Origin: Pseudomonadota bacterium
GTDB taxonomy: Bacteria > Pseudomonadota > Gammaproteobacteria > Acidiferrobacterales > UBA6901
Assembly (NCBI GenBank): GCA_021819085.1
Contig: JAKASJ010000013.1
Span: forward strand, 7,107-71,106
DNA: 64,000 nt
Reading direction: 5' to 3'
In this document: positions 1 to 64,000 of the stretch, one piece after another
Layout: every line of letters starts with the position of its first letter
How positions within the stretch are numbered: position 1 is the first letter of the stretch
The notes under the pieces: model-generated
Told to the model about the DNA's origin: nothing
What the model saw: only the letters and a program-made list of their open reading frames with translations
The model's database searches: none
Translations under genes and position numbers: made by a program

Positions 1-141
1 GATCTTCTGCGGCTGCTGTCAAGGATTGACCTGGGCGAAGAGATTCCCGCGAGCCTGTATGTGGCGGTAGCGGAAGTCATCGCTTTCGCCTACCGGCTCA
101 GCGGCAAGAGCGCTGGCGCCCAGCCCCGCGAAGGGCGATGA
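1..141 (+). CDS. 3' end of a small FlhB-C-terminal-domain-like (EscU/YscU/HrcU family) protein; 5' end lies outside the window
   Basis: Frame 1 is open from the window edge to TGA at 139-141. The peptide ...DLGEEIPASLYVAVAEVIAFAYRL... resembles the extreme C-terminus of FlhB/EscU cytoplasmic domains. Confidence 0.5.
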   Translation, partial: DLLRLLSRIDLGEEIPASLYVAVAEVIAFAYRLSGKSAGAQPREGR

Positions 142-192
142 ACCGGGCTTAGCACCACACTGCGGATCGTCTATTGCAGGGGACCCATCCGC

Positions 193-1113
193 TCATGGCG
201 CGAGACAGACTCGGTCGCGACCCGAGCGCTTGGCTTCGTACAGCGCGGCGTCGGCACGCTCGAAAAAGTGCCGTTCACTCTCCTGCACGCGCAGCATTGC
301 GACTCCCGCGCTTACCGTGAACCGGATGCTGCCGCCCGCCATCTGGCAGGGCGTGGCGCGCACCGCGAGACAGATGCGTTCTGCCAGCAAACGCGCGCCA
401 TACTGGTCGGTGCTGTTCATCAGGATGGAAAATTCTTCACCGCCAAAGCGCGAAAGAATATCGCTCTTGCGCGCACAATCGATCAGACGATTGGAAAGCG
501 TCTTGATTACTGCGTCGCCGGTCGCATGGCCATAGCTGTCATTGATATCCTTGAAATTATCGATGTCCAGGATAATCAGAGACAACGGGGTGTTGTTGCG
601 CCTGGCAAGCAGGATCTCCCGGCTCAGGGCGGAGTCCATCGCCGAGCGGTTGTACAGGCCGGTGAGCGGATCCCTGAGCGCCGACTGCAACGCGCGCTGA
701 TACATCAGCGCATTGCGCAGCGGGAAAGCCAGGGTGACCAGCAGGTTTTCGAACAGCACGGTCTCTTCGCGCCGAAACGGCGTGGCGCGCGTCACGACAA
801 GGTGACCCAGCGCTTCATCACCGAGCGCCAGACGATAGGTGCACGAGTGCGTTTGAGGCTTGCCGGTTTCCACCGCTATTTCCTGGATCAGGTTTCCGTA
901 ACTGAGGCTGGCATGCGGGATTACCGGCTGGATCGAGGCGGCGAAAATCCGGACCAACTGTCCAACGTCCAGTGTCGTCTGAAGCCGCGCCAGGAGATCC
1001 GCCGGACCAGATCCAGATTCTCGCGAACCATCACCAACGGTAACCGATCCGGCAGCCTTGGTCGCTGCCGATGCGGCGTCAACGTCGACTTGTAGTTGTT
1101 CGGGCATCACCAT
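193..1113 (-). CDS. Diguanylate cyclase (GGDEF domain) with an unassigned N-terminal sensor region
   Basis: 306-aa ORF. Active-site motif RFGGEEF, with the I-site RKSD five residues upstream. YNRSA...DIDNFKDINDSYGHATGD is typical of GGDEF domains. Confidence 0.9.
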   Translation of the reverse strand: MVMPEQLQVDVDAASAATKAAGSVTVGDGSRESGSGPADLLARLQTTLDVGQLVRIFAASIQPVIPHASLSYGNLIQEIAVETGKPQTHSCTYRLALGDEALGHLVVTRATPFRREETVLFENLLVTLAFPLRNALMYQRALQSALRDPLTGLYNRSAMDSALSREILLARRNNTPLSLIILDIDNFKDINDSYGHATGDAVIKTLSNRLIDCARKSDILSRFGGEEFSILMNSTDQYGARLLAERICLAVRATPCQMAGGSIRFTVSAGVAMLRVQESERHFFERADAALYEAKRSGRDRVCLAP

Positions 1114-1270
1114 TTCTTCTTATTCGTTTTGTCGGGCGCTCGAAACCCGACCCCGCGCCCATAATTCAGAACCTCGCTTCTGAACAGGGCCGGTTCGCGC
1201 ACGCTGCGCCATCTGCACTCTACCGCAATCCGCCACGCACCCTGATTCAGCACGATGGTCAATGACTGGC

Positions 1271-1738
1271 CTAGCCGGCGGCGCGGGCACGACGGGCGGG
1301 ACGCGGCGCACACGGCTTTTCGATAGATCCCGCCTTTGGGACATCCCTCGCGGCAACACCGGTACCGTAGAGCCGCATCATCAGCTCGGCTTCACCCCGG
1401 ACAAGTCCACAGCTGGCCACCAGTTCGGCGGCGTCTGCGCCTTCGCGCACCAATCTTGCCGCAACCGCGTAGGAGTGATCATAGATCTCCTGGCGACCCG
1501 GCTTCTCGGCGGACTCGGAAACGCGAGCGAGCTCGCGCTCTACCCGCCCCAGCCGTTCCGCCAGCCCTGCTGCTTCGGCACGGATCGCTGCCAGATCTGC
1601 CTGCAATCCCTGCGTTGCATCCAGATGCGCACACATGCGGCGCTGGCCGCGCTGACCCATGGCCGCAAGCACCAGTTGCAGGACCGCGCCTACCACCAGG
1701 GCAGCAATACCTAGAACCATCATCAGTTCAGTCTTCAT
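1271..1738 (-). CDS. DUF2802-type flagellar-cluster membrane protein
   Basis: N-terminal TM helix (LGIAALVVGAVLQLVLAA), a coiled-coil middle, and a C-terminal segment YAVAARLVREGADAAELVASCGLVRGEAELMMRL. It sits downstream of cheW, as in Pseudomonas. Confidence 0.65.
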   Translation of the reverse strand: MKTELMMVLGIAALVVGAVLQLVLAAMGQRGQRRMCAHLDATQGLQADLAAIRAEAAGLAERLGRVERELARVSESAEKPGRQEIYDHSYAVAARLVREGADAAELVASCGLVRGEAELMMRLYGTGVAARDVPKAGSIEKPCAPRPARRARAAG

Positions 1739-1976
1739 CAGAACTGCCTCGGGTCTGCATACTCGTCGATATGATCGCGGGAAGATCCGTCTCCCTCATT
1801 CGGCGCCCGCGCAGGTTTATCCTGCGGTGGAGGGCGCGGCTGGCGGCGCCGCTGATCCTTGGGGTCCAGGGGGCGCACGGGTCTCGCTGGAGATGGAGGT
1901 TGTAAGTCACCAAGATCCGGCATTGCGCCCCTCCACGGTCTGCGCCGCAACCAACCGCTGCTTCGAAAATGGCACT

Positions 1977-2474
1977 TCAGGACCCGGCGCCATGGACTGC
2001 CACATCACCCAGGAGCTGATTGAGGTCGATGAGGATCAGGAGTTCGCCGCCATGACTGCAGACACCTTGGACAAAACGTGCCTTTTCCTCGTTTCCGACG
2101 TTGGGTGGTGTCTCAATCTGTTCGGCACGCAATTCCAGCACTTCGGCCACGCTGTCGACAAGCATCCCGACGACCTGCCCCCCGATTTCCGTGATCACGA
2201 TACGCGACTCATCGCTTGTCTGGAGCGCTGGAAGATTGAATCGGCGCCGTGCATCGACCACCGTGACCACGTGGCCACGCAGGTTGATTATGCCCAGGAC
2301 AAAATCCGGTGACCCCGGAACCGGCGTGATCTCACTGACACGCAGCACCTCCTGCACCTGCATCACGTTGATGCCATAGGTCTCGAGGTCGAGCCGGAAG
2401 GTCACCCACTGGGCAACAGGATTTGGAAGAGCCTGTACCGCCTGATTCATTGCCTGCACTCCTGGAAGCCGCAC
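1977..2474 (-). CDS. cheW: Chemotaxis coupling protein CheW
   Basis: CheW domain: VTFRLDLETYGINVMQVQEVL...GIINLRGHVVTVVDARRRF. The start may be the internal Met at 2450. Confidence 0.9.
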   Translation of the reverse strand: MRLPGVQAMNQAVQALPNPVAQWVTFRLDLETYGINVMQVQEVLRVSEITPVPGSPDFVLGIINLRGHVVTVVDARRRFNLPALQTSDESRIVITEIGGQVVGMLVDSVAEVLELRAEQIETPPNVGNEEKARFVQGVCSHGGELLILIDLNQLLGDVAVHGAGS

Positions 2475-2582
2475 CCTTGGCGCCGCCGCCCCTTCATTAC
2501 GACGCCCGTCCGTCCCTGATCCATGAGGCCGTCCCTGGGACCGAAAGATAGCGCCAATTTTCTGGCATTTATATCGCTAGGC

Positions 2583-2598
2583 TGCAGGATCCGTGCCA
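2583..2598 (-). promoter_or_regulatory. Candidate sigma54-type promoter upstream of cheW (TGGCAC-N5-CTGCA)
   Basis: Reverse complement reads TGGCACGGATCCTGCA. GG-N10-GC spacing is correct, but the -12 element is CTGC rather than TTGC. It lies in the parP-cheW gap, ~110-130 nt upstream of cheW. Confidence 0.35.
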
Positions 2599-2606
2599 GC
2601 ATGTTG

Positions 2607-3257
2607 TCAAGACTTTGTCTGGCGGTCAAACAGGGCAATCAATGCGTCGACATCTATTAGAGCATAGCCAAATCGGGACACCGTGCCGGCAAGCCAGGAG
2701 CGCCGCGTCCGGACCGTACGCCAGAGCACGTGGCCAGGTTCGAGACTGTCCGCTGCAAGGTACCCGTCACAGCCAAGCCCCCAGCAGCTGTCCTGGAGTA
2801 CGATTATGGTACTGGGCTGCCAGGCAAGTGGTTGCCGCTCGGGCGGCAAGATAAAGCCGCACAGATTCACGACCGTGATGTTAATGTCGGCGACGCCAAG
2901 CGTGCCCATCACCCAAGGCGGGGAATCGGCGGCTGAAGCTGCAAGATTCAGTGCATCCACGACGTTCCTGACCTTGTCGGACGGCAGCGCCAGCTTGAGA
3001 CCCGCCAGGCTGAAAACCTGCACCGCCATGGCGCGCACCGTCTCACCGGCGGCGGTGTCGTCCGTGCGCGGTGCGTCCCCGGGCAACGGACCCGTTGTTG
3101 GCGGGGAAGCGGACGGTTCACGGGTATCTGTTTCCGTCGATGACCCTGCCAGATCGGGCGCCACGGCGCTGTCGCGCAGCACCTCTTCAAGATAGCCCGC
3201 CAGCGCCTCGGTAGCCACGGGCAGACGGTCCGATCCGCGTCCGGCAGAGCCATTCAT
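2607..3257 (-). CDS. parP: ParP-like CheW-domain protein (chemotaxis array polar-localisation partner)
   Basis: Acidic/Pro-rich N-terminus followed by a CheW-like domain (VQVFSLAGLKLALPSDKV...). Its start overlaps the stop of the upstream ParA-like gene (ATGA). Position matches Vibrio parC-parP and Pseudomonas PA1462-63. Confidence 0.65.
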   Translation of the reverse strand: MNGSAGRGSDRLPVATEALAGYLEEVLRDSAVAPDLAGSSTETDTREPSASPPTTGPLPGDAPRTDDTAAGETVRAMAVQVFSLAGLKLALPSDKVRNVVDALNLAASAADSPPWVMGTLGVADINITVVNLCGFILPPERQPLAWQPSTIIVLQDSCWGLGCDGYLAADSLEPGHVLWRTVRTRRSWLAGTVSRFGYALIDVDALIALFDRQTKS

Positions 3258-4051
3258 ACCGCAGCGCCGGCCGGCACAGGCGGATCGACAGCGGCCAGCA
3301 AATGGTCAAGCAACGCCGAATAGGCGGTAACCGCCCGCGCCTGAGGAAAGTGCTGGCAAGGCGTTATCCCGGCACGGCTCGCCTCGCGCAATTGGGTATC
3401 CACCGGAACCGTGCCGGACCAGAGGTGGTCCGGATAGCGCTCCTGCAGCTGACTCAGCGTGTCGAGTGAGGCGCGCGTACGCCGGTCGAACAGCGTGGGA
3501 ACAATCACATACGGCAGGTCAAGGCGACGTGAGCGCGTCACCATGCTCAGGGTATGCAGCATCCGTTCGAGACCCTTGAGTGCAAGAAACTCGGTCTGCA
3601 CAGGAATGATCAGGCGCTCGCAGGCGGCAAGGGCGTTGACCATGAGCAGCCCGAGCGCCGGTGGACAATCAATCAGCACATAGTCAAAGCGGCCACTGAG
3701 CTGCGCCAGGTAACGCGCCACCACGAGCCCCATGCCATCGCGCGCGCCCAGACGACGATCGAGCGTCGACAGCGCAGTGGATGCCGGAACCAGTGAAAGC
3801 CGCTCGCAGCCGGTCGGTCGAACCGAATCCGGATGCGCTGCCGAACCGGCGGCGGCATCAGCGAAGATATCGTAGACGCTCGATTCGACGGACTCCGGGT
3901 CGTAACCGAAATAGGCCGTGAGTGAGCCTTGCGGATCCAGATCCACCAGCAGGGTTTCGCGACCCCGCTGCGCCAGAAGACCGGCGAGCGCCACCGCGGT
4001 GGTGGTTTTCCCGACCCCGCCCTTCTGGTTGGCGATGGACCAGATATTCAC
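3254..4051 (-). CDS. parC: ParC-like ParA/MinD-family ATPase of the chemotaxis cluster
   Basis: Deviant Walker A at the N-terminus: IANQKGGVGKTTTAVALA. ParA-family length (265 aa). Located between motD and the CheW-like gene. Confidence 0.8.
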   Translation of the reverse strand: MNIWSIANQKGGVGKTTTAVALAGLLAQRGRETLLVDLDPQGSLTAYFGYDPESVESSVYDIFADAAAGSAAHPDSVRPTGCERLSLVPASTALSTLDRRLGARDGMGLVVARYLAQLSGRFDYVLIDCPPALGLLMVNALAACERLIIPVQTEFLALKGLERMLHTLSMVTRSRRLDLPYVIVPTLFDRRTRASLDTLSQLQERYPDHLWSGTVPVDTQLREASRAGITPCQHFPQARAVTAYSALLDHLLAAVDPPVPAGAAV

Positions 4052-5001
4052 GGACCGCTCCGCGCGGCAGGCAACGTCTGGGGCAGCGCGTTCCGGACCG
4101 CAGGCGCGGCAGCTGCAGCGCCGAAATGCTCATGCTGCGGAATGATGCCCATCATGTCGGGGGAATCGGAATGCGCCAGTACAATCAGCACCACGCGGCG
4201 GTTCTTGTTGCGGCCAATCCGCGTGCCGTTGCTGGCAACCGGACGGTATTTACCCAATCCGATTGCCGCCATGCGCTGCGGATCGATACCGGCACGCATG
4301 AACAGCTGTACCACGCTCACCGCCCGGGCGGCCGAAAGCTCCCAGTTCGACGGGTAGGCCAAAGTATGAATTGGCTTGTTGTCCGTAAACCCCTCGACGT
4401 GGATCGGATTCGGAAACTTGTGCAGCACCTTGGCGATTTTCGCAAGAACCGGGACCGCATCAGACTGAAGTCGCGCGCTGCCGCTCGGGAACAGGACGCT
4501 GGCTCTGATTTCGACTGCCAAGTACAGGCTGCTGCGCCGCACTACGATCAGCTTTGCCTTGATGAGCGAGCGCATGGCGTGCTCGATCTGATCGCCCATC
4601 TGTTTCATCGCTGCTTCCTGCTTGACCGTCGCCACCTGCCTGTCAGACAACTTGGATTGTGGCGCCGCAGAGGGAACCGGCAACGGCAGCGATATCGGCG
4701 CCGGGCTCATCTGCGGCCCGCCGGAAAGCGGCGGCCCGGGACGCAACATCGGATCGGGCGGTCTCGGGAACGGAACGCGGGCAGGCTTGCCGAACTGGAT
4801 GGGCAGCATGGTCTTCGGATGCCCGCGAAATGCCGCCATGAGCGCATCGGACAGCACACGGAACTTTCCTTCATTGACCGCCGAGACCGAATACATCACC
4901 ACGAAAAACGCGAACAGGAGGGTAATGAAATCCGCGTACGACACGAGCCAACGCTCGTGGTTCTCGTGTTCCTCATGTTTTCCTTTACGCGCCATGGCCA
5001 C
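4048..5001 (-). CDS. motD: Flagellar stator protein MotD (MotB family, OmpA-like C-terminal domain)
   Basis: MotB N-terminal signature HERWLVSYADFITLLFAFFVVMY. C-terminal peptidoglycan-binding region GFTDNKPI...SNWELSAARA. Confidence 0.85.
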   Translation of the reverse strand: MAMARKGKHEEHENHERWLVSYADFITLLFAFFVVMYSVSAVNEGKFRVLSDALMAAFRGHPKTMLPIQFGKPARVPFPRPPDPMLRPGPPLSGGPQMSPAPISLPLPVPSAAPQSKLSDRQVATVKQEAAMKQMGDQIEHAMRSLIKAKLIVVRRSSLYLAVEIRASVLFPSGSARLQSDAVPVLAKIAKVLHKFPNPIHVEGFTDNKPIHTLAYPSNWELSAARAVSVVQLFMRAGIDPQRMAAIGLGKYRPVASNGTRIGRNKNRRVVLIVLAHSDSPDMMGIIPQHEHFGAAAAAPAVRNALPQTLPAARSGP

Positions 5002-5117
5002 TCATCAATCCGCAACACTCCAACACCACCGATTTTCGCGTGGCGATCGGCAAGCGTGGCCGATCCGGCACATCGTTTCGACGCCCCACACGCGCGCCCT
5101 GCTGCCGCCAGCCGCCT

Positions 5118-5858
5118 TCAATGTGCGTACCCCTGCAGCTTGGTCTCGATGTTCCGCGGGTTCTCTCCCCCAGCGATCGAAATGATGCCTTCGATGATCA
5201 TCACCCTGAACTGCGTCTGAACATGAACCTGGCTCTTGAGCTTGTTGGAAAACGGCAGATAGAGCAGATTCGCCGAGCCCACACCGTAGATGGTCGCCAC
5301 GAAGGCTGTGGCGATGCCCGCCCCGAGTTTGGACGGATCGGCCAGGTGCGACATCACGTGGATCAGGCCCATGACCGCACCGATGATGCCGATAGTCGGG
5401 CTGTAGCCACCCATGCTTTCGAATACTTTGGCGGCCTGCGTATCACGATGTTCCGTGGCTTCGAGATCCACTTCGAGTATGGCGCGTATCGTGTCCGGCT
5501 CGGTGCCGTCCACAAGCAGCTGCAGGCCCTTGCTCGCAAACGGATCGGGCTCGGACTCAGCGATCGATTCGAGTCCGAGCAACCCCTCCTTGCGCGCAAT
5601 CTGGCTCCAGCCGACGATTTTCTCTATTACCGCTGCCGGCGCAAGCCTGGGAGGCATGAAAATCCACACCGCAATCTTAAGGGCGCGCAGAAACACCTTG
5701 AGCGGCGTCTGCAGCAGGATCGCCCCGATGGTCCCACCGAAGACGATGACGAACGCAGTCACCTGAAGCAGCGACCGGGTCTGGCCGCCGTCGATCAGAT
5801 TGCCGCCGAGAATGGCTCCGATGCCGAGAATCAGGCCGAATAGACTCAGGATATCCAC
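5118..5858 (-). CDS. motC: Flagellar stator protein MotC (MotA/PomA family)
   Basis: 246-aa four-TM protein. The C-terminal segment ATIYGVGSANLLYLPFSNKL is typical of MotA/ExbB channels. Immediately upstream of motD. Confidence 0.85.
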   Translation of the reverse strand: MDILSLFGLILGIGAILGGNLIDGGQTRSLLQVTAFVIVFGGTIGAILLQTPLKVFLRALKIAVWIFMPPRLAPAAVIEKIVGWSQIARKEGLLGLESIAESEPDPFASKGLQLLVDGTEPDTIRAILEVDLEATEHRDTQAAKVFESMGGYSPTIGIIGAVMGLIHVMSHLADPSKLGAGIATAFVATIYGVGSANLLYLPFSNKLKSQVHVQTQFRVMIIEGIISIAGGENPRNIETKLQGYAH

Positions 5859-5861
5859 GGC

Positions 5862-6905
5862 CTAGACTTTCCTCGCCAGCGCCGCCCCGATATCGGAGAG
5901 GGATATCACTTGATCGGCAAGACCGGCCTCAGCTACAGCCATGGGCATACCGTAGATGGCGCACGACGCTTCGTCCTGCGCCCAGACGGTCGAACCGTTA
6001 CCCTTGAGCGCGCGTGCACCTTCGCGTCCATCCGCGCCCATGCCGGTGAGCACCACCGCTAGCACCTTCCCCGGGAAGACCGCCGCCGCCGAACCGAATG
6101 TAACGTCCAGACTGGGGTGGTAGTGCTGGCTGATCTCGCTGTCACGGATACGTACAACGGCTCCATCGCGCTTCGCATCAAGCTGCATCTGCCGCCCGCC
6201 CGGCGCCAGCAGCGCTGTTCCTGGCTGCAGGGTATCTCCATCGCGCGCCTCGCGCACGGTGATTGCGCAGAGGTCGTTCAGGCGCTGCGCAAACGCCGGC
6301 GTGAAACTCGCCGGCATATGCTGTACCAGCAGCAGCGGCAGGGGAAAGTCTCCGGGCAGCTTACTCAGCACCTGGCGCAGCGCCACCGGTCCGCCGGTGG
6401 AAGCCCCAATCAGAACCAGACGATAGTTGCCCGCCGTCCGGGCAACAGCCGACTGCGCGCTATGCTCCGCACCGGTGCCTGGGGCATCGCTTCGACGGTG
6501 GGCGGAGCTACGAAGCCCGAGGGCTCGTACCCGCGCACACAACCGGCGTTTAGCCTCGTTATGATCGCGTGAGATGTCCTCCAGGCGCTTGGGCAGGTAA
6601 TCCATCGCACCGGCATCCAGAGCGTCGAGCGTCGCCTGTGCGCCTTCATGCGTGAGCGAGGAGAACATGAGAATCGGCGTCGGCCGACTCGCCATGATCC
6701 GTCGCACCGCATTGATGCCGTCGAGCACCGGCATTTCTATGTCCATGGTGATGACGTCCGGCCGCAGCTGCGCGGTCTTTTCGATCGCCTCCATACCGTT
6801 GGCCGCAAACCCAGCCACTTCGATAAGGGGATCGGCCTCGAGAATCTCCGCAATACGGCGGCGAAAGAATCCGGAGTCGTCGACGATGAGTGCCCGAACG
6901 CTCAT
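5862..6905 (-). CDS. cheB: Chemotaxis methylesterase CheB
   Basis: Receiver domain (VRALIVDDS...DVITMDIEMPVLDG) plus methylesterase domain (GASTGGP...VQHMPASFT...GMGADG). Confidence 0.95.
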   Translation of the reverse strand: MSVRALIVDDSGFFRRRIAEILEADPLIEVAGFAANGMEAIEKTAQLRPDVITMDIEMPVLDGINAVRRIMASRPTPILMFSSLTHEGAQATLDALDAGAMDYLPKRLEDISRDHNEAKRRLCARVRALGLRSSAHRRSDAPGTGAEHSAQSAVARTAGNYRLVLIGASTGGPVALRQVLSKLPGDFPLPLLLVQHMPASFTPAFAQRLNDLCAITVREARDGDTLQPGTALLAPGGRQMQLDAKRDGAVVRIRDSEISQHYHPSLDVTFGSAAAVFPGKVLAVVLTGMGADGREGARALKGNGSTVWAQDEASCAIYGMPMAVAEAGLADQVISLSDIGAALARKV

Positions 6906-8803
6906 CAGGCAACCTCGCTCTGGCGCGCCCCGCGCCCATAGGTGCGCATGAGGCCGGGCACATCGAGGATGAGTGCCATGCGGCCGTTACCGGTGATCGT
7001 AGCGCCGGCCAGCCCAGAAGTACCCTGCAGCAGCGCGCCAAGAGGCTTGATCACCACCTCCTCCTGACCGATCAGGCCATCAACGATGAAGCCGACCCGC
7101 TGCCCGCCGGCGGCGACAATCACCACATGACCCGACTCCGGCCACAGCTGGCCGGATCCGTCGCCGCTCAGCCAGTGCCGCAGATAGAAAATCGGCAGAG
7201 GATGATCTCGTACCATCACGACGCGCTGTCCGTCGATGCTGCTGTGCTTTTTTAAATCCAGTTGCAGAATTTCGGCTACGCAGGTGAGCGGAAGTGCAAA
7301 AATCTGTGTTCCAACCATGACCATAAGGGTCGGCATGATCGCCAGGGTCAGCGGTACCCTTATGATCATGCGGGTACCCTTGCCGGGCTCAGACTCGATG
7401 TCTATCGTCCCGTTGAGCTGGGTAATGCGCGTCTTGACCACGTCCATGCCGACGCCGCGCCCGGATACATCGGTAATTTCGTTCTTGGTGGAAAATCCCG
7501 GCAGAAAAATCAGTCCGTAGCAGTCCTCGCGCCCAAGACGTGCCGCAGCATCGGAATCCAGTACACCCTTTTCCACCGCCTTGCGCCGCAACATCTCCGG
7601 ATCCATGCCGGCGCCGTCGTCGGCAATCACGATCCGTATGTGATCGCCTTCCTGCGATGCGGCCAGCAGCACGCGCCCGGCACCGGGCTTTCCCGACGCC
7701 TGCCGGCCCTCCGGGGCCTCGACGCCGTGATCTACCGCATTGCGCACGAGATGCACCAGCGGATCCGCAAGCGCCTCAACCAGGTTCTTGTCGAGATCGG
7801 TGTCCTCGCCCTGCAGCTCTAGCACAACCTCCTTGCCGAGGCTGCGCGCAAGATCGCGCACCACGCGCGGAAAGCGTCCGAACACCTTCTTGATCGGCTG
7901 CATGCGCGTCTTCATGACCGCGATCTGCAGGTTGGCAGTAACGACGTCTATGTTGGCGACCGCGGCCGCCATCTGCTCGTCGCTCGTGGCCGCTTTGAGC
8001 GTGACCAGGCGGTTACGCACAAGCACGAGTTCTCCGACCATGTTCATGATGTCATCCAGACGCCGAGTATCCACACGCACCGTGCTCTCGGCGACGGCCG
8101 TGGCAGCTGGGGCGGCCGAGGAAACGGCCGGCGGCGGCTCGTTCACGATCTCGCCGGACACCGATTTGACCGCCGGCATGTGCCTTGGCTCGTTCTTTTC
8201 AGTCGGCGCGCCCTGAAGGGCATCGAGCAGGGCCTCGAACTCAGCGTCCGTGATCTCGCCACCTTGTCCAGCGTTGGCAGCACCCGCATGCGGTGGCGGA
8301 GCCGATGGGGGCAGCGCCTTCAGCAAAGCCTCGAATTCCTGGTCGGTGAGATCGTCGGTATTCTCGGGCAGCTCAGGTTGGTCCTTGGCTGCGGGCAACT
8401 GCATAACGGGCTCCGCCGGCTGCACCAGCAGCTCGAGACGAGCAAGCAGCTGCATGTCGACCGGCGCAAGCTCATTGCCCGCTCTCAGTGCCTGGAACAT
8501 GGCATTCACCACATCCACGGCCTGCAATACCACATCCATGAGGCCGGCATCGACCGTGCGTTTACCCTGGCGCAGGACATTGAAGACGTCCTCCGAGCGA
8601 TGGCACAGATCGACCAGCGGGTTCAGATTGAGAAATCCGGCGCCGCCCTTGATTGTGTGAAAGGCGCGGAACACCGCGTTCAGAAGTTCGTAGTCCCCGG
8701 GGCGGCTCTCCAATTCCACCAACTGCCCGCCCAGGTTCTCTACGATTTCCCCAGCTTCAACCAAGAAGTCCTGCAGAATCTTGTCGTCGGCATCTATCGC
8801 CAT
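6905..8803 (-). CDS. cheA: Chemotaxis histidine kinase CheA
   Basis: Hpt motif FHTIKGGAGFL, N-box HLVRNAVDHG, G1 DDGAGMD, G2 GRGVGMDVV, and a C-terminal CheW-like domain. Confidence 0.95.
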   Translation of the reverse strand: MAIDADDKILQDFLVEAGEIVENLGGQLVELESRPGDYELLNAVFRAFHTIKGGAGFLNLNPLVDLCHRSEDVFNVLRQGKRTVDAGLMDVVLQAVDVVNAMFQALRAGNELAPVDMQLLARLELLVQPAEPVMQLPAAKDQPELPENTDDLTDQEFEALLKALPPSAPPPHAGAANAGQGGEITDAEFEALLDALQGAPTEKNEPRHMPAVKSVSGEIVNEPPPAVSSAAPAATAVAESTVRVDTRRLDDIMNMVGELVLVRNRLVTLKAATSDEQMAAAVANIDVVTANLQIAVMKTRMQPIKKVFGRFPRVVRDLARSLGKEVVLELQGEDTDLDKNLVEALADPLVHLVRNAVDHGVEAPEGRQASGKPGAGRVLLAASQEGDHIRIVIADDGAGMDPEMLRRKAVEKGVLDSDAAARLGREDCYGLIFLPGFSTKNEITDVSGRGVGMDVVKTRITQLNGTIDIESEPGKGTRMIIRVPLTLAIMPTLMVMVGTQIFALPLTCVAEILQLDLKKHSSIDGQRVVMVRDHPLPIFYLRHWLSGDGSGQLWPESGHVVIVAAGGQRVGFIVDGLIGQEEVVIKPLGALLQGTSGLAGATITGNGRMALILDVPGLMRTYGRGARQSEVA

Positions 8804-8815
8804 GGCCGGGTTCCG

Positions 8816-9553
8816 TCAGAATCCGAGGCTGGACAGAAGGCTGTCCACCTCATCCTGGTTTGCCACGACGTCCGGGCGCTCGGAGGGCCTGATCTGCGGA
8901 CCCTCCAGGACCGTTGCGGATTCCTTAGCGCGGTCCACCGGAATGATGCGCTGGCGCGATACCCGGATAAGCCCGACCAGGCTGTCTTCGACTTCCTGCA
9001 CCAGGCGGATTACGCGATGGATGATCTGCCCGGTTATGTCCTGGTACTCCTGAGCCATGAGAATTTCCATCAGGTTCGAGTGAATGCACGAAGCATCCGC
9101 CGTGATCGCTGCCAGAAACTCCTCTATGCGCCGGGCCAGCATACGGAACTCATCGGGTGTCAATTCGCGTCGCGTAAAGCGTGTCCATTCGCCCTTCAGG
9201 CTCGTGGCGCTCTCGCCCAGCCGGTTACTCATCGGCATGGTTTCCTCGATGGCGCTGAGCGTGCGGCGGGCAGCCTGCTCGGTCATCGAAATGACATGGT
9301 TCAACCGGTCGCGCGCGTCGGGGATATCCTTTTCGGCGATCGAAACCACACGCGCATCCAGACGGAACCCGTTGAGCGAGTCGTGCAGATCGCGCGTGAG
9401 ACGTCCGATCTCGTGAAACAGGTCCGCGTCACGATCATTGTGAAATTCGTCCAGAAGACGGCTGGCGTCATCGTCGCCGCCAGACTCCTCGATGCGCTTG
9501 GCCAGCATGCGCACCTCCTCCAGACACTGATTTTTAGTCATTTTCTTGTTCAT
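8816..9553 (-). CDS. cheZ: CheY-P phosphatase CheZ
   Basis: Catalytic signature QEYQDITGQIIHRV, with the acidic C-terminal CheY-binding tail DEVDSLLSSLGF. Start moved to MNKKM (GGGAG Shine-Dalgarno upstream); the ORF track begins at 9592. Confidence 0.85.
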   Translation of the reverse strand: MNKKMTKNQCLEEVRMLAKRIEESGGDDDASRLLDEFHNDRDADLFHEIGRLTRDLHDSLNGFRLDARVVSIAEKDIPDARDRLNHVISMTEQAARRTLSAIEETMPMSNRLGESATSLKGEWTRFTRRELTPDEFRMLARRIEEFLAAITADASCIHSNLMEILMAQEYQDITGQIIHRVIRLVQEVEDSLVGLIRVSRQRIIPVDRAKESATVLEGPQIRPSERPDVVANQDEVDSLLSSLGF

Positions 9554-9588
9554 TCCCGCTCCCAGGTTTTCATGCACAGACGCGCCCC

Positions 9589-9981
9589 TCACGCACTGGC
9601 CGCGATCCGTTCGAATATCTTGTCGATCTTCTCTTTCAGGGTATTGGCGGTAAATGGTTTGACTATGTAGCCATTGATGCCGGCCTGCGCGGCCTCGACG
9701 ATCTGCTCGCGCTTGGCCTCGGCCGTGACCATCAGTACCGGAAGCTTTGCCAGATTTGCATCCGCACGGACTGCGCGCAGCAGCTCCAGCCCGGACATCC
9801 CCGGCATGTTCCAGTCGGTAACCAGAAACTGAATGCCGCCGCCGCGCAGGATCGGAAGCGCCGTGTTGCCGTCGTCCGCCTCGACCACATTGTTGTAGCC
9901 AAGATCCCGCAGCAGGTTTTTGATAATTCCGCGCATCGTGGCGAAATCGTCCACGATCAGGATCTTCGTGTTTTTGTCCAT
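9589..9981 (-). CDS. cheY: Chemotaxis response regulator CheY
   Basis: [11 protein letters not shown] ... [13 protein letters not shown] ... VLMVTAEAK ... GYIVKPF. Start placed at MDKNTK (GGAGG Shine-Dalgarno 7 nt upstream). The 27 upstream codons in the ORF track look like read-in. Confidence 0.95.
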
Positions 9982-10042
9982 ACTGCCTCCACTTGAACTA
10001 ACGGCCGTTCCAGGTTTGCGTGCTGGTCCCCAGGTCCGGGTG

Positions 10043-10771
10043 TCAGTCACCACTCCAGTCATGCAGGCGCGCCCTCAGACGCAGCACAGCCTGGCTGTGT
10101 ATCTGGCTGATGCGCGACTCGCTTACCCCCAGGACGGCACCAATCTCCTTCAGGTTAAGCTCTTCATCGTAGTACAGCGCCAGCACCAGTCGTTCGCGCT
10201 CCGGCAGGGAATCAATCGCCTGCACCAGACTGCGGCGGAAATCCTCAGCCTGCATACCCTGCTGCGGGTCCGGTACGTCGGACGGCAGATCTTCGACGAG
10301 CCCGGGTTCATCGTTGCCGACGTCGTCAAGACTGAACAGCCGGCAGCTCGACGCATCTTGGAGAATGCGATGATATTCCTCGAGCGGTATCCCGAGCGCC
10401 TCGGCGACCTCGCTATCTCGCGCGTCCCGCCCGTGCCGGTTTTCAAGCTCGTGAATCGCCTGCGCGACCTCGCGTGCGCGCCGGTGCACCGAGCGCGGAG
10501 CCCAGTCGTTCTTTCGCATTTCATCGAGCATCGCACCCCGGACCCGGATTCCGGCGTAGGTCTCGAAGCTCGCACCCTGGGAAGCATCGTAGTGGCGTGC
10601 TGCTTCCAGCAGGCCGATCATGCCCGCCTGGATTAGGTCATCCACCTGGACGCTGGGCGGAAGCCTGCTGATCAGATGGTAGGCAATGCGCTTCACCAGA
10701 CCTGCGTGCCGGGCGAGAATCTCGTCGAGACCCTCGTCCTGGGTCGCCGCGTATCTGGCCGCGCCACTCAT
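10043..10771 (-). CDS. fliA: Flagellar sigma factor FliA (sigma28)
   Basis: Sigma70-family regions 2-4: LVKRIAYHL..., [53 protein letters not shown]. Confidence 0.9.
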
Positions 10772-11655
10772 GCAACCGCACACGGTTCGCGCCTGCCGAA
10801 GTGGATAAGGCGTTCCACAAAAAACTCGAGATGGCCGCGCGCGGTCTCCGGCATTGGCCAGCTATCTGCCTTCGCTGCCAGGCCCTGGAACGCGACGCCG
10901 GCGCGGCTGCGCGGATAGACATCAACGACCGCACGCTGCTTCTGCACGGCCTTGCGCAGATATTCGTCGTACGGCACCATCCCCAGATAATCGAGCGCAA
11001 CATCCAGGAACCGGTCAGTAACACGCGCGATCTTGTCGAACAGCAGCCGGCCTTCATGAACATTCTTGGCCATGTTCGACAAGACACGGAATCGACTGAG
11101 GCCATAGTCGCGACTCAGCACCTTGATCAATGCATAGGCGTCGGTGATCGAGGCCGGTTCATCGCAAACCACAACGATCACTTCCTGCGAAGCGCGGCAG
11201 TAGCTGATCACACTTTCGGATATACCCGCAGCTGTATCGACCACGAGAACGTCGAGTTTCTGGCCAAGTTCGCTAAAGGCACGAATGATGCCGGCGTGCC
11301 CGGCCTGGCCAAGATCGGCCATTTCCCGCACGCCAGAAGAAGCCGGCACGATCTTGAGGCCTGATGGACCGGTAAGAATGACCTCCTCCAGAGATCGCTC
11401 CCCGTTTATGACATGTGAGAGATTGTAGGCCGGATGCAGCCCGAGAATGACGTCGATGTTCGCAAGTCCGAGATCAGCGTCAAGCAATAGCGTCTCGCGT
11501 CCATTCAGGGCCAGCCCCAGCGCAAGGTTCACCGACACATTCGTCTTGCCAACACCGCCTTTGCCGCTGGTGACCGCGATAACTCGCACCGGCTTCGGGC
11601 GCGCCATGCGACGCAGTCCTGCGGCCTGATCGGCAGTTTGTTCAGACGCACACAT
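10768..11655 (-). CDS. fleN: Flagellar number regulator FleN/FlhG (MinD-like ATPase)
   Basis: Deviant Walker A VTSGKGGVGKTNVSVNLA. Start placed at MCASEQ (GGAGGG Shine-Dalgarno). The ORF-track N-terminal extension overlaps the flhF 3' end. Confidence 0.9.
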   Translation of the reverse strand: MCASEQTADQAAGLRRMARPKPVRVIAVTSGKGGVGKTNVSVNLALGLALNGRETLLLDADLGLANIDVILGLHPAYNLSHVINGERSLEEVILTGPSGLKIVPASSGVREMADLGQAGHAGIIRAFSELGQKLDVLVVDTAAGISESVISYCRASQEVIVVVCDEPASITDAYALIKVLSRDYGLSRFRVLSNMAKNVHEGRLLFDKIARVTDRFLDVALDYLGMVPYDEYLRKAVQKQRAVVDVYPRSRAGVAFQGLAAKADSWPMPETARGHLEFFVERLIHFGRREPCAVA

Positions 11656-12823
11656 TGGTCGCAACCCTCCTCGGGCTTTCCGTATGATTGTTATTGCGCA
11701 GCATGTGCGCGGCACGGGCAGCCAGGCTAACGGCAGAACTGACAAGGTTGTGTGCCCGGGCCACTGCCAAATCCTCTGGGACGCGCTGTCCGTCACTGAC
11801 GTAGGCCACGGGCAACTTCTGCTGTATCACCACACTCAGGAGACCGCCGAGACTCATCGCTTCGTCAAGTTTCGTTATAATGCAGCCGCGCAACCGTGTG
11901 CCGTGGAACGCGCGCGCCGCTTCCAGCGCTGCGGACATCTGGCCAGCGGCAGAAAGCACCAGATAGGTGCCAAGCGGTTCGCCGCCATCGGCAAGCAGCG
12001 CCATCTGTTCGGAAAGTCGCAGATCGCGCTGACTCATGCCGGCGCTGTCGACCAAGACAAGTCGCTTGTCGGAAAACGCCGCCAGAGCTGCGCGCAGCTC
12101 TTCACCGTTTGCCGCAATGCGCAGAGGAAGACCGAGAATCCTTGCATAGGTACGCAGCTGTTCGTGCGCACCGATGCGATAGCTGTCGGTCGTGACCAGT
12201 GCCACACCGCGGGCGCCATGCCGCAGCACGAAACGCGCAGCGAGTTTGGCGATCGTAGTCGTTTTGCCTACGCCGGTGGGCCCAATAAGTGCCACAACAC
12301 CGCCGCGATCAAGAATGTCGTCGTTGGTGACCTGGAGGCGATGGGCGAGTATTGCCAGCGCCTGCCGCCAGGCTGCTTCGTAGTCGGTGGTCTGCGCGGC
12401 CTCATTGGCAATTTGACGTGCAAGCGCCGGGCTGATTCCGGTGTCGCGCAGACTGTGGAGCAGTCGCGCGCGCATCGGGTTGCGCCGAGCCATGTCACCC
12501 CATGCAAGGCTGGAGAGCTGCTGCTCGAGCAGGCCGCGCAGGGATTTCATCTCTCGGCGCATGTCCAGAAGCGCCGGCTCCTGCGACCATTCTATCCGTG
12601 CACCGCCTGCAGCTGGCTTGCACGAATCCGCAGCTGCGGCCCCGGGGGCAGGAGCTCCTTCGGAGCTCTGAAGCAGAGCTTCGTCGTAGTCCATCGCGGC
12701 AATGATTTCCACTCCACCCTCGACCTCGGTGTTGGAAAGTATTACCGCATCAGGTCCCACCTCTTCGCGTACCATGCGAATGGCCTGACGGATGTTCGGC
12801 GCAAAAAAACGCTTAATTCGCAT
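11642..12823 (-). CDS. flhF: Flagellar placement GTPase FlhF (SRP family)
   Basis: N-terminus MRIKRFFAPNIRQAIRMVREEVGPDAVIL. G-domain motifs GPTGVGKTTTIAKLA, DSAGMSQRD and ITKLDE. Confidence 0.9.
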   Translation of the reverse strand: MRIKRFFAPNIRQAIRMVREEVGPDAVILSNTEVEGGVEIIAAMDYDEALLQSSEGAPAPGAAAADSCKPAAGGARIEWSQEPALLDMRREMKSLRGLLEQQLSSLAWGDMARRNPMRARLLHSLRDTGISPALARQIANEAAQTTDYEAAWRQALAILAHRLQVTNDDILDRGGVVALIGPTGVGKTTTIAKLAARFVLRHGARGVALVTTDSYRIGAHEQLRTYARILGLPLRIAANGEELRAALAAFSDKRLVLVDSAGMSQRDLRLSEQMALLADGGEPLGTYLVLSAAGQMSAALEAARAFHGTRLRGCIITKLDEAMSLGGLLSVVIQQKLPVAYVSDGQRVPEDLAVARAHNLVSSAVSLAARAAHMLRNNNHTESPRRVATNVCV

Positions 12824-12864
12824 TCTGCCTTTCCTCGCCCAATCGACCGTTCATTTCGCGCCGC

Positions 12865-14946
12865 TTACTTGCCCACCGTCGCTACAATCCGAATCTGCTT
12901 GTCGTCCGGTATCTCGTTGTATGAAAGCACGCGCATCCCCGGCACAGCATGACGCGTGAAGCGGGCCAGCCAGGGACGCAGGGTTGCCGATACCAGCAGC
13001 ACCGTCGGCTGTCCCGCTGCTTCCTGGCGCTGCGCGCTTTCCGAGAGCGCCTTGCGCATGCGGTCGACCAGACCGGGCTCGAACCCCATCCCCCCTTCAC
13101 CGGCGACTTGCAGCGATTGTTGCAATATCTGTTCCAGAGACGGATCGAGGGTGATCACGGGCAACTCGGCAGCTATCCCGTTGATATGCTGGAGGATGGA
13201 CCGTCCCAATGCTGCACGAACCGCAGCGGTGAGGACGGCGGTATCTTGACTCTGGCCACCTTGTACCGCCAAGGTTTCGGCAATCGTGCGGATGTCGCGT
13301 ACCGGGATTCGCTCTTCCAGCAGGTTCTGCAGTACTTTCAGCACCACTCCCAGTGACAGCGTCTTTGGGACAAGATCCTCCACCAGCTTCGGGGCAGTCT
13401 TCGCAAGGTTGTTGAGCATCTGCTGCACATCCTCGCGCCCGAGCAGCTCATGGGCATGATCCTGCAGCAGCTGGCTGATGTGGGTGGCAACGACAGTCGC
13501 CGGATCGACCACCGTGTACCCCAGAGTGAGGGCTTGCTCGCGCATGTGGCGCTCGATCCACACGGCCTCGAGCCCAAAAGCCGGATCGCGCGTGGCAGTA
13601 CCGGAAATGTTGCCGTATACGCGCCCGGGATTGATCGCCATGTCGCGCTCCGTTTGCACGTCTCCCTGTCCGACCATCACTCCATGCAGACTGATGCGAT
13701 AGGCGTTCGGCGCCAGATCCAGGTTATCGCGGATGTGCACTGCTGGCACCAGGAATCCGAGCTCCTGCGAAAGCTTTTTGCGCACCCCCTTGATGCGCGT
13801 CATGAGTTGCCCACCCTGGTTCTTGTCGACCAGAGGGATCAGGCGGTAACCGACTTCTAGACCGATGGTGTCAGGCGGAACCACGTCTTCCCAGCTCAGC
13901 TCACGTGGCTCTCCCGGCACGGCGACGGACGATTCAACCGCCGCCGGTACCAGGGACTGCACCTGCTTGCGCCTGGCAATCATGTACGCAGTGGCCCCGC
14001 ATACTGAAGCAAGCGTCAGAAAGGCTAGGTTCGGCATTCCCGGCACGATTCCGATCATACCGATCACGCCTGCTGTCACACCCAGAGCGCGCGGATTATC
14101 GAACATCTGGTTCATGATCTGCTTGCCCATGTCCTGGGCACTCGACACACGGGTCACTATGATGGCGGCCGCCGTCGACAGTATCAGCGAGGGTATCTGC
14201 GCCACCAGTCCATCGCCAATGGTCAGAAGTGTGTAGTTGTGAAGCGCATCACTGAACGCCATGCCATGCTGAATAACGCCTATGGCAAGACCACCGATGA
14301 TATTGATGAATAGAATCAGGATGCCGGCGATCGCGTCGCCACGTACGAATTTGCTCGCACCATCCATGGAACCGTAGAAATCCGCCTCGCGGGCAACTTC
14401 GGAGCGCCGCAGCTTGGCCTCCTCCTGGGTGATCAGGCCGGCGTTAAGATCGGCATCGATAGCCATCTGCTTTCCGGGCATGGCATCGAGGGTGAAGCGC
14501 GCGCTGACTTCCGAGACTCGTCCTGCGCCCTTGGTGACGACGACAAAGTTTATGATCACCAGAATCGCAAAGACCACCAGCCCAACTGCATAGTTTCCGC
14601 CAACAACGAAATCGCCGAATGCCTTGATCACCTGTCCCGCGGCGCCCGAACCGTTTTGCCCGTGCAGCAGCACCACACGCGTGGAGGCAATATTGAGCGA
14701 CAGCCGAAGAAGGGTCGCGACCAGAAGCACCGTGGGGAAAGCGGCGAAATCGAGCGGGCGCAGCGTGTACACCACCACAAGAATCACGACCAGAGACAGC
14801 GCGATATTGAAGGTGAACAGTATGTCCAAGACCCGCGGCGGCAGCGGCACGATTACCATGGCCAGTATCATGACCAGGAACAGTGGCACGCCCAGAGCGG
14901 TGCGGCTTACTGCGCGCAGATCGAAGGTCGGGTTCATTTCAGCCAT
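12865..14946 (-). CDS. flhA: Flagellar export gate protein FlhA
   Basis: 693 aa. Conserved FHIPEP region ...SMDGASKFVRGDAIAGILILFINIIGG... and a cytoplasmic C-terminal domain. Confidence 0.97.
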   Translation of the reverse strand: MAEMNPTFDLRAVSRTALGVPLFLVMILAMVIVPLPPRVLDILFTFNIALSLVVILVVVYTLRPLDFAAFPTVLLVATLLRLSLNIASTRVVLLHGQNGSGAAGQVIKAFGDFVVGGNYAVGLVVFAILVIINFVVVTKGAGRVSEVSARFTLDAMPGKQMAIDADLNAGLITQEEAKLRRSEVAREADFYGSMDGASKFVRGDAIAGILILFINIIGGLAIGVIQHGMAFSDALHNYTLLTIGDGLVAQIPSLILSTAAAIIVTRVSSAQDMGKQIMNQMFDNPRALGVTAGVIGMIGIVPGMPNLAFLTLASVCGATAYMIARRKQVQSLVPAAVESSVAVPGEPRELSWEDVVPPDTIGLEVGYRLIPLVDKNQGGQLMTRIKGVRKKLSQELGFLVPAVHIRDNLDLAPNAYRISLHGVMVGQGDVQTERDMAINPGRVYGNISGTATRDPAFGLEAVWIERHMREQALTLGYTVVDPATVVATHISQLLQDHAHELLGREDVQQMLNNLAKTAPKLVEDLVPKTLSLGVVLKVLQNLLEERIPVRDIRTIAETLAVQGGQSQDTAVLTAAVRAALGRSILQHINGIAAELPVITLDPSLEQILQQSLQVAGEGGMGFEPGLVDRMRKALSESAQRQEAAGQPTVLLVSATLRPWLARFTRHAVPGMRVLSYNEIPDDKQIRIVATVGK

Positions 14947-14950
14947 GGCT

Positions 14951-16075
14951 TCAGTCGTGCCTCAGGTCGTCGGGAATTTCCAGATCCGGAATCGGTTCTG
15001 AGCCTGGTTCGGCACCGCGGCTGCGCAGCTGATAGACGTAGGCAAGCACCTTGGCTACCGCCAAATACAGTCCCGCCGGTATTTCGCGACCGAGCTCGGT
15101 GCTGAAATACAGGGCACGCGCCAGAGGCGGAGCGCTGAGTATTGCCACTCCATGCTCTGCGCCGATCTTGCGGATCCGCTCGGCAATCAGGCCCCCACCC
15201 TTGGCTACGACCCGCGGCGCCCGCATACGCGACTGATCGTAGCGCAGTGCGACCGCATAATGCGTCGGATTGGTGACGATGACGTCCGCCTTCGGAACTT
15301 CGGCCATCATGCGGCGCTTTGACATCTCGCGCTGCATGCGCCGGATCTGCGCCTTCACCTCAGGCCGGCCGTCGGTTTCCTTGAATTCGTCGCGCACTTC
15401 CTGGCGCGTCATCTTCATATCGCGCGCATGGTCCCAGAGCTGATATGGCACATCGACAGCGGCGATCACAACCAGGCCCAAGCACAAAGTGACAAGCGAC
15501 CAACACAGCATGTGCGCGAGGTGCGGCAGCGCCACATTCAGCGGCTCGGTTCCTAGACCGAGAATCATTCCGGATTTGCGCCATAACAGCGCACTGGCGA
15601 TGGCCGCCAGCAGCACGAACTTGGCCAGGGATTTGAGCAGCTCCATCAGGCTTCGCAGGGAGAGTAGGCGGCCGAACCCCCGGACCGGATCGAGCCTGTC
15701 CCACTTGAATCCCAGTGCCTCGGGGCTGAACGACCAGCCACCCAGCGCAAGCGGCGCAAGCAGGGCCGCAAATACCATGATGAGCCCCAACGGGGCGAAT
15801 CTGACGAGCACTTCCACGACCGCGTGCATGAAAGCCTGAGGACCTGCGCCGGCATCGAAAGCTGCGCTGCGGGTCAGATTCAGCGATTCGCGCATGAGAT
15901 CGCCGAGTCCGCGCAGCAGGCTGGCGCCCAGAAACAGCATCCCCCCGGCGCTCGCCAGCACCAACACCATGGTATTGAGCTCGCGAGAGCGCGCGATTTG
16001 GCCTTTTTCGCGCGCCTCGCGCAGGCGCTTTGGGGTAGCGCTTTCAGTGCGTTCCTGACCGCGGTCAGATTCCAT
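14951..16075 (-). CDS. flhB: Flagellar export switch protein FlhB
   Basis: N-terminus ERTESATPKRLREAREKGQIARSREL, and the autocleavage site NPTHYAVALRY. Confidence 0.95.
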   Translation of the reverse strand: MESDRGQERTESATPKRLREAREKGQIARSRELNTMVLVLASAGGMLFLGASLLRGLGDLMRESLNLTRSAAFDAGAGPQAFMHAVVEVLVRFAPLGLIMVFAALLAPLALGGWSFSPEALGFKWDRLDPVRGFGRLLSLRSLMELLKSLAKFVLLAAIASALLWRKSGMILGLGTEPLNVALPHLAHMLCWSLVTLCLGLVVIAAVDVPYQLWDHARDMKMTRQEVRDEFKETDGRPEVKAQIRRMQREMSKRRMMAEVPKADVIVTNPTHYAVALRYDQSRMRAPRVVAKGGGLIAERIRKIGAEHGVAILSAPPLARALYFSTELGREIPAGLYLAVAKVLAYVYQLRSRGAEPGSEPIPDLEIPDDLRHD

Positions 16076-16883
16076 GGATTGCCCCTCCCCCAGCCAGCTG
16101 GCCCATCAGACCAAAAGCCGCATCCGACAGGCGTACAAGCTGCGATGGAAGGTCCGGCATCGACATCACGAGCACTACCAACCCCAGCAACAACGTGACT
16201 GGAAAACCGACCGCGAAAACATTGAGCTGCGGCGCAGCGCGCGTCATGACACCGAATGCGATATTGACCAGCAGCAGCGCCGCGACTGCCGGCAGGGCCA
16301 CCATGACCGCCCCTGCGAACATCTGGCCCCCCCACTCGACTACCGCATGCACGGCATCGGGTCCGAAGCCGTGTGTCGATACCGGTAACGCATGGAAACT
16401 GTCCACCAACATTTCGATCATGATCAGGTGTCCATTGAACGCTAGGAACAGCAGCGTTGTCATGACCACGTAGAACTGGCTCAGCACCGGCACCTGCACG
16501 CCGCTGTTAGGGTCTACCATCGCGGCAAAGCCGAGTCCCATGAGCTGCCCGATCATCTGGCCGGCAAGCTCCAGGGCGTTGAACGTCAGACGCAGGATGA
16601 ACCCCATTGCGACACCAATAATCAGCTGCTGCAACGTGATGAACAGCGCATCCGCGCCCAGGGGTTCGACCGCGGGCGCGGCCGGCAGCAGCGGGGTAAC
16701 CACCAGTGTTACCAGTAGCGCCAGCCCCAGACGTATGCGCATGGGAACCACGGCGCTGCCCACTATCGGCGCGGCACCAATAAAGGCGCCGATGCGGAAC
16801 AGTGGCCACATATAGGATCCTATCCAGGACGCGATCTCGGCGCTGGTGAAATTCACGTGCTGGCCTCCGGCGCCTTCATCCAC
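16065..16883 (-). CDS. fliR: Flagellar export apparatus protein FliR
   Basis: Polytopic membrane protein between fliQ and flhB, with overlapping junctions. The start is uncertain by ~9 codons. Confidence 0.9.
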   Translation of the reverse strand: MDEGAGGQHVNFTSAEIASWIGSYMWPLFRIGAFIGAAPIVGSAVVPMRIRLGLALLVTLVVTPLLPAAPAVEPLGADALFITLQQLIIGVAMGFILRLTFNALELAGQMIGQLMGLGFAAMVDPNSGVQVPVLSQFYVVMTTLLFLAFNGHLIMIEMLVDSFHALPVSTHGFGPDAVHAVVEWGGQMFAGAVMVALPAVAALLLVNIAFGVMTRAAPQLNVFAVGFPVTLLLGLVVLVMSMPDLPSQLVRLSDAAFGLMGQLAGGGAIHGI

Positions 16884-17154
16884 CGAACCTCACCATCGTC
16901 GGGATGCTTTCAAACAGCTCGTGGGTATAGCCGACGATCAGGTGCAGCATCCACGGACCGGCAACGACCAGAACTACCACGAGAATCATGAGTTTCGGTA
17001 TGAAACTCAACGTGGTCTCATTGATCTGGGTCGCAGCCTGAAACATCCCTACCAGCAGTCCTACAGCAAGGGCCGCGAGCAGCAACGGCGCCGCGAGCAT
17101 GACCGTTACCTCGAGTGCCTGCTGTCCGACCGTCATTGCTGTTTCCGGGCTCAT
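16876..17154 (-). CDS. fliQ: Flagellar export apparatus protein FliQ
   Basis: 92-aa two-TM protein: ...GLLVGMFQAATQINETTLSFIPKL... Confidence 0.9.
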   Translation of the reverse strand: MSPETAMTVGQQALEVTVMLAAPLLLAALAVGLLVGMFQAATQINETTLSFIPKLMILVVVLVVAGPWMLHLIVGYTHELFESIPTMVRFGG

Positions 17155-17163
17155 GGCGCAACC

Positions 17164-17919
17164 TCAGGTGTGAAAGCTCGCAACCAGTGTTCCCACCACC
17201 AGTCCCCAGCCATTGACCAGCACGAACAACATCAGCTTGAACGGAAATGAGATCGTCTGTGGCGACAACATGACCATGCCCATGGCCATGAGCACACTCG
17301 CCACCACTAGGTCTATGATCACGAAGGGAATGTAGATGAGAAACCCAATCTCGAAGGCCGTTTTCAGCTCGCTGGTCGCGAACGCCGGCGCCAGCAGCGA
17401 CATCGGTGTCTTGTCCGGCGATGCGATGCTGTCGCGCCCGGAGATGTGCGCAAACAGTGCGATGTCGCTCTCGCGAGTCTGGGCGAGCATGAATTTCTTG
17501 AGCGGCCGTCCTGCCTTCTGCAGCGCTTGGTCGAGCGGCAGATGCTGGTTCATATACGGCTGCAGAGCCTCGGTATTGATGCGATCGAAAACCGGTGCCA
17601 TGACGAAGAATGTCAGAAACAGGGCGAGTCCCAGCAGGATCTGGTTGGGCGGCGTCTGTCCGGTCCCCAGCGCCTGACGCAGGATCGCAAGGACGACAAT
17701 GATGCGTGTAAACGACGTCATCATCATAAGACCGGCGGGCAGAAGCGTCAGCGCGGTCATCACCGCGAGTATCTGCAGGCTCACCGAGTAGGTGTGACCG
17801 CCGCCGGGAGCAGGTGTAACCGTGAACGCTCTGAGACCGGCCGGTGCTGCAGCCGCTACATGCGGCGCGAACAGCAACAGCATCGGCACGATCAGAGCCA
17901 TGAATGAACGGTACCTCAT
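17164..17919 (-). CDS. fliP: Flagellar export apparatus protein FliP
   Basis: Signal peptide [24 protein letters not shown], then [29 protein letters not shown]. The start overlaps the fliO stop. The upstream 153 codons of ORF 17164..18378 are Arg/Gly/Ala-rich read-in. Confidence 0.9.
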
Positions 17920-18416
17920 GACGGCTTCCCATGCTTCAGCGCCGCTGCCAGGCGCGCTGCAAAACCCCCACCCGGCATCGCCACCGGCGTTGCGCCCGGC
18001 AGTTCCTGGTCCAGAACGTGAAGCATTTGGACACGTCCGGGCGCAACGCCCAGCAGAAGCTGACGTTCTCCGACCTGAATCAGAACTGCGCGCTCGCGGG
18101 GTCCGAGCGACAACCCGCCCACGATACGGAGCGCTCCGCCGGCGCCTGCCTGCAGATGCCCGAACCGGCGCAGCAGCCAGGCGGCTGCGGCAATTACGAG
18201 CAGCACCAGAACCAGGCCCAGCAGGATCTGAACCAGACTTTCGGCCACTGTACGGGAAACCGTCGGGGCCGCCTTGCCCGCAGCCGCGGCCGCCTGCGGA
18301 ATCGCTGCGATCACGAGCGTCAACAGCGACGGAATCCGGGCATGCTTTGCTGGCACCATCGGAAGCCCGGCCATGCAATATCGCCCTGATGTCTGCTTAA
18401 ACAATGTGCTTCTCAT
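17916..18416 (-). CDS. fliO: Flagellar protein FliO
   Basis: Single TM helix ([21 protein letters not shown]) followed by [35 protein letters not shown] overlap with the fliN stop. Confidence 0.7.
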
Positions 18417-18757
18417 TTAAGTTTCTGTACTCGCTCGGCGGCGCTGATCACGTCTGTGAGCCGAATTCCGAACTTCTCGTTGACCACAACCACCTCGCCA
18501 TGCGCAATCAGTGTCCCATTGACCAGAACGTCAAGGGGTTCTCCGGCCAGCCGGTCGAGTTCGACGACCGATCCCTGATTGAGTTGCATCAGATGGCGAA
18601 TGCTGATGCGTGTGCGCCCGATTTCCATCGAAATCATTACCGGAATATCGAGTATCACCTCGAGGTTGGCGTCCCCGGCTGCTGCGCCGCCTTCTGCCTT
18701 CAGGTCAGGCAGCGGGGCAGGCGCGTAGCCATCGCTCTTTTTCGCCGAATCGCTCAT
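18413..18757 (-). CDS. fliN: Flagellar motor switch protein FliN
   Basis: SpoA domain: LEVILDIPVMISMEIGRTRISIRHLMQLNQGSVVELDRLAGEPLDVLVNG. Confidence 0.9.
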   Translation of the reverse strand: MSDSAKKSDGYAPAPLPDLKAEGGAAAGDANLEVILDIPVMISMEIGRTRISIRHLMQLNQGSVVELDRLAGEPLDVLVNGTLIAHGEVVVVNEKFGIRLTDVISAAERVQKLK

Positions 18758-18784
18758 AGGTTCTCCGTTAGCTGCTCGCTACTT

Positions 18785-19777
18785 CTACTGTGGCAAACGT
18801 TTGATGGGTTCCATGACCTTAATTGCCCGGTTTCCACGCGATACACCGTACTTGCCCCGAAACGCCGGCACGTTTTCTGCCTTAAGCACTACATGGCTCG
18901 GGAACTCAATCGGTATCACGTCGCCCGCTTTCAGGTTCATCAGTTCGCGCAGCGAGATCTCGGTCTCCGTGAGCGTACTGCTGACTTCGACAACGGCTTC
19001 CTTGACCTCCTCGCGTAGCGCAACCAGCCAGCGCTCGTCGACCTGGTCACGATCGCTCTGCAGGCCCGTGTTGAGCAGATCCCGTATCGGCTCAACCATC
19101 GAATACGGCATCGTGACGTGCACCTCTCCGCCATCACCCTCGATTTCGATGCGGAAAGTGCTCACCACGACCACCTCACTCGGACTGACGATATTCGCAA
19201 ACTGGGGATTGACCTCGGAGTTGATGAACTCGAAATTCAACGCCAGCACCGGCTTCCAGGCCTCCTTGAGATCGTGAAACACCTGCTCCAGAAGCATATG
19301 GATGATGCGCTGCTCGGTAACGGTGAACTCCCTTCCCTCGATCTTTGCCCGGAAGCGCGTGGCGCCTCCGAAGAAGCTGTTGACCACCGCGAATACAAGG
19401 TTCGGATCGAAAATCAGAAGTGCGCTGCCCCGCAGCGGCCGCACGCGCATGATGTTCAGGCTGGTAGGCACGAACAGGCTGTGCACGTATTCCGAGAACT
19501 TGAACATTTTCACCTCACCGGGACTTATTTCCGGCGAGCGCCGCAGCATATTGAACAGACTTATGCGCAGCAGACGAGCAAAGCGGTCATTGACCATCTC
19601 CAGCGTGGGCAGACGACCGCGCACGATACGATCCTGGCTGGCGATGTCGAGCGGTCGCGCAACGCCGTCATGAGCGGCAAGATCATCCTGGGTTTTTACA
19701 CTGCCACTCTCGACGCCGGTCAGCAGAGCGTCGATTTCGTCCTGGCTGAGTACATCGTTCGCTGCCATGGCTGTCAC
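18785..19777 (-). CDS. fliM: Flagellar motor switch protein FliM
   Basis: N-terminal CheY-P-binding peptide VLSQDEIDALL, plus the FliM middle and C-terminal SpoA-like domains. Confidence 0.95.
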   Translation of the reverse strand: MTAMAANDVLSQDEIDALLTGVESGSVKTQDDLAAHDGVARPLDIASQDRIVRGRLPTLEMVNDRFARLLRISLFNMLRRSPEISPGEVKMFKFSEYVHSLFVPTSLNIMRVRPLRGSALLIFDPNLVFAVVNSFFGGATRFRAKIEGREFTVTEQRIIHMLLEQVFHDLKEAWKPVLALNFEFINSEVNPQFANIVSPSEVVVVSTFRIEIEGDGGEVHVTMPYSMVEPIRDLLNTGLQSDRDQVDERWLVALREEVKEAVVEVSSTLTETEISLRELMNLKAGDVIPIEFPSHVVLKAENVPAFRGKYGVSRGNRAIKVMEPIKRLPQ

Positions 19778-20370
19778 TGCATCACGAAATTGGTGAAGTA
19801 GACGGCAGAAATCTGTGGGCTGCCGGTCTCCTGCTGCATGATCCTTTGGATCTCGGCAAGCGCCTCGGCGCGGACTTTCTCCTTTCCGGCGAGCGTACTG
19901 AGATCGGCAGCGCTCTGATTGCTCAGCAGCATCACCAGGTTGTTACGGATATGCGGCATGTACTTCTTGATGTCCTTGATAGCTGCCGGATCGTGGGCCA
20001 TGACTTCAATGGTTACCTGAAGAAAGCGCATTCCGTTCTGTCCCTGGAAGTTCACGACGAACGGCGGGTCCAGACTCAGGTACAGTTCCTGATTAGCGTT
20101 CTGCGGCTTAGCCGGCGCCGGCTGCGGAGCCTGAACCGGCTGCGCCGGCGGCGCACTTGTTGCGGCACCGGCAGGTGCGTGACCACCCTCAAGCATGCGG
20201 GTAATGAGGACAGTTCCGAGGATCGAGGCAATCAGCAGCAGGGTGACGCCGCCCACAATCAGCAGGACCTTTTTACCGCCCCCTTTGGCCGGCCTTTTGG
20301 TCTTCTTGTCGTCCTCGTCCTCGTCTTCGTCATCACGATCGCGACGATCACGCTCTTCCGCCTTCGCCAT
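19774..20370 (-). CDS. fliL: Flagellar basal-body-associated protein FliL
   Basis: Charged N-terminus, one TM helix (VLLIVGGVTLLLIASILGTVLI) and a FliL domain (YLSLDPPFVVNF...). Start moved to MAKAEE at 20370 because a consensus sigma54 promoter lies at 20407-20422, inside the ORF-track extension. GAGGG Shine-Dalgarno upstream. Confidence 0.8.
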   Translation of the reverse strand: MAKAEERDRRDRDDEDEDEDDKKTKRPAKGGGKKVLLIVGGVTLLLIASILGTVLITRMLEGGHAPAGAATSAPPAQPVQAPQPAPAKPQNANQELYLSLDPPFVVNFQGQNGMRFLQVTIEVMAHDPAAIKDIKKYMPHIRNNLVMLLSNQSAADLSTLAGKEKVRAEALAEIQRIMQQETGSPQISAVYFTNFVMQ

Positions 20371-20406
20371 TCGGCCAGCCCTCAATGCGTTGCCTGTTCC
20401 ACCTTT

Positions 20407-20422
20407 AGCAAGACGCATGCCA
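20407..20422 (-). promoter_or_regulatory. sigma54 promoter of the fliL operon (TGGCAT-N5-TTGCT)
   Basis: Reverse complement reads TGGCATGCGTCTTGCT. Correct GG-N10-GC spacing, ~37 nt upstream of the proposed fliL ATG. Confidence 0.7.
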
Positions 20423-20483
20423 CCGGAGGTCATAGCGGAATTGACTAACTTTCATAGGGTTAGCATCGGGCCAGCGGCGATTC

Positions 20484-20497
20484 GACAAGAATTTGAC
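20484..20497. promoter_or_regulatory. Candidate enhancer-binding (FleQ-box-like) site GACAAGAATTTGAC
   Basis: Lies ~65 nt upstream of the fliL sigma54 promoter. It resembles GTCAAGGAAATGAC upstream of PflgB and the reported FleQ consensus GTCaNTAAATTGAC. Confidence 0.3.
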
Positions 20498-20594
20498 AGG
20501 ACGTCCAGAGACTGGCGGCGTAAATCCGGCTAAAGCGGGAAGTTGTCCACAAACAACTCCGACGGCGGCGATGGCCGCCACAGCGTCAAGTGGC

Positions 20595-21836
20595 TCAGGC
20601 GTAGAAATCGATCAATCCGATATGCGCCGCCGCCGATGCTATGGCGACGTCATCCTCGGGCAGATTTTGCCCGTCGCTGCGCGGGAACGGATAGTCTGGT
20701 TGCCGGGAATCCCGGGAAAAGGAATGCTGCGAGACATCCACATTGACCAAATTGAGGCCGTTGTTCGAGAACATCTCGCGCAGTCCGGGAATCGCTGCCT
20801 GCAAGGCATCGCGGACCTGGGCATGCGCCGAGACAAAAGTGAGGGTCGTCTGGTCATTGCGGATCGCTACGCGCACCTCGATCGGCCCGAGGTGTGGGGG
20901 GTTTAACTGCAGTTGCGCGGTCTGGATCTGGCGGCCAGCCATCCAGATCATGCTGTTTCCAAGTGCCTGATCCCAGCCAGCCTGGGTGATGGACGGATTG
21001 ATCTGAAGCATCGCGCTCGGATTCCCGGTTGATGCTGGCGCCGCGGCTGGGGAACCGGAAGCGAGACCGGCGGGGGCAGGACGGACCAGGTCGCTTGCAG
21101 ATGCTGCCGCCGCCCCGAGGGGGGTAGTCGATGGCGACAGGTTCGGCAAAATCTCCTTCGCCGGCAGCGCCTTGGAAGCCCCGGATTTGTCACCTAAGTC
21201 TTTCAGCGCGGCGCTCGCCACGATATTGGTCTGGTCGCCCAAGGCGGATCCGGCGCTTGCCATAATGGAGTCCGGAAGAGAAACACCTTTGGATCCGGGC
21301 TTGGCAATCCGGGTGGAGCCCGCGCCAGGAGTTTCCTTGTCGGGCTGAATCTGTGCCCTATCCGCCCCGGGCTCGACAATCGTCGCCACTGCAGGACCTG
21401 GCGGCATATTCTGCCGAGCAACCGAAACCTTTGCTGGATCGGGCCGATGTTGGCTATGGACTGACGGCGCGACTGCCTTGACTGCGGCTCCATCTGGCAC
21501 CGTCACATGCGGCAAAGTCTTGCCGTCTATTGCCGTCTTGCCTTCCGTCTTGCCGTCCTTTGCCGCCTTGGTATCCTTTTTCGTATTGCCGTCTTTTGGG
21601 GCTGATTGTGCCGGACCCATCGCCTTGGCGGCAGGGTTAAAATTTGCATCGTCACGCGCCGCGGACCCCGGGCCGTTGCCCGCCGCCGTATCCCGGCTCG
21701 TGACACCGTGTGCTGCCAGGACCGCGGGAAACGAGTCTTTGGAATCGCCCGCGCCCTCTGAAGCCGGCTGCGGCGCGACAGGAACGGGCAGGCTGAGATC
21801 GGGCCGTGACGGTGGAAGAAAGCTTGGCTGCGGCAT
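20595..21836 (-). CDS. fliK: Flagellar hook-length control protein FliK
   Basis: Pro/Ala/Ser-rich ruler region, and a C-terminal Flg_hook domain (LQLNPPHLGPIEVRVAIRNDQTTLTFVSAHAQVRDALQAAIPGLREMF). Confidence 0.85.
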   Translation of the reverse strand: MPQPSFLPPSRPDLSLPVPVAPQPASEGAGDSKDSFPAVLAAHGVTSRDTAAGNGPGSAARDDANFNPAAKAMGPAQSAPKDGNTKKDTKAAKDGKTEGKTAIDGKTLPHVTVPDGAAVKAVAPSVHSQHRPDPAKVSVARQNMPPGPAVATIVEPGADRAQIQPDKETPGAGSTRIAKPGSKGVSLPDSIMASAGSALGDQTNIVASAALKDLGDKSGASKALPAKEILPNLSPSTTPLGAAAASASDLVRPAPAGLASGSPAAAPASTGNPSAMLQINPSITQAGWDQALGNSMIWMAGRQIQTAQLQLNPPHLGPIEVRVAIRNDQTTLTFVSAHAQVRDALQAAIPGLREMFSNNGLNLVNVDVSQHSFSRDSRQPDYPFPRSDGQNLPEDDVAIASAAAHIGLIDFYA

Positions 21837-21878
21837 GGCACTCCTGTCGGATCGGTACCTAAAGATAAATTACAGAAC

Positions 21879-21894
21879 AGCAAAAGGCATGCCA
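21879..21894 (-). promoter_or_regulatory. sigma54 promoter of fliK (TGGCAT-N5-TTGCT)
   Basis: Reverse complement reads TGGCATGCCTTTTGCT. It lies 43 nt upstream of the fliK ATG, just downstream of the receiver pseudogene. Confidence 0.7.
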
Positions 21895-21955
21895 GGCGGC
21901 AAACATTCCAGATACCGATCAAGGACAGAAGTTGCTGTCACGAACCCATTGCCCC

Positions 21956-22322
21956 TCACTGTACGATTACCCGCGGTACTGCTGTTCGACGCGTTCTCTG
22001 GCAGGCGAACAGCCACCAGAATCCCTGGTCATTGAATACAGCACGGCAAGCCAACCGGGGGGGTTGCATCACCGCCTCGGTCGTCAGGACGAGAATAGGC
22101 GTGCACTTGCATTCCGGCAGTGCGCGCAAAGCGCGCACAAGAGAAACGCCGTCCATTTGCGGCCTGTTTACGTCCGTCAATACGAGATCCCACTTTTTTG
22201 GATTTCTCCGTGGCCAAAACCGCATTGCCTGCCTCTACGACATGATGTCCGGCACTTTTCAACGTAAAGGAAACCATTTGTCGTATTGAGTCTGAGTCGT
22301 CTACCGCCAGTATCGTAGCCAT
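21956..22322 (-). pseudogene. Frameshifted CheY-like single-domain response regulator
   Basis: Frame A encodes MATILAVDDSDSIRQMVSFTLKSAGHHVVEAGNAV.. The sequence continues in another frame as KKWDLVLTDVNRPQMDGVSLVRALRALPECKCTPILVLTTEA. The frame break coincides with a T6 run (22194-22199). The alpha4-beta5 region after a G7 run (22057-22063) no longer reads as a receiver in any single frame. Confidence 0.75.
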
Positions 22323-22371
22323 CGCCTTCTTTCCCCGATCCGGCGGTTGTTGCCGCGTCGATATTTATTAG

Positions 22372-22652
22372 TCAGTACCGCGACAACCCGAGCTCTTCCG
22401 GCAATCCGAGCATCCGGGCCACTTCGATCAAGACCTTCGACGGTCACCTGCAGGAGCTGCCATGCCTCGCGTCGGCGCACCCTTCAAGAATGCAATCAAG
22501 ACCTGAAGTCCGGCGGCATCTAAACGCTCGAGCGCTTCTGTGCGCAACGTCACAGTGCTGACTTCCGCCGGCACGCACCGTAGCCGCCCCCGAAATTCCT
22601 CGGCCCGATCGATGGTCAGGCTCGCGCCGCAGTCAAAACCGTCTTCAGCCAT
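22372..22652 (-). pseudogene. Frameshifted STAS-domain protein (anti-sigma-antagonist-like, non-phosphorylatable type)
   Basis: MAEDGFDCGASLTIDRAEEFRGRL...VTLRTEALERLDAAGLQVLIAFLKGAPTRG, then a premature stop. The expected C-terminus reappears in the +1 frame (AWQLLQVTVEGL) and then the +2 frame (EVARMLGLPEELGLSRY*). Confidence 0.6.
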
Positions 22653-23222
22653 ATTGAATAGCCACTCTGTCGAATTGTTTTCCAGCAATTCACAAACGAT
22701 CTTGGCGAATGTGCACACGCTGGCGCGTGGTCATGGCCTGTGATCGACATGGCAAGCCGGTCGGCACCGCGTGCCAAAAGCAGCACTGACGTCAACGGAA
22801 ATGGCCGGCCGTTGTTTGGCTGGTAAAAAGGCGGGATTTTGGCCTTAAATGCGGATGGACGGCCCATGCGCGCTTCCACGGAATCTATCAATGCCGCGGG
22901 GTGCGGGGCAGCTTCCAGCGGTTTCGTCCCGACAGCACGGATGCCACTCAGCCGAGGATTAGGACTGGTGCACCGCTGTCAGAATATCGAATAGTGTCCC
23001 TCACTTCATCGCGTTATCGTCCGGCGATGCAGAATCTTGAGCAGCGATCCGCATTCGGATCACGCATCGGAATGCTGACACGCCCATCGTCATCGCTTCG
23101 CGCTTCGGCACATCGCCGACCGGCCGATGATGCTCGAACGGGCGTATGGTCCGGACAATATGCCGGCTTGCCATATGCGGGTCGATTGATCCCGGCATCA
23201 GCCAGCATTGGTACTCAAACGG

Positions 23223-23675
23223 TTAGTCGCACTCGTCGCCGATGTCAACCCGCACCTGCTTTGTGCGATCGTCGGCTTCGATTTGATCGCGCCGCTCTGA
23301 GGCGCGAGCTTCGTCACCGCGATAACGTTCGATGATCTTGTCCACAGCGCGGATCTTGGTGCGCGTCGCGTACCATTGATGGCGCCTTGTCTCATACTCC
23401 ATCCGGCTATGCTCAACACGATGCTGCTGGTGAATGATCGCCTCGTTCAGGCGCGAGAGGAATACGCGGAAGTCGTACATGCGGCGCGCATCGATGGCAG
23501 ACCCCCCGGAGAATTCGAGCTTCTTCGCGTACTCGTCCCGATATCCCAGCAACTCGGCAAGCTTCGCCTCGGCTTCGGCCAGCACCCGTCTCTGTTCACT
23601 TAGTACGCGTGCTGCCGTACGCTCGCGCGACTCTGCAACTTTCGCAACCGGCTTCATGCGTTTTGACTTTCTCAT
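23223..23675 (-). CDS. fliJ: Flagellar export chaperone FliJ
   Basis: 150-aa coiled-coil protein downstream of fliI: ...LLGYRDEYAKKL...FRVFLSRLNEAIIHQQ... Confidence 0.85.
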   Translation of the reverse strand: MRKSKRMKPVAKVAESRERTAARVLSEQRRVLAEAEAKLAELLGYRDEYAKKLEFSGGSAIDARRMYDFRVFLSRLNEAIIHQQHRVEHSRMEYETRRHQWYATRTKIRAVDKIIERYRGDEARASERRDQIEADDRTKQVRVDIGDECD

Positions 23676-23723
23676 GACCCATCCTTTTTAGCAATCCAGA
23701 ACACTGGTCTTTGGCGGCACGAT

Positions 23724-25094
23724 TCACTGCTTCGCTATTGCTTCCGGAACAAGTGCAGAAAGCTCGGACAGACTTGCGGCTAGCGGAACGGCCTTGTTCA
23801 TATCCTGGCGCAGGAACCCCAGAAGGCGAGGATGATAGTCGATGGCCTCATCCAGACGCTGATCCGTTCCGCGCGTATAGGCACCGACGCTGACGAGATC
23901 GCGGTTTTGCTGATACACAGAGTAAAGCTGCTTGAAACGCCGCGCGGACTGCTGCTGTGGTACCTTGATAATTTCATTCATCGCGCGGCTTATCGAAGCC
24001 TCAATGTCGATGGCCGGATAGTGTCCGCTTTCGGCAAGCTGGCGTGAAAGGAATATATGTCCATCCAGAATGGCGCGCGCGGCATCGCCGATCGGATCAT
24101 TCTGGTCATCTCCCTCGGTAAGCACGGTGTAGAATGCAGTAATCGATCCACCGCCGGTCACCCCATTTCCGGCGCGTTCCACGAGCTGCGGCAGCCTGGC
24201 AAACACAGATGGCGGATAGCCCCTTGTGGCCGGCGGCTCGCCAATGGCAAGGGCGATCTCGCGCTGCGCCTGCGCGTAGCGAGTCAGCGAGTCCATGAGC
24301 AGCAAAACCTGACGTCCCTGGTCCCGAAAATATTCGGCAATGCTGGTGGCCAGCATAGCGCCATGCAAACGCATGAGCGGGGGATAGTCCGCCGGTACCG
24401 CCACCACGACCGCCCGCGCCATGCCTTGCGTACCCAAAATGTTCTGGATGAACTCCTTCACTTCCCTACCGCGCTCGCCGATCAGTCCGACCACGATGAC
24501 ATCGGCCGTGGTAAAGCGCGTCATCATGCCTAGCAATACGCTCTTGCCGACGCCGCTTCCGGCAAAAAGCCCAAGCCGTTGTCCGCGCCCCACGGTAAAC
24601 AGCGCATTGATTGCACGCACGCCGACATCGAGCGGCTCCCGGATCGGGGCTCGCGCCAGCGGATTAATCGGTCGCCCCGTCAGTGGAACACGCGCGGTCG
24701 TTCGCACTTTCCCCTTTCCATCCAGCGGATTTCCGGCGCCATCCAGCACCCGCCCGAGCAGAGCGTCGCCCACATGCGCCTCGGACATCACTGTGCTTGG
24801 AATCACGCGCGCATTGGGCGTAAGTCCGCGTATGTCGCCGGTAGGCATCAGGAATAGACGCTCGCCGGCAAAACCGACCACCTCGGCCTCGATATTTGCT
24901 CCCTGCGGACCTGCAATGAGGCAGCGGCTTCCGATCGCTGCCTGACAGCCGGTAGCTTCCAGCGTGAGCCCGACCATGCGTGTAAGCTTTCCTTCCACCA
25001 CCAAGGGCGGGGGAGAATCCAGAACCTCACGGGCACGCACGAGGCTGTCACGCCAGCGCGCACCGTGCGACGAGTCAGCCAGCAGGGCGGTCAT
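23724..25094 (-). CDS. fliI: Flagellum-specific ATPase FliI
   Basis: Walker [18 protein letters not shown] and Walker [19 protein letters not shown]. Homology to the F1-ATPase beta subunit runs throughout. Confidence 0.97.
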
Positions 25095-25752
25095 CGCGGC
25101 GCTCCCCTCCGAGAATTGCGGTAACGATGCTGGTAAGACGAGCCTCCACGCTGGCGTCTATCTGGGAATGCTCCGTATGCACCCTACAATCTCCACGCGT
25201 CAGTACCGGATCCTCAATGATGCGCCAGGCACGATCACCTTCCGGCAGGGAAAGTGCGCTATGCACAAGAGCGGCGTCCTCAGGATGAAGATGAACACTC
25301 ACGTGGCGCGCCGAAACCGGCAGGGACGACACAGCCTCGCGCGCTACTGCCACGATCGTGCCGGGATCGGTGCGCAGTTCGCGCCGCACCAGCGTCCGTG
25401 CGATCACGATTGCGAGCTGGATGAGCTCATGCTCGACCTGCTGGTCAAGATCCGCAAGCGGCTCGTTCAATAGGCCGACCAGTTTCGCAAAGCGCTCGGC
25501 CTGCGCAAGCATCTGCGTTCGTCCTTCCTGGCGACCCTGGGCAAAACCTTCTTCGTAGGCCTGCTTTTGTATCTGTTCAATCTGCTTGGCAGTAAGCACA
25601 TTGGGGTTCTTGCCGAGCGCCCCCTCGACAGCCGGCACCTCCCAGCGCTGATAGGCGCTCAACTCGTCTCCCGAAATGATGCGCGACTTGCGTCCGGCAC
25701 CGCGCTCAGGCGCCTGTCCCGGATGCCGGACGGGGCTGTCGGGCTCAGACAT
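25075..25752 (-). CDS. fliH: Flagellar assembly protein FliH
   Basis: 225 aa, with the FliH-like central and C-terminal region ([10 protein letters not shown]...[14 protein letters not shown]). Overlaps fliG and fliI. Confidence 0.85.
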
Positions 25753-26761
25753 ACTCTTCCCCCCCCTTGCTGCCTAGCGCAATTTCTCCGGATTCGGAAA
25801 GGCGCCGCGCAATTCCAAGAATCTCCTTCTGCGCTGTTTCTACCTCGGATAATCGCACCGGACCCTTGGCTTCCAAATCGTCGCGCAGCATTTCGGCAGC
25901 GCGCTTCGACATGTTTCCGAAGATCTTCTGCCTCATTGCATCGTCCGAACCTTTGAGCGCTAGCAGCAGCGACTCCGACGACACCTCACGCAGCAGAGTC
26001 TGAATACTTCGGTCATCGATGCTCAGCAGATCCTCGAACACGAACATGAGGTCTTCGATCTTCTGTGCCATCTCGCTGTCGGCCTCCTTGATGTGCTTCA
26101 GAATATCGGCTTCAGCCGATCCACTCATGCTGTTGATGATGCCGGCAGCGGTCTTGACTCCTCCGACACTCGATGACTTGAGCTTACTGACAGCCTTTCC
26201 GGAAAATTTCTTCTCCATGATGTCGTTGAGTTCCTGCAGTGCGGACGGCTGGATGCCGTCGAGCGCAGCGATGCGCATCAGAACGTCGGCTCTGCTCTTC
26301 TCCGGAAACAACGCCAGCACCTCTGCCGACTGATCGCTGTCCAGATAAGCGAGAATGATGGCGATAATCTGCGGGTGTTCGAGGCGGATAAGCTCCATGA
26401 TTGCGCGCGCATCCATCCACTTGAGCCCCTCCAGACCCTTGGTGTTTCCGCCAAGAAGTATGCGATCAATGAAGCCTCCGGCCTTGTCCTCGCCCAACGC
26501 TTTCGTCAGGACCTTGCGAACGTAGTCGTCGGAACCGATTCCAAGAGAGGTCTGGTTGTCCACGGACTGCACGAAATCCTGCAGTACCTGGCTTACCTGG
26601 GCACGAGAGACACTCGACAGCGCAGCCATTGCCGAGCCGACCTTCTGGACCTCTTTGGGGGCCATGTGTTTGAGGATCTCAGCAGCATCCTGCTCGCCGA
26701 GCGTGAGTAGCAGAATAGCGGCGCGCTCAACCCCGGTGACCTTGGCTGCCGCCTCAGCCAT
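25745..26761 (-). CDS. fliG: Flagellar motor switch protein FliG
   Basis: GVERAAILLLTLGEQDAAEILKHM... and the C-terminal torque helix region MFVFEDLLSIDDRSIQTLLREV. Confidence 0.95.
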   Translation of the reverse strand: MAEAAAKVTGVERAAILLLTLGEQDAAEILKHMAPKEVQKVGSAMAALSSVSRAQVSQVLQDFVQSVDNQTSLGIGSDDYVRKVLTKALGEDKAGGFIDRILLGGNTKGLEGLKWMDARAIMELIRLEHPQIIAIILAYLDSDQSAEVLALFPEKSRADVLMRIAALDGIQPSALQELNDIMEKKFSGKAVSKLKSSSVGGVKTAAGIINSMSGSAEADILKHIKEADSEMAQKIEDLMFVFEDLLSIDDRSIQTLLREVSSESLLLALKGSDDAMRQKIFGNMSKRAAEMLRDDLEAKGPVRLSEVETAQKEILGIARRLSESGEIALGSKGGEEYV

Positions 26762-28445
26762 CGCTTGCTACCCAGGTCTTGACCACCTGCGCCACCCGCT
26801 TTGGATCCTGTGAACTCATGCTTCGGGCAGCATTGAGCTGGGCATCATAGTTGCCCGGACCGCTGAGCTGCGCCACTGGCCCGGGTCCGCCTAGCGCCTG
26901 CCGGCTCGCCGCTGAATCGGGTGCCGGTGCAGCGGCGATCGTCGCTGCCTGCTTGGCGAGTAATCCACGCATCACTGGTCGCAGGATCCCGAAAATCAGG
27001 AATAACACCACCAATCCGGCAAGCACCTGCCTGGCTGCGCTCCACACCCAGGGCTGCTTCCAGATGGGTGGCGGCGGCGGAGCCTGTATTTGCGGCAGCT
27101 GCCGGAACGGAATGTTGATTACATTGACGCTGTCGCCGCGCTGAGGATCAAAGCCGACGGCTGACTTTACCAGCGCTGTTATGCGCGCGATCTCCTGCGG
27201 CTTGAGCGCGGTGCGCACGACCTGGCCGCTGCTGTTGACCGTCCTCAGGTCGTCCACTACTACAGCCACCGACAGGCGCTTGATGCGTCCGCTGGGAAGC
27301 CGCGTGTGGCTGATTGTCTTGTCCAGCTCGTAATTGCGAGTCGCACTGCTGCTGCTATCGGTCGGTATGGGCGGGCTGGCGGCAGTCACGGCTGCAGGCT
27401 TGGATCGTTTCGCACCGGTTCCCGACCCCGAAGTCTTGGGCGTGGTCGTTGCAGTAGTCTGCGGCACCGAGGTCGGACCGGGGGGCTCGTTCGACAGCGC
27501 ACCCGGAACGCCCATCGCTTCGGATCCGGCACCGGTAGTCTGCTGCCGCGATACCTGCTCGCTCAGCAGCGCCTCGTCTTTGGGATTGACTTTCTCCTTG
27601 GTTTCATCCGTCATCGTGAAGTCCACGTTAGCGACTACCTGGGCGCGGACTCCTCCAAATCCTATTATTGGCGTGAGAATATTGTTTATGCGCTGCACAT
27701 AGGAATGTTCCAGACGGCGCGTGTATTGAAACTCACTGTTATTCAGCGCCGCAAACCGGCTAGAGGCGCCGCTGCTGAGCAACCGCCCCTGCTGGTCGAC
27801 GATCGTCACGTTGCCGGTTGTCAGGTTCGGAACACTGAAGGCAACGAGGTGTTCGATCGCCGCGACTTCGCCTCCATTAAGATCGCGCCCTGGGTAGAGA
27901 TCGACCAGCACCGAGGCCGTCGGCTGCGCGCGTTCACTCACAAAAACCGATTGCTTGGGTATGGCCAAACTGACGCGTGCGCGGCGTACGTTGTCGAGTG
28001 CGCCGATGGATCGCGCCAGCTGCCGCTCAAGAACATATTGGTAGCGCGCAGTCTCTATGAACCGGCTAGTACCGAAACCGTGCGGATCATCAAGCAGGTC
28101 CATGCCCCCGTCCGTGCTTCGCGGCAAACCCTGCGCTGCCAGCTTGATGCGTGCATCCGCAACCTGGCCATCCGGAACCATGATCATGCCACCCGGCTCG
28201 ATCTTGTAGGGAATGTTCAGTTTCTGCAGGCTGCTGATCACCTGACCCGCATTCTTGGCGGATAGGCCCGCGTAAAGCTGTCCGTAGCTCGGAGTCCGCG
28301 ACCACATCACCACGCTTATGCCAATGGCCACGGACGCGGCGATTCCGAGCAACAGCCCGAGCTGCTGGACCACGGGATTGCGGGTCAGTGCCTGCAGAGG
28401 CAAGGGTACACTTTGGGTCTTTGCAAGTTCAGTAGCCATAGTCAA
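26754..28445 (-). CDS. fliF: Flagellar MS-ring protein FliF
   Basis: 563 aa with N- and C-terminal TM helices. Ring-building motifs: YGQLYAGLSAKNAGQVISSLQKLNIPYK... Confidence 0.95.
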   Translation of the reverse strand: MTMATELAKTQSVPLPLQALTRNPVVQQLGLLLGIAASVAIGISVVMWSRTPSYGQLYAGLSAKNAGQVISSLQKLNIPYKIEPGGMIMVPDGQVADARIKLAAQGLPRSTDGGMDLLDDPHGFGTSRFIETARYQYVLERQLARSIGALDNVRRARVSLAIPKQSVFVSERAQPTASVLVDLYPGRDLNGGEVAAIEHLVAFSVPNLTTGNVTIVDQQGRLLSSGASSRFAALNNSEFQYTRRLEHSYVQRINNILTPIIGFGGVRAQVVANVDFTMTDETKEKVNPKDEALLSEQVSRQQTTGAGSEAMGVPGALSNEPPGPTSVPQTTATTTPKTSGSGTGAKRSKPAAVTAASPPIPTDSSSSATRNYELDKTISHTRLPSGRIKRLSVAVVVDDLRTVNSSGQVVRTALKPQEIARITALVKSAVGFDPQRGDSVNVINIPFRQLPQIQAPPPPPIWKQPWVWSAARQVLAGLVVLFLIFGILRPVMRGLLAKQAATIAAAPAPDSAASRQALGGPGPVAQLSGPGNYDAQLNAARSMSSQDPKRVAQVVKTWVASDG

Positions 28446-28550
28446 TCAGAATTCACAATGTCTGCCTCTGGACTTCAGTTGCGATGCACATTGCCTGACG
28501 CGCCCGCGCCGGCCGGATCGGCAGGCCGCCATGCATATGGACGGATTTGT

Positions 28551-28871
28551 TCATAGCTGCATGCTCATGATGTCCTGATACGCTGAGACGAGCTTGTTGC
28601 GCACCTGAGTCATGGCCTGAAATGAAATGTTGGCCTTTTCCACGGCGATCATCACCTGCGACAGGCTTACCTGGCTAGACTTGGTCTCGAATGCCCGCTC
28701 CAGAGAGCGCGCATGTAGTTCGCTGTCGTTTACCTGCTCCATCGCCCCCTTAAGCAGAGACGAAAATTCTCCGCCCCCGGTGGCGGGACCTGTCTGGTGC
28801 GGCATACCCTGTGCTGCGGCGCTCATGGCACGCAGCTGCGATATGAGCTGGGTCACGTCGATATTGTTCAT
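28551..28871 (-). CDS. fliE: Flagellar hook-basal body protein FliE
   Basis: 106 aa. C-terminus VMIAVEKANISFQAMTQVRNKLVSAYQDIMSMQL is typical of FliE. Confidence 0.9.
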   Translation of the reverse strand: MNNIDVTQLISQLRAMSAAAQGMPHQTGPATGGGEFSSLLKGAMEQVNDSELHARSLERAFETKSSQVSLSQVMIAVEKANISFQAMTQVRNKLVSAYQDIMSMQL

Positions 28872-28907
28872 GGCCTGCTGCCTCTCCAGTTTTCAGTCGG
28901 AACGGGC

Positions 28908-30314
28908 CTATCCGGGGATTACAATCCCTTCTTCCCGCAGCCGCGCCAGCTTGTAACGCAGCGTGCGCGGGCTGATCCCGAGGCGCGCGGCCGCCTCCTT
29001 GCGGCTGCCCATGCCGGCTTTCAGCGCTTCCAGGATCAGATTGCGCTCGTGGCTGCGCAGATCATCGCCCAGAGAATCCACGCCTGCCGGCTGCGCCGCC
29101 ACCTTGACTGCGGGCGAATTTGCGGTTGCAGGTGCAACCGCTGTCGCAGCTACGGAATTTTCGAAGCGCAAATCGTGCATTTCGATCCGATCCCCGGAAT
29201 GAAGAATCAGGGCCCGTTGCATCGCATTGTCGAGCTCGCGCACGTTGCCTGGCCAGCCGTGCTGCGACAGACGGTCCATCGCCGCCTGCGATAAATCCGG
29301 AACGTGCCTCCCCTGGGCTGCCGCAGCGCGCGCCAGCAGACAGCGTGCGAGCGGCACGATGTCCTGTGTGCGTTCGCGCAGTGGCGGTATCTGCAGCGGA
29401 AATACGTTCAGCCTGTAAAACAGATCCTCGCGGAAACGCTGGGCTGCAACCTCCTCGCGCATAACCCGGTTGGATGTCGCGAGCACACGGACATCGAGCG
29501 CAACCGGCTTGCGTCCTCCGAGGCGTTCGACCTCCTTTTCCTGCAAAACGCGCAGCAGTTTTGCCTGCAGCGCCAGGTTCATTTCCGATATCTCGTCAAG
29601 CAGCAGCGTGCCGCCCTGGGCCTGCTCGAACTTTCCCGGACTTGCCTGATAGGCCCCTGTGAAGGCGCCCTTTTCGTAGCCGAACAGGATTGCCTCCAGC
29701 ATGTTGTCCGGTATCGCGGCGCAATTGATAGCGATAAACGGCTTGTCGCAGCGGCGCGAGTGGCGATGAAGAAAGCGTGCCAGCACTTCCTTGCCGGTTC
29801 CGCTCTCGCCGCTGATCATTACGGTCGCATCGCTGTCTGCGACGCGCCGTGCGAGTTCGACAAGCTCACGCATGTGCGCATCGGCGGCAACCAGGTCTCC
29901 ATCTGTTGCCGTCGCCGGTAACGCATAGCGTTCCACCATATTGACGAGGACTTCCGCCTCAAAGGGCTTGACAAGGTAATCGGCGGCGCCATCGCGCATC
30001 GCAGCCACAGCGGCCTGAATCGTGCCATAGGCAGTCATCAGCAGCACCGGCGTATTCGGAGAATCTGATTTTACGCGCTGAAGCAAGGCGTTTCCGTCCA
30101 TGCGCGGCATCTGGACATCGGCGATGACCATAGCAATGGCGCCGGTTGCCAGTATGGCGATCGCATCATTCCCGTCGGATGCTGCCGCCACTCCGTATCC
30201 GGCCATTGTCAGCGTGTCGCACAACGCCTCACGCAGCGGCTCATCGTCTTCCACGACCAGCACCGTGGCGCGTGACCGATGCAGGCTATTCGGCAAAGCA
30301 TTGGAGGAACCCAT
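28908..30314 (-). CDS. fleR: sigma54-dependent two-component response regulator FleR
   Basis: Receiver (VLVVEDDEPLR...VIADVQMPRMDG), AAA+ domain ([14 protein letters not shown]) and a C-terminal Fis-type HTH (AAARLGISPRTLRYKL). Confidence 0.9.
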   Translation of the reverse strand: MGSSNALPNSLHRSRATVLVVEDDEPLREALCDTLTMAGYGVAAASDGNDAIAILATGAIAMVIADVQMPRMDGNALLQRVKSDSPNTPVLLMTAYGTIQAAVAAMRDGAADYLVKPFEAEVLVNMVERYALPATATDGDLVAADAHMRELVELARRVADSDATVMISGESGTGKEVLARFLHRHSRRCDKPFIAINCAAIPDNMLEAILFGYEKGAFTGAYQASPGKFEQAQGGTLLLDEISEMNLALQAKLLRVLQEKEVERLGGRKPVALDVRVLATSNRVMREEVAAQRFREDLFYRLNVFPLQIPPLRERTQDIVPLARCLLARAAAAQGRHVPDLSQAAMDRLSQHGWPGNVRELDNAMQRALILHSGDRIEMHDLRFENSVAATAVAPATANSPAVKVAAQPAGVDSLGDDLRSHERNLILEALKAGMGSRKEAAARLGISPRTLRYKLARLREEGIVIPG

Positions 30315-31585
30315 TACACACTCCCTCTCGAGAAGTCATCGGACACCGTCTCGCGCTCCTTGCCGCACGAAGTGGCTTTCTGATCCATCATTCCCCGCGG
30401 CAGACGCAGGCCGAAGGTGCTACCGACTCCGAGTCGCGAACTCATCCAGGCACTGCCTCCGTGCGCCTCGGCGATCGCGCGCACTACGGCCAGACCCAGC
30501 CCAGTGCCCTGCGTGCGAGTTGTGAAGAAGGGTTCAAAAACGCGATCCTGCAGTGCCTGTGATATGCCTGGGCCGTTGTCGCACATCATCAGGTCAACGC
30601 AGACGTCGTTTGCACGTACGACGAATAGTATCTGTCCCCCGGAGCCACAGGCCTGCATGGCGTTGTTCGCGAGGTTCTGAAGGGCGCTCAGCAGGGTTTC
30701 ACGGCTAGCGTAAAGCATCGCACCGTCCGATTCGTCGAGGGTGGCGAGCTGACAACCATGCGCCTGCAGCCCCACTTCCAGCGCCCGCTGCAAATCAGTG
30801 ATGAGATCCACCACTAGAAACGTACTTTTCGCAAAATTGCCGTTTCGGGCGAAAAGCAACATGTCATTGATAAGTCGCTCCAGATGACGCATGCGCGATT
30901 GGATTCGTTCAGCCGCCCGCTGGCGGTCCGCCGCTTCGAGTTTCGGGCGATTGAGATGCGAGGCATAAAGCAGGGCTGACGCCAGCGGAGTGCGTATCTG
31001 GTGTGCAAGCGCCGCAACCATGCTACCCATGGCCGCCAGGCGCCGATCATGATTCAGCTGCTCCTGAAGACGGCGTGTCTCGGTCAGATCCTTGAGCAGC
31101 AGGATCTGGCCGGGCTCGGAAAGGAGCGGACTCGTGGCAATGCTCACGCGGCGACCGTCGCGCAGCGAAATTTCGTGGCCGTCGTCATCGCGCGGGGCGA
31201 ATGCCCGCTGGATCACATCACGCCACGCGCTGCCGAGCAAAGGCTCCCCGAGCAGGTCGACCGCGGCGGGATTGCAGTCCTGCACGGTTCCGTCTCCGTC
31301 CAGCACAACCACGCCACCGGGCAGCACATCGAGCAGACTTCTCAGACGGTTGGCCAGCCGATCTTTTTCAGCAAGCCCTGCGAGGCGTTCATTACGAGCG
31401 GCGGCCAACTCGCCTGTCAGCGAGTCAACGCGGTTCTCAAGCTCATGAAAGGACGCCGCCAGGTGGGTTGAGGCCGCGTCGAACAGGCGGAATGCGTCGG
31501 CCAGACAGTGGGCGGACCCCGGAACGGCCCCGTCCCCGGCATCGATGCGCGGCGCTGGCTGCGGTCTGGCAAGTTGATGGGTCAT
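30314..31585 (-). CDS. fleS: Sensor histidine kinase FleS
   Basis: PAS-like region, H-box [15 protein letters not shown] and an HATPase domain (DNGPGI...GTGLGLAV). Start placed at MTHQLA (GGAG Shine-Dalgarno). The ORF-track GTG at 31615 is only ~20 nt from the promoter. Confidence 0.85.
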
Positions 31586-31647
31586 ACAATTCCTGCTCCG
31601 GCTTCGTCTTAACACCTGGACCTAGGCGGCCCCCTGAAGCGATGTCA

Positions 31648-31662
31648 GCAAGAACTGTGCCC
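31648..31662 (-). promoter_or_regulatory. sigma54 promoter of fleSR (GGGCAC-N5-TTGCT)
   Basis: Reverse complement reads GGGCACAGTTCTTGC(T). It lies in the 94-nt fleQ-fleS gap. Confidence 0.7.
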
Positions 31663-31709
31663 GATAAATTACCCTTTTTTATCAGTATATTGAATTCTGG
31701 ATTCGGTCG

Positions 31710-33140
31710 TCACGTCAAAATCCCGTCGTCGGATTCCCGTGCAACCACTTCGTATTTGCGCAGCTTTTCCACCAGCGTCGTGCGCCCGAGCCTGAGGCGC
31801 TTCGCAGCCTGGGCCACGACGCCGTCGGCCTCGTCGAGCGCTTGCTTGATCAGGCTGTACTCGAGGTTGTTCAGGTGCTCTTTGAGATCGAGCCCCTCTG
31901 CCGGCAGGCGCATGACCGCGGCAAAGACGGCCGCACTGCTGTCAGAAGCAGGTGGCGCTGGGTTGCGAGCCGCCCCGGGGGCAAGGAATTTATCCGGCAG
32001 ATCACCGGTATCTACTGACCCGCTGGGATGCAGAATTGCCAAACGCTCCATCAAATTGGCGAGCTCGCGCACATTGCCCGGCCAGGAGTACTGGGTCAAA
32101 GCCACAACCGCAGCTGGAGTCAGGCGCACCGATCCGCGTCGCTCATGCTCGATACGCGCAATCAATTCATTGATCAGCAGCGGTATGTCCTCGACACGCT
32201 CGCGCAGCGGCGGCATTTCTATCGGAAAAACATTCAGCCGATAGAACAGGTCCTCGCGGAATTTTCCATCCTTGATCGCCTCTTCGAGATTGCGGTGGGT
32301 GGCAGCGATGATGCGCACGTTGGCGCTGATGCTCTTGTTGCTGCCGACACGTTCAAAGGTCCGCTCCTGCAGTACGCGCAGCAGCTTCACCTGCATTGGA
32401 AGGCTCATGTCGCCGATCTCGTCCAGAAACAGCGTGCCATCCTCGGCCAGCTCAAACCTGCCTTGACGTGCGCTTATGGCACCGGTGAATGCTCCCTTCT
32501 CGTGTCCAAACAATTCGCTTTCCAGCAGGTCGCCCGGAATCGCACCGCAGTTGATTGGTACAAACGCCCGGCTTCGGCGCGCTGAATTGTAGTGCAGGTT
32601 GCGCGCAACCACCTCCTTGCCGGTTCCGGACTCGCCCAGAATCAGCACATTGGCCTCGGAATTGGCCACTTGCTCGATCAGCCGGCGCACACGCATCATC
32701 GCGCGACTGTTCCCTACCAGACTGCGGAACAATTCCAGAGGCCGCTGCGTGCCGGACCGGCTGCGGGATTCGCGATAGATCTCGGCCTGGTGAAGGGCGA
32801 AAGCAAGTTGCTGGTAGCGGATCGGCATATCAATGTTGCCTAATACACCCGCGGCGACTTGCGGATTCACTGGCACATTTCTGGCCTTGTCCGTCACCAG
32901 CAACACCGGGAGATCCTGATCCCATTCCCTGAGTTCCTGGATTAGATCCAACCGGACCTCTTCGGACTCGCACCCGCCGATGATCGCCGCCAGCGCTGAT
33001 TGATGCCGGCCAGCAGCCTCGCGCCAGCAGGTCCAGTCGTCAACTGCAACTGCCTGGTGGTCGATGAACTCAATCAGGGTGGCGAGATAGCTTCGGCGCT
33101 CTGCATCGGAGTCGATAACCAACACGGCCGGTCCACCCAT
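31710..33140 (-). CDS. fleQ: Flagellar master regulator FleQ (sigma54 enhancer-binding protein)
   Basis: Non-phosphorylatable FleQ-type N-domain, AAA+ domain ([14 protein letters not shown]) and an HTH ([16 protein letters not shown]). The residues reported to bind c-di-GMP are present (LFRS, KEVVARN, EDLFYR). Confidence 0.9.
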
Positions 33141-33205
33141 TTCTTATTCCCCATTATGCATGATAGGCAAAAGACGCAGGTTTTTTCCTGGATATGCGCG
33201 GGTCA

Positions 33206-33222
33206 CTGTCATTAATTGACAG
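33206..33222. promoter_or_regulatory. Palindrome CTGTCATTAATTGACAG, a FleQ-box-like operator in the fleQ leader
   Basis: 6-bp perfect arms with a 5-nt spacer, 66-82 nt upstream of the fleQ ATG. The core GTCATTAATTGAC is one base shorter than the reported P. aeruginosa FleQ consensus GTCaNTAAATTGAC. Confidence 0.45.
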
Positions 33223-33292
33223 CACGGCAATCCATCCCCACGCGCCACGACCCAATTCAAACCGCGACCGCCAACAACCTGGCTCTCTTCAA

Positions 33293-33308
33293 AGCAACGT
33301 CTGTGCCA
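33293..33308 (-). promoter_or_regulatory. Consensus sigma54 promoter upstream of fleQ (TGGCAC-N5-TTGCT)
   Basis: Reverse complement reads TGGCACAGACGTTGCT, ~153 nt upstream of the fleQ ATG. Confidence 0.65.
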
Positions 33309-33337
33309 CACCTGCAGGCAGCGCCAAAAAATTGCCA

Positions 33338-33364
33338 CTATCGGCAGGTTTTTGCAGTTAAATC
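33338..33364 (-). promoter_or_regulatory. Weak sigma28-like element (GATTTAAC-N11-GCCGATAG) upstream of fleQ
   Basis: The -10 element GCCGATAG is good. The -35 element (TTTAAC) is poor compared with TAAAGTTT. Confidence 0.2.
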
Positions 33365-33523
33365 AACATGATCATTTTTAATATGACACTATTCTTCCAG
33401 CTAAGTGCAACAAGCCGGCTCACATGGCCCAGGGATCATCGTGCATAACCGTACACCGGCGGCACACACCTGACACGGTGCGTCAGATCCGGTATCGCAA
33501 CGCTACCTAGATCGCGTCGTAAA

Positions 33524-34135
33524 TCAACGTGCCTCGTCGCGGCCTGCTCCGCGACGGGTTTGGGCCACAGTACGCCGATGGTGGACGAATATTATTTTTT
33601 CCAACAGTTCGGCAACCACTTCACCCGGATCGTCGATATCCATGACGGCACGGAAACCCTCCGGGGAAGGCTGCACGCTGCGTACCCTGCCAGAGAGCGT
33701 CAGTGGCCGCGGCACGCGCAAGCACAGGTAGAGAGCCACATCGACACGGCCGCCTGCAGCAGGCGCGCGGACATCGTGCCACTCCAGATCACGCGCTCGC
33801 AGACGCACCGTCAGCGGTGGTGGTGGTGGCTCATGATGGGCCAACACACGTCCAACCAGGTCGAGAACGAGATCGAGCTTAGAATCGAGTCGACGCAACT
33901 CCTGAGCTACGGCAGGATGGTCGTCTGCCAGTTCCTGCGGACGCTCCTCGAGGACTGAAAGGATGCGCAGAAGCTCCTCGTTGGCAGCCTGCTCCGCACG
34001 CCGCTGCAGTCCATCGAGCGGATTCGCGTCGCGCCAGCTGAGCGGCAACATGCCTTCGTAGGCGATACCCGCCCCGAGCACGTTCTGCTCTGACGTCGGT
34101 ATGGAGTTGGTCATCGTGACGGCTTCCGATGGCAC
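33524..34135 (-). CDS. Atypical PilZ-domain-like protein (putative c-di-GMP receptor) adjacent to fleQ
   Basis: 203 aa. The helical N-half is followed by a beta-rich C-half ending ...LLEKIIFVHHRRTVAQTRR, which I recognise from non-canonical PilZ (PilZNR-like) proteins. No canonical RxxxR/DxSxxG motifs. The assignment is tentative. Confidence 0.4.
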   Translation of the reverse strand: MPSEAVTMTNSIPTSEQNVLGAGIAYEGMLPLSWRDANPLDGLQRRAEQAANEELLRILSVLEERPQELADDHPAVAQELRRLDSKLDLVLDLVGRVLAHHEPPPPPLTVRLRARDLEWHDVRAPAAGGRVDVALYLCLRVPRPLTLSGRVRSVQPSPEGFRAVMDIDDPGEVVAELLEKIIFVHHRRTVAQTRRGAGRDEAR

Positions 34136-34202
34136 CGGGAACTTCAGGTTACCGGATCACAGCGTCTTCCGCCAGACTGACGGCCTGCCGTCCCGGCCCT
34201 GG

Positions 34203-34535
34203 CTATGGGCAACCGTCGTAGGCCAGCTTTGCAAGTTGGCGGGTCTTTAGCTCGTTGAACTTGCCGGCGATACGATCCCGCTCGGTTACCCCGAGCTCGG
34301 TCAGGCACGCATTGAGTTCCAACAGTCTCTTGATGCCGGCAGCCATATAGGGAGATTCCTGGACGCTCGGTCTGACAGCGAATAACTCGTGCAGCAGACG
34401 CTGGCGACTGGACTGGAGCCGCTGGACCTCCGCCCAGTCCTGCAATTGCGCCTGTTCCAGCATGGCCATGGTCGTGGTGAGGATTGCGTCAAATTTCGCC
34501 TGGCGCGCTGCTTCGGATGCGGGTCGGCTGCTCAT
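34203..34535 (-). CDS. fliT: FliT-like flagellar chaperone
   Basis: 110-aa helical protein immediately after fliS (4-nt gap/overlap): ...MLEQAQLQDWAEVQRLQSSRQRLLHELF...RQLAKLAY. Start placed at MSSRP. Confidence 0.55.
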   Translation of the reverse strand: MSSRPASEAARQAKFDAILTTTMAMLEQAQLQDWAEVQRLQSSRQRLLHELFAVRPSVQESPYMAAGIKRLLELNACLTELGVTERDRIAGKFNELKTRQLAKLAYDGCP

Positions 34536-34537
34536 CA

Positions 34538-34954
34538 CTACCGTGCACCGTATGAAAGCTTTACGTTCTCGGGGATGGCATCCCACGCTGTTTTGATCTC
34601 GGTGAGCAGACTCGCGACCTCGCTAAGCGCTTCGGGATCATTCTTGGCGTTGGCCAACAGCAGACGCCGCTCCATGTAGTCATAAAGAAGATCTAGATTG
34701 CGCGCGATGTCGCCGCCAGCCTCCTTGTTGAGACTGGAACGCAATCCACCTATAAGCATAAGCGCCCCCCTGATGCGGCTACCCTTGTCCGCCACTTCCC
34801 CGCGCAGCATGTGGCCCTTGGCCACAGCAAGCCGATCCAGCGCATTGTCCAGTAACATCTGGATCAGACGGTGCGGGTTGGCATATAAGACCTCGGCTAT
34901 GTCTCCGGATTCGCCATACTGGCGCATAACGTTATAAGGATTTGCTCGATTCAT
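34538..34954 (-). CDS. fliS: Flagellin chaperone FliS
   Basis: YANPHRLIQMLLDNALDRLAVAKGHM...DIARNLDLLYDYMERRLLLAN is the FliS four-helix signature. Confidence 0.9.
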   Translation of the reverse strand: MNRANPYNVMRQYGESGDIAEVLYANPHRLIQMLLDNALDRLAVAKGHMLRGEVADKGSRIRGALMLIGGLRSSLNKEAGGDIARNLDLLYDYMERRLLLANAKNDPEALSEVASLLTEIKTAWDAIPENVKLSYGAR

Positions 34955-35014
34955 ACGGTATTCCCGATTTAACTGGGTTTTGCAGCTCTGGTTTCCATCC
35001 TGGCTTTGCGTCCG

Positions 35015-37183
35015 CTAACCACCAAGCTTCGTACTGCTCGGTCCAGACTGACCGCCCGAATTGGACCACGGCAACGCCGCCAGCTCGTTGGTAAGGAGGG
35101 AGCCCGTCGAATTGAGCTGGCCGACCAAGCTGTCCATGGCGTTGAATTCTTGGTAATACATTGCCTGTTCGTTGGCTATCTGCTGGTTCAGCTGACTGAT
35201 CTGATTGTTGATACCAGTGATAGTATTGTTGATGCCCGCAGTGCGGGCGGCAATGGGGCCAGTGCTGCCGAGCATCTGCGTCGCGAGATTGCTGAGCTGG
35301 TAGGCATAGCCTTGGGAATAGCCCACGGTACCCCTTGCGCCGGTCGATCCTCCGTTGACCTGCAGCTGCAGGCCATCCACCGGCGTACCGCTGGCGCCGG
35401 TCAGATTCTGTCCCGACCCGCTCGCGGCATATCCGTCAATCGTACCCGCCACATCGACCCCGGCAGTTCCCGAAGCAACGCCAAGACCGAGCGTGCTGCC
35501 TGTATTTGTGCCAGCGGAAGTGATGCTCACGTTCGATGCCGAACCATACTGGTTGGACGTGATCACGAACTGCGATCCGGTGCTGTTGTAGGAAACCGAC
35601 ACCGCCGCGCCAGCCGCCTTGAGCGCACTGTCGCCATTGATCTCCGACTGGATTTCGGACACCAGGCTCGCCACCGTGGTGTACGTGCCCTGGTTGAGGG
35701 TGATGGTGCCACTCTGCACCCCGTTTACCGTGATGCCGAAGGTGTTGTTGTTTGAGTTCAAAACGACTGGCGAGTTAAAAGTACCCCCGGTGCTGGCCAA
35801 CGCAGAGCTGGAGGTTCCCGTGAGACTGCCCTGCGTCGCCAGCTGCGTGACATTGACCGCGTAACTGCCGGGCCGAGTATTGGCCCCGCTGCCCACATAA
35901 CTGATCTGGCCGTCGCTTGGAACACCCTGTGCGGCGAACAGGCCTGCTACCCCGCTGAAGTTGCTGGTTAGAGCCGATTGCAACTGAGACGTATTCAGCT
36001 GAAGGGTCCCGTCCGACTGCACCGTCACCCCGATCTGAGACAGATTGCTGAAGCCGCTTCCGAGACCGGACAGACCCTGATCCAGGGTATCCTGGATCTG
36101 CGTCAGGACTGACATCGTCGAGGCATCGCCCTGCAGCGGCCCCGCAGTCTTGGTAGCCGCATCATAGGCCGTCATGGCACTTACGGAATTGAACAGGGTG
36201 TTGTAGGCGTTTACGAAGTTGGTGACTGCCGTCGTGGCAGCCGTCGTGTCCTGAGACACCGTCAACGTAGTAGGCGACCCGGCCGTATTGGTCGCCAGCA
36301 GGTTGAGGGTGACGCCCTGGATTGCACTGGAGACCGTATTGGTCGAATTCGTGATGTTGACGCCATCAACGGACAGGGCGGCATTCTGGGCGGCAACGGT
36401 CTGAGTCAGGTTCTGGCCGCTGCCCGAGACCGCGGTCGGATCATAGGCAAGCTGCGACAGCCCGGTCATATTGGTGTTGGTTCCGTCGCCGTCGTTCACC
36501 GTGACCCGCAGGCTGTTGGCAGCGCCGCTCGTCTTCGAGGTCAGCACCAGCCGGTTGCCGGTACCGTCGTTGAGAATCGACGCACTCACACCGACATTGG
36601 CGGCATTGATCGCCGAGGCGATGCCACTCAGAGTGTCGTTCGAGCTGTTGATGACTACCGAACCGGACGGCTGCGAATTGTTGAGCGTGAAAGTGTTGCT
36701 GCCGCTGTCGTAGGTGCCGAACTGGAATGTCAGGGTACCGGTCCCGACGGTGTCCGAGGTATTGGCGAAATCGCTCGACACCAGTGACTGCGCCTGCGCC
36801 AGCTGGTTCACCTGGACGGAATAATTGCCCGCAACCGCGTTGCCCGCCACGGTGGCGCTGAAGTGCGATGTATCCGATGTTGCAGAAGTCATCGTCTGAA
36901 AATTCGAAATTCCACTCAAGCCCTGCATTGACGCCTGGAAAATCGAAAGGGAGCTTTGGAGCTGTCCATAGGCTGACAGTTGCGCCTGGTAGCCCGCCTC
37001 CTGAGTCTGAAGGGTCTGGACCGGAATGCTGTCCGCGGCAACCAGTGCGCTCACCAGACTGTTGACGTTGATACCGGAACCGAGCCCGGTGGACGTGAGT
37101 ATCGCCGCACCCGTACCGCTCAATGAGGGGGCAGTGCTTCCTCCCGAAGAAGACGTTGTTCCCGTAGGCAGAACTGTGGACAT
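35015..37183 (-). CDS. fliD: Flagellar filament cap FliD (unusually long, 722 aa)
   Basis: N-terminal FliD_N (GLGSGINVNSLVSALVAADSIPVQTLQ) and C-terminal FliD_C (AMYYQEFNAMDSLVGQLNSTGSLL). The enlarged middle carries flagellin-IN-like modules. Confidence 0.9.
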   Translation of the reverse strand: MSTVLPTGTTSSSGGSTAPSLSGTGAAILTSTGLGSGINVNSLVSALVAADSIPVQTLQTQEAGYQAQLSAYGQLQSSLSIFQASMQGLSGISNFQTMTSATSDTSHFSATVAGNAVAGNYSVQVNQLAQAQSLVSSDFANTSDTVGTGTLTFQFGTYDSGSNTFTLNNSQPSGSVVINSSNDTLSGIASAINAANVGVSASILNDGTGNRLVLTSKTSGAANSLRVTVNDGDGTNTNMTGLSQLAYDPTAVSGSGQNLTQTVAAQNAALSVDGVNITNSTNTVSSAIQGVTLNLLATNTAGSPTTLTVSQDTTAATTAVTNFVNAYNTLFNSVSAMTAYDAATKTAGPLQGDASTMSVLTQIQDTLDQGLSGLGSGFSNLSQIGVTVQSDGTLQLNTSQLQSALTSNFSGVAGLFAAQGVPSDGQISYVGSGANTRPGSYAVNVTQLATQGSLTGTSSSALASTGGTFNSPVVLNSNNNTFGITVNGVQSGTITLNQGTYTTVASLVSEIQSEINGDSALKAAGAAVSVSYNSTGSQFVITSNQYGSASNVSITSAGTNTGSTLGLGVASGTAGVDVAGTIDGYAASGSGQNLTGASGTPVDGLQLQVNGGSTGARGTVGYSQGYAYQLSNLATQMLGSTGPIAARTAGINNTITGINNQISQLNQQIANEQAMYYQEFNAMDSLVGQLNSTGSLLTNELAALPWSNSGGQSGPSSTKLGG

Positions 37184-37264
37184 GGTATGGTAACCTCGCT
37201 CGGCAACTACCCGGGTATCGCGGGTGCGCCAGTTTTTGTAGCCAAATGCAAGAAAGGGACCAAC

Positions 37265-37621
37265 TTACGCTTTAGTCCGCACGATCAGCCCCTGAACTCC
37301 GTCGAGAGCATGCGCGATGGCCATGACTTCCTCTGAAGGAATCTGGCGAATGACTCGGTGAGTCTGGGAATCCACGACCGTGACGACAACCCGGTGGGTC
37401 TGGCGGTCCACCCGGAACTCGAGTTCGCGCTGCATATTCTGTACGTACCCGTTCAGATGACCGACAGCCTGCGCCAGATCGCCAGTACTGGGCTGGATCC
37501 GCGGCAAAGCTGGCGGAGGCATCTGGCCGCTGCCCGGCAATTCTTGCCGCGGCTGGGGCTCGGTTGCCGCGTTCGGCAGCGCTGCGGCATTCGGCGGCTG
37601 ACTGACGGGATCTATGGGCAT
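37265..37621 (-). CDS. flaG: FlaG family protein
   Basis: 118 aa. C-terminal LEFRVDRQTHRVVVTVVDSQTHRVIRQIPSEEVMAIA is typical of FlaG. Located between fliC and fliD. Confidence 0.8.
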   Translation of the reverse strand: MPIDPVSQPPNAAALPNAATEPQPRQELPGSGQMPPPALPRIQPSTGDLAQAVGHLNGYVQNMQRELEFRVDRQTHRVVVTVVDSQTHRVIRQIPSEEVMAIAHALDGVQGLIVRTKA

Positions 37622-37650
37622 GGTCTCGCTCCTTCAGGGACTACAGCCGT

Positions 37651-37680
37651 CAGCCCGGAGCACTGATGTGCTCCGGGCTG
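37651..37680 (-). terminator. Perfect 13-bp stem / 4-nt loop hairpin downstream of fliC
   Basis: CAGCCCGGAGCAC-TGAT-GTGCTCCGGGCTG, 60 nt after the fliC stop. No U-tract follows on either strand. Confidence 0.5.
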
Positions 37681-37739
37681 AGGCCTCACTACTTGCAGCG
37701 ACGTCCCCGTCTTTAAAGTCTCCTAACGGCTACTCTGCC

Positions 37740-39884
37740 TTATTTCAACAGAGCCAGAATCGTTTGCGGCTGCGCGTTGGCCTGGGCCAGCATCGCAATA
37801 CCCGCCTGCTGCAGCACTTCGGCACGAGTCAGATTGGCCGTCTCGGCCGCGAAGTTTGCATCCTGAACGTTGCTGCGCGCTGCCGTCTGATTGTCCACCG
37901 CCGTCTGAAGATTGGCGGAAATCAGCTGGAAGCGGTTCTGAATGGCACCGAAAGTCGCCTGGAGATTGTCGACCGACTGCAACGCCGAATCCACACGCTT
38001 GATCGTGTCATTGGCGGCCGCCACTGTCGACACATTGACGCTGCTCAGCGTCGTAGCATCCTGGGCAATGGTGTAGTCGGTCGCCGTTCCCGACGACCCG
38101 CCAAAACCGAGGTCATTGGCCTGGCCGGTGATCACGATGTTGTTGGTGGCGCTCAGGGACAGCGTTCCGGTCACGTCACCACCGACCGAGGTGGCACCAC
38201 CCGTATCCACCGCCGTTTTGGTCCATCCACTGGCACCAGCGGTCGTCGCATATGTAGCACCGGTGGTAATGTTGTAGATCTCCCCGCTGGCATAGGTGCC
38301 GGTAGCCGAAGAGGAGCCAAAGGCCGCGGTGATGGCTTGCGCATTCGCCGAAGTCAGCACGATATTTCCGCTGGAATCAACGCTTGCGACAACGTTCACG
38401 CCACTCGTGAGATTGATCGCGGTTGCGAGCTCGGAAGCCGTGATCTGGCCAGCCGAGTCGGCAGCGACAGTGATGTTCGTGCCGTTAATGGTTCCCACCG
38501 AGTATGAATCAGTTGCAGTGAGCCCGGAAACCGTAGAGAACGGCGATGACTGCACGATCGGACTCCAGGTGGGGTCGCCGCCGCTGGCCCCGCTCGGTAC
38601 GCCTTCCGCCGCCGTGATCGCAGCCCCGCTCTTTGACGAGAGCGTGAGGTTGCCGGAGGCCGAGTTGTAGCTTGCTGTGACGCCGGCTGCTGCCAGCGTG
38701 GCATTGGTATTGATCGCCGACGCAACCTGAGATCCCGTGACCGAACCGCCCGTAGGAGCAACAGCGATATTGGTGCCATTGACAGTCACGTAAAAGTCGT
38801 TCGTTCCAAGACCGGTGACCGTGGTGAATGCCGATGCCCAGTTGTTGCTGGCGGTTGTGCCGCCCGCCAGGCTCGCCAGATTCGCAGCACCACCGGTAGC
38901 ACCGCCGCCCAGGGTCTGGCTGGCGATAATGTCACGTCCATCCGCCGCGGTGAGCGTCATCTGACCGTTGGCGGAGTTGAACGTTGCGGTGACGCCTGTC
39001 GAGTTCGAGTAGGTGTTGATCTGGTTCGCGACGTCGCTCCCGGTGAGCGGGCCGTTGCCATACAGATCGTAGTTCGAGTAGATGGTTTGACCGTTGATGG
39101 TCAGGTTATAGGTATTACCTGCATTGCCTGAGGTCGTCGTGAAAGCCGTCGTCTCGCTGGTGCTGGCGGTCGCGGTCAGCCCCTCGACACCCGAGTTGTT
39201 GATCGCTGTGGCCTTGGCAAATGCGCTGTAAGACGTCTCGCCGGCGGCTGCGCCTGCCGGTCCGGCGACCGACGCGGCAATCGTCATTGCAGGATTGCTG
39301 CCGATCTGTATCGTCTCGGTCCCACTCAGCGCTGTCGTCGACACTGCCGTGCCGGTGGCGTCGGCGATCTGGCCGATCTGGTCGGTCCGTACACCGGTGC
39401 TCAGGTTGACATTGATGGTCTGGCCGGCATTGGCACCCACCTGGAACTGGGCATTGCCGAAGCTGCCGTCGAGAAGATTCTGGCCGTTGAACGAGGTCTG
39501 GGTCGCAATCTGGTTGATTTCCGCGATTTGCTGCTGCACTTCCTGGTTGAGTGCCGCGCGATCGGTCGGGGAATTGGAGGCGTTCGCCGATTCCACGGCA
39601 AGCTGGCGGACAGTCTGCAGGGCATTCGTGATCTGGGTCAGGGCGCCGTCGGCCGTCTGGGACAGCGATGTGGCGTTGTTGACGTTCTGGACCGCCTGGT
39701 TCAGACCGTTGACCTGCGTGGTCAACAGATTGGCAATTGCGAGGCCGGCCGGGTCGTCGGCAGCGCTGTTGATACGCAGGCCCGAGGACAGGCGCTGCAT
39801 TGCCGTCGCCAGCGCGCCCTGGGTATTAGCGAGATTGGTCTGGGCATTGAGCGACAGCATGTTGGTATTGATGACTAAGGGCAT
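37740..39884 (-). CDS. fliC: Flagellin FliC (giant, 714 aa)
   Basis: Conserved D0/D1 ends (MPLVINTNMLSLNAQ...RLSSGLRINSAADDPAG; ...IQNRFQLISANL...AEVLQQAGIAMLAQANAQPQTILALLK). The ~400-aa central region contains three ~100-aa periodic modules. Confidence 0.95.
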   Translation of the reverse strand: MPLVINTNMLSLNAQTNLANTQGALATAMQRLSSGLRINSAADDPAGLAIANLLTTQVNGLNQAVQNVNNATSLSQTADGALTQITNALQTVRQLAVESANASNSPTDRAALNQEVQQQIAEINQIATQTSFNGQNLLDGSFGNAQFQVGANAGQTINVNLSTGVRTDQIGQIADATGTAVSTTALSGTETIQIGSNPAMTIAASVAGPAGAAAGETSYSAFAKATAINNSGVEGLTATASTSETTAFTTTSGNAGNTYNLTINGQTIYSNYDLYGNGPLTGSDVANQINTYSNSTGVTATFNSANGQMTLTAADGRDIIASQTLGGGATGGAANLASLAGGTTASNNWASAFTTVTGLGTNDFYVTVNGTNIAVAPTGGSVTGSQVASAINTNATLAAAGVTASYNSASGNLTLSSKSGAAITAAEGVPSGASGGDPTWSPIVQSSPFSTVSGLTATDSYSVGTINGTNITVAADSAGQITASELATAINLTSGVNVVASVDSSGNIVLTSANAQAITAAFGSSSATGTYASGEIYNITTGATYATTAGASGWTKTAVDTGGATSVGGDVTGTLSLSATNNIVITGQANDLGFGGSSGTATDYTIAQDATTLSSVNVSTVAAANDTIKRVDSALQSVDNLQATFGAIQNRFQLISANLQTAVDNQTAARSNVQDANFAAETANLTRAEVLQQAGIAMLAQANAQPQTILALLK

Positions 39885-39993
39885 GAGTCTTCTCCTTGAA
39901 CCCCGGACAACAGCCCGGAGCGGTTTGGGTTCTGGCGGGGTACATCCGGCTCCCGGTTTTGGCGGGGCCGGAATACCACCGCTTCCGGATAAG

Positions 39994-40020
39994 TTATCGG
40001 AGGCTAGGAGAAAAACTTTA
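39994..40020 (-). promoter_or_regulatory. sigma28 (FliA) promoter of fliC: TAAAGTTT-N11-TCCGATAA
   Basis: Reverse complement reads TAAAGTTTttctcctagccTCCGATAA. This gives a leader of ~100 nt. Confidence 0.8.
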
Positions 40021-40126
40021 GTGCCGGGGAAAAACAGAAAACTCGGGGTATTTGTATCGTAAAATCATAATCTTGGATCATTCACTGCGGGTACATCAGG
40101 ATGCCGCGGGCCCGCCGCGTGACGTT

Positions 40127-41335
40127 TCAGCGCAGGTAATTGAATAGCGACATCCCCTGAACCTTGGCAAAGGCCTCCTGGGCTGCCTGCAGCGCAAGCT
40201 GCTCCTGGCTCAGTTGACTGATGGCCGAGGCGTAATTCAGGTCCTGGACACCGGAAAGCGTCTGCTGCAGGCCATTGCTGTAGCTCTGGTTGGTATTCTG
40301 CTGGCTGGTTACCGTATTCAGCCGCGACCCGACCTGCGCAAGCGTCTGATTGATATTGCTCAGGCCCTGATCGAGCTCGGATATCGTACGGGTGAGGCTG
40401 GTGTTGACCTGCGCCTGATCGGCCGGGCTGGCAACATTGGCACTGAGCGCGCTGACGAAATTCTGCAGCGTCGCAAACATGCTCTGATCCTGGCTCGGCG
40501 CGACCGTGAAACTGTCACCATTGGCCGGTGTGCCGCTGATACTCACCTGTGCACCATTGAAGCTGATGTTGTTGCCGCTGGTATAGGTGCCACTCGCCAC
40601 AGCACCACTCACAGCACCAGTGACGGTATAAGTGATTGGGCTAGTCGACGTCGCCTGACTGAAAGCGATGGTGTAGGTATCGGGCACGAATTTCCCGGTG
40701 GTATTGCCGGTATCTATCACACCCGAGCCCGTGTTCGACGGGCTGGCTGCCGTCACGAATGTACCGTTGCCGTTGCGCACCGCCTGGAACACCGCGCTGC
40801 CGGTGTCGCCGAAAGCAACCTGTGTGGTTGGACCGATCTGCAGATAGCGGCTGTTCTGGCCGCCGTTATAGACTATGTTTCCGGAAGGATCTGTGATGAA
40901 CGGCTGACTTTTTCCCTGGTAGCCCGCAAAGATATATTCACCGTTGGCGTCCTGCGTGTTCGCCAGCGCAACAAGCTGCTGCAGTCCCTGGCTTACCTGC
41001 TGCGCAATGGCGGCGCGCGAGCTGTTCGTCTGTGTAGCGTTGTTCGCCTGCACCGCCAGCGAGCGCAGACTCTGCAGCAGATTGGTGACACTCGTGAGCG
41101 TGCTGTCCTCCAGACTGAGGCGCGCGTTCGCCGCGCTGGCGTTGATCTGGAACTGGGCGGTCGTGGCTATGGACTGATTGAGATTCAGTATTTGGGCCGA
41201 CCCGGACGGATTGTCCGCCGGCGTCAGAATGCTCTTCCCGCTCGAAAGCTGCAGTTCGGTCTGGTTCAGCTGACTCTGCTCGGTCAGTATCGCATTGACG
41301 CTCTGGTCGTAGATCTGGCTGGTGGAGATTCGCAT
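40127..41335 (-). CDS. flgL: Hook-filament junction protein FlgL
   Basis: Flagellin-like N-terminus (MRISTSQIYDQSVNAI) and C-terminus (...LQAAQEAFAKVQGMSLFNYLR). Confidence 0.9.
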   Translation of the reverse strand: MRISTSQIYDQSVNAILTEQSQLNQTELQLSSGKSILTPADNPSGSAQILNLNQSIATTAQFQINASAANARLSLEDSTLTSVTNLLQSLRSLAVQANNATQTNSSRAAIAQQVSQGLQQLVALANTQDANGEYIFAGYQGKSQPFITDPSGNIVYNGGQNSRYLQIGPTTQVAFGDTGSAVFQAVRNGNGTFVTAASPSNTGSGVIDTGNTTGKFVPDTYTIAFSQATSTSPITYTVTGAVSGAVASGTYTSGNNISFNGAQVSISGTPANGDSFTVAPSQDQSMFATLQNFVSALSANVASPADQAQVNTSLTRTISELDQGLSNINQTLAQVGSRLNTVTSQQNTNQSYSNGLQQTLSGVQDLNYASAISQLSQEQLALQAAQEAFAKVQGMSLFNYLR

Positions 41336-41338
41336 CGA

Positions 41339-43303
41339 TCAGTGCCCCCCGACGGCCGCGAGCAGGCTCTGGAACAGCGTCGACGAAGTGGAGATCATCT
41401 GCGCCGCCGCCTGATAGGCCTGCTGGAACTGCACCAGGTTGGCCGCCTCCTGGTCAAGATTGACGCCAGATACCGAGTTTCGCTCCTGGGTCACCTGATT
41501 GAGCACCGCCTTCTGGGCGGTGCTGCTGGTATCGGCATTCTGCGTCTGAGTGCCGACATTGGCGATGAGATTACCATAGGCGCCGTTGTAACTTGCTGTC
41601 CCATTAGCCAGTGTCGATTGTGTGGCCAACCCTGCGAGTGCGAGCGCGTTGCGGTTGTCACTGACGGCATTGCTGTTATTGGAAATGACAAAGCTGTCGC
41701 CGTTGGCTGGCGCCCCGGAAATAGTAAAGGTAATGCCCCCATACCCGGGAAAACTGAACTGCTTGCCGCCGCTGTCAGTGGTGGAATTATAGGAAAGCGT
41801 GCCGCCCGGACCTCCGGTGACGTTGAACTGCTGGGTCGTGGCATCGTAGGTGAGCGTGATATCCCCGGACAGGGGCAGATTCGTGGTGTTGGTAACGCTA
41901 CCGGCGCTGATTGCACCCGTTCCCTGGTTGGTCGGCACACCGCTGGCATCGGTAGCTACAGCGGTACTGATCGGTGCCGCCGCTGCAATCTGGCCGGTAT
42001 TCGATATCGCAACACCGATGTCGGCCGCTGCAGTGCGCGTGGGCTCGATCATGAAACTATCGCCCACGGCGATGTTTCCCGCCGTGAGGCTCAAAGTGAC
42101 ACCATCGACCGTCTGGGGTGCGCCCGGAAAGGTCGTGAGATTCGTGACGCTGTTGTCAGACAGCCTTGTGAGCGTGTAGCCCGTGGCGGTACGGTCCAGG
42201 CGATAGTCGCTGGACGTAAGCGCAGAGACGTTTGTGACTGTGGCGCTGATTGTCGCCGGCGGCGATCCGGTATTGGTGCTGCTTGCAAGCACCTTCGGAC
42301 TCGAGGCGTCGATGGTATTGAAGAAATTCTGGTTGATGTTTCCGTTGAGATCCATCCCCAGACGGTTCTGGGCATTGAAACTGGACGCCAGACCGATCGC
42401 GACCTGCCCCAGGGCATTTTCAGAGGGATTAAGGACCTGATCGCGAAACGCCAGCGCACCGCCGAGCGTCCCGCCAGTGATTTGATTCGAAATAACAGTG
42501 GTCGTGCTTCCGACGGTATAACCGACCTCGGAGCGTGTCGCATCGTAGGGATTGGCGACCGCGCTGAGGGCGCTTGTGGTCGTGCCGACGACGAGCATCT
42601 GGCCGGTTCCGATAAACACGCTGACGGAGCCGTCGCTTTGCGGCAACGTTGAGACCGAGACTTGTTGCGAGAGCTGGTTGATAAGCTCGTCGCGCTGATC
42701 GAGCAGGGTGTTTGGCGACTGGCCTCCCGCTGCGCCCTGAAGTTGCTCAATCTGGCCATTCAGCTTGGCGATGGAACTGGCAAGACTGTTGATCTGATTG
42801 ACGCTAGTGCTGATCTGGGTGTTGACACCACTGTCAAGGCTGGAGAGCTGGCTGTCCAGATAGTGAAAGTTGCTTACGAGCGACTGGCCCTGGCTGAGCA
42901 TGACCTGGCGCGCGGACGTGGATGAAGGGTCGTTGGCCACTCCCTGCACGGCGCTGAAAAAGCTTTGCAGGTTGGGAGAGAGCCCCGCCTGCGGGTCAGC
43001 AAGCAGATTGCCGACCTGGGTGGCAAGCTGATAATAATTCTGCAATTGGCTGTTGGCCGAGGTGGCACTGTTCAGCTGGCCGGTGAGATACTGGTCGTAG
43101 ACCCGCTGGATGGTCGACACCTGCACGCCGGTACCGATGTAGCCGGCACCGGTGAATTGCGGAGCGCTGGGTGTGAGTTGCACACGCTCGCGGCTGTAGC
43201 CGGGCGTATTGACGTTGGCGATATTGTTGCTGACGGTCGCCATCTCCGTCTGGAACGCAAGCAGCCCCGATACCGCAGCACTGAGCATGTCTCCGCCAGC
43301 CAT
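41339..43303 (-). CDS. flgK: Hook-filament junction protein FlgK
   Basis: SGLLAFQTEMATVSNNIANVNTPGYSRE at the N-terminus, and NLDQEAANLVQFQQAYQAAAQMI at the C-terminus. The start may be Met6 (43288). Confidence 0.9.
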   Translation of the reverse strand: MAGGDMLSAAVSGLLAFQTEMATVSNNIANVNTPGYSRERVQLTPSAPQFTGAGYIGTGVQVSTIQRVYDQYLTGQLNSATSANSQLQNYYQLATQVGNLLADPQAGLSPNLQSFFSAVQGVANDPSSTSARQVMLSQGQSLVSNFHYLDSQLSSLDSGVNTQISTSVNQINSLASSIAKLNGQIEQLQGAAGGQSPNTLLDQRDELINQLSQQVSVSTLPQSDGSVSVFIGTGQMLVVGTTTSALSAVANPYDATRSEVGYTVGSTTTVISNQITGGTLGGALAFRDQVLNPSENALGQVAIGLASSFNAQNRLGMDLNGNINQNFFNTIDASSPKVLASSTNTGSPPATISATVTNVSALTSSDYRLDRTATGYTLTRLSDNSVTNLTTFPGAPQTVDGVTLSLTAGNIAVGDSFMIEPTRTAAADIGVAISNTGQIAAAAPISTAVATDASGVPTNQGTGAISAGSVTNTTNLPLSGDITLTYDATTQQFNVTGGPGGTLSYNSTTDSGGKQFSFPGYGGITFTISGAPANGDSFVISNNSNAVSDNRNALALAGLATQSTLANGTASYNGAYGNLIANVGTQTQNADTSSTAQKAVLNQVTQERNSVSGVNLDQEAANLVQFQQAYQAAAQMISTSSTLFQSLLAAVGGH

Positions 43304-43380
43304 AGATCATACTCCTGTGGCAGCAACGTCAGACGCTGCTGCGTGGGTCGGTTTGCGGAAGCAGTACATTTCTGGGTTCC

Positions 43381-44253
43381 TCATCCTTTTATCGGCATTT
43401 TCCCGGTCGACTTTAGGCTGGCAATCGCGTTGCGCAGCGTCCCTCCGGACAATACCGCCTGAATTTCGCGGGCATAGCCGGGATCCGTGGCGTAGCCGGC
43501 CTTTTGCAGCGCGTCGACGAAGGCGGCCGGATCATTGGCACTCTTCAGCGCCTGCGTATAGCGCGGATTGGTCTTCAAAAACTGCACATAGTCACTGAAA
43601 CTCTGCGCGTAGGAACCGTACACGCGGAACGCGGCCGCGCCCCGCTTTGCCACACCGTCCACATACTCGAGCGTCGGTACAGTGGCGCTAGGTCCGCTCC
43701 AGCTTGCATCGGCCTTGATGCCGAAGAGATTGTAGCTGGAGGTACCATCTGGCATCTGCGCAATCGATTGCCCCCAGCCGGTTTCGTGCGCTGCCTGTGC
43801 AAGCAGCACGGCCGCAGACACGCCGACCGCGCGCGCGGCATGTACGGCCTCGGGCCACAGTGTGCGCACGAATTTCCGGGGGTCCGCCGCCGAAAACGAG
43901 GCCGCATTCGTTTTTGTTGGTGCCTCTGGCTTGCCCGAGCTCTGCGCCGCACCGCCGAGCTGCTTGACCAGCATGTCTGCCAGACCCAGACCGCGTCCTT
44001 GAGAAAGAAGAAGCGCAAGCTGATTGTCATAAAGGTCCTGGTAGAAACTGACCTGCTTTCCGCCGAACAGTGGATCGCCGAAATTCGCCTTGCGCATGCT
44101 CTTGAGCATCATCTGCGTAAACAGGGCCTCGAACTGGCTAGCCACCTCGCGCAGATTCTGCTTGGTGTCGCCATCCCGCCTGACGGCCGCACTCAACTGA
44201 TCCAGGCCCTGCAGGTTGGTGTAGACGCTTGCGTCGGGTATCGAATCAACCAT
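43381..44253 (-). CDS. flgJ: Rod-binding / peptidoglycan hydrolase FlgJ
   Basis: N-terminal rod-binding domain (FEALFTQMMLKSMR) and a C-terminal glucosaminidase domain (LLAQAAHETGWGQS...YNLFGIK...YATDPGYA). Confidence 0.9.
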   Translation of the reverse strand: MVDSIPDASVYTNLQGLDQLSAAVRRDGDTKQNLREVASQFEALFTQMMLKSMRKANFGDPLFGGKQVSFYQDLYDNQLALLLSQGRGLGLADMLVKQLGGAAQSSGKPEAPTKTNAASFSAADPRKFVRTLWPEAVHAARAVGVSAAVLLAQAAHETGWGQSIAQMPDGTSSYNLFGIKADASWSGPSATVPTLEYVDGVAKRGAAAFRVYGSYAQSFSDYVQFLKTNPRYTQALKSANDPAAFVDALQKAGYATDPGYAREIQAVLSGGTLRNAIASLKSTGKMPIKG

Positions 44254-44327
44254 GGTCTTAGCGATGTCCTTTCTGGTCTGTTTCAGCGCATTCGCAGCGG
44301 GTGATCATCCGTAAGCAGCCGCTGGTG

Positions 44328-45437
44328 CTAGATGACAATCAGCTGGGCACGCAAAGCGCCGGAAGCGTGCAAAGCCTCCAGGATCGCCACAAGGTCGCCA
44401 GGCGCCGCACCAACCTGGTTCACGGCGCGAACAATCGAGGCCAGTGACACTCCGGGCTTGAACAGAAACATACGCTTGCCTTGCTGCGTCGCCTTCACTT
44501 CGGATCTAGGCACCACCGTGGTAGTACCGCCGGACAGAGGCGCCGGCTGGCTTACCAGCGGGCGTTCGGTGATGGTGACAGTCAGATCTCCATGCGCAAC
44601 CGCGGCTGCGGTGACGCGCACATGCTGACCGATGACAATAGTACCGGTTCGGGCATTGATGATGACGCGCGCCGGTGGAGACGCCGGGCGGAGCTTCAGG
44701 TTCTCTATAACGGAAACGAACGCGACCCGCTGTGCCACGTTCACCGGTGCCTGAACCCGCACTGAGTCGCCATCCAGCGGGATCGCCGTTCCGGGACCGA
44801 TCGCAGTGTTGATCGCCTGGGACATGCGTTCCGCAGTGGTGAAATCGGCGGTATTGAGGTCTAGCGTAAGGCTGTCGCCCAGCGCGAAGCCGTTCGGAAC
44901 GGCACGCTCAACCGTCGCCCCACCGGGTATGGTGCCGGCACTCGGGATATTGACCACGATTTTCGATCCGTCCTTGCCCGACGCGCTGAACCCCCCTACC
45001 ACCAGGTTGCCCTGCGCGATGGCGTAGACCCTGCCGTCGGCGCCCTTCAGCGGGGTCATCAGGAGACTGCCCCCACGCAGGCTGGTGGCATTGCCGATCG
45101 ACGACACGGTGACATCGATGAACTGGCCCGGCTTTGCGAAGGGCGGCAGCTCCGCGTCCACCACCACCGCGGCGACATTCTTGAGCTGTGGATTGACGTT
45201 GGCTGGAACGTTCACGCCGAAGCGCGCGAGCATGCTTTCCAGACTCTGGGTCGTAAACGGTGTCTGTGTGGTCTGGTCACCAGTCCCGTCCAGGCCCACC
45301 ACCAGCCCGTAACCAATCAGATGATTGCTTCGGACCCCTGCGAGCGTCGTCAGGTCCTTTATGCGATCGGCATACGCGCTGCCGGCCACCGTGAACAGCA
45401 GCGCAGCGATCAGTGCCCTTACGATACCTTTATGCAT
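44328..45437 (-). CDS. flgI: P-ring protein FlgI
   Basis: Signal peptide, then [30 protein letters not shown]. Confidence 0.95.
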
Positions 45438-45478
45438 TGCCGTATCCCTGTCTGTCCGCAGTCACTCGCCACTGATTC

Positions 45479-46177
45479 CTAGAACGGCCACCAACTGCTG
45501 TTGAAAAAGCGCGCTAGCCAGCCCATGGAGTTGGAATCCGCCAATGCGCCGGTTCCGGTATACACGATCCGCGCGTCTGCCACCTTGGTCGACACCACCG
45601 AGTCGTCATACTGGATATCCTGAGGCCGCACGATTCCGGTAATACGGATTTTTTCCGTGCCCTGATTGAGCGTGAGCAACTTCTCGCCGCTGATCACGAG
45701 GTTTCCGTTCGGCAAAACCTGGGCCACGGTAACCGAGATGTTTCCGGTCAGCGTGTTGTCTTGGCTGCTATCGCCCTGACCACTGAATTTCTGGCTGTCA
45801 TTGATGCCCGTGTTGAATATGTCCTGCCCATTGTGCGTGACTGCACCTCCCAATATCGTCGGGGTCGGCAGGTCGACGGTGGTGTCCTTCTTGGTGTCGG
45901 TGGTCGCATTCTTGCTTGCACTGGTACTTTCGAGGAGCACTACTGTGAGCACATCGCCGACACGATGCGCCCGGGTATCGGCGAACAGATCCATGCCCTG
46001 TCCCGGCTGGTAGATCGCACCAGGATCGCGGTTCGCCGCGGATTGGGTTGGCACCGTTGCCGCATAGTCCGGCGGCCTGCCCGGCGCCGTGGCACAACCG
46101 GCAAGCGTCGCCAGTCCCAGAAATACCGCAATCAGTCCGCGTCTCGTCATGACTGCCACCGGCTCATTTTTTCGCAT
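45479..46177 (-). CDS. flgH: L-ring lipoprotein FlgH
   Basis: Lipobox LATLAGC, and DTRAHRVGDVLTVVLLESTSASK. Confidence 0.9.
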   Translation of the reverse strand: MRKNEPVAVMTRRGLIAVFLGLATLAGCATAPGRPPDYAATVPTQSAANRDPGAIYQPGQGMDLFADTRAHRVGDVLTVVLLESTSASKNATTDTKKDTTVDLPTPTILGGAVTHNGQDIFNTGINDSQKFSGQGDSSQDNTLTGNISVTVAQVLPNGNLVISGEKLLTLNQGTEKIRITGIVRPQDIQYDDSVVSTKVADARIVYTGTGALADSNSMGWLARFFNSSWWPF

Positions 46178-46184
46178 CGCCGCA

Positions 46185-46970
46185 TCAGAGGTTGCTGGTC
46201 AGGAACTGAAGCATCTGCGAACTGGTGGAGATCGCCTTGGAATTCATTTCGTATGCGCGCTGGGTCTCGATCATGTCGACCATCTCCTGAACCACATTGA
46301 CGTTCGAGCTCTCTACCGAACCTTGCACCAGCGTGCCAAGACCATTGAGTCCGGGCGTACCAGTCTGGGGTGTGCCGCTCGCAGCGGTCTGCTGGTAGAG
46401 GTTGCTGCCCATAGGCTCGAGCCCCGGAGGGTTGATGAAGTTTGCCAACTGCAGGCTGCCGAGCTGATTGGGCGTGGCGCTGCCCGCGATCTGGGCCGAC
46501 ACCGTACCGTCGGAGCCGATAGTGATACTCTGGGTATTGGGCGGTATGGTAATTGCGGGTTGCACCACGTAGCCGCTGGAGGTAACCAGCTGCCCCTGGG
46601 AATTGACCTGCAGCGTGCCGTCCCGAGTGTAGGCCAGGGTCCCATCCGGCTGCAGAACCTGCAGGAAACCGCTGCCACTTATCGCGACATCGAGCGGATT
46701 GCCCGTCTGGACCAGGTTGCCCTGGGTAAACAGCTTTTCCGTGGCAACTGGCCGCACGCCGGTGCCGAGCATAAGACCCGAGGGAAGCTGGGTGTTCTGC
46801 GTCGACTGCGCGCCGGGCTGGCGTACAGTCTGGTAAAGCAGATCCTCGAAAACTGCACGGTCACGTTTGAAACCGGTGGTATTGACGTTGGCCAGATTGT
46901 TGGCAATTACTGCCATGCGCATCTGCTGCGCATCCAGACCAGTTTTCGCTATCCAGAGTGCCGGATCCAT
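46185..46970 (-). CDS. flgG: Distal rod protein FlgG
   Basis: [38 protein letters not shown] ... [23 protein letters not shown]. Confidence 0.95.
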
Positions 46971-47093
46971 TTTGGTTCCTCGCTTTGATTCAGTGACAGT
47001 TTACGAACTGCGTTCGGCACAGTCCCGGGACAACGACATCGGCCGTTTTGCTCCGAATCCTGTGCAGTTTTCGACTTTATTCACGATCGGTTC

Positions 47094-47831
47094 TCACAGA
47101 GTCATGAGCTGCGCAGCGCTCGAGTCATTTTGCTTGGTCGCATGCATCATCTTGACCTGCATCTCAAACTGGCGCGCCAGTGCAATCATATTGACCATCG
47201 CATCCACGACGTTTACGTTACTGGACTCGATACTGCCAGTGACCAGATGCACGCTGGCGTCGGCTGGTGCACTGCCCCCGTTTTGCAGACGGATCAGGCC
47301 GTCACTGCCCTTCACGAGGCTGCCAACGGGCGGATCAACCAGCTTGATGCGATCGATGACAGCAATGGCGTCGGGCGTCTCCCCCGTAGGCAGCACCGAG
47401 ATCGTGCCGTCCGAGCCGATCGTGATCTTTTGCGACGGCGGGATTGCAATCGGGCCACTGTTGCCGATCACCGGGTAGCCTGCGCCGGTCGTAAGCATTC
47501 CGTTCGCAGAGATCTGCAGATTTCCGGCACGGGTATAGGCCTCGCTTCCGTCCGGTGCCTGCACGGCGATAAAACCGTTTCCATTGATGGCAACATCCAG
47601 GGGACGGCCCGTGGACCTGATGATGCCGGGCTTGAAGTCCACCCCGGCGCGCTCCTGCATCGCATAGACCCGGGTCGGATATCCCGGGCCGTAAACCGGC
47701 ATCGAGCGAAACGCCTCGAGGTCGCCAAGAAATCCGACTGTGTCCGCGTTCGCCAGGTTGTTGTCGTTCGCCGACTCCGCCAGCATGGTCTGGCTGGCGC
47801 CATTCATCGCGACATAGAGCATATGGTCCAT
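47094..47831 (-). CDS. flgF: Proximal rod protein FlgF
   Basis: MDHMLYVAMNGASQTM...NNLANADTVGF ... [23 protein letters not shown]. Confidence 0.9.
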   Translation of the reverse strand: MDHMLYVAMNGASQTMLAESANDNNLANADTVGFLGDLEAFRSMPVYGPGYPTRVYAMQERAGVDFKPGIIRSTGRPLDVAINGNGFIAVQAPDGSEAYTRAGNLQISANGMLTTGAGYPVIGNSGPIAIPPSQKITIGSDGTISVLPTGETPDAIAVIDRIKLVDPPVGSLVKGSDGLIRLQNGGSAPADASVHLVTGSIESSNVNVVDAMVNMIALARQFEMQVKMMHATKQNDSSAAQLMTL

Positions 47832-47856
47832 AGTCTGATTCCTTCAAGCCGCCGCA

Positions 47857-49080
47857 TTAGCGCATGTTTATGATGGTCTGGTCTATGGTGCTCTGAGTGG
47901 TGATAGTCTTTGCGTTCGCTTCGAAATTGCGCTGCGCCGTGATCATGTCCACCAGTTGCTGGGTCAGGTTTACGTTTGACTGCTCCAGCGCTCCGGACTG
48001 AATGGCGCCGAGGCTTGCGGTTCCTGGTGCGCCAGTCAATGCGACACCGGAACTGGCGGTCTCCGCCCAGGTGGTGTTACCGAGCGGATTCAGTCCCTGT
48101 GGGTTGGCGAAGTTGGTGAGCACCACCTGTCCCTGAGCACGGGACTGGCTGTTGCTGTACTTCGCATATACCACCCCCGTACTGTCGATACTCACTCCGG
48201 TCAGCTGTCCGGTCGTGTAGCCATCCTGGGTCAGAGAATTGACACCGAACGAACTGCCGAACTGGGTGGACTGGCCATAATCCAGCGCCAGCGTCATGTT
48301 GGCTGCGCCGCTGCCGGGACTGAATGATGGGTAGTTGATAGCCGATGGCGGCACTGCCACGCCATTTACAGTGGCAAGTGCCCCGCTCGGCGTAAATCCC
48401 AGCGCATCCGGACCGCCACGCTGCACACCATCCACGTATAGATAGGTGTTCCAAGTGTTGGCTGCGGTTTTGACGTAGTACATCGTCGCTAGGTGCGTCG
48501 TACCCAGCGAGTCATATACGGTCGTCGATGTGGCATTGTTGTAGGTCGCCGAGTTGGTCGGGTCGAATGCCAGGGTCGGCGCGGTGTCGGCCGCGTTCAG
48601 GTTGACACCGACCGTCACATTCTGCGTGGCCTGAGGCGCGATATCGGCGGTATTGATCTGCAAATCACCCAGAGCGCCGGTAATATTTCCTGACGTATCC
48701 GCAAGATACCCGGTGAGATGCTGGCCATCGCTGGAAGTTATGTAACCCTGGCTGTTCACGCCGAAGGCGCCAGCTCGCGTATAGTCAATGCTGCCGTTGT
48801 TGCTCAGACGGAAAAAGCCCTGGCCGTTGATCGCAAGATCCAGGTTGTTGTTGGTGGTGCTGATGTTTCCCTGGGTAAACTGCTGGGCAACTGCCGCCAA
48901 TTGCACCCCGCTTCCGATCGTAGTGCCACCGGTACCAAAAGTCGAAGCCGGGTAAACATCTGAAAATTCGGCACGAGACAACTTGAAACCCGTAGTGCTC
49001 GCATTGGCAATGTTGTTGCCGATCGTGTTTAGATCCGAAGTAGCAGCGTTGAGCCCGCTGATTGCTGAACCGAATGCCAT
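47857..49080 (-). CDS. flgE: Hook protein FlgE
   Basis: MAFGSAISGLNAATSDLNTIGNNIANASTTGFK ... LEQSNVNLTQQLVDMITAQRNFEANAK. Confidence 0.9.
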   Translation of the reverse strand: MAFGSAISGLNAATSDLNTIGNNIANASTTGFKLSRAEFSDVYPASTFGTGGTTIGSGVQLAAVAQQFTQGNISTTNNNLDLAINGQGFFRLSNNGSIDYTRAGAFGVNSQGYITSSDGQHLTGYLADTSGNITGALGDLQINTADIAPQATQNVTVGVNLNAADTAPTLAFDPTNSATYNNATSTTVYDSLGTTHLATMYYVKTAANTWNTYLYVDGVQRGGPDALGFTPSGALATVNGVAVPPSAINYPSFSPGSGAANMTLALDYGQSTQFGSSFGVNSLTQDGYTTGQLTGVSIDSTGVVYAKYSNSQSRAQGQVVLTNFANPQGLNPLGNTTWAETASSGVALTGAPGTASLGAIQSGALEQSNVNLTQQLVDMITAQRNFEANAKTITTQSTIDQTIINMR

Positions 49081-49110
49081 GGGAGTTCTCCTTGGTGTGC
49101 TGCGTGCCGG

Positions 49111-49815
49111 TTATGAGATCTGGGTAACGGCGCTGAGGGGCACGGACCCCATGCCGGACAGGTTCAGCATGATCCCCTGGCTTCCGCCGAGACTGACGCT
49201 GTCTACATTAGCCGCGATCAGGGTGTTGGCCGCGACGGTTGAGCTGCCGTTTATGACGTTGGCCTTGATCTGATAGGTGCCTGCGGGCATGAGCACACCA
49301 TTGCTATTTTGGCCGTTCCAGGAAAACGGCACCTGGCCAGCCGCCTGCGGCCCGAGGTCCACGCTGTTCACCAGCTGTCCACTGCTGTCATAGACGCCTA
49401 CTACGACGTCGCTTGCGGCGGAGCTGAGGTCGACCGCCCCCGATATGCTGCCGCCGGCGGACAGACTGCCGGCAGACCCCGGCGCGAGCACCGAATGCCC
49501 CACCAGACTCGTCGCCATAAGTGCCTGGTTCGACTGCATCGAGCTGGTGAACTGGCTGAACGACGACTGCAGTCCCTGGATGCCGCTGACTGTGCCGAAT
49601 TGGGCAAGCTGCCCCAGGAAATTCCCGCTTTGTATGGGCTGCGTCGGATCCTGATTCTGTAGCTGGGCAACCATCAGTTGCAGGAACTGCTGTTCTCCGA
49701 GAGCGCCGGAAATGTCAGTCGAGGGCGTGCTGCTGCTGGTGCTGGCGGACTGGGGCTGCGTCAGCCCCAGGTTCGCCAGGATGCTGCTATTCGTATTGAC
49801 GGTGCTCATCGGCAT
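49111..49815 (-). CDS. flgD: Hook cap/scaffold protein FlgD
   Basis: EQQFLQLMVAQLQNQDPTQP signature and a C-terminal FlgD Ig-like region. Confidence 0.85.
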   Translation of the reverse strand: MPMSTVNTNSSILANLGLTQPQSASTSSSTPSTDISGALGEQQFLQLMVAQLQNQDPTQPIQSGNFLGQLAQFGTVSGIQGLQSSFSQFTSSMQSNQALMATSLVGHSVLAPGSAGSLSAGGSISGAVDLSSAASDVVVGVYDSSGQLVNSVDLGPQAAGQVPFSWNGQNSNGVLMPAGTYQIKANVINGSSTVAANTLIAANVDSVSLGGSQGIMLNLSGMGSVPLSAVTQIS

Positions 49816-49839
49816 TTTTCCTCATTGCTTCGCGGCGGA

Positions 49840-50253
49840 TCATTGACCCAGAGTCAGGGTCTTGAGCAGCAGCGCCTTGCTGGTGTTGATGACGTCGACA
49901 TTGCTCTGGTAAGACTGGGAGGCAGAAATCATGTCGGCCATCTGCTCGACCACGTTTACGTTCGGAAGATGGATATAGCCGTTCTTGTCGGCCAACGGAT
50001 TATTCGGGGCATACTCAGAGCGCAGCGGCGCCTGACTTTGCACGACCCCGAGCACGCGTACACCTTCGGCGCTAGCCTGCGGCGCGAGCGAATTTGCCAT
50101 GGCCGCGAACACCGGATAACGCGCCCGATAGGTCTGCCCGGTACTGCTGGCGGCGCTGTCAGCATTTGCCAAATTACTCGCCGTAAGATTGAGCCGCACC
50201 GACTCGGCGCTCATGCCGGACCCGGCGATGTTGAAGACATTGAACATGGACAT
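49840..50253 (-). CDS. flgC: Proximal rod protein FlgC
   Basis: MSMFNVFNIAGSGMSAESVRLNLTASNLANADS ... LPNVNVVEQMADMISASQSYQSN. Confidence 0.95.
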   Translation of the reverse strand: MSMFNVFNIAGSGMSAESVRLNLTASNLANADSAASSTGQTYRARYPVFAAMANSLAPQASAEGVRVLGVVQSQAPLRSEYAPNNPLADKNGYIHLPNVNVVEQMADMISASQSYQSNVDVINTSKALLLKTLTLGQ

Positions 50254-50256
50254 GGC

Positions 50257-50649
50257 TTAGTTTCCCGTAATTGCGGTCATTAGGGTCTTGATCCGGTCGG
50301 TGAGAAAAGTAAGGCCCGCCTCGTACTGCAAGGCGTTGCGACCGAATTCGGCGTATTGCGCCTGGGTGTCAACCGTGTTGCCGTCGACGGTAGGCTGGAT
50401 GGGAACGCGGTATAGCAACGGAACGTTAGCCTGAGCGGCGGCCGGCTGCATCTGTCCGGAGTCGGCGGTCTCCAGCGCGAGCGTATTGCCCTGGGCACCG
50501 GCAAGCGCCGAACTGAAGTCGATGTCGCGCGCCTTGTATCCGGGTGTATCCGCATTGGCGAGATTCGATGCCAGAATCTGCGCCCTCTGGGAACCCAGAC
50601 TCAGCGCCATGGGCAGTATTCCCAAAGCTTGATTGATGCTTATCGGCAT
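50257..50649 (-). CDS. flgB: Proximal rod protein FlgB
   Basis: MPISINQALG...RAQILASNLANADTPGYKARD. Start moved to the ATG at 50649 because the ORF-track TTG at 50691 lies inside the sigma54 promoter. Confidence 0.9.
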   Translation of the reverse strand: MPISINQALGILPMALSLGSQRAQILASNLANADTPGYKARDIDFSSALAGAQGNTLALETADSGQMQPAAAQANVPLLYRVPIQPTVDGNTVDTQAQYAEFGRNALQYEAGLTFLTDRIKTLMTAITGN

Positions 50650-50686
50650 ATGCACGCTCCAACTTGAATCTTCTGCGTGAGCATTA

Positions 50687-50702
50687 AGCAATGCGCGTGC
50701 CA
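50687..50702 (-). promoter_or_regulatory. Consensus sigma54 promoter of the flgB operon (TGGCAC-N5-TTGCT)
   Basis: Reverse complement reads TGGCACGCGCATTGCT, ~40 nt upstream of the flgB ATG. Confidence 0.8.
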
Positions 50703-50896
50703 GATTCCACGATGATGGCGGATATAAGGGAAACGGGTGCCTTCTGGAGTTACCAGCGCACGAATTGCACCCTTGCAGGCGGGATTGTCCCCAATGAAGG
50801 GTGGGTGGCCGGCAAGCGTGCGCCGCCAGAGCGGCAATGATTGCCGCACGCGCTGCGCAGCCGCCCGGTATCGGCCCGCTTCAGGGCCGGCATGCC

Positions 50897-50910
50897 GTCA
50901 AGGAAATGAC
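50897..50910. promoter_or_regulatory. Candidate enhancer-binding site GTCAAGGAAATGAC upstream of PflgB
   Basis: GTCA/TGAC inverted arms, ~200 nt upstream of the flgB sigma54 promoter. It matches 11 of 14 positions of the reported FleQ consensus. Confidence 0.3.
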
Positions 50911-50922
50911 TTGCGGCAGTAA

Positions 50923-51786
50923 TCAGACGTGATGATGCTGGACGCGCGCCGGATGTCTCTTAAGTCGGTAGACGATCCCCTCTGGAAATCGCAGCATATC
51001 GAAAGCATCGGAATAATTGGCGAGCGACTCCGCCGACCCGAGGATAAGGTAGCCATCAGGAAGGAGCAATGATGCAATCCGGGTCAGGATGTCACGCTTC
51101 AGACTGGATGAAAAATAGATCAGCACATTGCGACAGAATATCAGATCGAACTTCCCCAATGCCTGGAAATTCTGGCACAGGTTGAGCTCCCTGAAACTCA
51201 CACGCTGGCGCACCTCTCGGTTGACCTCCCATTGGCCGCCGCGTGCCGTGAAAAAGCGGCTGCGACGCTCGGGTGTCAGCCCGCGTGCCATGGCTGCCGC
51301 ATCATAGATGCCGGACTCTGCCTGCTTGAGCACAGACGGCGAAATGTCGGTGGCAACGATCTGCACATCAGCTGCCACTTTGCCGGGATTCAGCAGTACA
51401 AGCTCGTGCAATGCCATGCTGATCGAATACGGCTCCTGCCCGGTGGAACATCCTGCCGACCACACTCGCAGCCGTGCGGAACGGGACTTGGCCAGGCCGG
51501 GAAGAATCACGGTCTTGAGCAGTTCGAAAACCGTGCCATCGCGAAACCACGAAGTTTCGTTGGTGGTCATTGCATCGATGACTCGGTCGCGCAACCGTAC
51601 GTCCGTCCCGATCTTCAGACGCACAAGCAGTTCGCGCAGCGAGGGCAGACCAGCCTCGGCAAGCAGTGGGCTCAGCCGGCTGCTGACGAGATAGTGTTTG
51701 TTATCGCCAAGCATGATGCCGCAGGCCTCCTCCAGAAACGCCCGGAAGCCGTCATAATCCTCGGAAGTCATACCCGCATTGGTCAC
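50923..51786 (-). CDS. cheR: Chemotaxis methyltransferase CheR
   Basis: ETSWFRD..., the SAM-binding motif RVWSAGCSTGQEPYS, and IFCRNVLIYF. A TATAAT hexamer lies at 51805-51810 upstream. The start (GTG 51786 or ATG 51771) is uncertain. Confidence 0.9.
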   Translation of the reverse strand: MTNAGMTSEDYDGFRAFLEEACGIMLGDNKHYLVSSRLSPLLAEAGLPSLRELLVRLKIGTDVRLRDRVIDAMTTNETSWFRDGTVFELLKTVILPGLAKSRSARLRVWSAGCSTGQEPYSISMALHELVLLNPGKVAADVQIVATDISPSVLKQAESGIYDAAAMARGLTPERRSRFFTARGGQWEVNREVRQRVSFRELNLCQNFQALGKFDLIFCRNVLIYFSSSLKRDILTRIASLLLPDGYLILGSAESLANYSDAFDMLRFPEGIVYRLKRHPARVQHHHV

Positions 51787-51937
51787 AGCAACCCAACAGG
51801 CGAAATTATACTATTGGACGCGCGGGTCACGTCCCGGATAGGGGGCATCGTGAAGTGGATCATCCGGGCTAAGGTAATCCGGACTGGGGCGATCTGCAAG
51901 CGGAAGGCGCGGGAGGTGCGACAACGGACTGCGGCCG

Positions 51938-52873
51938 TCACGCGCTGCCAGGGGGGGAAGAGATATCCATCTGGTCCAGCACAGCACGCGCCAGATCATC
52001 CGGATGGAACTTCGGAAGGAATTGGTCTGCCCCCACATGCTTTGCCATGGTATCGTTGAAATTTCCGCTCAGCGATGAATGCAGAATCACATGCAGCGAC
52101 TTTAGGCGCTCATCCCTCTTGATCTCTCTGGTCAACGTATAGCCGTCCATTTCCGGCATTTCGATATCCGTAACCACCAGCGCCAGGCGCTCTCGGACCG
52201 GTGTGCCTTCGCTCGCCCACTGCTGCAGCAGTGTCAGGCCTTCACGCCCGCTGGAAGCCAAAACGCAGCGGATGCCGATTTGTTCAAGCGTACGGGCGAT
52301 CATGTTGCGTGCGACGCTGGAGTCGTCCACGACCAATATCGGCAGACGTTCGCCCCCGCCCGTGCCACGGCCTGCCAGTTCTCCGGACACCGCGAGATTC
52401 GATGGACAGATTTCCGACAGGACCTTCTCCACATCGATGATCTCGATGATGCTGTCGTCGACCTGGGTGATTGCCGTGATGTAGCTCGCCGCACCGGCAG
52501 CCGGCGGTGGTTGGACCTGTTCCCAATTCATATTCACGATGCGATCGACACCGGTCACCAAAAAACCCTGGATGGATTGGTTGAATTCGGTAACCACGAT
52601 AAACAGTCCACGGACATCCTCCGGTAGCGGCTGCCCGATCACCCGACCCATGTCGATTACCGGTAGCGTGCGGCCCCGAACATGGGCAAGCCCGCGCACG
52701 CCGTGATGGCCGTATGGAATCGAGCGCAGCGACGGACATTCGAGAACTTCGCGCACCTTGAACACATTGATTCCATAGCGCTGCCGGCCGCCGATGCGGA
52801 ACAACAGCAATTCCAGGCGGTTGCGACCCGCCAACTGCGTTCGCTGATCGACGGTATCAAGTACGCCTGCCAT
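51938..52873 (-). CDS. cheV: CheV (CheW domain fused to a receiver)
   Basis: CheW-like N-domain (LELLLFRIGGRQRYGINVFKVREV) and a C-terminal receiver (ILVVDDSSVARN...LVVTDIEMPEMDG). Confidence 0.9.
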   Translation of the reverse strand: MAGVLDTVDQRTQLAGRNRLELLLFRIGGRQRYGINVFKVREVLECPSLRSIPYGHHGVRGLAHVRGRTLPVIDMGRVIGQPLPEDVRGLFIVVTEFNQSIQGFLVTGVDRIVNMNWEQVQPPPAAGAASYITAITQVDDSIIEIIDVEKVLSEICPSNLAVSGELAGRGTGGGERLPILVVDDSSVARNMIARTLEQIGIRCVLASSGREGLTLLQQWASEGTPVRERLALVVTDIEMPEMDGYTLTREIKRDERLKSLHVILHSSLSGNFNDTMAKHVGADQFLPKFHPDDLARAVLDQMDISSPPGSA

Positions 52874-52898
52874 GATTCCTCCCGGGGTATTTAAGTCC

Positions 52899-52925
52899 GT
52901 ATCGGCCGAATGCCATCCGGCTTTA
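52899..52925 (-). promoter_or_regulatory. sigma28 promoter of cheV: TAAAGCCG-N11-GCCGATAC
   Basis: Reverse complement reads TAAAGCCGgatggcattcgGCCGATAC. It ends 26 nt upstream of the cheV ATG. Confidence 0.65.
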
Positions 52926-52945
52926 GCCTATCTTTTCTGCTTTCT

Positions 52946-52961
52946 AGGCACGCCAATTGCA
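52946..52961 (+). promoter_or_regulatory. sigma54 promoter upstream of the soluble MCP-flgA pair (AGGCAC-N5-TTGCA)
   Basis: AGGCACGCCAATTGCA with correct GG-N10-GC spacing, 85 nt upstream of the MCP ATG. Divergent from PcheV. Confidence 0.6.
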
Positions 52962-53045
52962 TATTCGCGATGACCAGGGGCTGCGAGCACAGGTTCATGT
53001 CCGCGGTGACAAGCCCCCTTTAGCCGCAGGTAATCGGAGCAATTC

Positions 53046-54392
53046 ATGGCGCAACCGCTACTCCTAACAAAACAGGCCATTCCTTTGCTGGAATCAGCCC
53101 TGGCTTCGAACCACCAGCAACTCAGCCGCTTGGCGCGTCAGCATCGTGGCACCGCCAAATCCTTGACGCCCGTCACGGAGGCGCTGATCACCAACAACAG
53201 AAAATTGGTGGAAATCGGACGTAACGGCGCCGACATTCTGGATCAGGCCGTAAACATTCTTTCAAAGAACGGGGCCTTTAGCCGTGAAGTCCGTCACATC
53301 ATGGACAACGTAACGAGCGTGGCTACTGCGGTGGAGGAAATGGCGGCCACAGCGACGGAGATTTCCCGCACCGCACAGCAAGCGGCCAAGCGCGCTGAGG
53401 AGAGCAGCACCAAGGCAGCCACTGGCAACGAAAACATCTCTTCGCTCGTGGGCGATATGGATCAGCTCGAACTCGCCATCAAATCCATGGCCGACGGCAT
53501 GCATCAGTTCGTCGGGTTCAGCCGCGAGATCAACAAGCTCACGGCGATCGTGCGCGACATTGCCCATCAAACAAACCTGCTGGCACTAAATGCGGCAATC
53601 GAAGCGGCTCGGGCCGGCGAAGCCGGGCGCGGCTTCGCCGTGGTTGCTGACGAAGTGAAGAAACTCGCCGACAAGACTGCGCAGGCGACTACGGAGATCG
53701 AATCAGTAACCAATACGATGAATGCCCTGTCCGAGCAGGTAGGAAGCTCGGTGAGCACCAGCCTCGACCGTCTCAGCAAGAGCATCAATGCCCTTGATAC
53801 GGTTGCCTCGGTGCTTGCCGAAGGCAACAGCGTCGTGCGCGACGTAAGCGACAGGGTGCATCAGATCGCGGTCGCGGCCGAAGAACAGAGCGCGGTATCA
53901 AGCGAGATGGCCAACAACCTGGCTGCCGTCACTTCGGCACTGAACAGCGAGAATCATCAGGTCGTTGCGGTGAGCAAGCATGCCCACAGTCTTACGGAAA
54001 TCGCCGGACACCAGGCGGATCTGCTGGCCGATTTCGGACAGGACGAGGTTTTGCTGCAGGCGGCAAAATCCGATCACCTGGCTTGGAAAGCCCGCCTGTC
54101 CGAGGCGGTGATCGGCGAGAATGGCCTGACGGAAAACGAAATCCAGGATCCCGGAACCGGACGCCTGGAACGCTGGTGTCAGGACAAGCAGCAACAATAC
54201 GGCCAGCTGTCGGGATTTCGCGCCCTGACAGAACCGCGTAACCGGCTGCAAACCATGGGCGCTGAGATCCTGAAATTGTCATCGGCAGGCGATTTCCAGA
54301 AGGCAATGGTGAAGCTGCAGGAAACGGATCCAGTCACACGCACGCTGTTTGATGCGATTGACCAGCTTGGCCATGAAGTCCGAGAGGGTTGA
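53046..54392 (+). CDS. Cytosolic methyl-accepting chemotaxis protein with a C-terminal CZB-like domain
   Basis: No hydrophobic TM segment. MCP hairpin tip [38 protein letters not shown]-terminal ~110 aa begin [12 protein letters not shown] (CZB HxxxW signature). Confidence 0.85.
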
Positions 54393-54398
54393 TCGGCA

Positions 54399-55115
54399 AT
54401 GACCGCCAGAGGAATGATCACATTGGTACTGCTTCTGCTGGGGTCAGCTTGCATTGTCGCTCGGGCCCAGGATGCGGCAGGTCCCCATCAGAGTCTCAGA
54501 TCAATACGTACGGCTGTCGGGGATTTTCTGGCTAGGCAAAATTCCTACAGCCCGCGGCGTTCGAAAATTGTGGTTGGCCGCCTTGATTCGCGTCTGCGCC
54601 TGGCAGCCTGCAATCGACCTTTGCGGACCTCTTTCCCACCGGGAGCGGGAGCGATTGGAGAGACCACTGTTGGTGTGCGCTGCACCGGGAGCCGGCCCTG
54701 GTCGCTCTATGTTCCGGCGACGGTGCAGGTATTTGACAAGGTTCTGATTGCAGCACGGCCTCTCGTCCGCGGCGCCCGTCTAATTCCGGCGGACTTCATC
54801 GTCTCGGAGCGCGACGTGAGCAGCCTAACGGCAGGCTATGTATCCAACCCGCTTCGGGTAAACGGCGAAGTGCTACGGCAACCGCTCACGGCCGGGACAG
54901 TGCTTCTCCCGGATATGATGCAAGGTCAGCGTCTGGTGCGCCGCGGCATGCCGGTAACAATCGTTGCCGAAGTCGGAGGGCTGAAGGTGCGCGTGCAGGG
55001 GCGTGCGTTGGGTGACGGAGCAGCCGGACAATGGGTGCGGGTACGTAACTCCATGTCCAACAAGGTGATAGAGGGCGTCGTGACCCACGACGGCTCAGTA
55101 CGGGTACCGATGTGA
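54399..55115 (+). CDS. flgA: P-ring assembly chaperone FlgA
   Basis: Signal peptide (ITLVLLLLGSACIVARA), and a C-terminal SAF/FlgA region ending GQWVRVRNSMSNKVIEGVVTHDGSVRV. It starts 6 nt after the MCP stop. Confidence 0.85.
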   Translation: MTARGMITLVLLLLGSACIVARAQDAAGPHQSLRSIRTAVGDFLARQNSYSPRRSKIVVGRLDSRLRLAACNRPLRTSFPPGAGAIGETTVGVRCTGSRPWSLYVPATVQVFDKVLIAARPLVRGARLIPADFIVSERDVSSLTAGYVSNPLRVNGEVLRQPLTAGTVLLPDMMQGQRLVRRGMPVTIVAEVGGLKVRVQGRALGDGAAGQWVRVRNSMSNKVIEGVVTHDGSVRVPM

Positions 55116-55139
55116 TTGGCGTATATGGCAATGTTGGCC

Positions 55140-55166
55140 TAAAGTTTGGGGAAATTCGGCCGTTAA
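55140..55166 (+). promoter_or_regulatory. sigma28 promoter of flgMN: TAAAGTTT-N11-GCCGTTAA
   Basis: TAAAGTTTggggaaattcgGCCGTTAA, ending 28 nt upstream of the flgM ATG. Confidence 0.75.
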
Positions 55167-55193
55167 CTAAGCCAGGATTCAGGAGAAACAGTC

Positions 55194-55520
55194 ATGGCTA
55201 TTGAAATCAACGGCTTGCCGTCGCCCCAGGCCAAAATTGCCGGTGAGGGGTCGCAGACCAAGGCCGGACAGCAGGAAGCCGGTGCAACCCCATCGGGGCA
55301 GCCAAATACACCAACCGCCGACACTGTCAGCCTCACGGGTACGGCGACGCACCTCAAGACCTTGGAAGCGGTGATGGCATCATTGCCGGTCGTGGACAGT
55401 CAGCGCGTGGAACAGCTGCGCCAATCTGTCTCTAGCGGTACATACCGTGTCGATAGTCAGCGCGTTGCCAGCAAGCTCGTATCCTTCGAAAACCGGTTGC
55501 ACGGCAAGGGGAAGGCCTGA
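55194..55520 (+). CDS. flgM: Anti-sigma28 factor FlgM
   Basis: 108 aa. C-terminal VDSQRVEQLRQSVSSGTYRVDSQRVASKLVSFE is typical of FlgM. Confidence 0.8.
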   Translation: MAIEINGLPSPQAKIAGEGSQTKAGQQEAGATPSGQPNTPTADTVSLTGTATHLKTLEAVMASLPVVDSQRVEQLRQSVSSGTYRVDSQRVASKLVSFENRLHGKGKA

Positions 55521-55525
55521 GCTAC

Positions 55526-56002
55526 ATGACACAACCCGGCTTATCCGAACTGTTCGAGGCTGCGCTCTGCGATACCGCGCTGCTTCTGGCCACATTGCAG
55601 GAGGAATTTAGGGCGTTATCCAGGCCCGATGCCGTCACGATCGAGGAAATCGTTGCGCGCAAGCGCGAACTTATCGCGAGACTCGAAGATGAGCCGGCCC
55701 GGCGTGCGGTGATGCTGCGTGCCGCCGGCTACGCTGACGGCACGGCAGATATGCGAGAGTGGCTGGGCCAGGTTGACAACACACCCGACCACCGGATTTT
55801 GCGGCTGTGGCAGGACTTTACTGTCATGCTTCGCAAGTGCCAGCAACAGAACCAGATCAATGGTCGTGTGATTGATGTCAACCGTCGTCGTGTTCATGAT
55901 GCGCTATGCATTCTCCGCGGGACTGAACTCGATTCCGGACTTTACGATCCGCGCGGGTCAACTCAGGCACCTGGTGCGTCGCGCCCGATCACCACGGCAT
56001 GA
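55526..56002 (+). CDS. flgN: FlgK/FlgL chaperone FlgN
   Basis: 158-aa helical protein directly after flgM, with FlgN-like N-terminal heptads (LLLATLQEEFRALS...IVARKRELIARLE). Confidence 0.7.
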   Translation: MTQPGLSELFEAALCDTALLLATLQEEFRALSRPDAVTIEEIVARKRELIARLEDEPARRAVMLRAAGYADGTADMREWLGQVDNTPDHRILRLWQDFTVMLRKCQQQNQINGRVIDVNRRRVHDALCILRGTELDSGLYDPRGSTQAPGASRPITTA

Positions 56003-56026
56003 TGACAGAAATGAGATAAGTACAGC

Positions 56027-56863
56027 GTGGCCGTGCTCGGTCTGCCACACGGAGCTGACCGCCGGCATGCGCTGTGTTTCGCATGCACGGATGCTGCTGA
56101 TCACACTGGAACTACCTTGAGCGACGAGCTGCCAGATCCCTTCCAGGAGTACTCACCTGAGATTGAGAGGATCTCATTTGCACCGCAGATCACGAGCCTG
56201 CTGCGACGCATCCGGGAGACCCGCTCGCTGCTGAGCGTCACCGTGGCTGGATCAGGCGAGCTCTACAACAGTGCTATCGTGGAGGTCGATGCCGAGCTCG
56301 GCTGCGTGCTGCTCGATGAATTGACACCTGTTGAAGGCCACATGCGCCTGTTGCAAAGTCGGGCATTGCATGCGCATGCGCGCCTGCGCGGCGTTGATAT
56401 CAGCTTCGCCGGCACACTTCAGGAAGCCGGCGAAAAGGACGGAATCGCCTTCTACAGGCTGCCTATACCGGCCCTGGTCAACTACCGGCAGCGACGCGCC
56501 AACTTTCGGGCACGCGTGGGCATGGGCATTCCGGTGCCGATAGGTCTTGGAAGCCGGCATATCGCAGAATTAGATGGCACATTGTACGATATTTCCATCG
56601 GGGGTGTCGGTGCGCTTGTTCGGGCTGGAAGCATGGCAGAGCTGCACCAAGGCTCGGTATTCGAGCGGTGCAACATCCGTTTGCCGAAAGGACATGAGAT
56701 CAGCTGCGGTCTGGAAATCCGCTATGTCAGTCACGACGAACGCCGTCATGCACTGCGAATCGGCGGACGTTATGTCGACCTTGGTCGCGCTCAGGAAAAA
56801 ATTGTCGAGCATTTCGTGGCTGCGCTGGAGCGCGAGCTTCTGCGCAAGATGCCGAAGGACTGA
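56027..56863 (+). CDS. flgZ: YcgR/FlgZ-type c-di-GMP flagellar brake (PilZN + PilZ)
   Basis: Canonical PilZ motifs RRANFR (RxxxR) and DISIGGVG (DxSxxG). The flgM-flgN-flgZ order matches Pseudomonas. The start codon is uncertain (GTG 56027 or downstream). Confidence 0.85.
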   Translation: MAVLGLPHGADRRHALCFACTDAADHTGTTLSDELPDPFQEYSPEIERISFAPQITSLLRRIRETRSLLSVTVAGSGELYNSAIVEVDAELGCVLLDELTPVEGHMRLLQSRALHAHARLRGVDISFAGTLQEAGEKDGIAFYRLPIPALVNYRQRRANFRARVGMGIPVPIGLGSRHIAELDGTLYDISIGGVGALVRAGSMAELHQGSVFERCNIRLPKGHEISCGLEIRYVSHDERRHALRIGGRYVDLGRAQEKIVEHFVAALERELLRKMPKD

Positions 56864-56874
56864 GGTGCCAGCTA

Positions 56875-57733
56875 TCAGCTGACGCTGACCGGCCGGCCGC
56901 GCATGCCGCCCACGAAGCAGACGGGCATCGATTGTGTGTTGTGCGCGCGGCCGAACCGTCCCTGCCTGTCGACAACGATCACACCGCCCTGGGACTGCGT
57001 AACGCGCTGCATCAGTGCAATCGCGTGCCGCGCGGCAAACTGGGGGCTGGCCCTTCTCTGAAGCAGGTCCACTGCGGATTTGCCCATGACGACCCGGATG
57101 ATTGCCTCACCGACTCCCGTACAAGATGCAGCGCCCATGGCGTCGGCAAAAGTCCCGCAGCCAATCAGCGGCGTATCACCGACACGCCCTGGCAACTTGC
57201 CGAATGTGCCGCCCGTTGAAGTCGCCGCCGCGACCACTCCCCGGACATCCGCGGCCACCGCACCCACAGTTCCCACTGCCGCCTGCCAACGACGCAGCTG
57301 CTGTGCCACAACCAGCGATGCTTCGCTGCAGCTTCGTACCCCCAATTTCCTGGCGTAACGGACCGCACCGTCACCGACAAGCAGCAGATGGCGTCCGTCC
57401 TCGAGAATGCGGCGCGCCAGGGCCACCGGGTTCCGGATACGCCTTATGGCGGCAACCGCTCCAGCCCGCATGCTACCGCCATCCATGATCGCCGCGTCCA
57501 GCTCCACGCGACCTTCGGCATTGAGCACCGAGCCGGTTCCAGCATTAAAGGATGGATTGTCTTCAAGAATAACTACCGCCGCCTCGACCGCATCCAGGGC
57601 CGTGCCGCCGCGCCTCAGGATGTCCCAGGCGGCCATCGCAGCTTCCCGACAACCCGCCAAGGGCACGCGCACTGCGTCGTGGGTACCAGCCAGCACCACC
57701 GTGCACCTGGATGGCAGGGAGCCGGGCGCTCAT
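56875..57733 (-). pseudogene. Isoaspartyl peptidase / L-asparaginase (Ntn hydrolase) with an N-terminal frameshift
   Basis: The main frame has ...DNPSFNAGTGSV... and the nucleophile region GTVGAVAADVRGVVAAATSTGG. The obligatory N-terminal strand MSARLPAIQVHGGAG lies in another frame. The junction is a CAGC-CAGC tandem at 57687-57694. Confidence 0.7.
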
Positions 57734-58055
57734 GGCAGGCAAACCGAGCCCATCGGGAGTAGCCGATACCGCCTCAATCCAGCCCACCTGCATGCCGCCG
57801 GGCGATGCTCTCTTCCTTTCGGACCCTGGGCGGACATTGTGATTAACAGCGCTTTCCGACGTCTGGTACGCACGACACGAGCATAGCGCAGAGCACCGAT
57901 ACCATACGACAATCCGAGTGCACACTGGTCAGTGGCATAAATTGTGCTTTAATCTGAGAAAGGAGCACCGTTTTCAACTGACCCCATTGCTGATCGTCCA
58001 TAACGGGCGGCGGCGGGCGGATTCATAACGAGCACCCGTACCTGGAGGTTGTGCC

Positions 58056-58283
58056 ATGAAAATGTTGCCGCTGCAGATGGTCATTATTGATTTGGAGAAC
58101 GGTCAACGGGGTGTATTCATCGGGCGGCCTTTGGTCATCGCGGAATCGGATGACGATGACTGCCATGTGGAAAATGTGTGGTTCACGAACATCCAGGAGA
58201 TCCCCGATACGGCAACCCTGGAACAACTCGCCAAAATGACCCTGGAACAGGTGCAGCCCACATCGAGCAAAATGCTCCAGTGA
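58056..58283 (+). CDS. Hypothetical small acidic protein (75 aa)
   Basis: ATG preceded by GGAGG at -12..-8. The sequence MKMLPLQMVIIDLENGQRGVFIGRPLVIAESDDDD... looks plausible for a globular protein. It conflicts with a 258-aa antisense ORF of poorer composition. I recognise no family. Confidence 0.35.
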   Translation: MKMLPLQMVIIDLENGQRGVFIGRPLVIAESDDDDCHVENVWFTNIQEIPDTATLEQLAKMTLEQVQPTSSKMLQ

Positions 58284-58620
58284 TTCCCGGTTCTGGTACA
58301 GGATTGCCGAGCGATAGCGGACAGCCGCCGACACACAGACATTGCCGCTTTCGAGGACTGCGTCTTTACCTGCCTGCGTGGCGGTGAAGCGCCATCCCCA
58401 GGGACACATGTTTTCACAAAGAGGGACGCCGGTCGCGACATCGATTCGTTTGCGACCGGCGTCGCACCATCCATAAGATACCCCGGGCGATCTGCCGGTA
58501 TCCTGCGCGAGGACCATGAATCTAGAACACCGGGCATCGCTTAACCCGACGTGGCAGCGATCCCATCCGTCTCGCGCCAGTCTCCAATACGCGATGTCAC
58601 CCCGAACACACTGCACCGCC

Positions 58621-58652
58621 CGATGCTGGCGGCCGCGCCCGGTCCAGCATCG
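58621..58652. repeat. Perfect 9-bp inverted repeat with a 14-nt GC-rich loop
   Basis: CGATGCTGG-cggccgcgcccggt-CCAGCATCG, located in DNA without a convincing ORF, downstream of the YHS gene. Confidence 0.5.
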
Positions 58653-58764
58653 CCTTAGCAACCAGGCTGCAAACCGACCCATAACCGGCAAATCGGACAA
58701 ATCGGCTACCCGGTGCAAGACGAAAAACCCCGGCTTCCGCCCGACACATCCGAATCGCTGGAGA

Positions 58765-58953
58765 TTAAGGCCTTTTCGCCCCGCGCCCGGACTCGCCACC
58801 GCGTCGCGCGCCGCTTGCGAACTTTACGGGATCTGCTGTGAACGCCTTGTGGCAACCTGGCGAGCAAAAATAATAGGTCTTGCCCTGATACTCAGCCCTG
58901 GCCGCTGCCCGTTTCTCGTCAATCACCATGCCGCATACTGGATCCGTTGGCAT
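58765..58953 (-). CDS. YHS/TRASH-domain small metal-binding protein
   Basis: MPTDPVCGMVIDEKRAAARAEYQGKTYYFCSPGCHKAF is the YHS motif. GGAGGG Shine-Dalgarno upstream. The ORF-track N-terminal extension was discarded. Confidence 0.8.
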   Translation of the reverse strand: MPTDPVCGMVIDEKRAAARAEYQGKTYYFCSPGCHKAFTADPVKFASGARRGGESGRGAKRP

Positions 58954-59408
58954 AATACCCTCCGATATACTCGCTGCACACCGGAAATAGCAGCGACGCA
59001 CCTTCACCGGCCAGCAGACTGTCACCGGCCTAGACCCTTGCGTTTGCAGTCCTGGCAACTGCTCCGCCGGGAAGTTCTGACCGACTCTTGGTCACCGGTC
59101 ACCCGCCATTCCAGATAACTGACTTTGCCACAACATCCCATGCCCCTCAACCACGGAAATCATGATAACGTCGATTGTTCAGGTCATTGCAAACTCGACC
59201 CTGCCGGACTTGTGCAATGGCCATGGCTGTGCTCGTTTTTTTTAAGCAGCAGGATTTGCATCACCCCGGACCCGATCTGTGGATTTGGGGCAAGGACCGC
59301 CAACGAGATCAGTTATTCAGCCCCGCCTCCCGGCAAAACTCCACCACGACGCCAACCGGCGGCTGTCGGACCTGAATATTTCATCGAATGTTGGGCGAAC
59401 GCGCTTTT

Positions 59409-59830
59409 CTAACGTATCAACACAAGCCAGGCCCCGCACACTGTTATTGTCAGGCTTGCTGCTATCAAGAATGTACGTACGGTTCTTTCCTGCCCCGACA
59501 TGTCGTGTTGACCATATTCGCACCTGGCAGGCGTGACTTTCCCGGCTGCGGCGGAGACCATTTCTGCCGCAGTGCCGCCGTTTCCGGTCGGACTCGCCCC
59601 GGGTACCCCAGTTGCAATCGCCGGCCGTTTCAAGTTGACCGCTGCGTTGTGGTCGCGGTCATGGCGTCCCTCATTCCGGGTACGTCCATTGACAATCATT
59701 CAGCGTCAGCGATCCGTTTTTCCAGCCACAGGCCGAACACAGCTGGCTGCTCGGAGCACCGTCTATCCTGGCACAGGGGGGTGTCGTGCCCTAGCGTTTC
59801 GTCTTGTATTCCATATGCAAGCGGAATATC
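59409..59830 (-). mobile_element. Degenerate C-terminal fragment of an IS200/IS605-family TnpB (OrfB)
   Basis: One frame reads ...PSSQLCSACGWKNGSLTLNDCQWTYPE* (zinc-finger region). After a frameshift it reads GRHDRDHNAAVNLKR...ASPTGNGG (the conserved DRD.NAA.N motif). No RuvC N-terminal part is present. Confidence 0.55.
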
Positions 59831-59899
59831 CCAAAGCCTACGTCAGATTGGTCATGTTATTTAATGTATAGAGACCAGCTGCCCATGCGGTTAACAGGT

Positions 59900-60680
59900 T
59901 GCTGAAAATACCCTGAAAAGAAACCATGCTCCTCAAATCGTTCAAAACGATGCGGTAGGCGAGTCTTCGCCCAATGAAGGGGGCGTCACGACCGTATCGA
60001 CGATGAAACCGCCGCGATGCTCCATCACGAGATTCCCGAGGGGGCAGCGCCGGTCGCCCGCACCGGGGGACTTCTTTAATAGAGCCGGCAGTCGGGGTCA
60101 GTCGTGCTTTCGTGGGGGTCGTTGGTCCGCGAGTCGCCGCGGAAATTAATGCTGCGGTTGCGCCCGGGGCCACCTTTCGACGGCGGTTCGTCCTCCGGGT
60201 GGAAACGCTTCATCGAGGCCTGGGCCTCGATGAGCGTCCCGTCTACCGAGAAGCGCTCATCGGAGGTGAGGTCTGCCGCCCTGGCCTAGGCCAGCACTTC
60301 GGCGAAGACCTTATGGACAAACCCGGCTTCCAGGAACCGCTCGCGGTTATGGGTGAACACCGTCGGCACCCACACCGGCTGTCCGCCCCGAGCCCCACGA
60401 ACCAGCAGAACAGGAGATTGTAATCGAGTTGCTCCATCAGGAGGCGCTCGCTCCGCACGGTGTAGAACACCTGCGCCAGGAGCGCGGATCAGTTTCTCGG
60501 GCATGATCGAAGGCCAGCCCAGCGGTGAGTAGGCGGCCTCAAAGCCTCACCGACAGCGCCGCGAGCGCCTCCTCGGTCAGGCGACGGATCACGCGCAGGG
60601 GGTGGTCTTTCGGAATACGCAACTCGGGCGAGACACACGAGAACAGACCTTCAATGACCTTGGCCGAACCCTGAGTTGCA
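59900..60680 (-). mobile_element. IS5-family DDE transposase remnant (N-terminal ~55%, multiple frameshifts/stops, 3' part deleted)
   Basis: Successive frames read EGLFSCVSPELRIPKDHPLRVIRRLTEEALAALS / SIMPEKLIRA / FYTVRSERLLMEQLDYNLLFCWFVGL / VWVPTVFTHNRERFLEAGFVHKVF / SDERFSVDGTLIEAQASMKRF...STTDPDCRLY / LGNLVMEHRGGFIVDT. All are hallmark segments of this transposase family. I identified no catalytic C-terminal half and no inverted repeats. Confidence 0.75.
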
Positions 60681-60773
60681 ATAGCCGTAACATAACAGGC
60701 CTGCGCATCCAGAAGATCTTTGATTCTGGAATTAGGCGGTACGACGTTTGGGCGACCAGCGCGGCGGCCCCGA

Positions 60774-60983
60774 TTACGGTCCGAGTCGAGCCAGCTCGCT
60801 ACGCAGCACAATCAAATGCGGGTGCGTGCTAATTCCGAGCCGTACCTGCATACCCGAAACCCGTGTCACAATAACCTCTATGGGCGCAGGACTGAACAGG
60901 GTTGCCACGGTCGTGTCCGGGTTCAGGTGTGGGCCTGGAAAAATCTGAAGCGCTTCGCCAGGCCGTCGCGATAGAATCAGCAT
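60774..60983 (-). CDS. CsrA/RsmA-family RNA-binding protein of the RsmN/RsmF-like (internally inserted) type
   Basis: MLILSRRPGEAL (CsrA beta1), then a ~22-aa insert, then IEVIVTRVSGMQVRLGISTHPHLIVLRSEL (CsrA beta3-5 with the RxEL motif). The ATG overlaps the stop of the upstream XRE gene (TGAATG). Confidence 0.6.
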   Translation of the reverse strand: MLILSRRPGEALQIFPGPHLNPDTTVATLFSPAPIEVIVTRVSGMQVRLGISTHPHLIVLRSELARLGP

Positions 60984-61265
60984 TCAGCTGCGCTCCAGCT
61001 TGTCGCTACCGTCACCATCCGCGCTGGTCATGAAGTTACCCAGACTCGCTGCATCAGGTTCCAGCAGGGTACACAATGAAACACCCAGAGCAGACGCGAT
61101 TTTTTCCAGGTTATCGAGACCAACGTTCAGCTCCGCGCGCTCCACATGACCGATATAGTTTCGGTGCAAACCGCTTGCTGCGGCCAACGCCTCCTGTGAC
61201 CAACCGCGCCCAACGCGCAACAGCCGGACTCGCTTTGCCAGCATCTTCCTGGTCCTTCCTTCCAT
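60984..61265 (-). CDS. XRE-family helix-turn-helix transcriptional regulator
   Basis: LAKRVRLLRVGRGWSQEALAAASGLHRNYIGHVERAELNVGLDNLEKIASALGVSLCTLL is a classic Cro/C1 HTH. The start is either 61265 or 61244. A TGTATAC-containing repeat overlaps the 61265 start. Confidence 0.8.
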   Translation of the reverse strand: MEGRTRKMLAKRVRLLRVGRGWSQEALAAASGLHRNYIGHVERAELNVGLDNLEKIASALGVSLCTLLEPDAASLGNFMTSADGDGSDKLERS

Positions 61266-61888
61266 GTATACAACTGTATCGGGGTGCAATGCAGGACGTC
61301 GACACAGCATTTAGAACGGTTTGCACCATTGTAGATGCGGAGACGTTCTTTTCCATTACGCGACATAATCCGGTACCGATGCTCCATACCGGCTGAAATT
61401 CCGGAAAATCGGCCAACAATAAACTCCGCGCTCCGAAAATCCGGTTATGGCAATCTTTGGCGTAGATTTTCGGTGCCGCGCCAACCGTCGGATGAACGGT
61501 GACCGGCCGTGCACAGACGAAATATGCTGCATCGAAGCTTTTTCGGCAGTTCTTCCGAGGCAACTGGTTGTTACCCCTGTTATCGGCCTAATTCCCGGGA
61601 CAGGACAGGATACGGTCCGGCTACCACCCCCCGGGGGCCACCTGCGATCTGGAAATCCCGTCCGGACCATGCCACGAAAACCCGACGACCAAAAAACATG
61701 GGGTTGGCTTCGTGTCATCTTGTGTGCGAAATGCATGTTTCCTGGATTGCGCAGCAAATTGCGGCGCACCAACGGTAATCTGCCCGCGCACCCTAGTTGT
61801 GATCCTGGACTAGGAGACCAGGCGCTAAAGCGAGAGCGCTGATCCCTGTCATGGGGCCGGGGACGCCGCGCCCCGGATCAGGGGCATC

Positions 61889-62269
61889 ATGAATTTCCTG
61901 GACGCGGCGTTTCGTGTCTGCGCAGAGTTGATACATACGGCGGCCCATGCTCTGGCGCAGGCTTCATTGCGTACTCGGGGAACGGTTCCTCATTCGGAAC
62001 TTCTTGCTGCGGCCGGCCATATAATGCGACGCGCTATACCGGAATCGCCGGGAGGCATTACGACAGGAATGGGGCCGAACTTCCAATCGGCTCGGCGCCC
62101 TGACCAGCCCCCTTCTGAACAGTGCACGGGAATCCGCGACCGCTATCCCGGCATGTCCGCTGACGCCTCCGTTCCTCCGGACAAGATTGGCCCCGGCCCG
62201 GAGGCTGCACCGATCTTCGACATCGAAATGACGAACTCATTCAATCCGGACACCGCGTGTGTCACCTAA
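61889..62269 (+). CDS. Questionable hypothetical ORF (126 aa)
   Basis: Only an open frame with moderate GC3. No recognisable motif and no clear Shine-Dalgarno. It sits in an ORF-poor, lower-GC stretch. Confidence 0.15.
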   Translation: MNFLDAAFRVCAELIHTAAHALAQASLRTRGTVPHSELLAAAGHIMRRAIPESPGGITTGMGPNFQSARRPDQPPSEQCTGIRDRYPGMSADASVPPDKIGPGPEAAPIFDIEMTNSFNPDTACVT

Positions 62270-62319
62270 ACCACACTGTCCGCGTCACACCGAATTTTTG
62301 TGGCGCAGATCGAGTTCAT

Positions 62320-64000
62320 TCAGCGCCGACGCTTGCCACGGCCAGCTGGGCTTCCCGGATTTAAACCGGCCGGTGACCCTGCAATCGCACCCGGAGCAGG
62401 ACGCGTCGCCAACCCGGTATGCTGGGTGCGAAATCGTCCATCCTTGCCGCAGCGTCCCGCCGGGCTGTCGCCTGACCAACCTCTATTTGAGCTGCCTGCA
62501 TTGCGCACAGGTGTGTGCAGTGTCCGGTTGTCGGGCCGCGAGTCCGTCTGCCTCGCGGCGGATGCAAACGGCTGGGTCGCTGGCACGAGCTGACGCTTTC
62601 CGCTACCGATAAGGTCCGCTCGGCCCATGCGTCGTAGCGCCTCGCGCAGCAGCGGCCAATTGTCTGGATCGTGATAACGCAGGAACGCCTTGTGCAGACG
62701 ACGCGCCCTGATTCCCTTGGGAATGACCACGTCCTCGCTGGTGCGTGTCACCTTGCGCAGAGAATTTTTTCCTGAATGGTACATTGCCGTGGCGGTTGCC
62801 ATGGGCGACGGAAGAAAGGCCTGGACCTGATCGGCACGAAATCCATTGCGCTTCAGCCATAGCGCCAGCTCGAGCATGTCCTGGTCAGTCGTACCCGGAT
62901 GGGCGGCGATGAAGTAGGGAATGAGATACTGCTCCTTGCCGGCCTCTTTCGAATACTGGTCGAACATCTCCTTGAAGCGGTCATAGGTGCCCATACCCGG
63001 CTTCATCATCTTGCTCAATGGACCCTCACACAGGTGCTCAGGGGCGATCTTGAGGTAACCGCCGACGTGATGACTAACCAGTTCCTTCACGTACTCCGGA
63101 GATTCGATCGCGAGGTCATAGCGTACCCCGGACGCAATAAGTACCTTCTTGATGCCCGGCACCGCGCGCGCCCGACGATACAGCCGGATGAGCGGTGCAT
63201 GGTCTGTGTCCAGGTTCTTGCAGATTCCGGGATATACGCACGATGGCTTGCGGCATGCCGACTCGATCTCCTGACTGCGGCAGTGCAGGCGGTACATATT
63301 GGCGGTTGGCCCGCCAAGGTCCGAAATGATGCCGGTGAAACCAGGGACGGTATCGCGCACGGATTCTATTTCGCGGATCACCGATTCTTCCGAACGGCTT
63401 TGAATCACCCGCCCCTCGTGCTCCGTGATCGAACAGAATGTGCATCCGCCGAAACAACCGCGCTGGATGGTAATTGAAAAACGGATCATCTCGTAGGCAG
63501 GAATACGCAGGTTGCCATAGGACGGATGTGGCCGCCGGGTGTAAGGCAACTCATAGACACGATCCATTTCGCGCGTCGATAGCGGGAGCGCCGGTGGGTT
63601 GAGCCAAAGATCGCGATCGCCGTGACGCTGCACCAGGGCACGTGCATTGCCGGGATTGGACTCCGTATGCAGAATGCGCGATGCATGAGCGTACAGAACC
63701 TTGTCGCCCGCCACCTGATCAAACCCCGGCAACCTGACCACGCTGCTGCTTCGGCTCATCCGAATCCCACTACGCTCGAAACGCAGGGGAGCAGACACCA
63801 CGGGCATGACATCCTGGCGGGCAGTATCGGAAGTTTCCGGCGATGCATAGGGATTCGCCGGGGGAGTAAGCGGCCCCGGAATGTCGACGCTGGTTGAATC
63901 AATCTCGGTCCATCCGTCAGGAATGCCCTTTCGCAGAAATGCAGTTCCGCGGACATCAGTGATCGCGCTGATCTGTTCGCCGCGCGCGAGCCTGTGTGCG
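62320..64000 (-). CDS. ygiQ: YgiQ-family radical SAM protein (UPF0313); 5' end lies outside the window
   Basis: [18 protein letters not shown] (CxxxCxxC cluster), flanked by [13 protein letters not shown]...[12 protein letters not shown]...[10 protein letters not shown], and a basic C-terminal tail. The same frame stays open upstream of the ORF-track Met (63807) to the window edge (...[18 protein letters not shown]...). Confidence 0.9.

Follow-up and report, generated by a model that had tools for sequence, protein, structure and literature searches.

A CZB-derived domain with three of four zinc ligands replaced in a soluble chemoreceptor encoded ahead of flgA in Acidiferrobacterales

To our knowledge, every mechanism proposed for chemoreceptor zinc-binding (CZB) domains uses the zinc site, through zinc sensing, oxidation of its cysteine by HOCl, or zinc as a redox second messenger. 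Soluble TlpD-like chemoreceptors make up 45.6% of CZB proteins (PMC8262984). H. pylori TlpD consists of an N-terminal PAS domain, an MA hairpin and a C-terminal four-helix bundle of the CZB fold. The bundle and the coiled coil form an integrated structure, the two CZB domains straddling the MA coiled coil (10.64898/2026.01.16.699579), and TlpD lacking its C-terminal 45 aa no longer functions or localises to the pole (PMC13001251). TlpD needs its zinc site, a complete 3His/1Cys set, for sensing, works with CheW/CheV-type coupling proteins, and has no canonical methylation sites in a host that possesses neither CheR nor CheB. Salmonella Typhimurium McpA, a cytoplasmic MCP from a gammaproteobacterium, has a CZB domain at its C terminus and lacks a PAS domain; its redox and zinc taxis depends on the zinc-binding cysteine (10.64898/2026.07.03.735341). 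The flgAMNZ operon of P. putida is transcribed from PflgA, a FleQ/sigma54-dependent promoter, and from internal promoters that include a sigma28 promoter of flgM; it is divergent from a FliA-dependent cheV-cheR unit (10.1101/2021.08.29.457346).

The receptor gene described here, mcp (53046..54392, + strand), lies in a 64-kb window, by which we mean the whole stretch of DNA analysed, from an uncultured sulfur bacterium represented by an Acidiferrobacterales MAG. The ORF encodes a 448-aa methyl-accepting chemotaxis protein of TlpD/McpA-like architecture, and a protein identical to it is annotated in an Acidiferrobacterales MAG. Three parts can be distinguished: an N-terminal region (aa 1-85, 53046..53300, +) without a Pfam match, modelled by AF2 as short helices and an extension of the first long helix; the MA signalling domain (aa 86-330, 53301..54035, +), in which the best Pfam stretch covers aa 115-297; and a CZB-derived domain predicted to be a four-helix bundle (aa 333-447, 54042..54386, +), delineated from a sub-threshold PF13682 match, the family alignment, a profile match to E. 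coli DgcZ and AF2. The product matches the MCPsignal family PF00015 at E=1.9e-41, and its sequence matches in the PDB are MCP cytoplasmic domains, down to E=2e-31. Residues at the hairpin tip are nearly all invariant in A1, D202 being the only variable one, and a motif search located one methylation-consensus site, at aa 93 inside the MA domain. The full-length AF2 model (pLDDT 84.7) is all-helical and comprises a hairpin, formed by helices 34-189 and 191-328, and the bundle. Foldseek searches with this model matched MCP cytoplasmic domains only, among them 2CH7, 3ZX6 and 1QU7, in a PDB set that does not include full-length TlpD.

A Pfam scan detected no HAMP, PAS or TM-associated domain, and the maximum Kyte-Doolittle hydropathy over a 19-residue window is 0.88; the protein therefore has no TM segment. 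Together with the full-length model, these results confirm it as a soluble-class methyl-accepting chemotaxis protein, as the original prediction had it. Like TlpD, it is soluble and places an MA hairpin before a C-terminal bundle predicted to have the CZB fold, and its gene adjoins cheV, whose product belongs to the type of coupling protein with which TlpD works. Unlike TlpD, it has no PAS domain, it does have a methylation-consensus site, both cheR and cheB are present in the same gene cluster, and only the first histidine of the zinc site is kept. McpA is the closest architectural model. However, the position of the zinc-binding cysteine of McpA is occupied by glycine in the window protein, and McpA has not been reported in a flgA operon.

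Zinc-ligand positions in the C-terminal domain

The original prediction held that three of the four zinc ligands had been replaced, and alignment to the CZB family PF13682 had been proposed as a check. When run, it gave a sub-threshold match that nevertheless spans nearly the whole profile (aa 344-408, profile positions 1-63 of 64; E=0.0039), scoring 17.9 bits against the 29.4-bit Pfam gathering score that defines membership. Precomputed PF13682 matches are present in orthologues that are at most 83% identical and absent from the four degenerate cluster representatives. A family alignment of 118 sequences places H344, G372, R398 and Q402 of the window protein at the four ligand columns, which read His, Cys, His, His (HCHH) in 113 members and also in 144 of 146 more distant representatives (clustered at 50% or less). 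Reading the codons directly gave the same residues: H344 is cac (54075-54077), G372 gga (54159-54161), R398 cgt (54237-54239) and Q402 caa (54249-54251); C378 is tgt.

The columns were anchored on structure. A profile of the family C-terminal domain matched the CZB domain of E. coli DgcZ (3T9O, with 4H54 the only CZB protein represented in the PDB set searched) at E=1.1e-6, and in this alignment the four family ligand columns coincide with the conserved His, Cys, His and His of DgcZ, so that the window protein has Gly, Arg and Gln at the DgcZ cysteine and two distal histidines. The DgcZ ligands include His22, Cys52 and His83 (Perkins 2021). Both the orthologue alignment and the DgcZ profile alignment thus agree with the predicted loss of three ligands. 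The suggestion that the domain begins with the conserved CZB start residues also stands, with an amended spacing: the histidine and tryptophan are H344 and W347, an HxxW and not an HxxxW arrangement. The CZB zinc motif is reportedly that of Draper et al. 2011, Hxx[WFYL]-x21-28-Cx[LFMVI]Gx[WFLVI]-x18-27-HxxxH. Of this motif the window domain keeps only H344-x2-W347 and W377; the cysteine is Gly372, the motif glycine is Glu375, and the distal histidines are Arg398 and Gln402.

Could the ligands persist elsewhere in the domain? Retention at shifted positions was ruled out by the gap-free alignment at all four columns among close relatives and by the DgcZ anchor. C378 was likewise rejected as a displaced or compensating ligand. 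Column 378 is also Cys in P0006, P0009, P0012 and P0022, all of which have the complete HCHH set, and is Arg in the degenerate P0004, and for these reasons C378 is not a compensatory gain. Nor is the loss an assembly error, because all eight further members of the window's 90% cluster, taken from NCBI, Logan, ENA and JGI assemblies, carry H/G/R/Q. Common descent with canonical CZB domains is evident from full-length orthologues, 44-83% identical and at the same genomic position, with intact HCHH. We regard it as confirmed that the C-terminal domain is CZB-derived with three of its four ligand residues replaced, and we infer from these substitutions that it has lost zinc binding. No degenerate or zinc-free CZB domain was described in the limited literature set that we searched.

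The degenerate sequences form one clade (n=12), made up of the window's 90% cluster together with P0002, P0004 and P0005. Its sister, P0003, is 83% identical and has intact zinc ligands, which indicates that the ligands were lost in one event. H344, Q402 and an acidic residue at 375 occur in all 12 degenerate sequences, and G372, R398 and C378 in 11 each; the exceptions are P0004, with Leu at 398 and Arg at 378, and P0005, with Asp at 372. An acidic residue at 375 is already present in the intact P0006. The replacements (Cys to Gly, His to Arg and His to Gln) would have arisen in a recent ancestor that the window organism shares with a few close Acidiferrobacterales relatives. The second shell, comprising the auxiliary His369, Gly375 and Tyr378, would have eroded earlier, in the lineage that includes the intact sister.

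A second possibility is that metal binding was kept through other ligands, such as H344, C378 and E/D375 with or without Q402, giving a zinc or redox sensor of altered affinity. Carboxylate and amide side chains are able to coordinate zinc, and H344 is invariant and C378 present in 11 of the 12 sequences. We nevertheless find this very unlikely: three ligands are lost and a cationic arginine is put into the site, which is unfavourable for a cation; C378 gives way to Arg in P0004 and is found in intact members as well; and the 3His/1Cys motif has been described as ubiquitous in CZB domains, with a universally conserved cysteine (PMC8262984).

Constraint on the domain and its possible role

AF2 modelling of aa 326-448 (123 aa, pLDDT 88.2), from an input alignment consisting mostly of intact CZB domains, placed helices at residues 7-31, 47-60, 64-88 and 92-122 of the model. 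With the same dependence on intact relatives, aa 333-447 are predicted to form a four-helix bundle. Foldseek with this C-terminal model returned only generic four-helix bundles from the PDB (E at least 0.08), and DgcZ was not among the top 50.

Why keep a bundle whose ligands are gone? At dS values near saturation (0.4-1.2), which make the dN/dS values rough, the CZB-like domain of the degenerate clade gave dN/dS of 0.17-0.29, against 0.16-0.30 for the intact CZB domains of a neighbouring clade; the codon-level comparison of degenerate domain and intact-clade baseline is 0.217 versus 0.231. The degenerate domain is kept under purifying selection and is not drifting. Free drift after ligand loss was ruled out, as absolute dN/dS equals the intact-clade baseline and only an approximately 2-fold relative relaxation is left. 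That relaxation appears when the domain is set against the rest of the same protein. The MA domain of the degenerate clade has dN/dS of 0.014-0.045 and the N-terminal region (aa 1-85) of 0.07-0.15, and the CZB-derived domain is the fastest-evolving part. The CZB/MA ratio is 6.6 in the degenerate and 2.6 in the intact clade, and the ratio of CZB to N-terminal region is 2.2 and 0.9, respectively; relative to the other domains, the degenerate domain is approximately 2-2.5 times less constrained than that of the intact clade. At equal MA identity, protein-level identity of the degenerate domain is 57% versus 78%. This relaxed relative constraint and lower identity suggest that some function may have been lost without replacement.

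Receptor decay, in which first the C-terminal domain and then the whole gene would be heading towards a pseudogene, would account for the domain being the fastest to evolve and for the 21-aa in-frame deletion that affects one arm of the MA hairpin in P0005 (locus L009). It is difficult to reconcile with purifying selection on the domain and, more strongly, on MA (dN/dS about 0.035), with full-length intact ORFs in 11 of the 12 degenerate sequences from independent assemblies, and with the retention of synteny and promoter. We consider decay extremely improbable.

The domain is, in our analysis, most likely now a zinc-independent structural or state-setting module. The receptor would be of the TlpD/McpA type, with an N-terminal helix, an MA hairpin that docks CheA, CheW and CheV, and a C-terminal CZB bundle, and its ancestor would have sensed through a 3His/1Cys zinc site. 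With three ligands replaced, the canonical zinc and redox switch is most likely gone. We propose that purifying selection still acts on the bundle because the receptor dimer is built with it as an integral structural element. There it may keep the coiled-coil end fixed in a single signalling conformation and support array or polar placement. The MA domain would still be fully functional and open to methylation by the neighbouring CheR and CheB. One caveat is that H344 and the conserved Q402, E/D375 and C378 could form some binding site.

Another reading is a neofunctionalised sensor, whose pocket of H344, E/D375, R398 and Q402 would bind a new cue in place of zinc, perhaps an anion or a small metabolite in a sulfur/iron oxidiser. 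H344 is retained, the replacement residues are conserved (Q402 and the acid at 375 in all 12 sequences, G372 and R398 in 11), and absolute dN/dS equals that of intact CZB domains. The pocket is, however, not invariant, given Leu398 in P0004 and Asp372 in P0005; an acid at 375 is also found in intact P0006; and, set against the rest of the protein, the domain is under relaxed constraint. On balance a new sensory role seems unlikely to us, although it is the best placed of the alternatives. A clade that has lost three of four ligands and still keeps the domain under purifying selection, beside an intact sister of 83% identity, constitutes a natural experiment that separates a zinc-dependent sensory role from a zinc-independent role in structure, localisation or state setting.

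Gene order and promoters around mcp and flgA

A sigma54-type -24/-12 element, aGGCAC-gccaa-TTGCA, was found by pattern matching at 52946..52961 (+), with 84 nt between its end and the mcp ATG. Exact matches to GGCACG-N4-TTGCW occur only twice in the 64 kb, upstream of mcp and upstream of flgB (50687-50701, -). All 12 orthologous loci carry an equivalent of the predicted element upstream of mcp, GGCA(C/T)-N5-(T/A)TGC, in the corresponding place, although elsewhere the spacer has diverged. Downstream of mcp lies flgA (54399..55115, +), encoding the P-ring chaperone with a signal peptide (PF13144, PF17656, TIGR03170), followed by flgM for the anti-sigma28 factor (55194..55520, +; PF04316, E=1.7e-15), flgN (55526..56002, +; PF05130, E=2.2e-22) and a gene for a PilZN-PilZ protein resembling FlgZ/YcgR (56027..56863, +; PF07317, PF07238). 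In the opposite direction run cheV (51938..52873, -), with a CheW and a receiver domain (PF01584, PF00072), and the cheR methyltransferase gene (50923..51786, -; PF01739, PF03705). The divergence of cheV had been predicted along with a sigma28 promoter, and an exact match to the pattern, TAAAG-N14-GCCGATA, is indeed present at 52900..52925 (-) and kept in close loci. The window also encodes FleQ (31710-33140, -), FleR (28908-30314, -), FleS and FliA (10043-10783, -).

This is largely the P. putida arrangement: flgA-flgM-flgN-PilZ divergent from cheV-cheR-flgBCDE, a sigma54 promoter before the operon and sigma28-type promoters before flgM and cheV (in the window, as motifs), and the regulators FleQ, FleSR and FliA within the same cluster. 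It differs in that the window and at least 11 related loci place a 448-aa MCP gene between the sigma54 promoter and flgA. The arrangement had been thought unlike that of model systems; the extra first gene agrees with this, but the locus is less exotic than had been supposed, as the flgAMNZ layout follows intact. That layout is already known, and the difference is one gene added in front. We know of no model organism in which a receptor family is described as the first gene of a sigma54 flgA operon.

The order cheR-cheV divergent from mcp-flgA-flgM-flgN-PilZ recurs in 12 of the 12 loci examined, as far as the length of each locus allows it to be judged. A scan of genome contigs with generic MCP hairpin-tip peptides yielded 80 unrelated MCP loci (L010-L089), in none of which flgA stands beside a CZB-MCP. 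The 6 nt predicted between the mcp stop and flgA were recovered, with the flgA ATG at 54399 and its ribosome-binding site, GAGAGGG, within the 3' end of mcp; in L001, L007 and L008 the FlgA alignment covers residues 1-238 with an identical start. Across the 12 loci the gap is 6 nt in seven and 11-12 nt in two, while one has no gap and two have a 4-nt overlap (these three being L004-L006). A motif scan for sigma70, sigma54 and sigma28 elements found none at 52962-55139 (+), no terminator was found between mcp and flgA, and an Rfam scan of 52700-55300 detected no relevant RNA element, either in the 5' UTR or where the two genes meet. These observations support mcp as the head of a sigma54-type operon with flgA; from motifs and synteny we infer that the two genes are co-transcribed, that the promoters are used, which activator acts and how far the transcript extends.

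Might the sigma54 promoter instead serve mcp only, or flgA be read mainly from a promoter inside the 3' end of mcp, so that no functional mcp-flgA unit exists? Internal promoters are common in these clusters, judging from P. putida flgAMNZ. The motif-free and terminator-free interval, the 6-nt gap (abolished or turned into overlap in L004-L006) and the gene order conserved in every sufficiently long locus all speak against such an arrangement, which we regard as improbable to a high degree.

In our preferred explanation, mcp would be the first cistron of mcp-flgA-flgM-flgN-flgZ, fired from a FleQ- or FleR-activated sigma54 promoter, with flgMN additionally driven by a sigma28 promoter of their own. 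Being first behind the sigma54 promoter, the receptor would thus be made together with the early flagellar structural genes. Taken as a whole, this explanation, a zinc-independent structural or state-setting module within an mcp-first flgA operon, has in our estimate slightly better than an even chance of being correct. A large family whose CZB domains are intact shares the addition of mcp before flgA as an ancestral feature; gene arrangement and ligand loss are therefore independent and of different ages. Across a sizeable group of Gammaproteobacteria that oxidise sulfur, a single cytoplasmic receptor appears to be wired into the early flagellar regulon and not into the late sigma28 chemotaxis class. 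Neither this placement nor the loss of the zinc site overturns current understanding.

A more specific reading joins the two features. The domain would be a natural zinc-free CZB in which side chains replace the metal cross-link between helices, Arg398 standing at the former place of the cation and pairing with the acidic residue at 375, Gln402 and His344. The receptor would be locked in one signalling state and serve the polar chemosensory array as a seed or scaffold that does not itself sense, a role suggested by its production from the sigma54 flgA promoter, which is early (class II/III) and fires ahead of the sigma28-dependent che genes. If true, this would be a metal-to-salt-bridge swap in evolution and a sensor turned assembly factor; we think it quite unlikely.

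Two smaller observations concern the downstream genes. The PilZ protein probably starts some 30 codons further into the reading frame than the listed GTG, since its orthologues are 241-261 aa long. A sigma28-type promoter pattern that had not been noted before, TAAAGTTT-N11-GCCGTTA, precedes flgM at 55140..55165 (+) with one mismatch.

Receptor architecture and the zinc site

The receptor gene at 53046-54392 (+) encodes a 448-aa protein, identical to one annotated in MAGs named 'Acidiferrobacterales bacterium'. Pfam detects an MCP signalling (MA) domain (E=1.9e-41) and neither HAMP nor PAS, and hydropathy analysis finds no hydrophobic segment (Kyte-Doolittle maximum 0.88 in 19-residue windows). 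In the full-length AF2 model (pLDDT 84.7), two short helices at the N-terminus precede a long hairpin (helices 34-189 and 191-328), and residues 333-447 form a helical bundle at the C-terminus. These three lines of evidence bear out the original prediction of a soluble MCP. The hairpin has about 20 heptads per arm and would fit the 40H class, typical of such flagellar chemotaxis systems; one methylation-consensus site is present, at aa 93. The architecture is that of a 'TlpD-like' soluble CZB chemoreceptor, the commonest CZB architecture, which accounts for 45.6% of CZB proteins (PMC8262984). Helicobacter pylori TlpD differs in having a PAS domain, while Salmonella McpA and most TlpD homologues outside Helicobacter resemble the window receptor in having none (10.64898/2026.01.16.699579).

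Does the C-terminal bundle retain a zinc site? The CZB profile PF13682 aligns over nearly its whole length to aa 344-408 but scores 17.9 bits, short of the 29.4-bit cut-off. A first protein search recovered a large family whose full-length members are around 449 aa, and an alignment of 118 sequences places His, Cys, His and His (HCHH) in the columns of H344, G372, R398 and Q402 in 113 of them. The five exceptions are the window protein P0001, its relatives P0002 (88% identical, HGRQ), P0004 (82%, HGLQ) and P0005 (81%, HDRQ), and P0102 (HSYH), which is unrelated and only partly altered. Used as a profile, the family's C-terminal domain hits the DgcZ CZB domain, whose structure is solved (3T9O), at E=1.1e-6, with the four ligand columns opposite conserved His, Cys, His and His of DgcZ; the DgcZ ligands include His22, Cys52 and His83 (Perkins 2021). 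Because the family columns read HCHH and align with those of DgcZ, the proposal that three of the four zinc ligands are replaced assigned them correctly, although the N-terminal motif is HxxW rather than the HxxxW first described. Ligands conserved at shifted positions are ruled out, since the alignment with close relatives is gap-free around the four columns. An assembly error is likewise ruled out, because all eight further members of the window's 90% cluster, from four independent data sources, read H/G/R/Q.

Canonical zinc coordination is thus predicted to be very unlikely now that Gly, Arg and Gln stand where Cys, His and His would bind the metal. The displaced C378 is ruled out as a substitute ligand; its column is occupied by Cys in several proteins whose site is complete, and by Arg in P0004. 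It is improbable that other side chains still bind some metal, although H344 and an acidic residue at 375 are kept in 12/12 degenerate sequences.

Loss of the ligands is rare. When 1.84 billion cluster representatives were searched with HMMER using aa 326-448, 421 relatives came up at E <= 0.001; among the best 150 of these were 146 new sequences, 144 of them HCHH, one HCNH and one incomplete. This agrees with a published survey that calls the 3His/1Cys motif 'ubiquitous' and the Cys 'universally conserved' (PMC8262984). Single or double substitutions occur occasionally outside the window's clade, as in the unrelated P0102 (421 aa, H/S/Y/H) and P0142 (447 aa, H/C/N/H), and triple loss was seen only within it.

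History of the loss and selection on the domain

A neighbour-joining tree groups the four degenerate cluster representatives in a single clade, with P0003 (83% identical, intact HCHH) as sister and P0006 as the next outgroup, a topology that implies a single, recent loss. The whole P0001-P0005 lineage, intact P0003 included, already lacks parts of the motif's canonical second shell (the 'DHTQC' His, the CxLGxW Gly and the Tyr that follows the Trp) and is one residue shorter there. Since these are missing even from P0003, the zinc site appears to have eroded stepwise. The replacement residues are fairly stable inside the clade, with Q402 in 12/12 sequences and G372, R398 and C378 in 11/12.

Is the ligand-less domain a relic? 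Protein-level comparison gives the look of acceleration: at 90-93% MA identity, domain identity is 57% in degenerate pairs versus 78% in intact pairs. We compared dN/dS (Nei-Gojobori) in the degenerate genes (the window, L007, L008 and L009) with a comparably diverged intact-site clade (L003, L090, L091 and L092). In the degenerate genes, the CZB-like domain has a dN/dS of 0.17-0.29 (mean 0.231), the MA domain 0.014-0.045 and the N-terminal region 0.07-0.15, rough figures that are if anything overestimates because dS, at 0.4-1.2, is near saturation. The intact clade gives 0.16-0.30 (mean 0.217), 0.05-0.14 and 0.15-0.33, respectively. In absolute terms, therefore, the ligand-less domain is constrained as much as an intact CZB domain and is far from neutrality. 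When the receptor's other domains serve as the yardstick, its constraint is weaker by a factor of about 2-2.5, and a modest loss of constraint is possible. Free decay is rejected at the codon level, so that drift towards a pseudogene is very improbable; the domain, being still constrained, is not a relic. One member of the degenerate clade, P0005 (L009 1530-2807), carries a 21-aa in-frame deletion, equal to three heptads, that is confined to the C-terminal arm of the MA hairpin and should break helix register; either the receptor of that MAG is truly defective or the deletion is an artefact of the 3-kb contig.

What could the domain do without zinc? In TlpD, two CZB bundles straddle the MA coiled coil (10.64898/2026.01.16.699579), and the last 45 residues are required for polar localisation and function while CheW/CheV1 binding persists without them (PMC13001251). 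By analogy, the ligand-less bundle would form part of the receptor's structural core and keep the hairpin's membrane-distal end in a single conformation, which would offer a simple reason for purifying selection. On balance, the reading we prefer is that the domain serves as a structural or state-setting module that needs no zinc, on a receptor that otherwise works. A new ligand specificity is considered unlikely. The protein's main interest would lie in offering a CZB domain that is naturally free of zinc, alongside an intact sister to compare it with.

A receptor gene at the head of flgAMNZ

The remaining window is a polar-flagellum/chemotaxis supercluster of the Pseudomonas/Vibrio four-tier type, dependent on sigma54 and sigma28, that encodes FleQ, FleS, FleR, FliA, FleN, FlhF, FlhA and FlhB as well as CheZ, CheA, CheB, MotA/B, a ParA-like protein and CheW. 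Gene calls and domain matches within 49.8-56.9 kb place flgC, flgB, cheR (50923-51786) and cheV (51938-52873) on the minus strand and, after the receptor gene, flgA (54399-55115), flgM (55194-55520), flgN (55526-56002) and a PilZN-PilZ gene (56027-56863) on the plus strand. The flgAMNZ genes of P. putida KT2440 form an operon whose primary promoter, PflgA, depends on FleQ and sigma54, with internal promoters before flgM and flgZ; cheV-cheR, transcribed divergently, has a promoter of the FliA type (10.1101/2021.08.29.457346). The window matches this layout element by element and adds one gene, the receptor, between the sigma54 promoter and flgA.

The pattern GGCACG-N4-TTGCW matches exactly at just two places in the window, one of them the sigma54 element aGGCAC-gccaa-TTGCA (52946-52961, +) upstream of mcp. 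At the corresponding place, 12/12 orthologous loci examined (44-100% protein identity) carry GGCA(C/T)-N5-(T/A)TGC within a diverged spacer, which reads as a phylogenetic footprint. Between mcp and flgA lie 6 nt in the window and in six further loci, 11-12 nt in two others and 0 nt in L004, and the genes overlap by 4 nt in L005 and L006; the FlgA signal peptide begins at the proposed ATG, and its first eight residues are kept in L001, L007 and L008. From the sigma54 element to flgM, pattern scans found no sigma70-like promoter, further sigma54 or sigma28 match, or plus-strand terminator, and Rfam no relevant RNA element. The footprint, the tight gaps and the lack of an intervening promoter or terminator strongly imply co-transcription, upholding the proposed sigma54 unit at the motif level; a separate flgA promoter, which would affect only the operon claim, is doubtful. 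Sigma28-type matches precede cheV (TAAAG-N14-GCCGATA, exact; 52900-52925, -) and flgM (TAAAGTTT-N11-GCCGTTA; 55140-55165, +). Sigma54 expression would place the receptor in the early flagellar class, before the sigma28-dependent cheV-cheR.

The second exact sigma54 match, GGCACGcgcaTTGCT (50687-50701, -), precedes flgB and is the predicted flgBCDE promoter. It overlaps the first codons of the listed 144-aa flgB ORF (TTG start at 50691), so the real start lies downstream, probably at the ATG of MPISINQ. One-mismatch sigma54-type elements at 20407-20421, 21879-21893, 31647-31661 and 33293-33307, on the strand of the flagellar genes (-), are probably other class II/III flagellar promoters; the latter two flank the FleQ gene (31710-33140). 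A further exact sigma28-type match (TAAAGTCGACCGGGAAAATGCCGATA) lies at 43390-43415 (-); another, with a single mismatch, at 39995-40020 (-), is located just upstream of the flagellin gene (37740-39884, -). That flagellin, which carries a Flagellin_IN motif, and the FliD cap protein (35015-37183, -) are, at 714 and 722 aa respectively, unusually long for a gammaproteobacterial polar flagellum. The PilZ protein has 278 aa from its listed GTG, compared with 241-261 aa in orthologues, and its true start is probably about 30 codons downstream for that reason; this would leave a gap of about 100 nt after flgN, matching related loci, where the internal flgZ promoter of P. putida sits. This FlgZ-like c-di-GMP effector and a 306-aa GGDEF diguanylate cyclase (193-1113, -), at the che/mot edge, lie at opposite ends of the cluster.

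Distribution of the arrangement

In every related locus of sufficient length, mcp is divergent from cheV and followed by flgA-flgM-flgN-PilZ. Because this order recurs throughout, the arrangement appears to be old and shared by the whole family in these Gammaproteobacteria, most of them uncultured, with family matches named Acidiferrobacterales, Chromatiales and Thiohalospira; the ligand loss appears to be a young trait of one sub-clade. No flgA was found near more distant CZB-MCPs (Magnetospirillum, Desulfobacterium and Kurthia), and a literature search found no paper on the mcp-first arrangement or on the ligand loss. The arrangement had been described as unfamiliar, which holds for the placement of mcp before flgA but not for the rest. 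The observation itself is confirmed and its interpretation supported, with two corrections: the unit is a known flgAMNZ operon with a prefixed gene, conserved across a large family, and the domain is still constrained.

Two peculiarities were noted in relatives. In L003, a 364-kb contig carrying the intact-CZB orthologue P0012, flgA (7360-8104) is called as two separate ORFs (158 and 96 aa), and tblastn places its two pieces in different frames, the result of either a frameshift or a sequencing error. The intact-CZB clade of P0012, P0008 and P0022 also has extra genes beside cheV, of kinds that the window lacks: a 521-aa PAS-MCP between cheV and cheR (L003 3098-4663), or a rhodanese-domain gene (L091 748-1155, L092 747-1154) followed by another MCP.

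Follow-up and report, generated by a model that had tools for sequence, protein, structure and literature searches.

An XRE-family gene abutting an RsmN/RsmF-type CsrA-family gene in an Acidiferrobacterales bacterium, and the wider family of such pairs

Two abutting genes and their control region

The window (the whole 64,000-nucleotide stretch of DNA analyzed here) carries two very small genes on its minus strand, an XRE-family helix-turn-helix (HTH) gene (60984..61265) followed by a csrA-like gene (60774..60983), both at the positions given in an earlier sequence-only reading. The XRE gene encodes a protein of 93 aa; its start codon, ATG at 61265, is kept in all relatives, and its stop codon is TGA at 60984-60986. 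The protein matches Pfam HTH_3 (PF01381; 54.1 bits against a threshold of 23) and HTH_31 (42.1 bits against 27), as expected of the XRE/Cro-CI family, and the PADLOC model Control_protein PDLC03665 (72.1 bits, E 8e-21). Its sequence matches in the PDB are 3vk0 (E 4e-16), C.AhdI (1e-10), and C.BclI (4e-10). Judged by these sequence matches, its nearest relatives are the controller (C) proteins of restriction-modification systems. The HTH is its only domain, with no S24 domain, and is followed by an acidic tail of ~25 aa. No restriction-modification genes lie near the XRE gene in the window, where its neighbors are ygiQ, the csrA-like gene, insertion sequence (IS) debris, and a YHS gene, so that it is not encoded with an endonuclease and a methyltransferase. 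Four GGA motifs, candidate sites of autoregulation, fall within the opening 21 nt of the XRE open reading frame, but this stretch also codes for a conserved basic N-terminal arm.

The csrA-like gene ends with TAA at 60774-60776 and encodes 69 aa (translation of 60774-60983, minus strand: MLILSRRPGEALQIFPGPHLNPDTTVATLFSPAPIEVIVTRVSGMQVRLGISTHPHLIVLRSELARLGP). Membership in the CsrA family, which the sequence-only reading had proposed, is borne out by the Pfam CsrA profile PF02599 (39.7 bits, E 4.8e-10, gathering threshold 27), which matches the protein in two stretches parted by an insertion of ~17 to 20 residues; no other Pfam family and no PADLOC model matched it. The equivalog cutoffs for canonical csrA are missed by a wide margin (TIGR00202, 30.7 versus 70.1 bits; NF002469, 33.1 versus 73 bits). 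The best sequence matches in the PDB are RsmF (4k59) and RsmN (4kji), which cover residues 2 to 65, while canonical CsrA structures align at residues 33 to 65 only.

In an AlphaFold2 (AF2) monomer model (pLDDT 91.7) the elements follow the order β1-β2-helix-β3-β4-β5; DSSP assigns strands to residues 2-6, 12-16, 36-43, 46-52, and 57-61 and a helix to residues 26-29, with a 4-residue turn after the last strand and the end of the protein at residue 69. The modeled chain has a helix between β2 and β3 and lacks the C-terminal helix of the RsmA type, which is the RsmN/RsmF arrangement. A Foldseek search of the PDB returned 4krw (TM score, 0.80 to 0.82; rmsd 1.8), 4kji, and 4k59 (TM score, 0.71 to 0.79 for both) as the only significant matches, the next one having an E value of 2.6. 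Together with the profile matches, the predicted structure places the 69-aa protein in the CsrA family with the RsmN/RsmF rather than the canonical CsrA topology, in keeping with the earlier proposal.

Conservation within the family falls on the RNA-contacting surface. In an alignment of 114 RsmN-type family members, M1, L2, R6, and R61 are invariant, and L4, T/S5, and E63 are present in at least 90%. The conserved positions correspond to L4, L6, S7, R8, R62, and E64 of RsmN, which provide RNA contacts and a salt bridge (PMC3791407); an R62A substitution in RsmN lowers RNA affinity more than 1,000-fold (PMC3791407). The 69-aa protein has L2, L4, R6, R61, and E63 as its equivalents of the CsrA RNA-binding residues L2/L4, R6, R44, and E46.

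At the junction of the two genes (60981..60986, minus strand), TGA (60984-60986) abuts ATG (60981-60983) with a 0-nt spacer, as read directly from the sequence. The two codons had been described as overlapping; they adjoin without sharing a nucleotide. Spacers in relatives range from -7 to +46 nt. The likely Shine-Dalgarno sequence of the csrA-like gene is a GGAG inside the 3' end of the XRE gene, and a hairpin with GGA in its loop can be drawn at this site in the window and in its closest relative, L013, although the GGA is gone in L009.

Upstream of the XRE gene lies a candidate operon promoter (61273..61304, minus strand) composed of TGTCGACG at -39..-32 and a -10-like TACAGT at -13..-8 from the ATG. 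In an ATG-anchored alignment, its geometry is kept in L013, L009, L001, L005, L018, L093, L106, and L115. The conserved element stops 6 to 7 nt upstream of the conserved ATG with no Shine-Dalgarno sequence in between, and therefore the operon mRNA may be leaderless, a reading drawn entirely from the conserved promoter geometry. A generic promoter scan did not call this candidate. Its single hit was an alternative sigma-70-like site, TGGAAA-16-TACAAT (61328..61355, minus strand), which would give a leader of ~55 nt and is at chance level, as shuffled sequences give as many hits. A possible operator spanning the candidate promoter, the inverted repeat GGTGCAA-N31-TTGCACC (61283..61327, minus strand), was found by repeat search, although in the ATG-anchored alignment only its distal GGTGCAA half is kept in relatives. 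Upstream of XRE, a conserved TGT(C/A)GACG accompanies this partly conserved repeat, but no canonical C-box (GACT...AGTC) was identified there. An Rfam search of 57500-62500 at E ≤ 1 gave only two subthreshold chance hits.

The pair at its chromosomal site and across the RsmN-type family

The XRE and csrA-like genes occupy the same chromosomal site in relatives L001 to L017 and are syntenic across relatives of 67 to 97% identity. In L013, L009, L005, and L001 the pair is intact next to ygiQ, and none of these four carries an IS there. In the window, an IS remnant (59347..60759, minus strand) of IS5/IS1182-type fragments with frameshifts lies directly downstream of the pair and outside the module, its extent defined by the break in similarity to L013, a similarity that stops at window position 60760 and resumes at 59346. 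The foreign segment begins 14 nt past the csrA-like stop. The sequence-only reading had correctly placed an IS5-type remnant beside the pair, with a start within ~100 nt of that stop that is here corrected. A fragment at 60243-60470 resembles DUF772, the IS5/IS1182-type transposase domain, but scores just below the cutoff (22.8 versus 23.1 bits). L013 has a DrsE-like gene at the site of the IS remnant, and what lies downstream of the csrA-like gene is different in each of the relatives.

We rejected a truncation of the csrA-like gene by the IS, which the earlier reading had raised. The csrA-like proteins of IS-free relatives are 66 to 69 aa long, and that of L013 has the same ...ARLGP end, so the C terminus is native. 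Comparison with relatives gave dN/dS values of 0.06 to 0.14 for the csrA-like gene and 0.02 to 0.09 for the XRE gene, values that mark purifying selection on both. The pair is older than the IS, which inserted beside it later, and is no by-product of it.

YcgR/PilZ is encoded at 56027-56863, and the flagellar cluster lies ~3.9 kb from the pair, in line with the ~4 kb noted before. The genes ycgR-flgN-flgM-flgA are near the pair in the window and in L005 to L007. In L001 the pair and a 75-aa neighbor are kept and the next gene matches window positions 190-1119, so that a block of ~56 kb is absent from that site. A tblastn search of the window with three FliW sequences found nothing significant.

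The RsmN-type fold family is large and extends beyond Pseudomonas, with ~5,000 clusters at 90% identity. In a census of 34 distinct loci sampled from the thousands in this family, a small HTH regulator is encoded beside, or fused to, the RsmN-type gene in 32 (XRE type in 29 and DUF6471 in 3). An XRE gene is upstream in 11 loci and downstream in 8, a LexA-like gene is upstream in 1 (L019), the two domains are fused in 4, a divergent HTH gene is the only one in 8, and 2 loci have no HTH gene. An XRE gene directly upstream of canonical csrA was found in none of 127 control loci by a local HMM and by reading of the open reading frames, a comparison in which the HMM, which was also used for the census and was trained on the partner XREs, with a Pfam check on positives only, is therefore less sensitive for the controls. 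The open reading frames beside canonical csrA in the control loci encode mostly FliW, flagellar hook-associated proteins, and LuxR-type proteins.

Outside the site occupied in the window, the pair is found in Sulfurifustis variabilis (L093), in an Acidiferrobacterales MAG (L018), and in soil and sediment contigs; it recurs down to ~45% identity in unrelated gene contexts, among them those of Sulfurifustis, L097, and L205 to L207. Single-chain fusions with an N-terminal CsrA-like and a C-terminal HTH domain, in which Pfam finds CsrA and HTH_3/HTH_31 in one protein, are present in many independent assemblies (for example, WP_310694224.1 of Thiohalophilus). Synteny, recurrence, and fusion all agree with the view taken in the sequence-only reading that the two genes form one unit. 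L205 and L110, in which the HTH protein is of the DUF6471 type, are next to NspV and N6_Mtase; L207 adjoins SIR2_2, L206 has two tandem copies of the module, and L095 has a phage-like context. Many loci have a second, divergent XRE gene in a CI/Cro-like layout.

A tblastn search with the csrA-like protein of the window came up empty in collections of 72,556 plasmids and 50,697 phages, and a plasmid or phage origin is unsupported. A Methylophaga RsmN-type protein used as the query matched only canonical plasmid csrA genes. Viral contigs contain almost exclusively canonical-type csrA, with match lengths of 141 to 147 nt; L185 (156 nt) and L192 (168 nt) are outside this typing. In the literature searched we found no description of an XRE and RsmN-type pairing or module, which accords with the earlier remark that such a two-gene cassette is uncharacterized, and the XRE-paired RsmN-type family apparently has not been described before.

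Proposed function of the pair and alternative explanations

CsrA/Rsm proteins are among the best-studied posttranscriptional regulators of bacteria, and their known antagonists are sponge small RNAs and the proteins FliW or CesT. At about even probability, we favor the reading of the two genes as a conserved, autoregulated module acting in two layers, in which a DNA-binding repressor and a GGA-RNA-binding protein form an obligate pair. The XRE protein would most likely set transcription of the operon by occupying an operator at the promoter of its own gene, and the operon mRNA may start at the ATG, and the csrA-like gene would be translationally coupled to the XRE gene. The csrA-like protein, which keeps every RsmN residue that grips the ANGGA motif, most likely acts posttranscriptionally on mRNA leaders, to which it would bind at GGA-containing sites. 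Encoded nearly always side by side and repeatedly fused, the two proteins are probably partners in a physical complex.

The features on which this module is built also invite other explanations. Two very small, coupled, co-directional genes with that of the DNA-binding protein first could constitute a toxin-antitoxin-like or addiction module, as the sequence-only reading had also suggested, in which the RsmN-fold effector would arrest growth by blocking GGA/Shine-Dalgarno sites broadly and the XRE protein would serve as antitoxin and operon repressor. Permuted gene order and fusions, both seen among the members, are known from toxin-antitoxin families; the distribution is patchy, with some loci beside the defense genes named above (L205, L110, and L207) and one with tandem copies (L206); the XRE protein has an acidic tail after its HTH and resembles C proteins, which gate the expression of toxic restriction enzymes. 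We nevertheless regard this explanation as unlikely, given that the csrA-like protein has CsrA as its sole Pfam family and no PADLOC match, that plasmids and phages yielded no copies, that in the window's clade the pair keeps to one site, is inherited vertically, and is under strong purifying selection, and that the characterized relative RsmN is an ordinary regulator without a partner. Somewhat less probable still is a co-option of the CsrA-like fold as a dimerization or effector domain of the XRE protein, by which contact between the proteins, as co-repressor or anti-repressor, would matter and RNA regulation would be beside the point. The fusions do put the CsrA-like domain where HTH regulators usually have a sensor or oligomerization domain, CsrA-family proteins are dimers and HTH repressors must dimerize, and the second, divergent XRE gene of many loci recalls CI/Cro; yet the most conserved positions (L2, L4, R6, R61, and E63) make up the RNA-contact surface of RsmN, for which pure dimerization would have no need.

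The surroundings of the pair suggest two further explanations, both raised in the sequence-only reading. That the pair is the surviving regulatory core of an IS-associated mobile element decayed in this genome would fit the abutting IS debris, the variable downstream segment, and the phage-like and defense island contexts of the family elsewhere. We hold it to be very improbable for this genome: in the four IS-free relatives the pair is intact and in the same place, the GC content of the pair (57.7%) is close to that of the window (60.2%), dN/dS is well under 1, and the IS came later. A dedicated posttranscriptional regulator of the neighboring flagellar regulon, analogous to the flagellum-linked CsrA-FliW system, is scarcely credible. 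It has in its favor the proximity of ycgR-flgN-flgM-flgA in the window and in L005 to L007 and a Swarm-seq preprint according to which RsmN of P. aeruginosa represses translation of B. subtilis flagellin (PMC12247646). Against it, L001 keeps the pair where the block that bears the flagellar genes is absent, other members are in unrelated contexts (Sulfurifustis, L097, and L205 to L207), and FliW was not found in the window.

Should the two proteins form a complex, the pair would link transcriptional and translational control in a new way; were it toxin-antitoxin-like instead, it would be a new class of effector. More tentatively, we raise the possibility that the RsmN fold is the hallmark of a widespread, unrecognized group of DNA- and RNA-binding regulators, of which the Pseudomonas RsmN/RsmF would be a descendant without its partner. 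In such regulators, a CsrA-like dimer that binds GGA RNA and an XRE protein resembling C proteins would work as one machine, built of two subunits or of a fused chain. This could be a repressor with transcript-responsive operator occupancy, for example, or one able to catch nascent transcripts at the promoter of its own gene. The same gene arrangement exists in the cultured isolate Sulfurifustis variabilis (SVA_2926 and its upstream neighbor), and the question is therefore testable now.

Comparison with known systems

The window XRE is similar in size and sequence to C proteins of the C.AhdI, C.BclI, and C.PvuII type, and its gene likewise comes first in an operon with tight coupling. Transcripts of pvuIICR are leaderless and autoregulated through C-boxes, and the promoter geometry in the window would fit leaderless transcripts of this type. 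Unlike in C-protein operons, the downstream gene encodes a CsrA-family protein instead of a restriction enzyme, and no restriction-modification genes are nearby. With type II toxin-antitoxin systems that have XRE antitoxins (HipBA, HigBA, Xre-RES, and XRE-DUF397), the locus has in common the layout of two small, adjacent, co-directional, coupled genes, one of them for a DNA-binding protein, and the variable gene order; the csrA-like partner, however, falls in none of the known toxin families, and in the window's clade the pair is a stable part of the chromosome.

An HTH repressor gene and a csrA-like gene are also combined in one regulatory operon in the lvrRABC module of Legionella ICEs and genomic islands (PMC3864950). 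LvrR, however, is a LexA-like protein that carries an S24 domain, lvrR is separated from lvrC by lvrA and lvrB, and the module, which is associated with T4SS islands, has been described as exclusive to Legionella, whereas the window XRE is 93 aa long, lacks S24, and directly abuts the csrA-like gene, with no T4SS genes among the flanking genes examined. The nearest family locus to lvrRABC is Methylophaga L019, in which a 233-aa XRE and Peptidase_S24 protein is encoded upstream of the RsmN-type gene.

Canonical CsrA/RsmA/RsmE proteins belong to the same Pfam family and have the same conserved β1 and β5 RNA-binding edges, but their chains have no such insertion, carry a C-terminal helix, and dimerize by domain swapping. 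At the canonical loci, FliW or flagellar genes or neither are encoded, as opposed to the directly upstream XRE gene of the window, which none of the 127 control loci showed. CsrA-FliW offers an analogy only, that of a CsrA-family protein controlled by a dedicated partner encoded alongside; the partner in the window is a DNA-binding HTH protein rather than FliW.

Closest in structure is RsmN/RsmF of P. aeruginosa (4kji, 4krw, and 4k59), which has the same rearranged CsrA fold, with a helix between β2 and β3 and no long C-terminal helix, and whose L4, L6, R8, R62, and E64 correspond to L2, L4, R6, R61, and E63 of the 69-aa protein. The two are only ~31% identical, and P. aeruginosa rsmN (L202 and L204) has no XRE neighbor, being flanked by chorismate mutase and hypothetical genes. 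An assignment of the 69-aa protein as an orthologue of Pseudomonas RsmN was rejected on this identity and on the PA5183-PA5184 intergenic context, which is not shared. Earlier work regarded RsmN/RsmF as a paralogue of unique structure that is confined to Pseudomonas and arose by local duplication (PMC3791407, PMC7366521). Contrary to this Pseudomonas-only view, the RsmN fold marks out a large family beyond Pseudomonas. A small XRE repressor nearly always accompanies its members, at times in one polypeptide, and the characterized Pseudomonas protein is the exception because it is without an XRE partner.

An RsmN/RsmF-type protein beside a controller-like XRE regulator

The csrA-like gene (60774-60983, minus strand, 69 aa) and the XRE gene (stop codon 60984-60986, start ATG at 61265, minus strand, 93 aa) abut on the same strand. 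The sequence-only reading had the two overlapping at TGAATG; stop and start are indeed adjacent in the sequence, while the overlap does not hold, as TGA and ATG abut with a 0-nt spacer. The mechanical XRE ORF reaches 61310; because the ATG at 61265 (MEGRTRK...) is kept in every relative (e.g., MQGRAR, MGKRARK, MGKGARE, and MVRRARD at the related loci L018, L093, L106, and L115), we take the protein to be 93 aa, as proposed earlier. The GC content of the pair is 57.7%, versus 60.2% for the window.

Consistent with the proposed CsrA family membership, the 69-aa protein scores 39.7 bits against Pfam CsrA, above the threshold of 27, in a match split in two by a ~17-20-residue insertion; against the canonical CsrA models of NCBIfam, its scores are well short of the cut-offs. 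By sequence, the PDB entries closest to it are RsmF (4k59) and RsmN (4kji), which match across residues 2-65; for canonical CsrA proteins, the alignment is limited to residues 33-65. An AlphaFold2 model built from 114 homologs (pLDDT 91.7) has the element order β1 (2-6), β2 (12-16), helix (26-29), β3 (36-43), β4 (46-52), and β5 (57-61). RsmF and RsmN are its sole significant Foldseek matches in the PDB (TM 0.71-0.82, rmsd 1.8-2.7 Å), the first match beyond them having E = 2.6. The predicted fold thus confirms the suggested RsmN/RsmF-type topology, rather than that of canonical CsrA.

M1, L2, R6, and R61 are invariant in the 114-sequence alignment, and at least 90% of the sequences share L4, T/S5, F30, and E63. 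Via alignment to RsmF, the conserved positions correspond to RsmN L4, L6, S7, R8, R62, and E64, which provide the ANGGA-motif contacts and the Arg8-Glu64 salt bridge (Morris et al., PMC3791407); the R62A substitution in RsmN lowers affinity >1000-fold (PMC3791407). Mainly because these RNA-contact surface residues are conserved, we infer that RNA binding is probably retained across the RsmN-type family. At codon 62 (60798-60800), adjoining the invariant RNA-binding Arg61, the window protein has Ser (LRSEL), and all close relatives (profile-search representatives P0001-P0006; loci L013, L009, L001, L005, and L017) have Arg (LRREL).

The XRE protein matches PADLOC “Control_protein” models (best 72 bits, E 8e-21) as well as PDB entry 3vk0 (E 4e-16) and C.AhdI and C.BclI (E ~1e-10), and hence resembles the C proteins that control restriction-modification systems. 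Upstream regions of relatives, aligned on the conserved ATG, share TGT(C/A)GACG at -39 to -32 and a -10-like hexamer (TACAGT, TGCAAT, or TATAAC) that ends 6-7 nt before the ATG, with no Shine-Dalgarno sequence between the two. This candidate promoter geometry would fit a leaderless transcript, as is known for C.PvuII and lambda cI. A generic promoter scan called another site, 61355-61328, at chance frequency. In the window, the inverted repeat GGTGCAA-N31-TTGCACC spans the candidate promoter; its distal half alone is conserved in relatives. A conserved perfect palindrome, TAGCACGATATCGTGCTA, is shared by three loci that otherwise differ, at a distance of ~200 nt upstream from the XRE start: L093 (~3540-3565, just past an HTH_17 [excisionase-type] gene), L106, and L115.

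Age and genomic setting of the pair

The closest relatives come from uncultured gammaproteobacterial MAGs (L001-L017; protein identity 67-97%), and each has the XRE and csrA-like genes immediately after the same YgiQ-type radical-SAM gene. As in the window, the pair is followed in L005-L007 by a 75-aa ORF, then an asparaginase gene, and then ycgR-flgN-flgM-flgA. The window and L013 (88% nucleotide identity) are colinear from 64000 down to 60760, a point 14 nt beyond the end of the csrA-like gene, and again from 59346 onward. The 1.4 kb in between consists of frameshifted pieces of an IS5/IS1182-type transposase, with a DUF772 fragment at 60243-60470, where L013 has a DrsE-like gene. By this comparison, the IS is younger than the pair. 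Since the csrA-like proteins of relatives are 66-69 aa long and that of L013 has the same final residues, ...ARLGP, the C-terminus is native, and its suspected truncation by the IS can be set aside. Measured against four relatives, the csrA-like gene has a dN/dS of 0.06-0.14 and the XRE gene one of 0.02-0.09; both are functional genes. The ~1-kb stretch that separates ygiQ from the XRE gene (61311-62319) contains no recognizable gene, its ORFs lacking a Pfam match and the region an Rfam match, and is conserved with L013 only; this interval measures 147-236 nt in L005 and L001 and is an unrelated ~950-nt segment in L009.

The 75-aa ORF (58056-58283, plus strand; starting MKMLPLQMVIIDLENGQRGVFIGRPLV...) is conserved and acidic, with no Pfam or PHROG match. 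It is convergent with and downstream of the csrA-like gene (323 nt in L001, 393 in L005, 212 in L018, and 1018 in L017); the insertion parts it from the pair in the window. In L001, an MCP fragment (72 aa) comes after the pair and this ORF, and then a GGDEF gene whose match is window 190-1119, so the ~56-kb flagellar block is absent from that site. The whole flagellar/chemotaxis block is an insertion/deletion difference (window ~1119-57900 versus L001 6534-8762). More distant family members have unrelated contexts, and no FliW was found in the window. Closeness to flagellar genes is thus not conserved, and the guessed motility role is unlikely.

Association of RsmN-type and XRE domains

With a clade profile, an exhaustive HMMER search gave 1,494 representatives at E ≤ 1e-3, of which 116 reached E ≤ 1e-10. 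Among the 150 top-scoring ones, almost every alignment runs unbroken over residues 1-65, and these proteins therefore carry the insertion too. At E ≤ 1e-6, a broader profile gave 4,993 clusters, formed at 90% identity. Named sources include Sulfurifustis variabilis (SVA_2926), Acidiferrobacterales MAGs, Methylophaga, and Thiohalophilus. P0023 (202 aa) and P0144 (154 aa) carry two RsmN-type domains in tandem and may be single-chain pseudo-dimers. Natural fusions of 140-180 aa, with Pfam CsrA N-terminal and HTH_3/HTH_31 C-terminal, make up about 19 of the 150 best representatives (P0013, P0026, P0046, P0048, P0054, and others; loci L102, L109, L111, and L117). Many independent assemblies contain such fusions; RefSeq WP_310694224.1 of Thiohalophilus is an example.

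Our survey of loci obtained from genomes, metagenomes, and protein look-ups used local HMMs for both domains, a Pfam check of the partner proteins, and three further Pfam-annotated loci; counting the window, it covers 34 distinct loci of RsmN type. XRE lies directly upstream on the same strand in 11/34, directly downstream in 8, and fused in 4; eight loci have only a divergent small HTH gene, one (L019) has a LexA-like XRE+S24 regulator 355 nt upstream, and two have no HTH partner. Gene-neighborhood conservation, the check proposed earlier, is seen both at the shared site of L001-L017 and, as an HTH partner, in 32 of the 34 loci. Pfam found HTH_3 in 25/29 partner proteins, DUF6471 in 2, and additionally Peptidase_S24 in 1. 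At canonical csrA loci, XRE is directly upstream in 0/127 and within 1 kb in 3/127, although the local HTH model, trained on partner XREs, is less sensitive for these controls; fliW and flagellar genes predominate among their neighbors. No HTH gene adjoins rsmN/rsmF in P. aeruginosa.

L205 (1-2746) and L110 (981-3246) have an RsmN-type gene divergent from a DUF6471 protein and adjoining an NspV restriction enzyme and an N6 methyltransferase, and a SIR2_2 gene adjoins the module in L207; these contexts are defense-island-like. L206 (2104-3931) has two successive copies of a three-gene unit made up of a divergent HTH_3, a CsrA-like gene, and an HTH_3 4-5 nt downstream.

A proposed two-layer module and its known counterparts

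The best-supported reading makes the pair a two-layer regulatory module, in which the XRE protein would control transcription of the operon and so set the dose of the CsrA-like protein, and the latter would bind GGA-containing RNAs. Near-universal adjacency and repeated fusions suggest, by the Rosetta-stone argument, that the two act jointly, probably as a complex. A CsrA-like domain serving purely for dimerization is less likely, given the conserved RNA-contact residues. A toxin-antitoxin-like pair is a less probable reading. In its favor, the genes are small and tightly coupled, their order is permuted among other members, and L205 and L207 have defense-island neighbors and L206 tandem copies; against it, no known toxin family is involved, plasmid and phage searches found no copies, and the pair is stably inherited in the window's clade.

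The sequence-only reading was right in its observation and core interpretation. It did not recognize the cassette as a characterized module, and in the literature searched on CsrA/RsmN together with XRE, HTH, or toxin-antitoxin, we found no description of the pairing. The pair is a variant of an already known kind of regulator, and it opens onto a large RsmN-type/XRE family association that has apparently not been described. RsmN has been described as unique to P. aeruginosa, with a few RsmN-like proteins reported within Pseudomonas and ascribed to duplication in that genus (PMC3791407, PMC7366521, PMC6061880). The Legionella lvrRABC operon, called unique to Legionella, combines a LexA-like repressor with a CsrA-domain gene; there, however, two other genes part them, and the operon lies on T4SS islands (PMC3864950). 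The layout of L019 (4545-6225, Methylophaga sp.), in which a 59-aa canonical-type csrA paralog (minus strand) is divergent from a 233-aa XRE + Peptidase_S24 repressor followed by the 74-aa RsmN-type csrA, resembles the lvr module.
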